Assembly (NCBI GenBank): GCA_976226885.1
Contig: OZ320316.1
Location: 94,922,001 to 94,986,000 of the forward strand
Length of the DNA stretch: 64,000 nt
Direction: 5' to 3'
Source of the DNA: Iphione sp. A-MEVVRFRX5
Taxonomy: Eukaryota
Every line of letters begins with the position of its first letter. Position 1 is the stretch's first letter. The position numbers and the translations under genes are program-made. Of the stretch, positions 1 to 64,000 are shown piece after piece. The notes under the pieces were generated by a model that worked only from the letters and a program-made list of their open reading frames with translations, ran no database searches and was not told the DNA's origin.

Positions 1-1531
1 TTTGTGTCTCTAGCTGCCTAACATCTGCCTTCCCCCTGAAGCTACTTTCAGCTTCGTCTACTCTTGCTGTCCAAAACTAAGGGATCGATAAAGTAATTCC
101 GCGCCCACCACATGACCTAGACTTCCCATTAGAGGCCGCCCTAGAGGCAGAGAGGCTGGCCACCATATGCATGACCTGAGTGCAATCCTGACCCTTTAAT
201 GGGTGCTAAGGCATACGGCGGCTGGTACGTAGTACGTATGTATGCCGGGCTGATTATCACTTAGTATGTTGGTATATATGTATGTATGTACATGGGTGTA
301 TGAGTATGTTCTAGGTCGATCTGATACCGTCATGGGACTGGGTAACACCATCAAAGGAGCGATCTTTGATGGTGCTTTGTAACATAATCGTAACTCAGGT
401 TCATGGCCTACTGCCAGAGGAGTACAGGTTGCGAATAAGATAGAAAAGTAACCGACAGATAAGTAGGGTGGAAAGGATTATAGACTGACTAGCAGTGTTG
501 GGACAGAGGCAAATGAGACACAATTTAGGCCCCACGATATCTACTGGTTTAAAGAGAAATCGACACACTCCGCAATCATGCACAGGCTGGACGGGGCGGA
601 GAGGCTCAGAGATTCAGCCTCCCTTTTACCCTGTTCTATGAGGCTGGTCAGACTGTGCTGAGGACTGTTCGACACCCATTAAAATTAGTCGAAGGTTTAG
701 ACCCAGATGGTAGTAGAGGTACGCAACTAGACACGAGGCGACTGACAGGAGTATTCCGGCCGCGCCAAAGTGATGTCATGCTGCCTCACCTGATGACGTC
801 AGAGTGACGTCACGCTGGTCGGACGATACCCTGGGGGTTGCTGAGTCATTGTTTGATTTGAATAAGGGGTTTTCCGATAATAATTTCCTCGCTTTTGTGA
901 TTGTAGATATCACTTTTCAGTGTTACTGAATGAGGATGACTAAATGTTAATCTCAGAATTTAGAGTGGGACGACTCCCCATAAAGCGACTCCGAGTTTTA
1001 GATAAAAACATGCGGACAATATGCTCCACCAGCTGTTTGCCACATTACAAAGATTGACAGTGAATTGGACAGAATTTCTGTCCCGGTACAGTTCGGCAAT
1101 TATATTGATTACTTTGCGTTCTTGTTTTAATTTTCAAAATAATCACGTTGATTTTTCTTCGTGTATTGAGTACATCGATCTTTATTGATATTCTAAGCGA
1201 TAGTTCTGAACGTGATGGCTAGGAAGAACTTACTGCCTTCGGGTAACCCCCGGCGCTAACCGCTCACCTTTCCTCATTATACTCAGCATTTAAAAATGTA
1301 AAGTAGGATGTTACAACCTCTGTCTAAGCGAGACTCTCGTTACGGTTTGAATACTTTTTCAGCATTGCATGAGAGTTTCGGTATACTTGCATATTATTCA
1401 GGTTGAATTGTAGTGTTCACGAAGCACAGCCATATTAGATGCATTGTGTTAGAAAGTTCCTTTCAAATGTAATTCACAGGCCATGTTTGGTCAGTGTGAA
1501 GTGATACATCTAATGCTACTAAATTCATGTA

Positions 1532-1615
1532 CAGGGGAACCTTACTTTGCGACCACCACTTGGGTCGGCCAAAAGTGGTCGTAATTTTGAAAATGGTCGG
1601 AAAGCAATAATTTGT
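1532..1615. mobile_element. Short Tc1/pogo(Tigger)-like MITE remnant
   Basis: TA|CAGGGGAACCTTACTTTGCGACCACC start resembles Tigger-type termini. The right end reverse-complements to TACAAATTATTGCTTTCCGACC (partial TIR), with internal GACCAC/GTGGTC inverted motifs. Confidence 0.35.
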
Positions 1616-1959
1616 ATAAGAATACATCTACATGTATTTATATTACCCATGATATAAAGAGAAGGTCGATTGGTTTGCTCCTCGGCATGGCTAGGCCTCC
1701 AACCATCAGGTCAGGTACCCGGAGCAGGTAGGGCAGATGGACTAGACCTGGATCTAGGTTGGATCAGTATTATTGGCCGGAGGGCTCCGATGTAGACATA
1801 CAGTGTTTGTGGCCAGACACGGAGATCTGGTCGGTAAGATGAGGTCGTTGGTGCCTAGAATAATTAACACTGGAGTGTGTAATAATTCCTGTCATCACAT
1901 AGGATCCGTGTCTGTGGTTGTGTGGTTGTATGTATTAGTGTGTGATTTGAATGTATACG

Positions 1960-2165
1960 ACAAAAATATTCCAGGGGAAGGATGGAGAGCAGGAAGAGTA
2001 GGAGTAGTAACAGATAAATAGGCGAAGCAAGAGTGAAAGGGCATAGGATACAGGAAATAAGATAAAAATAGAGAATAGGAAGAAGGGAATGAGAGACTAC
2101 AAAAGAGGCTATGCGTGAATGATACAGATGGTAATGCAAGAGAAAAAGAAGCAGTCATGACACTG
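1960..2165 (+). repeat. Purine-rich low-complexity tract
   Basis: Sequence is almost all A/G on the + strand. It explains the spurious F/S/L-rich minus-strand ORFs 1864-2139 and 1895-2179. Confidence 0.75.
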
Positions 2166-2785
2166 AGACGTTTTGACAAGCCTTAAGGTATACAGAAAGA
2201 CATCTAGACTGTTTCTTATTTCGTATTCCTGGAGCCATATATAATCACTCAAACCACACAAATGATCTTTGTCGTATCCACAGGTCTTGCAGTCACTCTC
2301 AAATATCTCAACAGGAAATCTCCACCAAGTCAAATGTCGTAGCCAATCATCATACGCCTTCTACCCTCCCCTGCCCCTCCCTTCGCTTTTAATAGGCTTT
2401 ATTTGACCATGTTGTCTATGCTAAATGTTACTTTCATACCGAAAACAGCGTAACGAGATGCTGAGGCAACCGTATTGCTGAGTTCATCAGTGTTTTATAT
2501 ACTGAAATATACAGGAAAACTCCGTTGCAATTGCAATTGCCTGTTGTCCATATTTCTGAGCTGCCCATATGAGGCAGGGTCCAACTGGACACTATTCCAT
2601 AATTATCCCTTATGAACCAAATGTGCAATACATAAATGGAAAACAGCAAAGTGTGGATTTTGGTAGCGCTGCGCTATCAGCTAATATGTGACTCTCTGAG
2701 GGTAATTTGGCCATCAAACAGCAGTTCAAAAAGAAAGATGCTTAGTCATCATAAAATACTCAGCCTTAACTTTTGTATTTCGCAG

Positions 2786-2956
2786 GGACAGAGCCCGAGC
2801 TCGAGACAATCAAGAAGTGTACGCCCCTGTACGGCCAGCCGTCCTGGTGGGGGGAGGAGCTACACGAGGAGGAGGAGGAGCTGAAGGATGCTGCGGCTGC
2901 CAGTCAGCCGCAGGCCACGCCCACCGCCACGCCAAGCCATTGTAATCATCTGCCTG
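2786..2956 (+). CDS. CEP170: CEP170-like, first exon visible in window (gene is 5'-partial; FHA exons upstream)
   Basis: Acceptor ttttgtatttcgcag|, donor |gtaag at 2957, phase 1-1. Encodes TPLYGQPSWWGE, the hallmark CEP170-family motif just after the FHA domain. Confidence 0.9.
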
Positions 2957-3012
2957 GTAAGACATTTCTGTTCTTGACAGTCTGTCTCTTATTCTCTCTC
3001 TCTGCGTCTCTC

Positions 3013-3184
3013 NNNNNNNNNNNNNNNNNNNNNNNNNNNNNNNNNNNNNNNNNNNNNNNNNNNNNNNNNNNNNNNNNNNNNNNNNNNNNNNNNNNNNNNN
3101 NNNNNNNNNNNNNNNNNNNNNNNNNNNNNNNNNNNNNNNNNNNNNNNNNNNNNNNNNNNNNNNNNNNNNNNNNNNNNNNNNNNN
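3013..3184. other. Assembly gap (172 N) within an intron
   Basis: Run of N bordered on the left by CT-rich microsatellite-like sequence. Confidence 0.99.
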
Positions 3185-3227
3185 AACAAAGACTTTATGT
3201 GCCATCGTTTTTCTCGTCTCTGAGCAG

Positions 3228-3760
3228 ACAGAGACCGGCGGCCCGGTGCGGAGCGCACGGGCGCTGAGCGACCCACCTCTTTGGCGCTCGAGCGGCCGGG
3301 CGGCAGCGAAGGTAGCGCGGACACCGTCGATGCCGACGATATGAGCAAGTACAAACAGGACCCGCGCTACGCCGCCCTCCACATGGACCCCCCGCAGCGT
3401 GACGGTGATAAAAACCAAAACGGCGGAGGCGGAAATGATAGCCCACCAGAATCGGAAGTGACCACCGGAAGTGATCACCATCGGCAGCGCCGATCGTCGC
3501 CATCGGGCGTGCACACGCCGCCGGAGAAGGACGTGAGCCCACCGCCAGCGTCCGACGACAAATCGACGAGCGCGAAATCAGGCCCGATGGCGTTCACTAT
3601 TGACCTTGGTGACGACATGGGAGGGACGCCTAAACTCAACATGAAGAACAGTCTAAGCGAATTCCTCCCTCACAAGGTCAGAAGGTCATTCCGTTCAAGG
3701 TCGGCTAAGGGCAGCAGGAAGGGAAGCGAGGAGAAGGAGGACTCTCCTGCTAGCGGAAAG
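3228..3760 (+). CDS. CEP170: CEP170-like exon
   Basis: Acceptor tttttctcgtctctgagcag|, donor AAG|gtaatg, phase 1-0. Open frame DRDRRPGAERT...RPTSLAL...MAFTIDLGDD...SGK, in phase with both neighbours. Confidence 0.85.
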
Positions 3761-4228
3761 GTAATGGAGCAGTAAGAATTCACGAGAAGACAATTATTGG
3801 GGCATAATTACTCAGATATTAAAGAATTGACATCTAGCAAATATAACTCAATGGTGATCTTTATTTAACGCATATTATTTTTCACTTCCCTCACCTCAAA
3901 CAGCAGTTTTTCTGCAAAAAGAAAGTAGGGCTTTAGTACTCTCATGTAAGTTAATCCTCGGTTATGTGTTGACATTCAGACAGTGATTTCAGCCTTTCCA
4001 GTATGTACCAAACCTCTGCACACCTGTCATTATATACTCTTTGTGTAAATATAGTGAAAGATATACATGTATTTACTCATTTGTATAGTGTTCTTGATGT
4101 CAACCTTTGCACTTTTTGTCCAGCAGTCTGTCAGTATTGTTATTGGAGTTGTGTGTGTGTTTATGCTTGTATGTGTGGTATATTTCACATCCACGCATGT
4201 AATATATGTCTACTTATTAATTTTGCAG

Positions 4229-4361
4229 GCGTCAAGGGATGGCTCGCCGATGAGACACGCCAGATCAGAGGCTCAGTACCATTCTGATGGTGGCCAGAAC
4301 TCTGCGGTCTCCAGCGACAACGAGGACATTAGTATACGAAGTGACACAGTCACAACAAGAG
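4229..4361 (+). CDS. CEP170: CEP170-like exon
   Basis: Acceptor ttaattttgcag|, donor G|gtgagt, phase 0-1. Encodes ASRDGSPMRHARSEAQ...SDTVTTR. Confidence 0.85.
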
Positions 4362-5904
4362 GTGAGTTCAGGCTTGTCGACTGACAAGTATACATATATA
4401 CACACAATACATACATACATAAGATTATCTCAATATATGCGGTTCCCCATGTATGCACTGCCCAGATTCACGTTTTATAATTTGATAGCACCTTCAGGGC
4501 CTGCACATGGTGCCCATGGTGCCTTTATTTATATCCTTGTCCACCTGAAGTAAGCTAGGCAATATATAACTGACAATGTCTCAAAGTGTCTGATTAGCTT
4601 TAGGTCACCGATCTACTTTCATGAGATGTTTGAATAGCATTGGTGTTATCAACTCGTGCTTATAATTAAACTCCTAATGTACCCTAATATATAGATGCTC
4701 CCTGATTGAATATTCGCCCGTGGCCACATGCAGGCTGAAGCCGTATATTACTCCGTACTTACGTATGTCCCTCCCTTCTCCCAACAATGGTAGTGGACCG
4801 AAGGTGAGGTGGCGTATCTCCCTGTTTCCTTTTGTATGAAAGCTAACCCCCTTCTACCCCTCTCACGCAGAACTCGTCTCAGGTCAGGGTATTTCCTTTG
4901 GCCTGATGTTTATGGAGGCTGATGTACCTCCTCCACCTCCCATGTTTACCTACAATCTCCTCAGTGGTAGGTAAAGGGGTAATAGTTGTAGTGGAGTGTC
5001 CCATTGTAGGAGCAGTATCTACATGCACAGTGTACAGGGATTTCTAACTACAGTGTGTCTTTCTGTGCTTCCATGTACTAAATTGTGCATTGATTGTCGC
5101 TAAGAAAAGGGCTTGAGATCAAACGATTAGATGTAGAAACACTCCACAGCTCTAGCAGTAGGTTCTCGTAAGTAAAAGTGTCTCCTTTGCTAATATTTTC
5201 ATTGTAAAAAGTTCGTCTGTTTTCTAACAAGTTCAGGTAAGATCAGGTCCGAGGGAGTACAATACTATTTACGTTGATCAACCACACAACATATCTAGTT
5301 GCGTAATATCACTATTAGTATTATAACTTAATTACTTAGGAGACTTTGAAACACTCAGGTTTAAGATATTCCCTCTAAAAACTCTACTGATATTCCCTCA
5401 AAATACGAATACGAATTTGAAAAGATTCTTTCGTGCTATTCATTCTTTAGTGGTCTGATATGTACGCCTCCTGGCGGACTTCACTCTAATCCGTGTCCCC
5501 CTGATGAGTAAAGTTAGAACTAATATTGTACGACCGAAATGAAGATCCGTCCTTCTAACAACGGAATCATTTGTTCTGTAATGGATTCATACCGCATTTT
5601 TCATTTACCTGTACTATTCACAATATAGCTTTTTCAATTAAATTCCGTTTTAAAAAAGGAGTTTTTGTAACACGCTCAGATCCCCATTGTACTCTTGTAC
5701 TCCCAATGGTGTCATCTACAGATACTGAATGTCGAGTTTGTAACTTCTCTTTTAATCAGCTGACCTTGTTATAAAAGGTAGACAAAGAGAATCTCCTGCG
5801 CTCAGACTGATGGCAAGAATCCTGTACCTGACTGATATTTGCTATCATTATCCATCGGTACCTTTCTTCTGCTATTCCCTATAACTGTCGCACGTTGTTT
5901 CCAG

Positions 5905-6707
5905 CCAAGCGGTCGTCAAGTTCACCCCGCACTCGTTCCACCGCCCGCGTGGCTCGTCGAGAGCGGAGTCAGCAGCAGCAGCAGCAGCAGCAGGGATCGT
6001 CGACCTCCCGCACAGCGCCGGTCGACAGGACCGCCCGACTACGTCAGCAGCCCACCTCAACCACCGACTCCACCAACTACCTCATCGACCGGATGTTCAA
6101 CCAATCAACGGGCCGCACCAGGTCACGTGACCTCGGCTCAGCGAATGAGGACACGGCCTCACCGCCGACCGGAAGTCCCATCATGTCGCCGTCGAAGCGA
6201 TCCCCGCTGTCGTCGGCGGTGGCTCTGGCGGAGCGGAAGTGGGACTCGACGACCTCGGAAACGTCACGGACGCGGTCTTCGCGCAGTCGCGATATTGTCA
6301 GCAGCGTCGGCGGTGAGGACAACGTCAGCGAGTCGGGCACCTACACCATCGAGAGCGAGTTTCAGAGTAGCGAGGTCGCTAAGGCGCGACAGAGCATCGA
6401 TGCCGTCTTCGGTATCGACGATGGGCTGCCGCCGCCGCCGCTACTGCGACCATCCTGCCTGCTTGACGACGTCAATGACGAGTACACGGACAAACACAGG
6501 GGCACGTCTGACGTGGCCCAGACCAACGGCGATGTCACAGCCGGAAACGACGATAGCGGCGTCGACGACGGAGTCAAGATTGTCAACCTTTCGGGGTCAA
6601 GGACGTTTGAACGACGCCGGAAGTTGACGACTGGCACCAGCATGGACGTCGAGGTGGGCAGCACTGTAAACGATGACGAAGTCCGAGAAGACGTTGAGGA
6701 TGATGAG
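5905..6707 (+). CDS. CEP170: CEP170-like exon
   Basis: Acceptor tgtttccag|, donor GAG|gtaaga, phase 1-0. Contains DNVSESGTYTIESE...ARQSIDAVFGI, matching the CEP170 'DxxSxxGTYTIE...ARxxIDxVFGV' motif. Confidence 0.92.
5970..5993 (+). repeat. (CAG)8 coding poly-Gln tract
   Basis: Eight CAG units in frame within exon 5905-6707. Confidence 0.95.
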
Positions 6708-7384
6708 GTAAGATTTCCGAATACAGTCGATTGTAGCTTATCTGTGGTTTGTATGGCTTTACGTCCCCGGTCACCAAATGATGTCCGTTGGTGTGTAAGT
6801 GTGGCTTTCTTGGTTGCTGGCTGTATTCAGGGGCAGCAGAGTGCACTCTCTCGATTGTCTTTATATCAACTACAGATACAACACCTTTCCTTTGAACCAT
6901 CTCTCATTCTTCAGGAAGTGCACGCCCAGTATGTCTGTTAATACCTTATATATCTGCAGCTCATCTTTGAATAAAGTGAGCTGCGTCAATGCTGCGTCAA
7001 CAAACAAACATCTATCAAAAAACGTAAATGCTGCTTGTTGTTATACCTCCAAATACTAAATGAACCAGACCAACAAGTTTACTGTCTGAAAGTGATTTGT
7101 TCCATAACGTTAAACAAACCGTCAGCTGACACAGAGAACATACTGACTACAAGCCGTAGACGCGACCTCATACAAACGACATAAAAGGCTATGTGCACTA
7201 TGCTGTCAATGATACTGCTGGCAGCCGGTCAGTGTATGTGTGGAGGGCGTGGTCCTGTCAGCTTGTGTGTAGGACGTGAACGGAATGATCTGTCACCTGT
7301 CGCCTCCAGCATGTTTGTATCTTTTGATTGGCATTGGTTTTTCGTTCATTTTAGTTCCTAGATACAAGAAAAATACTTTCAAAT

Positions 7385-7385
<1 letters not shown>

Positions 7386-7412
<27 letters not shown>
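7386..7412 (+). repeat. (CAG)9 intronic microsatellite
   Basis: Directly visible. Confidence 0.95.
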
Positions 7413-7415
<3 letters not shown>

Positions 7416-10400
7416 TAGCACAAACATAACAAAGGAAGCTACCAAATAATTTTAGTCGCGAGAAAAAATGACATAATAGATGTTCATGGACAGTTTATTT
7501 ACTAACATTGATATTACAACACATAGGACTTTTTTTGTGTGAAAAATGTCTCAGTCTTCAAAACTACCCATATTTCTCAATATATGATAGCTACATGAAG
7601 TACATGAAGTAATTTTTTTCACTTACCCATATACTTTTATCAGATCATTCATAGAAGCTCACATGCACATTTGTAGTATATTTTTAGCAGGGCTAGGGGG
7701 GGGGCAGCTTAGAAATTAGCGTACCCTCGACACTCTATATAAATCAGCATGGAATATAGACTTAACCTAAATGTAGCCCCGGTGCCTATTGGTGTAAGTC
7801 TAGATTACGCCGCCAGAAAACTAGACCTTCTAGTGATACTGAGATAAGAAACGTTAAGGTTTTCCTGGCTGGAGCTTCAGGCCAAATCAGACCAGCCAGG
7901 CTCCGAGAGGATGCCAACTGGCTTATGCTACGGGACTGGCCGTGATAATTTGAGAATAACACGGGTCGAGGGAAGTACAAATCTTTGCAGTTAATGTACT
8001 CTGTTCAGGGTTTCTCACCCTTTTTCTTTCTCTCTCTTTCGTCTCTGTTTTCGTCTCTCTGGTCTCTTTCTATCCAATTTCTGTCTGACTTCTTTCTTCC
8101 GTGGTTTTGACTTTGATTTTAAATCTCCATATCACGGCCTTTATTTTATGATATTCTCTCAGCTCGCTTAGAATCTCTGGTGTTCTGTGTCTCTATGGAA
8201 AGGCCAATCAGTCAACCTGTGTCTCCCTCTTTGCAAGCTGTCTCTGTATCAAATGCAGGCAGCTCGAGTCATTCGACACACTATTAGTCGATAAGTATGA
8301 TCTCCAACATGTCCCATATCGAGGGTTCATTGTATATTTGCCAATCCCCTCAGAGACATCGCGAGACGTGGTACATAGAGGGTCTTGTACATTCGGGCAT
8401 TCCCTCTCCTCAAGTTGACATGGCAGTAGTATGTGTGTGAGTCTGTGTGCGCATGCGTGCGTGCGTGCGTGTGCGTACGCGCATGTGTGTGTGTCTTAAA
8501 ATTTATATGAGCTCATTTACTGCAGATATGTCAGATATAATTAGATGTATGAGGTTCATATCTATGGTCCCACCCTCACATCCATCTACGTAGCTGTAAG
8601 CGGGGACTCCCTAGGCAGGAGTGTTTGTATGTGGGTCTGGCAGTACGACTCAGAGGTGTAGTCCGTTTGGACTACATTGTAACCTGGAAGGCTTACTCCG
8701 CCCGGTCTCTGATTGGTTAGTGGCCAACTTGTGGCTCTCTCGCTGTTGGTTCCTTACAGCTGGACAGTCTTCCGTCTGCTACACGAGATACCAGTCAGGA
8801 AGGTACGGATCAACGTACCGGGACTACTCGTTCCGAATATTTCGAGTCGAAGGAAAGTGGAATCTGGAAACTGGTCTTGAATCGTAGGTCAGTTTCTGCG
8901 AGTATGACCAGGACAGCTCTAAAACAGTGGAGGCTTCTCAATTGAAGTCTTATCTGGAGGGCTAAATCTCAGAGGACATACTCCCACACTGCTACATTAT
9001 AAACTGTACATAGATACACCTGTTCGATGTAGTTCATGAGGACGATTTAATAACAGTTCCAGTTGTTTATATTACTCGGGCACAGATAGGAAACGCTTGA
9101 CTACTCTTGTGTGCATTTGATCGGGAGGGAATTCCAGCGTAGGCGACTCACACAAGAACTCCGATTTTGCCTACTTTAGGTTAGATAACAGACACATTAT
9201 TGTCATATCGACTGAAATGACACTGTGGATTATTCCTGTATGCCTAAGGAGTAGAGGTTTACAGACGCCCGTTACTATGCCTCGGTGAAATAGTGCGCGT
9301 TCACTGCAGAAGCGAAATCCCCCCTGAGGAGGAGGAGGACTCGGAAAAGCGTAGCCTTACAACCACTACGCATCGATTAAATACCATTCTCTCACAGAAG
9401 TTTACTAGATTAATCTCCCGCCATGAGATTTTATCGTGTGTATTTATTCTCCAATACTAACCAAGCATAGAGTTCAAGGACTGTGATAAGGCTCCGGAGT
9501 TGGATCCAGGGATCGTTGGTATGGACCCCCACGAGTGCTGGGATCAGGAGGTCCTTATCAATGTGAGCGATAATTTGATAATAGAGGAATCAGTCCATTG
9601 GCATATCTGTCAACGCAACACTGGCGCTGACACCCGCAGATCTGTCCGAGCTGGTGTAGAGAGTATTTGACCATTTGTAGGGCGGTTCCAGACGTTGTGG
9701 GCTACCTGTAAAAGCGTATACATATATCACCACGTGAATGGATCTTAGGATTTACTAGGTCTTTGGAATGCTAAATATTTAAAGAAGAGAAAACCAGAGA
9801 AGCGTACATTTTACCTACTTGACGTGTGAAAACCTGTTGAACTCCCCTGTAGCTACAGGCAAGGTTTACCAGCCTATGCCTTGATACCGTGGTTATTTAC
9901 CATGGAAAGATCTGACTAGTGAAGTCGGTTGGGCCTCGTGTATAGGTATTAACGTTACAAATATCCATTTCTCTCACAATTATTTTACGAACTCCTAGAA
10001 GACCAATACGGAGGATTACTCCTAACGGAACATAGCATTCACTCTCAGCAAGAAAATCTCCAAAGGTCTCATCTCCTCAACAAGGATCACCATGATGATT
10101 GGTAATTGATAAAGATGAAATCTCATAGAAATTACCCAAGACTGACAAGAAAACTAAAGTGAAGTAAAACAGGTAACTACAATATACCGCGACCATAATG
10201 CTTCTAAAGACCCCAACTAACAGGATGAAAGGAATCTCGTCTGGAAACATATTTCTGCGGGTAGGTGAAAGTTGTCTGATATATATTCAGTTTTCTTTTG
10301 CTTTTATTTTCAGTTCCTGATTTTAGTGATTGTTTGTCACTGAATTACACGTAATACCGACTAGTGATTCAATGCGATATAGGCAAATGATGACAGCTCG

Positions 10401-11029
10401 GTTGTCTATGCTCAGACTATACACGTGCACAAGCCACTGTCCGTTTCTTTAGACGATAAGTTCGTTTTATATCAGCTGGAACCTTGAAAACTCACCTCCC
10501 AAAATAAGCATACTGCTTAGGTTTAGCGACAATTTAAACTTCAGCATACTGTCTCTGTATCACTACACCTATTTTGCCCAGCACATGGACTGAAATAGAC
10601 CAAATTATACCACAGGGATCTTGGTATTGCTTAGGATGTCTATAAGTAATGCGAACTCTTTATTCTGGATATACAGATACACTGTATACTACCTCTGTTT
10701 GTGGCACCTATTATAAAAGCATACACTCATGTGTATATCTAGTGTGGTAATCCTGTACGGCAAAGCTTACACAAGAATGAATGGAAGAGCCACAGCAGGC
10801 TCAGCACACGAGGCGGTAGTAGTTCTGGTTGTTGTAGCCTTTCCTTAAGTCAATAAAGACAACAGAGGCCCGCAGGCAAGCCGTTAAGGAAACATTGACA
10901 TACCAAACACCAGCGAGGTGAGATCTGCGGTTGGGGTGTGGAAGATGACCTTCAGGGGCCTCGGAAATTCAAGCCAAACTTGTACTGCTGGGCCTCATCG
11001 TGGCAGGAGGTGGTACAGTGGAAGGACGG

Positions 11030-11310
11030 AGAGGGACATATTTATGTAGTATATATAATAGAGAACATAGGAGAATAGTAGAGAATAGTGTAGAAATGAC
11101 TGAGGTACTAACAGACAGCAGGCAATCAGAAAAGGTGCAGGAAAGAAAGAGATGTAGAAGATGAGAGAGATTAAAGGAGAGGTAATAACAAGCAACAGAG
11201 AATAGAAAGTAGAGGAGCCCTCATAGAGAAAAAAAGTACTGCAAGAAGACAGGATGGAATGCGACGAAAAGCGCAAGGGGGAAAACGACGTGGTCAAACT
11301 AAAAACAAAG
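11030..11310 (+). repeat. Purine-rich low-complexity tract
   Basis: A/G-dominated + strand; source of the spurious ORF 10995-11318(-). Confidence 0.7.
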
Positions 11311-14029
11311 GAGGCCAAGTTTCACTGACGCAAAAGTAGACATAGACGGTACGGAAGGAGGCGCAGGATGACATCGAAAAAGAGCTGCGTATGCAACCCG
11401 AACAATATTGTGTTTACAAAACAAAACCTGCCACTGGCTTGCACTGCCTCACCAACCGAGGCACCTGGCTCCTCACAGCCAAAAAGAATCTGAAAATGTT
11501 GCCCTAATATCTCTAAATCAGTAGTATGACATATATGCTGGAAGGGCGCCCCGCTTTACAAGTCACCTTTCACTGTGATCTTAGATATATTTTCTTTAGA
11601 GATCATGATTCAAACCTTATTGTTGACAGGTTCTCCCGACACTCCCTCGGTCCTTGTCGTAAAATTAGATTTGTACAGCAGACTTCAGTCGCTGTATAGG
11701 TGGTGTTATGTTCCTTCTCTACCCTGGAGGGCTCTTGCCTTTGGCTTGTTGTTATTACTCTTTACTGATTGCTACCAATGAGTGAGTGTAATACTCATAA
11801 GCAGCGTATGTAGGTCCCCCTTTGTAGAGGCTAGTTAGTGTTCTAAATGGCACCTGCAGTAGGTAATTTGAAGCAGTCATTTTAAGGAGTACTGCAGTAG
11901 TGAATACGAGACAAAATTTGACAGATGTAGAACCAGAAAAGGGGACCCAAGGTTCAATGGAACACGTTCACAAAGTACTGAAAATGCTGGAAGTATGGTT
12001 ATCGGTTATATGAGACATTTGATGACTCACTTAATGGGGACATAAATATATGGGGGCAGTCAAAAGCAAAGCATTTAGCTAGGGCATCATGTGACAAGTC
12101 TGATAGATTACCAATTAAAAACCAAGATTAGCACGATTAATCTGCCCACCGAGGAAGAAGAACATTTAATTTCAATTCTAAAGTGACTTGTGAAGGATTT
12201 CAATAAATAATTATAACACTAGGTTTGTAACCTGGGAGTTCGCCATGATCTGTCCCCTGCCCTTTCATGACTGTCTATTCAAGAAAACGTGGTTTAAAAT
12301 GGCCTAGCATTTTAGAACACCCATCAAAACTGGAGTGCAGCTGCCCATAGTTTGGAGGAAACTGTAAAGGAGAGGCACCTTTTTGCTAAGATTCCAGAGG
12401 ACATACTCATAAGTATGACACAATTTAGGTAAACAGTTTATTCTGCTTGTAATTACGCTATGCATTAACAAATCCTGTATTAGTGTCATATTCACATCCT
12501 TACAGTAACTGTACTGTTTGTCAGTTAATATCGATTGCAAATCTCATGTTGTTTGTAGCATTGTTTGAAAGGAAGATATTGTTTAGTGTAAATACACATG
12601 TGTATATTTATATTATGTATACCTTACAATTTAGGTGTTAATGAACCCTGTGAAAATAGTTGTGACCCTAGTACCAGGTATTTAGTAAATGTTAACTATA
12701 CACATATATTCCTGCCAGTCCCCAAAGAAAGAAAATGAATGTCTTCTAAGGTATCACCATCGCTTCATTCAGACCCCAGATTGTAGCGCAGCAACAATAC
12801 GCATTACTAAAATGAAAGAAAACAAACGACCTTTTTCTTAACAATCTTTTGTACCCAGCAGATGATCTAGGATTAAGTTTTGACTACTCTGTCCACCGAC
12901 CTTTCTACCCAGCTCCCTTCCTCTGGAACTGTTACCGTCCTGGCCCACTTGAACCTTGAGCATTTAACACTGAAGTACATTTACACTGTATCGTCACAAG
13001 TTCCTTATGCTACTGCTGCCACCTGTTGTCACGAAAGTGCACTATAGTCACCTCCATGTACCTCTCTCATATGTGACATCATATCCGCCTGACGTGACGT
13101 TTGACCACCAGTGGTTTGTCTCACCTTAGTTGTTTCCTTTCTTCTTTCTCTCCTAGTGCGTGCTGTTCTAGGTTTAAGGATTTTTTCTCCGTGTGGTGTT
13201 AATAGGAGTGTTTATGAGGTGTGGACTTCATTCTGAACGTATGAAGTAAACTTTGGAGTGTTTTGGACAGTCTAGTCTGGTGTAGATACGTTGTAGTTGT
13301 TTTGGAGCAATAGTTTTGATGCGCAGCAACTTATTGTCACATTGTCTTAGTGCAGTTGATGTTCTCTCTATATACTGCTTATTGACGCTTATAAAACACC
13401 ATTCTGATTTGTGAAAACACATAATAACGTTATACATGTATTATGAGTGATCTGAAAAACCTAACCGGGCGCAAGTTTACTACTAATATGTAACTCTTCG
13501 TTAGCCTACATCAGAAATAAATTGTTTATATTTACATTGATATGTGCTATATCATTGCATTCTTCTCAATAACCTGATTCCCAACCCACTGTTCATATCC
13601 CCATTACTAATCTCTTCTGATTGTAATACACTTCACCAGTACACTACCAATTTAGTAGGTGTCCATTTTTTTAAACAAAAGCTGATCTCCGGTCATTCCA
13701 TGAAGCATTCGAAAAAGGTTTTTCAAAATTGTTCCTTTAAGTTCAAAGTTTTTGAAAACATCATTAATTCAGAAAGAACAAACCGCGCTGATATTCTGAA
13801 CCATTACGATGTATGGACATAGCATCCTACTATCTACAATAACTTTCCGTGCTGAATTTCTTGCGCTAATACCAACTACATTTGCGAATAACTCGAACTG
13901 CTTTCTACCACCCTTCCCCGACCTACATGCACCCTTCAGTTAAGTTATCATCTTAACGTGCCCGGTCCGGTCTTGGTAATAGTTTCTCTTCCTCCACCTC
14001 ATATGTGGCAGCCGTTTTGTTTCGTGCAG

Positions 14030-14116
14030 GACTACAAGATTGTAGAGGTGCTATTTGACGGGGTATGGGCTTCCCCTAAACTGACGCGCCGCACCCCTGA
14101 GGTGCACTCTTACCAA
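14030..14116 (+). CDS. CEP170: Probable cassette exon of the CEP170-like gene (29 aa)
   Basis: Acceptor ttttgtttcgtgcag|, consensus donor CAA|gtaagt, phase 0-0, open: DYKIVEVLFDGVWASPKLTRRTPEVHSYQ. Skipping it preserves the frame. Confidence 0.6.
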
Positions 14117-16140
14117 GTAAGTTTTCGCCGGCTCCGCGCACCCCGCCATCCCCACGAAAGGCGACGTAAACCTTGACGTCATTCGGTGACGCCAAAATGA
14201 CGTCGTAATGTCGTCATAACGTCAAGATTCCTTCGTGGCGTAATGTTCCGTCAGCAACGTGGCGCCATGATACATGGCATCACCTGCTGCCGCCGCCACG
14301 TGGACACATCTTGATGTCATGATAACATTAACTTGACATTTGATTGATGCCTCAGTGACGTCACAGCGATGGCATTGTGACATCATATTCACCTCCTCCA
14401 CCCCCAGCCGCCGCCTCGTTGCACATACGAGGGAGTCGTTAATATGTTGTCTTCGTTATGTGATTTTCAAAGAAATATTCATCACTCCAGCGGTCGGCAT
14501 CAACTTTACGTCTCATCAAAAGTACTGAGGGCACTCACGGATAAAAGTGTACCCAAATCCAAACTGATTCTATCATACTACTCGAGTTCATCCCGTTCCT
14601 TACCACTTTTGCGGCATGTTTTGGCGTATTGAACCAAATAATTACATGATCTCTCACATTGCTTCTTGTACTTTTGATGAAAGTTGATGAAGACCTTTGA
14701 ATTTTATAACAAGACAACTATGACTGTATCATTTCCTCCAGTCTTTGGAATTTGCCGAATTTGGAGGCGGCCAAATTTCATTCCAAGAAGTCTCAATCTT
14801 TCGCTTCGGTTTGCTCTTCAGTGTTGTACCATAGCTCTGGTTGTCTTTCTGTCATCTCAAGCACTTGGCCAAATAGGCATTTGCATGAAGCATTGACGTT
14901 ATAACGTCAGTTACATATTTTCCGTCTTGTACGTTTCGTCGTTCATGTTTCCCATGAAGAATCTTATTACTTTTTCCCATCATTTTGAACTACGATTTTT
15001 TCTACTTTTTATTGGACTCTTTTGTATTGTTTTGTCTCACTTCTCCTTTCTGTCAACTGAGGTTTTCTAGTCAGTTGTATATGGATTTGATGTTAGAAAG
15101 TAGCAATGCATATATATATACGCATACCTAACTTACGTAGAGTAAAAGCGTATCTGTGTGTCCATGATAGTCATTAGTTGTATAGCTAGATTACGAATAA
15201 CATTATCAAGGCAAAGTCAAAGCCCACCATGTAAATAGCAAATCCACATACATACACAAAGAACTGACAGCTGCAAACATACAAATGCGTATGGAAATTC
15301 AAAACAGTTTTGATTTTATTCAGTAGTATTACTACATCTCAATATATTTATTACATGGTGATTATTAATGGATGTATACTCCAATGCTACCTATTTCGTT
15401 CTTATTGTACAAAGAAGTAAATCTAGTAGATAAAAGTACTCGGCATATTTATACTGAATAAAGTAGATAAATAAATGTATAGTTGTTTAGTATGGCTAAA
15501 CGGTGGCAGCACTTTAGGACTGCGTCAACATAGAATTGAATGAAGAAAAACTGTACCTATTCATAGAATACTTATAGAAATAAAACTGCATCTATAAGCG
15601 TCCTGCATTCTAAGGAATAAATCACACATTTGCGTTACGATCCAGACTATTGATTGTGGTGAATGGCACTGTGCTACGTTTCTCTTAACCTTCTTTCCGT
15701 TAAGTCTCTTTGTTCATCAGTTTTAACGCCATATTGAACATCATGTAATCTGCTGCCTTGGCAGCTATGAGGTTTTATGCCTGCCATGATGAACTCGGCT
15801 TGTTGTACGATGTGCATGCTGGGAATGATATGCTTTCTTTGTTGTAAATGTTGTAAACCACCCGAAACACTTTTTATTATTTGTATATACATGTAGATAC
15901 AGATACATGTTGTCACAAAGTATGTTTTTTATTTGATACATATGATATCATGTTATTTGGATCTTTATATATACATGTATTCATGTTTTAACATGTCTCT
16001 AAAAGGCCTGATATCCCCCATTGCAGCTGCTGCATGCTCTATTACAGATAATACTGAAATACTACCACAAACAGAATGATTAATATCTGGAATCTCATTA
16101 GTATTTGAAATCTCATTAGTAATTTATTGCTTGGTCACAT

Positions 16141-16236
16141 AGCAAGGTTCATTGTTCATTCTTATAGAAGAATTTGTTTTAAAAACTTAGCAAGGTTCAT
16201 TATTCATTCTTATAGAAGAATTTGTTTTAAAAACTT
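16141..16236 (+). repeat. Tandem duplication, 2 x 48 bp
   Basis: agcaaggttcatt(g/a)ttcattcttatagaagaatttgttttaaaaactt twice, with one mismatch. Confidence 0.95.
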
Positions 16237-16512
16237 TTAGAAACTTGAGTCATGAGGGTTTCTTATCTTGATAAATGTATAAAAGATATTTGTCTGTCCT
16301 GACTTTGCTTCACTGGTTATTCGTTTGTTCTGTGGGTCAAAGTGTCTTACCGAAATAGTGGTGTCATAGACCTAATATTTAAGGAACATCGTCTCCGACA
16401 CACTGGGTTTAGTTCAAAACGTTGCTTTTGGGACGAATGCCGTGACTCTGAGTACTTGAGAGGCCCTGGGTGTCGTCAATATTTAATTGAGTATCCATCT
16501 CCTTTCCCTCAG

Positions 16513-16648
16513 CCGGAAGTAGTGGCCACTCAACCCACGGAAGACACGCCCAAATGGGTCAGTCAGTGGGCCACGCTGGCCACCCAGAAGACCTTTGTCA
16601 AGTCACCCACACTCACTACCAATGCACCAATCTATGCTGGCCGCAGTG
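16513..16648 (+). CDS. CEP170: CEP170-like exon
   Basis: Acceptor cctttccctcag|, donor G|gtaagt, phase 0-1. Encodes TPKWVSQWATLA, matching the CEP170 'WVSQWASLA' motif. Confidence 0.92.
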
Positions 16649-17354
16649 GTAAGTCGACATCATGTATTTAGTAGAACTTTTGTTTAATAACCGATCGCCT
16701 CATCGCATAACGATGTCCAAATGACGCTACGACATTGTTTACATTCTGCTGGTTGACGGGGGCTCTGCTATGGCAGCGTCACTGTGATGTTACTACGTGG
16801 TCAGCTAACTCAGTATTGAGGTCAACTACACTGTATTTATCCTGACTGTTGTGGTTGGTGGAGGATACCTTTGCGTGTTTATCAAAGGTCTACAGGGGCA
16901 CTTCGTTACTCACACTGGCACAGTGGCAAGCTAATACATGTATTCATGTCTAAGATACATATCGCTTACAACTTCATGATAACTTGAAATAATACACGTA
17001 ATGCAGGTTTTGTAACACGAGATGGAAGGCTGGTTCCCATCGTTGTTCCAATAATTCACAATCTTATAATAATTCATCTCCGCGGGACAGTCATGTGAAA
17101 ATATCATGTTTCTCAGTGTCACCATCGATGCGCCTGTGCTGGCTACCTGGTGAATCCCCAAGTAACTAATGTGACAGAGCTAGCATAAAGATAGTCTGCT
17201 ACCTTCTTATGACAGATTCCCTCAACGTGGACTGTTTCCCCTAATAACCTCTCAAGTAGTTATCTATTTTATTGGTAGTGATTGTTGATTACATTCCTCT
17301 TTAATGTTGCTCTCCTATTGTATTAGGTCGACATGTAATGTTTTTTTCCTCCAG

Positions 17355-19870
17355 CTTCTGACGTCAGTGACGTACGATCGTCGTCAGAATCAGCGCGTGA
17401 TTTTACGCCAGCGCCTCCGCCGGAACGTTCCTTCAGCGGACCGGGCCGGAAACCGCGGGGGTCGGGCCGGAAGCTGCCGACGCCGCCTGTGAAATCAAGC
17501 TGTTCATCGACGCCGATGTCTCCCCGTTCTACGACCGCTCCAAGCAGTGAGGCGCTAAGTGAGACACCAGAGAAGGACGCTAGCGGAACGGGAAACGCCG
17601 TGATGACGGAAAGCGGAAGTAGGTTTGTGACGGAGAGCGGGAGTGGCTTCGTGACCGGAAGTGGTCGAGGTTTTGTGTCAGGGACTGGGAGTAGCTTTGT
17701 GTCGTCGACAGGAAATGAGCGCGGCGGTGTTCGGAATCGCCCGACAGCGTACATTGACCCACGGCGTCCTGACAATATACCTCTAACCTCTGCGTCATCG
17801 TCGTCCTCAGCGACAGCGGCGGCAACGGCCACCGCCACCACGACGGAGGCAATCGACGACATCCTGACTCATGGCGTCACAAGTGACGTAGTTACCTTCG
17901 TCCACGACGAGATGTCGGAAAGTATAACGACGGAAATGACCGACAGCGCGACCAGCAGCCACCTATCGGCCAGTATGGGAGAAACAAGGGACGCCGAGGG
18001 GGAGGAGGACGAGGAAGAAGAGGAAGAGCTGTCGGCGCTCGCCTCACGCTTACGCACGGTGCTGCGGGGAAAGCGATCCTCACCGGAAGTCGTAGTGTGT
18101 CCCGTCAGTGGAAATGCTAATGGCGATGCTCTGACGTCACTACGTGATACAGATGACGTCATACACGCCATGCCAGTGAGGATGGACATCAGTCTGGATG
18201 ACCTTCCCAAGGACAAGTCTGTTAAACGTACCACTGCTACTGAAAATGGAAGTGATGACACGCCACTTCCGCCACAAACACAGCCGCAGCGGAAGAGTAC
18301 GGAGCTGTTTATACCGTTGCACGACGACGATTCCGACTCGGACGGCTCCAACCGGGCCCTGATGAACGGACATCCCCCAAGGCTCAAACCTAAGCCTCGT
18401 CTTTTCAAGAGTCACAGCACCGACACCCGGAAGCCGCCATCGACTCGACCTTTCCTGTCACGAGAACAGCGGGAACGGGAACGCGCCAGTTCCACCGGAA
18501 GTGCTGGTTCAGAGCGGTCATCCTCGTCGGCAGTGAAAGAGTCTCCACATGCCGGGGCGACCTCCCGCGACGGCGGAAAGCCGACTTCGACTATAGCGGG
18601 TCGGGGATCACCTAAGATCAAACCACCGCCATCGTCGGCATCTGCCGCAGCCACCGCGTCGCGAGCGAGGAGTGTGCAAAAACAACCGCCGCAACAGCAT
18701 CATCAACCACAGAAACAGCACAAGTCGGAGCCACAGAATCGTCATCAGAATCAACAGAAGGCGGCCCCGTCCACCCCGCACAAGATCCCTAAAGACGCTA
18801 CCTTTGTGTGTACAGATTCGGGTCGGGGCAAGTCCTCCGTGACCTCACTGACGTCCATACCCTCCCTGGACCTCAACAGCTCGTTTGGTTCCGACCTCCA
18901 CAGCGAGTCGGAGAGTATAGTCAGCTCGAGCACAGATTACAGCGGTACACTCAGTCCGCGCCTGGCCCGCCGTGGCTCCAAGGGCAAAGCTCCCATGAGT
19001 ATGACCCGCCCTAACCGCGCCTTCGCCTTACGTCGGGCCCGCCTAGACGGGGAAGAGCCACCAACACCACCCACCCCTCCATCATCGTCGTCAGCCACCA
19101 CCAACTCGACCAGCGCCGGTCGATACAGATCCAACGTGAACCGAGCCCGCCCTAACAGCGCCGGTGCTAGGGACACGCCTCGCCCGCGCCCGTCGTCAGC
19201 GCGTGACTCGGGCCGCTCCGACGTCGGCGTCAGGGCTGGCGGGCCGCGAAGTCGGGAGAGTAGCGTGGGCCCGCCAAGAGCTAAGAGCACAGGGCCAAGG
19301 TTGGACACGGGCCGCCTGACGGCCAGGCATGAAAAGAAAGGGAGTACTAGTTCGACAGGGGGGAGTCAGCCAAGGAAGTCACCTGCTCCACCCCCCTGCT
19401 CGTCATCATCGATGAGACACAAATCCGATCGGCTGTCTTCCACCGGAAGTGGGGGGACGCGCTCCAAGCCATCAAGCCGGTCAAACTCACCGCAGACGCC
19501 CAGCCGACGCTCAGAGGAGTATTCAGCCTGGAAACGCCGGAAGAGTTATGATCCGCGTCAGGCGGTCGTCAATGCCAAGGTCAAGGCGCGCGAGCTGCGG
19601 AACAGCACTTCCGATTCGCAGTCGGCGACCGCACCGGAACGTTCGCGGTCGGCGGGGCCGCTGGCGCGGGTCTCGTCCACAGTCTCTTCAGTGTCCAGCG
19701 AGGAGTCGGCCTTTCTGCAGGAGGAGCTTCAGTCGTACGCCGGAGGGGGACGCCACCACCGCGCGTCAGACGCCATCAGCCAGGTTAGCAACGCCGTCTG
19801 TCACCAGGTGGACGCCATGTCACGCAGCATCGAGAGCGACGACGCCTTCGTTGATGTCGGCGGCAAACTG
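17355..19870 (+). CDS. CEP170: CEP170-like giant exon (2,516 nt; S/T/P/R-rich disordered region)
   Basis: Acceptor tttttttcctccag|, donor CTG|gtgagt, phase 1-0. Uninterrupted frame including GRKLPTPP, RPNRAFALRRARL and AWKRRKSYDPR. Confidence 0.92.
17605..17700 (+). repeat. Coding 24-nt tandem repeat x4 (TxSGxGFV-like octapeptide)
   Basis: Units start at 17605, 17629, 17653 and 17677 and encode TESGSRFV TESGSGFV TGSGRGFV SGTGSSFV. Confidence 0.85.
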
Positions 19871-20557
19871 GTGAGTGAAACATATTTGGTATAGAAGAAG
19901 TTTAACAAATTCTCTAGTTGACAAATGCCTGTTCCCAAAGCATCTGGCATGAGACTTGAAAACACTAATGTACACGAAATCGTCTCTTGTTAAATATAAT
20001 TTTTTGTCAATTTTTAGATGTATATTTATTTGATCAGAACAGTAATCATGACAGGTCCAAGTTAAGTGCTAGACGGACATGAATCGTCATGTCTTCTACC
20101 GACGTTGTACATCTTTTTATGCAATACGAATTGGGTCATATGCAAAGTAAACAGACATTCTAAGCTGTCATAAGGGAAAAGCCCAGAGTTACAAAAAATG
20201 AAACAACTGTTTACAAGTGCAGGTCTGTGTTGTCTTAACGTTAAATTTGGTACATTTGATCTACCTGCCTGTTCCAACATTATACCTGTCTTTAATTTTC
20301 TGACCTTAAGGTAGTGAACCGTTTACATGTATTTTCCAGCAAGCATTAATATACATATATGTACAATTAATTAATATGTTATTGTTTGGGGAGATAGGTA
20401 CTGATTATTAACAAATATATAACTAATATATTCACCAATATATTTACAAGTTCTCAATCACTCCTAAATCATGTTCTAATTGCTTCTATATATTTAGTTA
20501 ATTAATATATTTTACTTTCTCCTGGGTATATATGAGTTCAATTGTAAACATTTTCAG

Positions 20558-20599
20558 CTACCAAGACGGGGTCGCCTACCAAGGAACAAACTCCCTAAG
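20558..20599 (+). CDS. CEP170: Possible 42-nt cassette exon (LPRRGRLPRNKLPK)
   Basis: Acceptor aacattttcag|, weak donor AAG|gtttcc, phase 0-0. Basic peptide in an AT-rich intron. Confidence 0.3.
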
Positions 20600-21826
20600 G
20601 TTTCCATTTTGTCATAATTTGATGATGATTCTGTCATTCTTTGGTCTTAGCCGTCAAAACCAAAAATTCATTTCCTTTTAAATTGTTTCTCCCTTGACAG
20701 TTATTGTTGTGATACTGGCTGTTGTTTATATGATAAGGCTAAATAAGTTTGTTGTTCGGTTCAACCTCCGTTTGACATAGACTTGATTCAAACAAGCCCC
20801 TTAACCCGGGGCGACATATTGGGACTAAAGAGAGAAGACTAAAGAACTGTGGTAGATGGTTGCGAATATATGTACTCTTTTAGTGCAGGTTAAGTGGAAA
20901 ATGAATCACTGATTGAATTACCTAATGGGATAAATTCCCTGTATACTTCTACATGCAGCAATATCTGTAGCAGATATTAGATGTTCTCGATTACTTTTAT
21001 CATTCATGATTCATGAAGCAGTGGATGAAATGAAGCGAAATGAAAATTCGCACAGTATTCTTCATTTTGCGCAAGGTCAGTGATTCGTTTTCGGAAAAAT
21101 CTGGATTTAAAAGGTCTGTGCAGTCCATTACTTCTGAGTACACCCAATGTTGCTCTCAGCTGTAACCTTATTTTATGAGTGTACATATGTTGTACTCCCA
21201 TGTAAGTGTAGGGTCCCTGGCCTAAGACATGGGTTGAGGTTATTGTTTAGTGAGCCATACCAGGTATTTGATCAAATTTAACCATTTCACGTTAGAGGTC
21301 TCTGCCGTTGTAAGGGTGATGTTATAGTAGGGTTATTGTGGAAGAGGAAGGGACCAGTTGAAGAATTCGAATATAAAGTAAGAAACAAGTACAACTAAAT
21401 GCTTGAAGAGAAGCAGTTATTCCGATTATTACTTTGATAATCTTGCACGGTCAGCCACCACGGTGAAAGACCAAGCTTGATTACGAAGGTATGTTCATCA
21501 GAAGGGTTTTTGATATAGTTTTTTCGATAATTTGTTACCTCTCCGTTTTTAGCACACAGTGTGTACATCTTAAATCATTGGAAAAGGTGCGAACATATAG
21601 CTAAGTTTGTGAAGAAACTTGGCGCTGTGCACTGGCTTCAAACTTTTATCTCTGTGTCTGTGGTCCGACAATCATATTTCAAAGTCATAGGACCATACAG
21701 ACAACCTGACCCGAACAGTCACATGACCAGAACCACAGACTTATTGTATGTAGAATCGCGTGACCTGTTGAAACGTCATATTACCTCAGAAAAGTCGAGG
21801 CGTGACCAGAGACGCTGTGCTTTCAG

Positions 21827-22000
21827 GGGTATGGATCAAGGTCACCGTTTCCGGTAGGCCGATCAACGTTGTCGGCATTTAGCGTGCCGCGTACACGTTC
21901 TGTGCCGCTCTCTCTGCGGTCGCCGCCACCGCGCTCGACCACTTCCGGTCGGGCCGGAAGTGTGCGTCGGGCGGCTCTTGAGGCGACCGCACCGCTGGAG
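21827..22000 (+). CDS. CEP170: Probable cassette exon of the CEP170-like gene (58 aa)
   Basis: Acceptor gctgtgctttcag|, donor GAG|gttggt, phase 0-0. GC-rich open frame GYGSRSPFPVGRSTLSAFSVPRTRSVPLSLRSPPPRSTTSGRAGSVRRAALEATAPLE, compositionally like the neighbouring exons. Confidence 0.65.
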
Positions 22001-24383
22001 GTTGGTCGATCGTCGGTTTAAGCTCGCCGTAGAAAAAGCGCATGGTGGTGGAGGGACTCCAAGATTGTTAACCTGCTAGATTCTCTACTCAGTGAAGCCT
22101 ACCTGATTTCAAATAAACTTGAACACATACATTAATCGCAGCTTATGCAGAGAACGCCTGTTTAGGACTTGTAGAATTCATTGGGAAGATTTTAAATCAA
22201 AACATTGGAATTTTGTGTAAACAACTCTACGATTTCACTGACAGAAATGCACAGTCACCAGTTTAACATAACAGATCAACAAATAAATATTTACCTATCC
22301 AGATTTGTACAAATGAAAATGATAGGCTTCACCTAAGTAGAAAACAATAAAAACAAGAACTTTCCTTATGCCCTATGCTGATGCAAGTTGGTTACTGGGT
22401 GTCCCCTCCAGCTCCCCTTCTCTGACCATGTGACGCTGACAACAAGCTGTATTTAATAATGCTGTTCGTCCTTTTGGAAATGAGAGACTTTCATTGTATT
22501 TCGCTACTCAAGCACTGGTGAAAATATAATGCTGCGAAATAGCCATTAGTACTATTCGAAGAAAAACGAGAGTGCAGCTTTTTTTTAGTGAACACAAAGA
22601 TAGTGGACAGAACATAATTATTTTTCATGACTAATGAATATGTAAGGATAATTCTAGTAATAAAATAAATTTCTATGATGTATTTTATTCCCCTTTAGCT
22701 TCTCATTTAACTGAAAACGTTCCCAGATTTTAAAAATTACTTCCATAATCATTAGGAGCCAGGGAATTCACCATTCAAATTGTTGAAATTTGTGTTTTAT
22801 CGTAAAAGACAGCTGAGCCTGCAGTTTCTATCTGAGATGAGAAAAATGAGAAGGCATTCTGTTTTCACCGCGTCTTGAAGTTAACGTTTCAATCTTCACA
22901 GTCCCACAATAATTTCCTGACTACACTAGCCACTAACAATGGCATAAAACCATCCAAACTGTCCCCCTAACAGTTAAGAATGGCTGTTATGAAGCATTAC
23001 CGCCCTTCATTCGCTTCCAAAAAGGGTTAGCTTATCAGTCTTCTGTTAGTGTTAGATCAAGTACGTCAACTGCCTGGGAATGGCAAGATTCATAGAGACT
23101 GCAGGACCATCGACAACCTATCCAATCACTGACATTGAATCATATCTACCTGAGATAATAAACGTGTATATTTAGAAACTATAGTGCCCCAGTATATCAG
23201 GTTGGTGAAGGTGAGTTACGCAAACATCCTAATGGTCGCAGCTGTCAACGGAGATCTTGCATTGTCTCTGGTCCTGGAAGGTTTACCTAAGCACACCAAA
23301 TATTGGGTCCTGTCGTAAAACAATTCAGCTTTCCATTAAAAACAGAGGACTATAAAATCCTGTCTGTCTTACAAGATTCACTTATCCGTTCATGTGGCTA
23401 TTAAAGCAAAATCCCATGATTTTTTTATCCACTTAATAGGTTCAAATTCCATAATTTAGCCAGAACGTTGCTTCCCAAGAATAAGTGAACCGCCAGGTAC
23501 TAAAAATCTAAATGTAACATTCGTTAAACGTAAATGTACATACATCAATTCGTATCGTATATACAAGTATAGAGAAATAGGAAAGACACTGCTTTGGACA
23601 TAATTGCACAATGAACACCTGTTAGAAAGGTGCTATCTCCCTGAAGCCCTTTTGAAACAAAAAGAACAAACAACACATGTACATAGGGGTTGAAGGTTTC
23701 GCAGGGTATCAGATGTAAAGGAACCTGAAGTTAGGTGATACAGGTTACTAAACTATATTTCCCCAAACATTACTCTTCCAGCGGACATGTATTAAGTATT
23801 GTCTCGGTATACTTTGATCAGTACTGCCCACTATGAGACACAGTTCTCTTAGTATAAGCCCTCATGTTTTTCTGTAGTGGATATCATTCCCTTTAGTGCA
23901 TGAATGCTGTGAGCATGCCCCATAAGTTGTGCATGGTTCTGTAGTCGCTTCTTTGGAGACATTTACGTTAAATAACAGAGAAACTTTCCTGACGGCTAGA
24001 CAAGCTGAAAATGGAAAGAGCGATGGCAGTTTGACTCGTAGTTAAGCATAGAAATTGCGTTTACTTAGCGTTTAATGATTGATTGGATATCTGAATGTGC
24101 TATAGATGCCTGACATATTAACCAACCAGTTATAATTTATCTTGTTTTACGAATCTAATTCCACAAATACAAGACTCCGTATCTCTGCACTTTAATTATT
24201 CATACTCCCTAATAAGTTGTTTATGCGCAGTATATGATTTTAACATCACCTAATCTTTGACAGTACATTACCTTTCAGACTTGCAAAGATGACAGCTATT
24301 GTCCGTTAATTCCTGAAATACCTGGTGCCCAAGGTTTGTGGTTGGCTGAGGTCTCACGTACCATTGCTGTGCTTTTTTTTCAG

Positions 24384-24469
24384 TCCTATGATACTGTCAT
24401 GGTCAACTCCATCTACCAGCTGTCACTCAAGGTGCGCACGCAGACGGACAAGATCATGGAGAAGATGAG
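24384..24469 (+). CDS. CEP170: CEP170-like exon, start of conserved C-terminal domain
   Basis: Acceptor gctttttttttcag|, donor AG|gtcagt, phase 0-2. SYDTVMVNSIYQLSLKVRTQTDKIMEKMR resembles the CEP170 C-terminal 'FSRKIRQSIDKTAGKIR' segment. Confidence 0.88.
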
Positions 24470-24856
24470 GTCAGTGTGCATGCGCAGTTAATTGTTACCA
24501 TTGACTGGCCGTGTTTGTTGTTATTGTTGTTTACAAAATTATTTTTTTGAAAGTACATGTAATTAAGTTACCACATGAGTCAAATTCATATCATCGAGAC
24601 ACAACTGATATTTTATTAGGGTAATGTAACTACACTTTGAAAGGAGGTTTAATGTAGGGTAAAGCTTTTGATTGTAAAAATCGCATAAATAACAGTTGTA
24701 TTATGATAACCCAGAACGTTGTGTTATGCTAAGGATAGGATTTGGGGACGAAACACTAGAAATACTATAACATCAATTCTTGTAGAAATCGTCTCAAAAG
24801 AAAACTAAACAAACCAGAATGGGACTTTTAACATTAGATCCTTGTCTGCTTACCAG

Positions 24857-25011
24857 GGACCGTAGTCAGCTGAACGCCAGCCCATCGCCGACAGATGATG
24901 TGCTTTCTCCGCCTCCTTCGATGGAGAGCGACTTATCCGGCTACAAGAACGCCAACCAGGAGTTGGCGAGCATCCTCCGCAACCTGAGCAAGACGGAGCG
25001 CCACCTGCAGA
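24857..25011 (+). CDS. CEP170: CEP170-like exon, C-terminal domain
   Basis: Acceptor ttgtctgcttaccag|, donor A|gtgagt, phase 2-1. KNANQELASILRNLSKTERHLQ resembles CEP170 '[22 protein letters not shown]'. Confidence 0.9.
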
Positions 25012-26101
25012 GTGAGTTTCGAACTTAAACTGACTCATTTCCATACCCGCATGGAGCGTTGCTTTTTACCCAGTTTAAGGTTTTTTTTCCAGTTTGCTTG
25101 TACCCCTTTGTTACCTCTCTGTTAGGCCTGTATAAATTGTAAAGAAAGTACATGTACTATGAAGACTATTTAGCTGTACTTTTCCCCACACTCTATATCC
25201 CTTACACACCTAAGCTAGTCTATATAATGGTCCTTACGTACCCTTTTGTTTATGTACATTCGCTGTTCAGCTGAACTTCCTAATGTTATCTTATTCTCTT
25301 CACCTCTAGCTGTGACCGCCCCATTGGCTGTGTGTGTACATTGTCATATGGTCCCTTTGTCTGTGATGTCACTGGGAATCCTGAAGCCTTTATACAACTA
25401 GTTGTATGAGGTCTTAGGTTCACTCGAACTACTACTGCCACCTGCTGATATGCACGAAGCAATCCCCCTAAAGCCACATTTGCCTTCTAGCTAGCTGCCT
25501 GATCATGAGACTAGGAGCACGTTCCTTCCACAGTTGCTGATGCATCCCCACTGTCCACTCATACAATACAACGCACCGACGCCACAGGATGGAGTCTGTA
25601 ATTCCGTCACTTGGGATTCGTTCAAAGGAGAACCTCATGATTGAGACACCTTTCAGGAGACACCTGAACCGATTAGATTTGGCAAAACCAGGTTCTTGAG
25701 ATATGTATTTAGGAAGCAGCTAGGTCCTGGTATTCTAGGCTGCAGGTTGCAGAAGCCTGCAGCTGGATGAGTCAAGACTCAAGATATAGGTTAACTTGGA
25801 GTCATAACAGAGTTGGTGTTGAAATCAGACTGTTAGGTCCCCCACTCAGAATGAGCAAAATGCCTTTCTTACCGCGGCGAATGCAGCAACTTTTTGATCT
25901 CTAGCTCCTAGGATAAACGTGACCTTTCCAATCAGGTGAATAAGATGCCACTATGCAGTAAATTAGTAGTCACAGTTATGTATATCCATGCATGTAACAT
26001 TGTGGTCAAGATTGCATTCTTTACAATCTTCTCTGTAATGTTACTTCAGATATCTTAAAGCATCGAAGATAAATTGTGTTTCCCTTATCTTATTATAGCA
26101 G

Positions 26102-26133
26102 TCTTCAGAACCATGCTGGAATTCTGGATGTGA
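26102..26133 (+). CDS. CEP170: Candidate alternative terminal coding exon (IFRTMLEFWM-stop)
   Basis: Strong pyrimidine-rich acceptor tgtttcccttatcttattatagcag|, phase-1 compatible with the donor at 25012, followed by UTR-like sequence and AATAAA at 26403. Confidence 0.35.
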
Positions 26134-26402
26134 TGACAATGTGGTGATGATCAGTCTACCTCTTGTTTAATATCTTATGGCTATTTGACTGTCACCCCCT
26201 GCTTTCCCATCAGTTTGGGGATGGAAAAGCCACCGTTTAATGTAGAGGCTTTTGTTGTCCTCAGTTGTCATTTTTATATAGTATCCTGTTGATTGCATTG
26301 CCATATTGCAGTGTATTGTGCTTGTTATATTGTTATTGTTCATATTTGTTGTTGTTTTGATAAACCTTGCATGTATTAAGGAAAGATTTATTTACTTTAA
26401 CA

Positions 26403-26408
26403 AATAAA
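26403..26408 (+). terminator. Candidate polyadenylation signal AATAAA
   Basis: AATAAA with T-rich upstream and TTGTTTG downstream, about 270 nt after the candidate alternative stop. Confidence 0.35.
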
Positions 26409-27019
26409 ACTTGTTTGCGTATATCCACGTCCAGTTACATAATATACTAAACGGTTACTTTATCAAATCTTACATTGTTGAAATTTGAAATGGCATCACC
26501 AAAGTAAAAGTAACTTCTTATGCATGCATGGTTTTCTTTCTAAATGTTATTCACAGCTGTCACCAGAACAAGTTAAATTTGCATACCGTTTTTTGAATTC
26601 ACTGTAACAGCTTGTTTTGTCTTTCATAGAAATTACCAGAAACTGATAAAAAGGAACTAAACATAAGCTCCTTGTAGCAGTATTAGATGGCATATAATGT
26701 ATGGCTTAAACTGCCCAAACATTCTGTATCTTTTGGTGATTTAAAAATTGGTCTGGCTGTTTAAGTTGCAAATTTTCAACTGTATTTTAAATCTCAATCC
26801 AGTGACGTTACTGGTTATGACATTGTGGCATTGTTCTGTTCTCATTTACGCTTTGGTACTGTCACACAGTGCAGTGTTTTAGCTGAAAGTCTTTAAATTA
26901 TGGTAGTTTTTAAAATGACAGCAGGGTGAATAACATTTTGGTGTAGTTTCCTTCATTGAATGCTTTCCACATCAGTTGCTGTAACGTTACATTAGAAGAA
27001 CCGACCTCATAGTCGTTAA

Positions 27020-27370
27020 AGTGACGTCATATACAGATCTGTATGGCGTCTCCCCTATTTTGGTGACGTCATAGCAACTGCGATTGTCACATAACCTGTG
27101 ATGACGTTATCGAGAACCGTCCTCTTACCTTTGAGGACCTTCCTCGGGGTAACTACGCCAGTCCTACATATGACGTCATTTCCGGTGTCGCTCTCCTCCC
27201 TTCTCGAGCGCCCCCTAAAGACGTCGAAGCTGCACGTAGTGGTTGCCATAGTGACCAAACTATTGTCGTTTTTCTGTTGTCTCTTGCGTCCGGCCTAAGC
27301 AGTGATGGACAGCTCCAAAACCGACGACGATTACTAAGGAAGAGGTAGGGGTGTTGCCATGGCGACGGCT
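27020..27370. promoter_or_regulatory. CpG-rich cluster of RFX X-boxes and CRE palindromes in the last CEP170 intron
   Basis: TGACGTCA at 27022, 27064 and 27171. X-boxes GTTGCCATAGTGAC (27242-27255) and GTTGCCATGGCGAC (27353-27366), plus a degenerate third overlapping the CRE at 27064. Confidence 0.7.
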
Positions 27371-27377
27371 ACCATAG

Positions 27378-28140
27378 CTAGATGCAGTCATAGACCCCTT
27401 TTCTTATTCTCTGCGTTCGCTGCCCTCTCGTCTTTTCTCTCTGATTTTCTTGCAAAATTTCTACTTTCTTTAGTTTTATGTGTTGCCATTGACAACCCCA
27501 AGCATTAATCCCATCCATCCTCGTATGTTTGGCCGTGGTTCCCATCATGATCATGGCGTATGAAGTGCAGTAGATGTGCTGGCCTTTTGAACAATCAATT
27601 AAGAGGAACTCCAAAGGCTTGTATGTCTCCGTATGTACTAACACTTGTGCCTTTCGATATTGCCTCTTTCTGTCTGAAGAGAGCTGCTTGTTAATGCGTC
27701 CTACAACAGGCATACGACAGATAATTATCTCAAATGCTAGCCTATAAGCCCTTGGTGTCCCTCTGAGCATTTGTAACAGTTTACAAATATTTAACACAGC
27801 AACTTCTGGTAATTCCTGAAGGTGAAAATGGATTAGCCAGTTTGTCTTCAACAAAGATCACTCAGTAAAGCAACCAGTACTGTGTACTTTCGAAACACTT
27901 CGGCTTCGGAGAAGATTTGTCCAGGAAATTGGCAGAAATTAACATTTTATAGCATTAATTTTCTTTCACCTTCAGGAAGCAAATGACAGAACACAAAGCG
28001 TGACATAGTTCAAGGACTAAACAAATCAATTTGGCTGTGCAGTAATTGTACTTGTGATATGGTGAAGGGGCTGCCACATAACCAGCCAAGCCAGTGTAGC
28101 AGTGCCAGATACTTGAGCAAGCTATTGAGCAATATGTTCT
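27378..28140 (-). pseudogene. Decayed coding-like segment of unknown family
   Basis: 158-codon open frame (27854-27378), preceded after a frameshift by NILLNSLLKYLALLHWLGWLCGSPF...FCQFPGQIFSEAEVFRKYTVLVALLSDLC with two internal stops. Confidence 0.35.
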
Positions 28141-28200
28141 GATGCTATACATAATTGTCCTTAAAGATCATATCCCAACGTATGATGATTCAGTTTAATA

Positions 28201-28378
28201 CAGTCAGCCCTCGGTGTTCCAAATTCATTTTTATCAGGGAAGTTTATCTAGATACTACAGATTTTGGTACACCTTGGGAAGGCCCAACTTTACGTCAGGT
28301 TCTATGACGGATTGATCAGGGTATGGAGAGGAGGGGAAACTTGCATATACAGAGGTCCTTGATACTAAGGATTAACTG
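28201..28378. mobile_element. Tigger/pogo-like MITE with TA target-site duplication
   Basis: TA|CAGTCAGCCCTCGGTGTTCC at left; the right end reverse-complements to TA|CAGTTAATCCTTAGTATCAA. Most mismatches are transitions, consistent with aged TIRs. Confidence 0.55.
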
Positions 28379-29252
28379 TATATAAGCGGAGATATTGTCC
28401 CAGTAAAGCAATCTAGACTTACGTTTAGATAGTAAAGATAAAGGTATACGCCTTATCGACAATTGTACATATTAATGTGCTCTAATGGATTTAATGCAAA
28501 GCGATGTAGTAGTAAGATATTATTAACAACTAATGTGTACATAACGAGGCCTCAAATACACTGCCGGATTATGTTCTGCAGACCACTGCAGGGTTCACAT
28601 CTATATCTAAACAGTGTGACTTTCACATACACATAACACATATATCGTTTATACACAGAGAGAAAATGGGAAAGAGCAAATAAAACTGCCATAAACATGA
28701 ATATATGACAAATGACATTGTTTAATATTAAGGCCTGTGCCCTACAGAGACGTTTACAGTACATATTGTACAACATTATGGTATAATTTGTTTCAGTATA
28801 TTTCGTTTTTATAATATACATGTATATGTATTAGCGCATATATGAGTAAGTCATATTTAGCACTTTACTTCAAATATCGTGCAAGATGTATCCCATGTTG
28901 CCATTTTCTTATGATTATCCATAATTTTACTTATTTTTCGTCATTGCTCGATTTTTGTTCCAAGATAAGGTATCTTTATATGTCTTTTATTACTGATTAC
29001 GGTATCTTTCTTCAAAGCTAGCTCCGTAGGAGGGTCTGAATAACAACTTTTCGGTCTCTGGGAGGTTCGTGTGGTAATGATTTGTCAGAGTGGAACACTT
29101 GGGGATGAAATAAACCAAGTTTTCTTTTCTTTCCTCGGTTACATGACTGACACAATTTGTGTCAAAGTTTTAGTATCTCTACAGAAATTTACTAGTAAAA
29201 GCTTTTTCGATTACAAAATATTTTCAGATATTTATGTTTCCCTTCATTTCAG

Positions 29253-29503
29253 TCATCGACCGTGCATTGTTCCCCAGCAAGCAAGGCACCTCCTCTCCAG
29301 GCAGCCCTAAGGACCACGAACAGTATCTCCGGGAGCTGGAGAGGATCAGGACTGAGATCTCCGGCTTTCGACCCATCGAGGACCCGGAGCCGGAGAACTC
29401 CTCCAGGTCCTCCAGGCAGCCCCTGACCAAACAGCAGTCACGAGACTCAGACGCGACCGATCTCGACATCACAGACCCACTTGCTAGTGATGAGTATTAC
29501 TGA
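29253..29503 (+). CDS. CEP170: CEP170-like terminal coding exon
   Basis: Acceptor tttcccttcatttcag|, phase 1. Encodes (I)IDRALFPSKQ...EQYLRELERIRTEISGF...LASDEYY, stop TGA 29501-29503, GC-rich coding composition. Confidence 0.85.
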
Positions 29504-30576
29504 GGACCGAGCAAGTGAGCATCTTACAGAAAAATGAGCAAATTCAGCGTGCTTTAACTAGCATATATTTATAGCTGCATAATGACGTGGGACATTATCA
29601 CATGCAGAACAGACACACTACTGGAAGTTGTGTGATTATATAGCATTGGTCCTTCGTTGTAGGCCATTTGCATTTTGTTTACACTTGTTGCCACCAAGTA
29701 AAAACGTCGATTTCATTTGGGGCGACCGGTTGGAAGGTGTGCCTAGTACTGCTGTCCACTGAACCGTGGCGCCACCTATCATGTGATATCGTTTTCCTTC
29801 GAGGATTCTCGTGGGACTTGCTTCTTATAACTGCCAGGTGGACGTACATCCTGCACGGCAGGCCCCAAATCAAGAACTGTACACACAGAGAATGAGGATT
29901 AGGATCTGCTGCACCTTATGGGTTTCTGCCACGTTTCAGTTTTGGTCAACTCGGGTTATCTATCAATTATTTCATGAATCTCCTCCGGAGAGAGACAAAA
30001 AGACACAGATCAAAGGAAAAGGCATCAGTGGAGCTAGATAAAGTGTTTTAATTGTTCTGACAGTATAGAGTAAACAAACCACAACCATTTTCTCTTCTCC
30101 AGCACATCTTTCAGCCAGAAAGACTCTGAGCAGAGCTCACTATTATAGTTGGACACTTGTGAAACTGTCATGGCCGCCTTTTGCTTGGCAACCAGACTTA
30201 TGCCGGGCGACCACTGCCTGCGACACGGACTTCCGGTTGTCCAGTGACCTCCACGTCCGTTTTCAGTATTCCAGCTAACCATTCAAAGCACATGCTGTGA
30301 CCTTTGTTTCGTTTTTGTTAAGAAAAGGAAAGAGGAAAACCAGATGATAGTATTTTGGAGTAATAATTGACTTAGGCTTTTCCCCATATTAAACTGATGT
30401 ATATATATATGAACGCCAAGGCATCATTTCCGTGTAATTATGAAGATGTCATATGGACCAACCCATGTGGTGATAATGTGTAGAATGAAGATGTCTTTAT
30501 TATAGCGAATCATTTGACGGTGCTTGTTTTGCGAGTCGGTCGACTTGTTAAGTTTGAGATTGATATTTCCTTTTAG

Positions 30577-31155
30577 CCTCAGCTGTGGTCCCATAGCTGT
30601 TCTCAAAGGGTCCTTTATCCAGTGTATTGCTTGTTGTACATATTCTCGAACTGATCTGATTGTATAGTAGACGCAGTGCGAGCTTAACTGGTCACTAGAA
30701 ATCCTTACGTGTCTTTCTGATATTAAGATATAACTACTCTGAGCAGAGAAATAAACCTCCCTTGTCAAGATGTTACACATCTTTAGGCACAAGTATTGAA
30801 ATTAAATCTTTGGATTGAAGAATCCAAGGATAACATATGCCTGTAGGTCTATCATCTCCGCCTCCCTAATACCAAACATGCAAAGTCTGACCATGACTCT
30901 GTCCCTCTCTTGACGAAGACCAAAGATGCCAAACTAGTGTTTAAAAAGTTAGATACGATAATTTTGGAAGATCGAGGATATAAATCTACCGACGATGAAC
31001 TGCTGCTAAGGAATATTTTAAGGGTGTCAAGAGATGACATGGAAGCTTGCATTCGGGAGATGGAAAGGCACAGTATATACACGTACATCTATCCAGATAA
31101 ATCCTTTGAGATAACATTCACAACCCATAATGTTCCTGCTGTTCGAGGAATTTAG
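30577..31155 (+). pseudogene. Stop-interrupted coding-like frame, Leu/Cys periodic (LRR-like?)
   Basis: FSLSCGPIAVLKGSFIQCIACC...QCELNWSLEILTCLSDIKI / TTLSREINLPCQDVTHL*AQVLKLNLWIEESKDNICL*VYHLRLP...LVFKKLDTIILEDRGYKSTDDELLLRNILRV. Confidence 0.3.
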
Positions 31156-31399
31156 TACCACTTCTCACGATGGGGAAAGTTAATTCAATTTGGGAGATGT
31201 TCTATTGGTGGTAATCGCCGATTGATGGTGTCAGGGTAGTTTGTAAAACCATAACAAGGCTGACTGGAAGCTGTGCCTTTTTCTGACAATGGTGAATTGT
31301 TAACCATGGTGCTCCATCTCCTCTGCCGTTACAACCGCACACAGACACACACACACAGACACACACACTCACTTTAAAGTAAAAACGATCATGGCTTCA

Positions 31400-31430
31400 T
31401 ACATACATACATACATACATACATACATAC
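31400..31430 (+). repeat. (ATAC)n microsatellite
   Basis: acatacatacat... about 7 units, just downstream of a (CA)-rich tract at 31340-31370. Confidence 0.9.
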
Positions 31431-32806
31431 AGACGTGTCATCAAGCAAATCAGTCTGTCTCTGTCTGGATGGTAACAGTAAACCTTTTGGGAGCCTTAAA
31501 CCTGGAAATATTTGAAGAGAACAATGAATGTTCTGTTATACATGTTCTGTTATACATCTTCAACCATCATACCTATGAAGTAACAACAAGGAAAGGTTAT
31601 TTGATTTGGACTGAAGGTACAGGGAACTAAATTGTAGCGCAACCGTACATTCTAACAATGATATATGTAATGAAACAAAATTATTCCTATGTTCTTCAAT
31701 GGGATATATAGGATACTACTCTGTTATTTCTTTTCAATAGGTCATCTTTATACAATGGAATCAGGGTTTACTGGGCGAATTAATGTTCTGGTGAGCCAGT
31801 ATGTTTTTCGTGTTAAAGGACAGCTATGAAACAAAAATATACTGGCATTTTTTACAAATGTTACTAAGTTAAGTGCCAATTATTGAGACGTTTGACAGTT
31901 GTGTGACATGTTAAATAATGTTGGATATCTGAGTCAATCTTTCAGTTAGAACAAATAACAGTCTGGTCTTTAAGACATGGACCGATTTAGTGAGCACTAC
32001 TGTATAGTATCAACACTTTCAAGCTGCTTTCTGAAGCCACAGTGGAGTGCTTCCCACTTTATATAATAGGCGATATTGTACGTCCTCACGTGCATGCGTT
32101 TTATTATAAAGCCGACGCTGATATTGTGATGTTTTGTATGTAGGAAGCGGTTTTCATAATGGTAGCAGGTTTGTACAAGCCAGTTATATTCCCTCTCTGA
32201 GCAGGTCATTTTTGTACTCCTAAATGTAAATTCCTTTTGTAAATGTGAGCCACAGATTCAAATCGAGTTCTCAAAATTTTGCCTTTTCTGACATGCATAC
32301 TGTCTATGACATAGCGAGCAGCCCAGGTCGGATGCAGTATATGTAGATAATAGTTCTTGCGTCCTACTAGAGGGAAGCTTGAATGATAGCAAGACACTAA
32401 CAGATCCCACATAACCTTCCAGCTACGAACATATGTAATATCAACTGTACATTATGTAACTGAAAAGGGCAGCCAATGTTGGAGACTTAACTGCATGTCT
32501 AGGTTGCTGAGTATAACTGAAATAAGAACCTAGAGCGTGTTGTTTGGGGAACTGACTGTGGATCAATACCTGCATTTTAGGACTGTAAAATTCATGACAT
32601 CTGACTACCGGTGACAGTCGCGGTATTGGGGGTAATTACATGTACATGTACTATGAAAAGGGCCCATAGGACCGCAACAAGTGGTGTTGAGAGACTTCAA
32701 ATGAACCTCGAATAAGGCGTGGACAAGATCCATATGCGTGGAGACAGAGGAAGTAGAGAGATGTATGGGACGGGGGACAATTCTATGTCTTTCTTATAGT
32801 GTCCGG

Positions 32807-33262
32807 TTATGATTTATAATAATTTCTATCATATATTCCCGTGTCCCCTCTATGTCTCTTTTTTTTGTGGGCGAAATTTCTCCACGCAGGTTTGTGAGTG
32901 GTCGAAAGACCCCAAACCAAGTGTCGTACACAACTTGGCAGCCCTGCATTCCATGAGAACTTACTTATGTTCATGTTAGTTCGGAGTTGAGTCCAGTGAT
33001 TCAGACTTGTCAGTGCCAGGAATACCAAAATCTACCATAATCCTTTAGAGGCAAGGAAGTTTTTGAAACATCTCCGTAGGAAAAATATTGTAAAATATTT
33101 CTGACAAAACCATCGCTAAAACCAGAAAAGATCAGCAGTATATATAAGGCACCCTGATGGTAGATTGTAAAAACGAATTTTCCCGTCTCTGATAACATCT
33201 CTTTGGATCCGGAAATCCCAGCAAAGTGCGCATGCGTTGGAATGGCGCAATGTGAGATGTGA
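32807..33262 (-). pseudogene. 152-codon frame with two internal stops, unknown family
   Basis: SHLTLRHSNACALCWDFRIQRDVIRDGKIRFYNLPSGCLIYTADLFWF*RWFCQKYF...LW*ILVFLALTSLNHWTQLRT... Confidence 0.25.
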
Positions 33263-33918
33263 TCAGTTGCAGGACGCCGTCTCTCGGGCAGGGTTTTGTA
33301 AGTGTGCGTCTTATTTTTGTATCCTTGTACATAGAATAAGGTAATTAAAACAGATAAAAGCGGGCTTTGCTTGCTGCCACCAGTCCTCAGAGTCTTACCA
33401 ACTTTATACGCCGTTACCCTTTGATTATTACCATAATACTCAGTGCCTGTAATAAATATCGGTGTATAAAACAGCGACAGACCCTTCTAATTATTCGCTA
33501 TGATGTAAAATATTTCTTGCTGCTTAGCTCTTCCTGCTCATTATTGTGCTCTATGGACGTTTTTAAAAGTGTCCGCCATACCCACGATCGGGGAAGTCGG
33601 GCGTGTGGCGTCATGACGTCATGACGTATCGCCGGAACTTAACGTCGAACGCCGTTAATAAAGAGGATGGTGCTTCCCATAGACAGACTTTCGCATTCGT
33701 ATTTTTTTGTCTTACTTGGTTTTTTGTCGCATGATTAATTTTGTTAGAGATACGTGTAAGAAAAGAAGCTGTACGTAACTTCCATAGCATTTATGTGTAA
33801 ACGTAATTGAACCGCCAAAGTAATCACATTTTTTAAAAATTAAATATGATGAAGCGTTGGATTTTAAAACGAAGATGTAATGGTGCCCATGGGAAAATTG
33901 ATTTTGAACAAGTGAATC

Positions 33919-34539
33919 TTAATCTTGGAAACTTTCTTCAAACCTCTCCCAAAAATGTTTTATCTGGCATTTCGAGTCTCCCACAATTGGGTGGTGATTT
34001 TCATTGCCCACCATAATTTACAAGAAGACGGATTTTTTTTTAATCACGTAGAACCTAAATACATTCACCACAAAGCTATTGGCAGGCCTTTCCTCTCGAA
34101 GAGAGTTCAACACTTTTTCAAAAAAATCGATTATCTTGGAAATTGAAATTTCGTCCAAACTGTCTTGGGAAAACCTAGACAATCAGCTAAATAAATGGCG
34201 TGTAGTCGCTGACCACTGCAGCACACATTGGAAACATCCAGCCAAACACTATATAGGGTATGACACCCTGATATAGCTTACAAAGGGAGTAGTTATTTTC
34301 ACGGACTATTTAACCGTGGCTGGCAGTTCGTCAACATGGACATAAAAACCTTCTTTTGATCCAAGAATGCTAACGTGTAAGACAAATCGGACTAGGCCTC
34401 CCGCCACGGGATCCCAGGATGAGCATGTAGCTATGTGGTTGACAATCACATTAAACCCTCTAAAAGAGAAGTGGACGAATTGGTGAAAAGGCAGAATAAA
34501 TTTGTGCTTTATATATGATGCAGAGACATTGTAGCACAC
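33919..34539 (-). pseudogene. 207-codon single-frame segment with four internal stops
   Basis: ORF 34539-34306 continues in the same frame: ...FYVHVDELPATVK*SVKITTPFVSYIRVSYPI*CLAGCFQCV...FS*LSRFSQDSLDEISISKIIDFFEKVLNSLREERP...FL*IMVGNENHHP...FWERFEESFQD*. Confidence 0.4.
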
Positions 34540-36083
34540 TTAATTTACATATAAGAAGACCTATTATTATTACTAGCGTTGAACGTCTGATATTACTACA
34601 GAAATCTGCCTGATTTGATTTGGTATCCTTGTGAAAATGGTGTCAACCACCCTAACCTCTCTACATACAGACAAATACACATACACTGATATACAGGCAC
34701 GCCCTTGAGAATATTGAGAGTAAAGGATTATTTGTATGGTCCTACTTCCATACTTCATTTTTGCTGTGTGCTTTACCGTCTTCCTAGCAGGGAACTGCCT
34801 ATGCTGGAATTTGCATGGTCGCGCTGGGGTTTTCCGCTTGACTAGTCCCACATTCAGCACTCCTACTGGAATTTTGTGAACCCTGAGATCCTGAATCCTA
34901 CGCAGTATAATGATAATTACCACAATATTAGGACAACATCATATTAGATCTCTTGTTGTGACTGCAGTAGTGTCTTTAATGTGCTGTTTTGTAAAGATAA
35001 AGTTCGTACGAAAACACAATATAGGCTGTTTTTTTAAACATTAATCACCGATCGTTTTCGTTCAATGTGCAAATTTTGCTGGCATGATTTACATTGTATT
35101 TTAATTCTGAATGTACTGTGGCCATGCCATGTTCTCAACTTGGAGCAAAGGAAGTCAGTTTTACGTTCCTGACGGCACAAACTTTGCGCTTACATTGCAC
35201 ATCCAAATTCATGCCCCAAAGAAGCCTCTAAGAAGCCTAAACACACTCCTACACAGATACACTTACGTCTTTATTATATGGAAACCTGGATGTGCCGCCT
35301 GTGCACTATGGTAAATCACGACATCTAGTGGGAAGCATATGAACCATAACAGGAACAACAAGCGGTGACCACACCGCCCCCACCCCCTTCCGAGGCAGAG
35401 CTATCACGATTCATCTGTTAACTTCCACATAAACCAAAGGAAGGGTAGTCTGGTATGGAGGTCACCGGTAAACCATGTAACAGTGAAATCATGAATTACG
35501 GTCCCAACCTTGCTTTTTCGTCCATCATGAAAGGATTCAATATATGCATGTCGCTAATCTCTTCTCTATCCAACAGAGTCCTCCATGCCCAGCCATAGAG
35601 GGCGAAAGGGATATAAGTTGTTCTTGCATTGTTTCATATATATTGTACGTACCAAGGATGCGGAATGCGATGCGATGCAAGCGGCATGCGGAGTGCACCC
35701 ATGTAGAGTAAGAAGGTGTAGAGTAGAGCCACAGGGAAGGTTATATAAGGGTAGTTGCTAGTTTCACATGTCATTCTTGTTGCTGTCCTATTGGGATAAA
35801 GTCAGTTTCGTTATCTACCGTTATGTCAACTCATTTGTGAAGCGGCTATAATAATATAATTTGCACGTTCAGTGCTTTCTATACTGTTTTTTTCTCTCTT
35901 GAACCTCTCATCTTCCTTCTATCCTGAAGATACTTTTGATTCCCATGTGTCAAGGGCATAAACGGTAGAGGGAGAGTGAGCCCGAGCTTGGTAACCCGCA
36001 TACTACAGAATCAGTAGAGAAAGGTTGTGTGGAGAGACAGAGAGAGGGAGAGAGAGACAGAGACAGAGAGACATAGAGGAAAG

Positions 36084-36201
36084 AGAAGGTTGAGGGCAGA
36101 GAAAGGGGAACAAAGTAGGAAGGAAGGAGGGGGTGACAAAAAGAAAGAGTGAAATGGAGAGAAAGAGGCTGAGGAAGAGAAAGAGAAAGAGAACATAGAG
36201 C

Positions 36202-36246
<45 letters not shown>
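36084..36246 (+). repeat. Left arm of an inverted repeat pair (about 122 bp purine-rich unique sequence + (GA)~21)
   Basis: Reverse complement of 38674-38857, with only 3 differences in the non-microsatellite part. Confidence 0.95.
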
Positions 36247-36250
<4 letters not shown>

Positions 36251-37184
36251 TACACTGCACCATTCGATAATAAATGGTGAGGCACTTCCTGTATTCACAG
36301 AGGAAAACGTCAGTCCACACACAACGGCATGTGAACATACATTATTCTCCCCATGACTGCTTACACGCGAGGGTGCGTGCAGGCCAATGAATCGTACTGA
36401 GCGCAGGGGGAGCGTGAGTGAAAAGTGATGGGTGGGAGGGGGTAATGATATGAGGGAGGGTTTAGTAAAATGGGAAAGATTGTCGGGAGACGGGTAGACA
36501 GTGATGGTGAGAGAGGAGAGGGAAGCGTGAAATAAAAGAAAGCAAAATACAACTTTAGAGTGAAAAAAAAGAAAGAGAGGGTAGCTTTTATTATACATAT
36601 ACATGTAGGCGTGGAACTCGTGTAGCCACCGAAAACGTCACTAGAAGAAAGGCAAACGGAGGGAAAACCGGAGTATGGAAGAAAAGCATGAATAAAACAT
36701 ATGAGAGATACCTGTACACGTCGCTGTATAAATGCCTTTTTTACGCGTCTAAACGCAGCACACGCCAGACCAGTAGGCAACCATTGCGAACCGTTGCACA
36801 ATTGCGAATTGTTAGTAGTATATAAAAGAGAGTTTTCCCCAGGCATTTTAGACGCGATGTAGGCAGGTTACATAATGCAGCAGACCTGTACCAACCCGTT
36901 CCATTTTGAATGAAGTGTTTTTGAAAGGTATTAGAGTTATATTTTCGAATTAAAGGAGCGTGTTTAGCCTCAAACTCTCCGGCACTGTTTTCCCTAAAAC
37001 TTTTCTATGGACAGAATAGCCAGACAAGTATCCACCTCGGAACGTACTGCTACAGACCTATTGAAGCCCCAGGCTACTCCTTTTACAGCTAAGTCCCACG
37101 ATGATCACCGTGGACGCACCTGGGTGGCTTTCCTCTGCAAAGTGCACGCTGTTCACCGCATCATTTGTGTTTATAATTTATCCC

Positions 37185-37330
37185 ACCTCACGTGGGGTAC
37201 GGGCCATGCTGTTCGTGACGTCACTCCACACTACCCAATCACAGCACCGGTCAGGGGTCAACCAAACCAGGCCAGCCAATCAGGGTTCAGGAGGCCGTCG
37301 CCCGCCGGTCTCGCCCAGAGCCGGGCAAGG
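37185..37330 (+). promoter_or_regulatory. Promoter-like region: E-box, CRE, two CCAAT boxes
   Basis: CACGTG 37189, GTGACGTCAC 37215-37224, CCAAT 37235 and 37276, leading into a CpG-rich stretch. Confidence 0.6.
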
Positions 37331-37692
37331 AGAATAAACAAAACCGGCAGTGGAGTTGGGGCGAATGTGATTCAGAGGTCGTTAGAGCACATTTTGCACG
37401 AAACAGTGGACTTGTGACACACAGACATCGACTGCGGAATGTCCCGCCCGCAGACTGGAGTTTATTCTGGAAGCGGACGCGATCGCGACGTGGAGTTAAC
37501 GTTCGTTTAGTGCCAGGAGTCCGCAAGAAGCGGGGCGCGGAGAGGGAAGCGCACTGTTGTGTTGGTAGCGCTATCGCCAGTTTCACCGTACTTGGGTGTG
37601 TGCAGCGCCTATCACCTCTCCCAGCACCTCCTGCACCATCACCACCACCAGCACCGCCACCATCGCTCCTACCAGCCAGCAGACAGAAACAG
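37330..37692 (+). other. Candidate non-coding first exon of an unidentified transcript (start approximate)
   Basis: CpG-rich sequence downstream of the CCAAT/CRE promoter, ending in a consensus donor CAG|GTAAGT at 37693. The only short ATG ORF I noted is MSRPQTGVYSGSGRDRDVELTFV*. Confidence 0.5.
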
Positions 37693-50120: not shown

Positions 50121-53100
50121 GTAAGCAGGACAATAAAAGAACATTATGCCGTCACAGATTTGGTTATGTCGCTCCAGGTTTTTAAGAACAGCTCAAAGTT
50201 ATAGTAATGTTATGACACAGTGTGAAATGCAATATATTTACGTTATCACCATGCATTTCTGATTAACACTACAAAAATAAAATCGACCAGATGTATACTC
50301 TGTGAATCATGTCCATGAAGGTTTTGTGCAAGAATGTGTTATAACGACACAAACTTGAGCTTGTTGAAGTTTCCCAATCCCCACCCACCCATCCACCCAC
50401 CCACCCACCCTTTTTTGTCTTACAAAGCACTTGATATTTTTCTTGCCCAGAAAGCCTGCGTTGCGCAAACGTGCTCCTGTGCATAATAGGTGTCTCTTTT
50501 CGTCTACTTTCTTATTAAATGTGTCAATACCTCTATGTGTAATAACGCTGGCGTGTGAGTCGCCGGAGTGTACCACAGGAGAACGGAACTTAAATGTTGA
50601 GACCCGCAACTGTCGTATCACAAAATGTCATCTACAGATCATAATTTGCATACGTGGGAACATACTGAACTTGAATCCCCAGACAATTAATTCATGTACC
50701 CTTCTTTGTCACTGGTACAAAGAGTGTGTATGGGTGAAAACGTGCCATGCACATTCAATGAAAGTCCTCAGATACGACCACTGATAATATAGCCCTTGGA
50801 AGAGGGTTGCCCACTTACCTGGTCCACTTTTCTGACATATAAGCCATGTTCTAAAAGGTAATCGAAAGGTACCGTATTTCGTTTCAAGCAGTTAATGACA
50901 ACACATCTTGGAAAAACTTCCACACACCATCTCTGCTAAAGTGATTTTACCCTCGGATTATGAGAGGATGTGAATAATAAATGAAAGATATTCGAGGGAT
51001 TTTTACATACTTTTGCTATCATGTAGATGTAGGTCATGGATTGTACCTCACCCTGTAGATGTAAGCAGTTTTTACAAAACATGTAACCATTAGGTCGTCT
51101 TTGGACCTCATATGGTGGCTCTACATATTTCATTAACTGATATTCTCATGGTGCATATTTCACTTCATGTAAGAGGTGTGGTTCACAGAATCGAGCTTGC
51201 ATGCCTAAAGGTTGCGCATTACTTTTAATACAGTGATAGACAGATATAGTACTTGTATAAAGTATATTCCAATGCAGAATTTTAATAAAATGCCTGCCTG
51301 CACGCTTGAAACCCCAATTCTTATTTTCAGTCATAAAGGTACCTTGCATATGGTTAGGTACCTATACTCCAGGATAGGGAATTATATACCTTCATTTTGT
51401 ATATAATAAATGCAGTGTTTTGTCTTGTGCCTGCACGAAATATTCAGACCCTCTGTCGCATGCATGTTTAAAGTTCTTTTGGAGTTTTTCTTGGACTCTC
51501 ATTGGCTGACTGCCAGTCTGGTGGAGGGACGCTACCCAATCACGTGGCGCTGTCACGAGAGCAGTGCTGTCTAATCGTGTGAGGCCTTGACATGGCATGG
51601 CGTGTTAAAACAGCAACGCACTTTGTATACCGATATGTCATTTTTTTTATCAATTCAGCAATTGTTGCCGTCATTCCTTTCGTGATATTGGCCTAATAAC
51701 ACGGTAAGTGCGCTCACTGGGGAGTATTTTATATCACGAGAAGGGGAGTCAAATCTTTGCTTTGATAAATTATTAACTTATACAATGTATGTCCTCAATG
51801 TTTGTCCCGACGTACATGTATATGGTTTTGCAAAGCGTTTGAAGCAGTCGGGGAGAAGGAACAGCTTTTCAACTCTTCCCCCCCACCTTCACATTCCTTC
51901 TGCTCTCGTTGACTTTCAATCTCGGAGCTATATCAGCATCTGCCCCTTTGTCTCTCTGCCATCCTTCCCGCCTCTTTCCCACTGCTTTCCCTCTCACCTT
52001 TCTCCTTGGTGGTAAACTGTTTCCGCAGTTGAAGCTAAAGGAACATTGTCAGTAGCTTCTTTCTTTTTGCTCCATAATAAATGGCTGTTTCGGGATAATC
52101 ATTGAGAAACTCTGGTTACAAATCTTTTTTAACTTCCTCTTGGGACGGACAAAGTGTACCACGATAAATAATATCGAGAATGACGTCATTGATGCCGGTC
52201 GTAGGGTGCACCTTTTCGCCTCCCTCCTCTCAGAAACTGCTCATCAGCACCAGCTAACGTACAGGCCATTATTCTGGACAATGGTAAAACATACATTAGG
52301 TCGATATCCATGGTAGAAGATGGCGTTAAATGTGGGTGTGTACACGTATATGATTAGCTCGACATTCCTTCTGTTTGCGCGCTGTGGGCGCCTTCATCGA
52401 CGTCACGACTTCTGCGAAAGCAGCGAGGAAAAAACGGACTCAACGTCTCGTTAATGTTTGTCGTGAGAGGACGCATTAATTCTCCCCAGCTGACCAAAAG
52501 GGGGCCACTGGTGGCGGTAAACGGAACTAGAGCATTCGGTCACGCTTCCGCTGACAGCATTGACAAGACGGCTCACTATGGGGACTATTTATTGTCGATG
52601 TAAGATGATCAACTGCAGTAAGGTTCCGCTTTAGACGAGGATAAACTTTCATCATTGGTGCTGAAGTAGGCCAAACTGCCTGTACGCTTGAAAAACACCT
52701 CCCTTCACACACTTTTGGTCAAGGCAGGTGGAGAAGTAGCTGTAGGTCTTCAATGGTAGTCTATTAGAATTGACTTTCTCACAACTCTGACATTCCGCCG
52801 AAAGCCAACTTGCACAACAAATTGCAGTACTTTTTTGTTCTACAATATTGAACATCACTTATATATTAAGTGGGGAATATTTTTAAGCTGGTGTGCCGAA
52901 ATGAGCAGCTCATGCGTTTTTTAGTCAGCGGTAAATAAAATGCTGCAATCACGGAGTAATTTGTGTAACCATACATAAAAAGGCCATGTTTGCATAGTTT
53001 TCATTTAAACGACAATTTACTGTGGCCTGTTTAACATTATTTTTATGAGTGAATCAAGAGGAAATGAAAATTTGCTCAAAGGTTACAAACAGCTAAAAGG

Positions 53101-53135
53101 TTAGCTGTCATATGCGAGGAAAATTTTATGAATAG

Positions 53136-53400
53136 GACCAGATGCCTTTCTCACCAGTGAAACTTGAACATCTTGCCACCGCACTCAACCTCTCAAATGC
53201 TGGAGTGGGGAAATCCTCTGTTCGAAAATACACATTTGAATCTTACCTGTCATCACAAGAGGGTTGCAGAGGTCAACCCTGAACATCATGCTGTACAGGT
53301 GTGGAACCAACATACAGGTGAGCGGCGGGGACACGCTTCAGAAAGTTCTTCCTGTTGTATCGGGTACGGAGTGCAGCTTTCTGGTGGAATGCAGAGGCGT
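53136..53400 (+). pseudogene. Possible decayed DEATH-domain coding remnant (one frameshift)
   Basis: DQMPFSPVKLEHLATALNLSNAGV... then, after a frameshift, ...RSTLNIMLYRCGTNIQVSGGDTLQKVLPVVSGTECSFLVE. Resembles the 'LA..L.LS...mL..W.....T...L..aL' pattern. Confidence 0.3.
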
Positions 53401-56400
53401 ATCCCACCACATACCGTTGATTTTTCGGCCGAAACGTTTAGTTCCTTAGCGGGAATGGTCACCCATTTTAACTTAGACGGTTGTGGTTCATAAAAGAGAA
53501 AGATTGATGCAAGGGCACAAAGAAAGAGAATGGGAAGAGAAGCATGAGCTAAGCAGAAACGGAGGGAAAGCGAGTGAGGGGGAACGATGCACACACATGG
53601 AAATAAAAGCAAAGGTTTTTAGATAACTGCATAACTGCAAAGAGATTTAAAATATCCAGATACAGGTATCTGAGACTTCATGTAAATTATACGCCGCATA
53701 CTATGCACACATTGGTGACATTCAATGCATTCTTTAGGCTTCATTTATCCTGATGTGGTTAGCGTATGTGCCATTGTTTCGAAATCCTCGTCATATTCTC
53801 ATAATTATTTTCATTAAAAAATTACAACGTCTAGTTAGACACCGTTGTGCGAGCTCAGTAGCAGTACTCTATCATACAGCTATGTCGCAACCTGTATGTA
53901 ATTAAGTAGTATATGGAACTGGGGATTTAAATCTGGCGTAATGCTACTAGCAGAATATTTATCACATCCGGATTCGGTAAACTATAACGCGTAGGTAAGC
54001 TTTAACAAAGAGTACAAGAGAATACCAGGGGATTTTTTTTCGCACTCGTCTGCTGAGTAATAGCCATGCGGTGTTGCTATGGTTTTTTTTCTTTTTTCCG
54101 GTATTATCTCTACTTTGAGTCAGTGCATGGATTATAATTTTCACCCACGTTGTTATATTATAAATGATTCGACTCGAGCATTACTGAATGACATTACAGG
54201 GTGATGCTAATTAAAGCTAGCCTTTCACAGTCAGACTATATGCACATATTATCCATGGGTGTTATTTTATCTAAACTAATGTGCTGAAAAGGTTGTACCT
54301 GTTTAAAGTTTGTATTAAGGTTTGTATTCAGAGGATGTATACACATACATACATGTGTGTCATAGCAAACGAAACAATGCGCTTTTTATTTTAGTAGCCA
54401 TACTGAATCGGTGTGGTACGTATTGAAAGTGTGTCCGGCTCGAGCAGAACTAAAATTATGCGTCCCCTGGAAACGCCGGGGTTTTAAAATAGTTGTCTTT
54501 CTTGCAGCTTAGCTACGGAATGTCTCTCTATGGTACGAGAAGTCCGCGACGCATGCCCTCTTGTGTCCCAGCACAATGTTTCACCCTGACACTGACGTCA
54601 GTGACGTTATGTTTGCCACTGCGTCTCGACAGTACATTCCGCGGTGGCGTCTGCCGTCGTATCACTCTGTCTGTCTATTGAGTGTGCGCGCCTCTAGCCA
54701 TCGACTGCCGCTGTGGAACTCGGGGATCCCCTATTGGCAACAAAATGCATCTACGGCGTGGGCGATAAAAGGAGGATCAAGCGGGTGGTAGTCACTGGAA
54801 GACGCACTGTATGAGCGGAATCCTCTCCCGCTAGCCTGGGATCAATGACCTGGTATCCTTCAGGCTCGTAACGACGCCAGCTTAACCACGACATCGGAGC
54901 ATCACTGTCAGGGCGACCACGACCCGCATATCCATCCCACCCCGCCATATTACCTGCGGCAACTACCGCCCCCAAAACCCATGTGTCTGTATCTGCACTG
55001 TCTGCATCGTCCGTTGTCAGGTCGACCATGAGGTGTTTTATGCAGACATGGAAACGAATATGTGGATATCCATTTTTTTTACTGATCAATTATACTACAT
55101 TGTCATAGCCATATGTGTCTGTATCCACATCCATATCAACAAGGTGGAAATCTGCCCTATGATGTGGTTTGTTCGGCGGCTGGGGGAAGGAAGTATCAGT
55201 TTATGCAGAGCTTGGATTCGCTGCATAATCTTATTTGGCTGTCATGAGGTTTTGATGATTTGTTGCACAATTTTATATACAAACGGTATTTCATCCTTAT
55301 CCAGAATTTCAGCTATTTATCGAGCTTCCGAAAAATCGTGCCCTTCTCTATGTGTATGACTACACATATATAATTGTTTCCTTACATCTTAGGGGGATAG
55401 GCCCTTTCTAATTCTTAATACTATAACCTCCCTCCTTTACCCAAGTGACATCAGCGGCTCGATGCATGCTATAGCGACCCCTATAGGGACGCTTCTTCTC
55501 CGGAAGTGTCACATCGACACTTCTCGCCGGCTCCAATAAATCGTCACCGTTCAATCGAAGTTACTTCCGCTTTCAGTCGCCCAGGCGGCCTGGGCGGCCG
55601 GCGCAGCATATGAATGTGGCCATTTGACCGTGCTTACATAGGGTGAACGGCAACTGAACTGACTGGATCGGGTTTGAAAGTGAAGAGTACCAATAATTAT
55701 GTGAATTTTCCACCCGAATAAAAATCATGCTTGAATTAATGATAAAAGTACATAAATTAGAGATGCACCAATGTTAAGAGCAGACAAATCTGGAACCAGT
55801 ATATGAACGTTTCATTAAGAAAATACAGGAACAACGTTTAGGATTTATCTTGTATATGAATCGTGCGTGGGGCAGTAGGGCCTTTGTTGAACATTTGGAT
55901 TTTCAGCTGGAGATTATTACGCATAGTGCCACACGTGACCTGTCAGAATCAGGTCTGGATTCTCTAGGAAATATTATCAAGATGAATATTGTCGACCAGG
56001 TAGCATTATTAAATATTTACAAAAATTCGAACATAAAAATCTATTTAATAATGAATAAATGTGCGGTCAGTATTGCAAGGATTACGTCAGGTTTCAAATT
56101 CTGTATACATTAAATCACCCCTTGGTTTCCTATTGAAGAATGTCCTTATATGGTAATGGTCCCACGCAACGTACGTTGCGCTCAGTCCAGGGTTTTCCAC
56201 TCTTGTCCTGAGGTAAAGTGATGAGATCAGCAACTGGTTCCTCCCCCTCCTCCCCCCCCTTTCACCACCGCCAACTGAGGACCCAGAATGCGGCAGGGCC
56301 CCTGGGTGAGTAGGTACATAAGGGCGTGTACTGGGTGGAGGGTACCACCTTTTCCCTTATGCTCGAATCACCGTGTCGTTATTCAGTCCCTAAGTCTATG

Positions 56401-56520
56401 GTGATTTATATGACTTCAGAGGTTCCAGGTGAGTCTTTATCTCAGTGAATCTTCAGCAACTCGTTATTCCTCGAGGTTTCTCAATGATACGTTATCGGTG
56501 ACCTCGATATCCCTTGCCGC

Positions 56521-56544
56521 ACGCGCGCGCGCGCGCGCGCACGC

Positions 56545-56582
<38 letters not shown>
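56521..56582. repeat. (CG)n-(CA)n alternating purine-pyrimidine tract (Z-DNA prone)
   Basis: About 9 CG units followed by about 20 CA units; similar smaller tracts near 8435-8495, 38480-38515, 41780-41822 and 49435-49465. Confidence 0.9.
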
Positions 56583-56586
<4 letters not shown>

Positions 56587-57628
56587 TGGCGTGGTAATCC
56601 TTCAGCGACCAGGTTGACGGGAAAAAACAATCAAAACCGTGACTCATACAGACCCACTGGGACGCGCGCTGAGCGATAATCGGTGCAGGCTAGTATGTCA
56701 TAGTGCCTACCAGACAGGGGTCCCCTGAACCATCATCTGTTTGGTTGGTCTATTATTATAAAATATTAAAACTTGTTGATAGAGTAAAGGAAGAACCAAA
56801 GCCCAGCGCAAACCAGTTAAGGGCGAGGGGTAGTGTTTATTGTAAATAATGGCCCTGGGTTTCGTCTCCAGCGGTAGCAGTGGTAGCTTCTTTCTCTCTA
56901 CAGACACGGCTCTAATCATATACATGTATGCAGAAAACGTGAGAGACTCCGCATCCATCATTTCCTCCCCCCCCCCCTCCTCTATTTTAGAGCCGAGGGA
57001 ATATCATCTTTAAGATGGTTACAGGAAACTAATGGGAAGAAAGTATTGCTTCTCGGAACTCCGTTTTTCGTCATAGTTCCCCGTAACGTTTTAGCCATAC
57101 AATATTCATCCCCTCGATACAGTGCGCACAAGGCCTAGATCACATGGGAACGCAGCAGAGCTAGTCTTGACATATACGTCGGATGACTGTGTGCCGAGTC
57201 AAGGGGAGACGATGAAAAATGCGGCCATCTATAAAATATTGCATACCGGCGGGGTTCAGTGACAGCAAGCAGCTCCTCACTTCGGCCGTTGCTTGCATGC
57301 CGTGCTCATCGCTTCTCTTTTGATATGAGAATCATCTATCTAGATTCATGCAGGCGTCTATGGTGGGTTGGTCAGGGGTTCTCCTCCATCCAGTATCAAA
57401 GGGCCGACTACGAGGAGAGCCGAGCCGCCCGAACAGAGGCCCCCTACTTATACACAGGTCACAGAATGTGTATTATGCTATAGGACAAGTTGCCTACCGT
57501 GCCTCTCCCCTGGGCACTAACCACAACAGGCTACAAGTCCCTGCTTATTTTCACTTTGCAAGTGTAAGATTATGGAATGGTCATAGCTGCCTGTTCCTTT
57601 GACAAATACATCATTGTCAGGATTTTAT

Positions 57629-57960
57629 TCATTCCCGATGGGTGTTTGCCACTATTTTTGTATAACACACCCACCTTATTTCTCCCCTTGAAATGTCATC
57701 TAAAAGTGTCATATCCGCTGTGTTCCCAACTTTTAAGAAGTCTAATGTAATCATTTTTCGTTGAGCTCTATTTATGCTCATCCTATTGGTCTGTCCAACC
57801 CAGTATTCAACACAGCTTTTAAAAATACTACATCCTTCCTTTCTACTTCTGATTCCGCTAGGAATACCACTAATCCTGAGATCCGCAGTTTCCATTACAC
57901 CCGCTCACACGTCCATTCTATATTTCTAAAATTTCTGGTAACCCAGAGGTCCCAGTCTTG
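57629..57960 (-). pseudogene. Decayed coding-like remnant, possibly DEATH-fold
   Basis: ...RNIEWTCERV / METADLRISGIPSGIRSRKEGCSIFKSCVEYWVGQTNRMSINRAQRKMITLDFLKVGNTADMTLLDDIS; Trp-to-Trp spacing of about 37 aa, as in death domains. Confidence 0.22.
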
Positions 57961-60900
57961 TACGCCTTGAACCGGGATATCGCCTGGGAGTTGGGTGCCA
58001 TAACCTGTTAACCAATCTATAAGTTTTGAGGATTTTTCAATAGGCGTTTTAACCCTATTTCGTTTACAAAACATGCTTTTCATTGAATGATGGAACTTTC
58101 TATTTCGGACCCGGCAGGTTAAGGCCCAAGGGACTGTCAATGTTCATGAGATTAGAATCTGTTTCTTCACCCTGTCGTTACCACTCTTCCAGTCGTTAGT
58201 GTGTTAGGTATATGTTTTAATCTTTACGTTGCATCGGCCATGTCCATACCTTGTCCCTGTGTGTATACACCTAGGTACATGTAGACCGGACACCCCTATT
58301 CACAGATACTAGATTTCCCGTATTATCGACATGTCTGCAGTAATACTATAGGTGGCCATATTAATGCTCCAGAGCTACCCACTGGGTGTCAGTTCAGACT
58401 GCCAGAAGGTGACTGTCTTTAACAGATCATAACATTCGTTCGTTACTCAATACAGAGAGTGCTGTTCGATATTATATGTATTACTGTAGGCTTCGGCTTA
58501 ATTGGCACTGAAGGCGGACACAATTTAATATGAGAGTGTAGCATATCAGATGGAGCTAGGTGAGATAACCCATAATAGGCTATAGGTGATTTGATAGATG
58601 CGTATGCATACAGTATCTCCAGGGGATGTCCTCGTCGAAACGAATGGATTAAGTAAGGATTACATCTGTACTGTGCTTAGGTCGTTACCTGCATTGCTTG
58701 CTGAACGGAAGGAGTGATAATGTGCTCAGGACTGAAGACAACCATGTATTGTATAAAATGTAAAAGAATGGATGGTTCTATTTCAGAATATAATATACAT
58801 GTAGATACATGCCCACAATATTTATCTTCCTTGTCTTGTTCTATCATTTTCTTAAAAACAATCTGAACGTTCATTAGTTCATTCAATCCCATATCTGCCC
58901 TTGTCTTTTTCTTCATTCCAGCCTCTTTACTTTACTGTCATCAGGAATTTCATTCCTTCTTTTTCCTTTCCCGTTCTTCATCATATCATTCATTCCTATC
59001 CCCCAAGTGCTCTCCTTTCCACCTCCCTCTTGCCCAGCTTTTTCCGCTGTCGTGTTTAAATAATCAGGCCGGCTCTATTACTTTGAAAAACAAATTACAC
59101 GTTCTTCTCAAGTTTCCTATAATCTAATTATACGGGCTATATGTCGAGCAGCCAAGGATTCTTCATTTTCAGAACTGCGAGTTTCAACTTCACACATGCA
59201 AGTATCATGAAACAGTCCTCTCGTCTTTTTTTTAAACTGTTGCACAGTCCATTCCTGCCTTGTACACGAAAACATCTGCAAGACGGAGCTGTCTGCAATG
59301 CCGTGAAAGGACTCTCACTAATCACTTTTAGGTGGACTCGCACTGCCTTCCCGTGCCACACAGAATAATGAATTTCCCACTGCTGTTTCGCTGCTATGGC
59401 CTCTACTAGGGCAACGCGATTATTTGCTCACCGCCAGGTGTTGAATGTCATTCCACATATTCCACTGGAACAGAAAGTCACTCCAGACTAGTTCGGATGG
59501 AGGACTAGAACTTTCCAACGTTATGAGAAATGAATGCAGGTTTCTTAGGTAAAATATTTGGTCCAGTTGCAGGGAGAGGAACTAATTAATTAAAGGATGT
59601 TTTGTTAGTTGATTGTCCTTCCTTGCTTTGTCGCTTGATTGGTAAAGGTTTAGGTATGCCAATTTTACTCCTAATATTCAATATCTATTTATTCGTTTCA
59701 CTATCTTCCACTGCTTCGGCGCTTTTATATGTGTTGTGTTCATCGTGTTAGACGAGACCCGTACCAAATTAATTTCCATTTCCATGGAATGTTAACCATT
59801 TCAAGAGCTGTTTTCTCTCTTCTGTGGTCTCCTGTAGTCTGGTTATCTTTGCCACTTCTTTGAACACATTTGCATATTAATATATGAAAATAACAGTCAT
59901 AAAATCTTTTATTGGTATTAACAAGGCAATACATATAGGGCTTAAGCACGCTCTCATCTTGTAACTGTATTTACGTCTCTCGCCCAGCCTATATGAACAT
60001 ACGTCCGTTTGACAACAGGACCGTAATCCAAGATGGCCTTCTATACATAACTGGTCCGCTCCTGGCTGGAGAAGAGGGATATATCCTTCAAGGTTTGGTA
60101 TTCGTTGGGTTTGATATTCGACTTTAGTTGTTTGTGACATGATTATTGCAATTTGTGTTTTAAAATACCCGATTCATACCAAAGTACTGACTTTGCGATG
60201 GTCACAGTGGGACACCAGATTTATAAGGTCAGTAACATTTAGTTTTCCAGTAGTGAGAATTATCTACCAGAACCAACTAGTTTTGCACTATCACCGTGTA
60301 TTGTTTGCCGACGTCTGGGTTAGGTTGAACTTAAAGATGCCGCTGTCTGACTGCATGACCTTCTGTCCTAACCATACAACCCCATAACAAGTGTGTTACA
60401 TTTGGGTCGATGCTTGCACCTAGTACACTTAGGTAAAGGTTTAGAGGTAAAGGAAAATTTAACAAATTTATAAACCGATCCCTAGCTTACTTGGCAGTGA
60501 CACTATATTGATATGAAGCATCTCCACAATGAATGAGAACGGTCCAAACATTTGTGTCTGGAACTGCATTCTCCTTATACATGTGCGTACTGCATACTTT
60601 CGATCTGAGATGGGTACCAGTACCATTGTCACTTGCTGATTACTACCAGTGCGTTGCCTATTTCCTTCCGATGATGATCTCATTTTGTGATACGTACAAA
60701 ACCATTTTTACCAAATGCACCACTGAACTACTACGCTGTGTACTGTAATGTATCATTTTTATTTTTTATATGTATTTATCCAGAGCAACACTTGCTCAGC
60801 GTTGAGTGCATAATGACTTGAGCTGCTCACATATGCTCTGTGCGCAATTGGATTAGCTCACTCTCGCGGGTCAGCACTCTTGACAAGAGTCTGTCCTGCC

Positions 60901-62154
60901 TTATACTACAACAACCCTCCACGTGGGGACGGCCTGCTTAACATTCGACCGTGTTGCTTGTATGACATATGGTTTATCAGTAAATGGTTTACCAGCATAG
61001 AAATGGTGGTGTTAATTCAAAAGTGTACGGTTTGCTTCCAATGAGGAATAACATCTCTGGATTAAAGGCATTGTGTTGCCCTCTTTGATTGTAAAATATT
61101 GACGTCCAAAACGCGTATTTTTTTTAAATGACTCATATTCTAGAAATGGGTGTCTGTGGTGAAGAGATAAACCAGTTTCAAGTAGATAAGCGAACAGTTC
61201 TTTCTGAAGATGCTGCAAGGATCAGGTATTCATATACATGTAGAATATATACATATTGTTGTACAGGTAAGTGTATTATCCTCTTTTAACACTGGCGAAG
61301 GGCATAGTCCCTTCATATGGAGGATTAAATTGATAGGAGGCTACACATCTCGGAGGCCGTAGCTCTGGTAATCCAGTCGCCCATACTTGTTCAGACTGAC
61401 ACAGCAGCAATACTTCCGGGGTGTCATCACTTACTATCAGGCCTTTATGATGTCTACAGTTACTTCGCATCGCTATATTATACTTGTCATATAAGTACAC
61501 ATATATATATAAAAATATCGTCATATACAATCTTTCTGGCAATAAAGAAATTAAGATAGAGGTGCCTGTTCGCCTGGTAGGGTTCCCAGTATTTTTTTTT
61601 TATTTCGAGACATTTTCCTGATTCAATTACATCGGTCGGAAGGTTTTCGTCTTGGTTGCCATGAAAACGGTTTCTACCGACATGTCATATGACTCAAGCC
61701 TAAACGACTCAGATGACATGACTCTAGCACGAATGACTCACTCAAGTCATACCAACACGCAATACTCAAGTCCTCTGGTGGCCTTTGTACCCTTCCCACA
61801 TTCTAGTTACGATCTGTGCAGCCGTATATTTGCATCTGTATTTGGTCAGATATTCCTTTATATCAAGATGAAGAGAAAATGAATGGATAATAACATAAAA
61901 ATTGTGAAGCGCTTTTGGGAAAAAGTTAGTGCCTTTGTAAACGACAGCGAAAAGCTGACGGTAAAGAAAACTGTTATAGAAATGGATGTCCATTTACTTC
62001 GCTTCGCTTCAAGTCCTAGGGTTGAATACGTCTGTGAAATATGTCAGTGAATCCCAGTCATACCTATGTAAAAATTAATGAAAACATGAAGGTCGCTGTC
62101 TACATACGGAAGTACAGTCCGATCCAGTGTTGCATGTCGCAGGATACCACCGGC

Positions 62155-62230
62155 GCCATGGCAGGAAAGATGGCGGCCGCCACCAGACATGCGCGCATGC
62201 TCACCGATCTCATCATGTCACGTGATTAGG
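62155..62230. promoter_or_regulatory. Compact YY1 / NRF1 / USF-type motif module
   Basis: AAGATGGCGGC 62167-62177, ATGCGCGCATGC 62189-62200, GTCACGTGAT 62217-62226. Confidence 0.5.
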
Positions 62231-63824
62231 GGAGCCACCAATCCACATTTAGACACAGGAACGAGCATATTGTACCTTGGATTCCTACCGTAACGAAGAG
62301 AAACCGAAATTCATTATCGCCCTTGTGTACAGGTATACAGGCCTTTTGTGATATATTGGGCGAGATCCCAGCAGCAATAGAGCGTCAGTAATAACGAATA
62401 TAATCATGTTTCGTGAATGATGATAGGAGGGGCGTAGGCGACATTGGTTGACTAGATTATAGCTGATTCACTCACCAGATTTTATTAATAGACCTCTTAA
62501 CCAGTTACTTGTACAATGTCGCTGCTACCATTGTAGACGTGTTGTCATCTCAAGTGTTAGAGTACAAGAGGATCCCAAGGTATAGAATATCCTACAACAG
62601 CACATTTCCCTTTCGTAATTTATTACATTTGCGACGAACGAAAGCTTTGTTGGAAGAGGAGGTTATGGGTTTACACCAATGCTATAATGGGGTTGTTTAT
62701 TTTTTACTATACGTAATAGATAAAGAAAACGTTTTCTCCATGTAACATTTGGTTTGAAGTGTGGATAAAGTGTATGTGTTCTTGCACGCTCTCGTGGTAA
62801 ATTGTACGTGTGTTTTCTCTGTCTGAATTCCAGAAATAACTTCCTTTTCACGATGGAAGTCGGGGTAATCCAGCTACTGGTTTCTCTCTAGTGCTTGACA
62901 TATTCAATAAATATAACCATAGGGTCTGCCAAGTCACTTGGTAGCAGCTACGAAACAAGGTTAAGTGGATCAGCTACAAACGAGACTGAATATACTTAGT
63001 CACACTTGTCAGTATCAGTTATATATGAACTGACGTGACTCTCTTCATTGGCGCTTGCTGCGATATAGGTCAATATGGTTTTATTTCACAGCCAGCTCGT
63101 TAACAAGGACCGTTACAGTGCTCAGTCATCAGGACTCTTCTGAATGTAAGGTGCTGTTCAGGAGAATATGTGACGAATTAGGCGCTTTTTACATACATCC
63201 GGGTTTTTCCGTTCCTCATCCCCACAGGGGGACGGAATTTCTTCCAGCCTGGTCTTATCATAATATCCATTCACATACACACAGACGTTTCTGTTTCTGC
63301 ACACGGGTGCGGATTTTCTATCTATTGAGCATGGAAAAATCCGGACCCGGATGCAGATTTCCATAGAATGCAATGTTAAAGATACATGTGCTTCCCATAT
63401 GTAGCCAATTATATGCCTCCTCTGCAGGGGGTGCTGTCCACACCCGTGTCCAGGGATGGATTTTTCGTCCGGTTACATGTGAACAACCCCTTATATGGCA
63501 TAAAATACAAGAACATGGGTGTAATTCAGCGTTACCTTCAAGAGTCCTCTTATGAACGTGCCTCCCAAACTAATCATCAGCAAATTACATAACTGCATTT
63601 ATTGTCTCATTACATTCTGCTCACAGTAGGCCTCAAATTATATACATGTGCATGCATCAGGGTGAAGAGGACTTGCGGTACAGTCATGAGTTGTTCGAGT
63701 GAAATAAAAACAGCTGCAAGCCAGTTGAGGTAAGAGGAGTCGTTGAGTGGTGTATGTTCCTGGCCCAACATTTATCACCCCTGCACAGCTTACTCCGTCA
63801 CTGACTGCAGCCTCAAGTAGGACG

Positions 63825-63925
63825 TCTGACCTTGGCTGGGGTAAAACCAGGCACTACGTGACCTTGACCTTCTCCCGTGGTGGCGCCTCCGTCGTCATAA
63901 ATCAGCGCCTGATTTGATTGGCTGC
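63825..63925. promoter_or_regulatory. Nuclear-receptor half-site cluster and CCAAT box at the window edge
   Basis: TGACCTTG 63827, TGACCTTGACCT 63859-63870, ATTGG 63917, then a G-rich CpG stretch. Confidence 0.4.
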
Positions 63926-64000
63926 CGCCCGCTGCCCTCGAGGGGGGTGCGGGGGGGGGGTAGGGGAGGGTCGCGAAACCGTTTGGATGGTGCAGCGTCC

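What the first reader, a model, noticed from the sequence alone, without database searches (positions are those of the whole stretch)
3465..21962. ETS/GABP motif CCGGAAGT occurs 10 times inside CEP170-like coding exons, in all three frames and on both strands
Seen in sequence: CCGGAAGT at 3465, 6169, 6617, 16513, 17655, 18083, 18495, 19443 and 21954, and ACTTCCGG at 21941. It is read as ACC-GGA-AGT (TGS), CCG-GAA-GT (PEV), CGC-CGG-AAG (RRK), GCC-GGA-AGT (AGS) and antisense ACT-TCC-GGT (TSG). I spotted only three copies (30229, 55500, 61412) in the other ~59 kb. A rough calculation for ~5.1 kb of ~60% GC exon on both strands gives ~0.2 expected. Established: CCGGAAGT is the class-I ETS (GABPA/ELK) consensus, and binding is sensitive to CpG methylation. 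Inference: frame independence points to a DNA-level constraint, such as exonic TF sites or local protection from gene-body methylation/CpG decay, overlaid on an intrinsically disordered protein region.
Basis: partly seen in the sequence, partly recalled or inferred. Interest (0 to 1): 0.72.

Follow-up and report, generated by a model that had tools for sequence, protein, structure and literature searches.

The report
Exact ETS-site word repeated in exons
One centrosome-protein gene of this invertebrate carries ten exact copies of the DNA word that ETS-type gene regulators bind, all inside its protein-coding exons; this is far more than chance or codon usage gives, but the copies are absent from related species and their reader is unproven.

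Summary
CCGGAAGT sits at all 13 stated places. Ten lie in phase-consistent exons of a single-copy CEP170-like gene (9 sense, 1 antisense).

- **Enrichment:** synonymous-codon permutation expects 0.54 sense copies and never exceeded 4 in 5000 trials. A dicodon-preserving shuffle, partly circular, gives 3.1, with P(>=9) = 0.0005.
- **Rank:** it is the most over-represented 7-, 8- and 9-mer of the CDS.
- **Codons:** five of six Thr-Gly-Ser tripeptides use ACC-GGA-AGT.
- **Genome scale:** three of only 249 genomic copies of CCACCGGAAGTG lie in this gene.

So the cause acts on nucleotides, not on the protein.

- Frames and strands are skewed (6/2/1 sense copies by frame; 9:1 by strand).
- One-mismatch variants are not enriched.
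- The introns hold no copies and no decayed relics.
- Three related species have 0 to 3 copies, none at the same places.
- Several copies lie in species-specific insertions.
- Three or four copies share 16-18 nt with transposon termini.

Best reading (about 0.35): recently gained, exon-embedded class-I ETS sites. Rivals are an mRNA-level element and neutral copying. No run with RNA data was listed.

The parts
3465..3472 (+). CCGGAAGT copy in exon E2, read ACC-GGA-AGT (TGS). It is preceded at 3452 by the near copy TCGGAAGT; together they form a 13-nt near-tandem repeat (CGGAAGTGAcCAC / CGGAAGTGAtCAC).
   Evidence: It lies where the window has about 57 nt more than the L001-species orthologue.
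6169..6176 (+). CCGGAAGT copy in exon E4, TGS frame. It shares the 12-nt word CCGACCGGAAGT, in inverted orientation, with the 21941 copy.
   Evidence: Its 17-mer context is unique in the genome.
6617..6624 (+). CCGGAAGT copy in exon E4, read CGC-CGG-AAG-T (RRKL).
   Evidence: Its 17-mer context is unique in the genome.
16513..16520 (+). CCGGAAGT copy forming the first eight bases of exon E7, read CCG-GAA-GT (PEV). The Pro-Glu is conserved in relatives.
   Evidence: Its 17-mer context is unique in the genome.
17655..17662 (+). CCGGAAGT copy in exon E8, TGS frame, inside a window-specific insertion of about 40 aa that holds a short tandem peptide repeat. The stretch 17653-17669 is perfectly complementary (17 nt) to 21934-21950 and equals the subterminal word of a MITE family.
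18083..18090 (+). CCGGAAGT copy in exon E8, PEV frame, in an indel-rich segment. Its context ACCGGAAGTCGTaGTGT matches 16 of 17 nt of the terminal inverted repeat of a roughly 17.5-kb element.
18495..18502 (+). CCGGAAGT copy in exon E8, TGS frame, inside a window-specific insertion of 5-6 aa. It shares the 14-mer TTCCACCGGAAGTG with the 19443 copy.
   Evidence: the 14-mer occurs only 11 times in the genome
19443..19450 (+). CCGGAAGT copy in exon E8, TGS frame, in a window-specific indel and replacement zone.
21941..21948 (-). The only antisense copy (ACTTCCGG on +, read ACT-TCC-GG, TSG). It forms the 5' arm of the hairpin in cassette-type exon E9.
21954..21961 (+). CCGGAAGT copy in exon E9, AGS frame, forming the 3' arm of the hairpin. 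It shares the 14-nt word GGTCGGGCCGGAAG with the conserved GSGRK codons of E8 (near copy at 17467).
21915..21991 (+). Palindromic 3' half of exon E9. Both arms carry the motif plus a GCGACCGC block, collinear with the MITE 3' terminus.
   Evidence: The fold of 21827-22030 has z = -2.27. Arm-to-MITE gapped scores give P = 0.001 and 0.046.
2786..2956 (+). Exon E1 of the CEP170-like gene (TPLYGQPSWWGEE block). No motif copy.
3228..3760 (+). Exon E2, disordered. GC 0.62, CpG o/e 1.18.
4229..4361 (+). Exon E3.
5905..6707 (+). Exon E4, disordered. CpG o/e 1.30.
14030..14116 (+). Exon E6, 87 nt and in frame. It is very highly conserved: 100% amino-acid identity with the L001 species.
16513..16648 (+). 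Exon E7.
17355..19870 (+). Exon E8, 2516 nt, mostly disordered. GC 0.61, CpG o/e 1.14. It holds four motif copies and three CRE words.
21827..22000 (+). Exon E9, 174 nt and in frame, cassette-compatible. Its 5' half is conserved; its 3' half is the palindrome.
24384..24469 (+). Exon E10. Weak CEP170_C match (E = 5e-4, below the curated cut-off).
24857..25011 (+). Exon E11.
29253..29503 (+). Last exon E12, ending at the stop codon. It aligns to the C-terminus of full-length relatives.
30229..30236 (-). ACTTCCGG on the + strand, 726 nt after the stop codon and before the first polyA-like hexamers (30388, 30750). It would be a second antisense copy in the mRNA if the 3'UTR reaches this far.
   Evidence: inference; no RNA data

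Best explanation
The ten copies form a real, species-specific family of one exact word, (A)CCGGAAGT(G). It was written into the weakly constrained, indel-tolerant, CpG-rich disordered exons of a single-copy CEP170-like gene.

At least two copies clearly arrived within small in-frame insertions. Three or four match transposon-terminal sequence. Others share 11-14 nt with each other. The word is held at nucleotide level: identical codons are used for the same tripeptide, and the same word appears in other frames.

The most likely reader is a class-I ETS transcription factor (GABP-alpha/ELK/ETS1 type) binding the DNA. The copies would then be exon-embedded transcription-factor sites ('duons') in what look like hypomethylated, CpG-island-like exons. 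They could act on transcription or on co-transcriptional processing of the very long exon.

**Shown:** the excess, its nucleotide-level nature, its exon restriction, its recent origin, and the match to the ETS optimum.

**Inferred:** that a protein reads it, that the protein is an ETS factor, that it reads DNA rather than RNA, and any effect on expression.
For: - **Excess:** 9 sense and 1 antisense copies against 0.54 and 0.02 under synonymous permutation. It is the top word of the CDS.
- **Codon level:** 5 of 6 TGS tripeptides are ACC-GGA-AGT, and the three TGS of the orthologue use other codons.
- **Flanks:** the core plus flanks equals the class-I ETS optimum, with A at -1 in 7/10 and G at +1 in 6/10.
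- **Unbiased scan:** across the whole window, the two top complex 8-mers are this word and the CRE palindrome TGACGTCA. These are two canonical promoter-factor sites. CRE also exceeds expectation in the CDS, 3 against 0.41.
- **The word is used elsewhere in this genome:** ACCGGAAGT occurs 12,999 times against 9,920 for its CpG-free reversal. The pair ACTTCCGG-N(0-30)-CCGGAAGT occurs 736 times against 9 for the control. Two unrelated mobile-element families carry the word near their ends.
- **Exon context:** nine of the ten copies lie in exons with CpG o/e of 1.14-1.32 (E2, E4, E8, E9); the tenth opens E7 (0.45). The introns are at 0.65.
- **Strand bias:** the 9:1 bias is largely what the purine-skewed sense strand predicts. 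GGAA against TTCC is 45:16, and free codon permutation gives 2.3:1.
- **Genome scale:** three of 249 genomic CCACCGGAAGTG copies lie in this gene.
Against: - **Exon-only:** all ten copies are exonic. The 21.7 kb of introns hold none and no CpG-decayed relics. An enhancer has no need to sit in exons.
- **No weaker sites:** one-mismatch variants that ETS proteins also bind are at background, 7 against 5.0. This is unlike usual site clusters.
- **No conservation:** the L013 species has 0 copies. The L001 species has 2 sense copies, inside a conserved GRK...GRK block, plus 1 antisense. L002 has none in exons.
- **Motif not needed for CpG richness:** the L001 large exon is as CpG-rich (1.03 against 0.66 for the locus) with almost none of the motif. 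L002 shows a weaker contrast (0.70 against 0.44) with none.
- **Selection effect:** This weakens the argument from the word's identity.
- **No functional data:** no chromatin, methylation or binding data exist, and no run with RNA data was listed.
Confidence: 0.35

Rival explanations
1. The word is read in the mRNA or pre-mRNA. Possible readers are a sequence-specific RNA-binding protein, a small RNA with seed ACUUCCGG, or exon-definition enhancers for the unusually long exons. A further option is base pairing with the antisense copies in E9 (and perhaps the 3'UTR), which could control inclusion of cassette exon E9.
For: - All copies are exonic and none is intronic.
- Nine of ten are sense, and the single antisense copy pairs with a sense copy in a hairpin.
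- Only the exact word is enriched and one-mismatch neighbours are not. Base pairing would require exactly that.
- Complementarity to the antisense copies extends beyond the core: 17 nt for 17653-17669 with 21934-21950, 12 nt with 6165-6176, and 11-12 nt between 19603-19613 and the 18496 and 3449 stretches. Inverted 12-mers number 12 against 1.9 expected.
- Four of eight gaps between copies fall at 412-448 nt in spliced coordinates, one of them across the E7/E8 junction (P about 0.01, post hoc).
- One copy starts exactly at the first base of E7.
Against: - No known RNA family matches.
- No cognate small RNA or protein is known.
- There is no A after the site, as canonical miRNA sites have.
- Splicing enhancers are degenerate hexamers, not exact 8-10-mers.
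- An 8-nt long-range duplex cannot compete with the local E9 hairpin; only the 17-nt one could.
- This reading does not explain why the word is the ETS optimum, nor why the palindromic CRE is co-enriched.
- The orthologous E9 shows no significant structure (z = +0.78).
Confidence: 0.25
2. The copies are a neutral by-product with no reader. Short (9-18 nt) templated insertions, template switches or captured transposon-end fragments happened to spread one word through exons that tolerate indels. Protein-level tolerance of Ser/Thr/Gly-rich inserts let them stay.
For: - The 17655 and 18495 copies lie in window-specific insertions, and 18083 and 19443 lie in window-specific indel zones.
- Subgroups share flanks: TTCCACCGGAAGTG twice (only 11 in the genome), CCACCGGAAGTG three times, and a 17-nt inverted pair. 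Mean flank extension is 1.42 against 0.72, P = 0.0016.
- The 17655 copy and both E9 arms match a MITE terminus, and 18083 matches 16 of 17 nt of another element's terminal repeat.
- Exactness fits young copies.
- The orthologues lack the copies.
Against: - The flanks beyond about 12 nt are unrelated (mean z 0.36), yet all ten cores are intact. Copy-and-decay should hit cores as well.
- Apart from the motif there is no excess of dispersed short repeats in the CDS. The orthologues show only local tandem duplications.
- A DNA-level copying process should also have seeded the fourfold larger introns, but they hold no copy and no relic.
- Three sites have genome-unique contexts.
- The word occurs in three reading frames.
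Confidence: 0.25
3. The excess comes from composition or chance: a GC- and CpG-rich, Ser/Thr/Gly/Arg-rich coding sequence with its own codon and codon-pair preferences simply throws up this word.
For: - The CDS has 61% GC, CpG o/e of 1.09 and a purine-skewed sense strand.
- The dicodon-preserving shuffle raises the expectation to 3.1 and the 6-let shuffle to 5.1.
Against: - Every null below the motif's own sub-words gives 0.1 to 0.6, and none of 5000 synonymous permutations exceeded 4.
- Even the dicodon null gives P = 0.0005.
- The exact word outnumbers its 24 one-mismatch neighbours 9 to 7, where 1 to 9 is expected.
- The orthologous exon of equal GC and CpG content does not show the excess.
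- The Bonferroni-corrected P over all 8-mers is about 1e-3.
Confidence: 0.05

Closest known systems
Exonic transcription-factor sites ('duons'; the concept is taken from my own knowledge of Stergachis et al. 2013, not read here; plant examples in PMC6790085 and bioRxiv 10.1101/085795 were seen only as search listings)
   Same: A transcription-factor consensus lies inside coding sequence and dictates codon choice: TGS is always ACC-GGA-AGT here.
   Different: Known duons are scattered single sites of many factors, and many are reported as conserved (from my own knowledge, not checked here). Here one gene holds ten exact copies of a single word. They are not conserved in relatives, weaker variants are absent, and occupancy is untested.
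Class-I ETS (GABP-alpha/ELK/ETS1) sites of CpG-island promoters and of viral or mobile-element terminal regions
   Same: The core and flanks (ACCGGAAGTG) are identical. Paired and palindromic arrangements occur. The context is CpG-rich, and CRE words co-occur in the same window. In this genome the same word also sits near the ends of two mobile-element families.
   Different: The copies are spread at intervals of about 0.4 to 0.9 kb through coding exons rather than packed near a transcription start. Nothing here shows a promoter.
Competing RNA pairing (docking site and selector sequences, as in Dscam exon 6 splicing)
   Same: One antisense element in an alternative-type exon is complementary to many upstream sense elements. 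They share a common core and the extensions vary (8 to 17 nt).
   Different: The selectors lie in ordinary coding exons up to 18 kb away, not before a cluster of alternative exons. Most duplexes are only 8-12 nt, and there is no conservation.
Short templated insertions, template-switch mutations and transposon footprints
   Same: Copies lie in lineage-specific insertions. Direct and inverted copies share 11-18 nt. There is a near-perfect palindrome in E9, and some copies match MITE and terminal-repeat sequence.
   Different: Only one word has spread. The introns were spared, and the cores are intact while the flanks are unrelated.

Membership tests
Functional class-I ETS binding-site cluster | Sequence matches the ACCGGAAGT(G/A) optimum. 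| tested here: met
   Ten exact cores. A at -1 in 7/10, and G or A at +1 in 7/10.
Functional class-I ETS binding-site cluster | Occupancy by an ETS protein in accessible, unmethylated chromatin. | not testable with these tools
   No chromatin or methylation data. Only CpG o/e of 1.14-1.32 in E2, E4, E8 and E9, which hold nine of the ten copies, against 0.65 in introns; E7, with the tenth, is 0.45.
Functional class-I ETS binding-site cluster | A spectrum of affinities and no strand preference, as in usual homotypic clusters. | tested here: not met
   One-mismatch variants number 7 against 5.0 expected. The strand ratio is 9:1, although the purine skew explains much of that.
Functional class-I ETS binding-site cluster | Conservation of the sites in related species. 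| tested here: not met
   No homologous site in the L001/L003, L013 or L002 loci.
CEP170 family gene | CEP170 C-terminal domain (PF15308). | tested here: inconclusive
   Exon E10 hits PF15308 at E = 5e-4 with 19.3 bits, below the 27-bit cut-off. The relative P0029 passes it. The exons were searched one by one; the joined model was not sent to any search tool.
CEP170 family gene | N-terminal FHA domain. | tested here: inconclusive
   Full-length relatives P0033 and P0034 carry FHA, and the window exons are collinear with their residues from about 280-340 to the end. No FHA exon was found in the window or in the 30 kb upstream.
miRNA-type seed-site array | Exact 7-8-nt sense-strand matches in the mature mRNA. 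| tested here: met
   Nine exact sense copies, all exonic.
miRNA-type seed-site array | A cognate small RNA, and an A opposite its first base. | tested here: not met
   The base after the word is G in 6/10 and A in 1/10. No Rfam family matches in the locus. The genome was not searched for a small-RNA hairpin.
Exonic splicing enhancer | Purine-rich, sense-strand, exon-restricted, degenerate hexamer. | tested here: inconclusive
   The GGAAG core, the sense strand and the exon restriction are met. The 6-mer CGGAAG occurs 17 times against 3.7 expected. But the full exact 8-10-mer is what is enriched, which is not how enhancers behave.
Transposon-derived fragment (MITE terminus or terminal inverted repeat) | Identity to the element extends beyond the 8-mer. 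| tested here: inconclusive
   Met for 17655 and 21941 (17-18 nt), for 21954 (collinear blocks, P = 0.001) and for 18083 (16 of 17 nt). Not met for 3465, 6169, 6617, 16513, 18495 and 19443.

The most novel reading that the evidence does not exclude
A single housekeeping-type gene has recently acquired, mainly through micro-insertions into its disordered coding exons, a regularly spaced array (about 430 nt apart) of exact high-affinity ETS words. The array would work as an intragenic regulatory device. It could act on the DNA, with ETS factors holding the long exons open or unmethylated, or pacing the polymerase. Or it could act on the spliced mRNA, where the lone antisense copy in cassette exon E9 pairs with the sense copies. 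Either way, coding sequence would be shown to be recruited wholesale as a homotypic cis-regulatory array within one lineage.
Probability: 0.2. Interest if true: 0.7.

Novelty: new variant of a known kind. Interest (0 to 1): 0.45.

Why it matters
If the copies are read, this gene would be a clean natural case of a disordered protein region doubling as a regulatory array. Codon choice and even small insertions would be dictated by a nucleic-acid signal rather than by the protein.

It is directly testable. Ten defined sites can be recoded synonymously, and relatives that lack the sites serve as natural controls.

If the copies are not read, the case is a caution. A statistically overwhelming motif excess in low-complexity exons could then arise from recent copying, which matters for anyone inferring 'duons' from enrichment alone.

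Tried and rejected
- **Larger repeat or internal duplication:** rejected. The repeat finder output and flank alignments show unrelated flanks beyond about 12-17 nt.
- **Paralogue or gene-family effect:** rejected. The gene is single-copy.
- **General codon-triplet habit of the clade:** rejected. The orthologue codes TGS three other ways.
- **CpG decay of former intronic copies:** rejected. CTGGAAGT and CCAGAAGT are not in excess.
- **General dispersed-copying process in these exons:** not seen. Non-motif repeats are at background, and the orthologues show only tandem duplications.
- **Transposon origin of all copies:** rejected. Six contexts do not belong to any repeat family: three have genome-unique 17-mers, and the CCACCGGAAGTG group is near its control count.
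- **Known structured RNA:** none found.
- **RNA evidence:** no run was listed for 16400-22100. Exon use, E9 inclusion and the extent of the 3'UTR rest on sequence and homology only.
- **Literature:** full-text searches found nothing on this word in coding exons.
- **Closer relatives:** none turned up in either protein search.
- **Joined protein model:** it was used only in local statistics. Database searches were done exon by exon.
- **Masked stretch 3013-3184:** it lies in the E1/E2 intron and was left untouched.

Full report
**1. The observation**

CCGGAAGT occurs 13 times in the window, at exactly the stated places, against 1.12 expected from dinucleotide shuffles. None of the copies belongs to a longer repeat.

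**2. The gene**

I built the gene model from open frames, splice signals and tblastx against three related loci. It has eleven + strand exons:
- E1 2786-2956
- E2 3228-3760
- E3 4229-4361
- E4 5905-6707
- E6 14030-14116
- E7 16513-16648
- E8 17355-19870
- E9 21827-22000
- E10 24384-24469
- E11 24857-25011
- E12 29253-29503

All phases join without a stop until the terminal codon.

The exons are collinear with full-length relatives that carry an FHA domain (P0033, P0034) or CEP170_C (P0029). Exon E10 itself hits CEP170_C weakly. 'CEP170-like' is therefore sound, although the FHA exons were not found in the window or in the 30 kb upstream. The gene is single-copy.

All ten copies of the finding are exonic. 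Database searches were made exon by exon. The joined model was used only for local statistics and was not sent to any search tool. The masked stretch 3013-3184 lies in an intron and was left alone.

**3. Is it more than chance?**

The CDS is 5043 nt long, with 61% GC and CpG o/e of 1.09. It holds 9 sense copies and 1 antisense copy. Expected sense counts under each null:

| Null model | Expected sense copies | Note |
|---|---|---|
| Synonymous-codon permutation | 0.54 | maximum 4 in 5000 |
| Free codon permutation | 0.17 | |
| 2- to 4-let shuffles | 0.12 to 0.55 | |
| Dicodon-preserving shuffle | 3.1 | P(>=9) = 0.0005 |
| 6-let shuffle | 5.1 | P = 0.006 |

It and the 6-let shuffle keep the motif's own sub-words, so they are partly circular, and the word still passes both.

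- In an unbiased scan the word and its sub- and super-words are the most over-represented 7-, 8- and 9-mers of the CDS. They rank ahead of the CAG run.
- Five of the six Thr-Gly-Ser tripeptides are written ACC-GGA-AGT, whose expected frequency from this gene's codon usage is 0.015. Two of three Pro-Glu-Val tripeptides are written CCG-GAA-GTN.
- The 24 one-mismatch neighbours are at background, 7 against 5.0. The exact word therefore outnumbers them where a ratio of 1 to 9 is expected.

At genome scale (1.18 Gb), ACCGGAAGT occurs 12,999 times. Seven copies in 18.5 kb compare with about 0.2 expected, which remains significant after allowing for every window of that size. CCACCGGAAGTG occurs 249 times, three of them in this gene. 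TTCCACCGGAAGTG occurs 11 times, two of them 948 bp apart in E8. At this gene's density, an exome of about 30 Mb (an assumed size) would hold more copies than the genome does. The density therefore cannot be typical of coding sequence.

**4.

- **Frames are skewed.** Six sense copies are read as (T/A)GS, two as PEV and one as RRK.
- **Strands are 9:1.** This is largely what a purine-skewed sense strand predicts. GGAA against TTCC is 45:16, and free codon permutation gives 2.3:1. The single antisense copy is the partner of a sense copy in the E9 palindrome.
- **The introns are empty.** Their 21.7 kb hold no copy and no CpG-decayed relic.

**5. Relatives**

| Locus | Amino-acid identity to the window's large exon | CCGGAAGT copies |
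|---|---|---|
| L001 + L003 (one contig) | about 59% | 2 sense, both GGC-CGG-AAG-T in a conserved GRK...GRK block where the window has CCGGAAGC; 1 antisense; its three TGS use other codons |
| L013 | 54% | none in 21.7 kb |
| L002 | 35% | none in exons |

A four-way alignment places 17655 in a window-specific insertion of about 40 aa and 18495 in a window-specific insertion of 5-6 aa. The 18083 and 19443 copies lie in window-specific indel zones. The 3465 copy lies where the window has about 57 nt more than the orthologue. The array is therefore young and not conserved.

The L001 large exon is nevertheless as GC- and CpG-rich as the window's (CpG o/e of 1.03 against 0.66 for the locus). L002 shows a weaker contrast, 0.70 against 0.44. 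So the motif is not what keeps CpG in these exons.

**6. Signs of copying**

Flank sharing exceeds the null, with a mean extension of 1.42 nt against 0.72 (P = 0.0016). Specific links between copies:
- The 3465, 18495 and 19443 copies share 12-14 nt.
- 17653-17669 is a perfect 17-nt inverted copy of 21934-21950.
- The 6169 and 21941 copies share 12 nt in inverted orientation.
- The near copy at 17467 shares 14 nt with 21954.
- The near copies at 3452 and 19607 are 12-nt inverted partners.

Against copying as the whole story:
- Beyond these short tracts the flanks are unrelated.
- Non-motif dispersed repeats are at background in this CDS.
- The orthologues show only local tandem duplications.

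Whatever spread the word, it did not spread other sequences.

**7. Mobile elements**

The 17-mer of the 17655 and 21941 copies is the subterminal word of a MITE family of about 500 bp. That family gives 115 hits with at most one mismatch, against 19 for the control. Both arms of the E9 palindrome are collinear with that terminus (P = 0.001 and 0.046).

Separately, the pair ACTTCCGG-N(0-30)-CCGGAAGT occurs 736 times in the genome against 9 for the control. Most of these lie in the roughly 210-bp terminal inverted repeats of an element family about 17.5 kb long, whose copies are about 98% alike. The 18083 context matches that repeat at 16 of 17 nt. I only observed this element and built no consensus of it.

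The contexts of the other six copies are unique or near-unique in the genome. Transposon sequence may therefore account for three or four copies, not for the array.

The recurrence of the exact word near the ends of two unrelated elements, and its excess over its reversal genome-wide, suggest that something in this organism reads the word on DNA.

**8. Context**

Across the whole window, the two top complex 8-mers in an unbiased scan are the CRE palindrome TGACGTCA (14 copies) and this word (13 copies). CRE also exceeds expectation in the CDS, 3 against 0.41. One of those CRE words, however, overlaps a conserved Asp-Val peptide.

The disordered exons E2, E4, E8 and E9 have CpG o/e of 1.14-1.32 and prefer NCG codons. 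The introns (0.65) and the small conserved exons (0.45-0.67) are depleted.

**9. Weighing the explanations**

Composition or chance is nearly excluded. Three readings remain.

*(a) DNA-level ETS sites in hypomethylated, island-like exons.*
- For: the identity of the word with its flanks, the CRE co-enrichment, and the use of the word by mobile elements.
- Against: exon-only placement, the absence of weaker variants, and the lack of conservation.

*(b) An mRNA-level element.*
- For: exon-only and sense-only placement, exactness, complementarity to the antisense copies that extends beyond the core, and gaps of 412-448 nt in spliced coordinates (P about 0.01, post hoc).
- Against: no known reader, no significant structure in the orthologous E9, and no explanation for the word's identity.

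*(c) Neutral recent copying.*
- For: the insertions and the shared flanks.
- Against: intact cores beside unrelated flanks, the spared introns, and the absence of any general copying signal.

I put these at about 0.35, 0.25 and 0.25. The remainder goes to composition or chance (0.05) and to readings not considered here. No run with RNA data was listed for this stretch, so exon use and E9 inclusion rest on sequence and homology.

**10. Verdict**

The excess is real and statistically robust. It acts at nucleotide level, is specific to this lineage, and is confined to the exons of one gene. The idea of a conserved constraint or of methylation protection is not supported by the relatives. It is a new variant of a known kind (exon-embedded factor sites) if the word is read, and a cautionary curiosity if it is not.

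Noticed in passing
L017-L036 (20 genomic copies); window 17653-17670 and 21934-21951: A MITE-like family of about 500 bp. It has short terminal inverted repeats (ATTGnnnCGGTCGC) and the subterminal word GACCGGAAGTGG(C/T)CGAGGCGACCGC at one end. It gives 115 genomic hits with at most one mismatch, against 19 for the control. No full copy lies in the window.
   Followed up: partly
L037-L039 (G000:C1 near 10.83, 10.84 and 12.34 Mb): An element family about 17.5 kb long with terminal inverted repeats of roughly 210 bp. Each repeat holds the palindrome ACTTCCGG-TACAAA-CCGGAAGT about 80 nt from the end. Copies are about 98% alike and number in the hundreds. The size and repeats would fit a Maverick/Polinton-type or other large DNA element.
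   Followed up: partly
window 794-812, 14174-14363, 17359, 18132-18161, 27022-27178, 33614, 37216, 52181, 54593: The full CRE palindrome TGACGTCA occurs 14 times against about 1-2 expected, often in pairs or triplets. It is the top complex 8-mer of the window together with the ETS word. The clusters just after exon E6 and in the last intron look promoter-like.
   Followed up: partly
window exons E2, E4, E8, E9 against the introns and exons E1, E6, E7, E10, E12: The disordered exons have CpG o/e of 1.14-1.32 and prefer NCG codons (CCG, TCG, ACG, GCG). The introns (0.65) and the small conserved exons (0.45-0.67) are CpG-depleted. The L001 and L002 loci show the same contrast, more weakly in L002.
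   Followed up: partly
window 14030-14116: An 87-nt in-frame exon with 100% amino-acid identity to the L001 species and 89% to the L013 species. It also scores about 56% in the other two reading frames. It is far more conserved than the rest of the gene, and CRE words lie just downstream.
   Followed up: no
window 17600-17720: A species-specific tandem peptide repeat ((S/T)G(S/R)xFV(T/S)x, four units of 24 nt) inserted in exon E8. It holds one exact and one near copy of the motif.
   Followed up: partly
spliced coordinates of the ten copies: The gaps between successive copies are 693, 448, 178, 436, 428, 412, 948 and 542 nt. Four of the eight fall within 36 nt of each other (P about 0.01 in a post hoc test), and one of those four spans the E7/E8 junction.
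   Followed up: partly
whole window: The palindrome TACATGTA occurs 24 times against 2-5 expected, and ACATGTAT 34 times. It appears largely within AT-rich intronic stretches. Its nature was not examined.
   Followed up: no
L001 3588 and 20171 (related species): Two inverted copies of a repeat carrying TTACTACCCTCCGGAAGTGA lie in introns of the orthologous locus. Mobile sequence in that species also carries the word.
   Followed up: no
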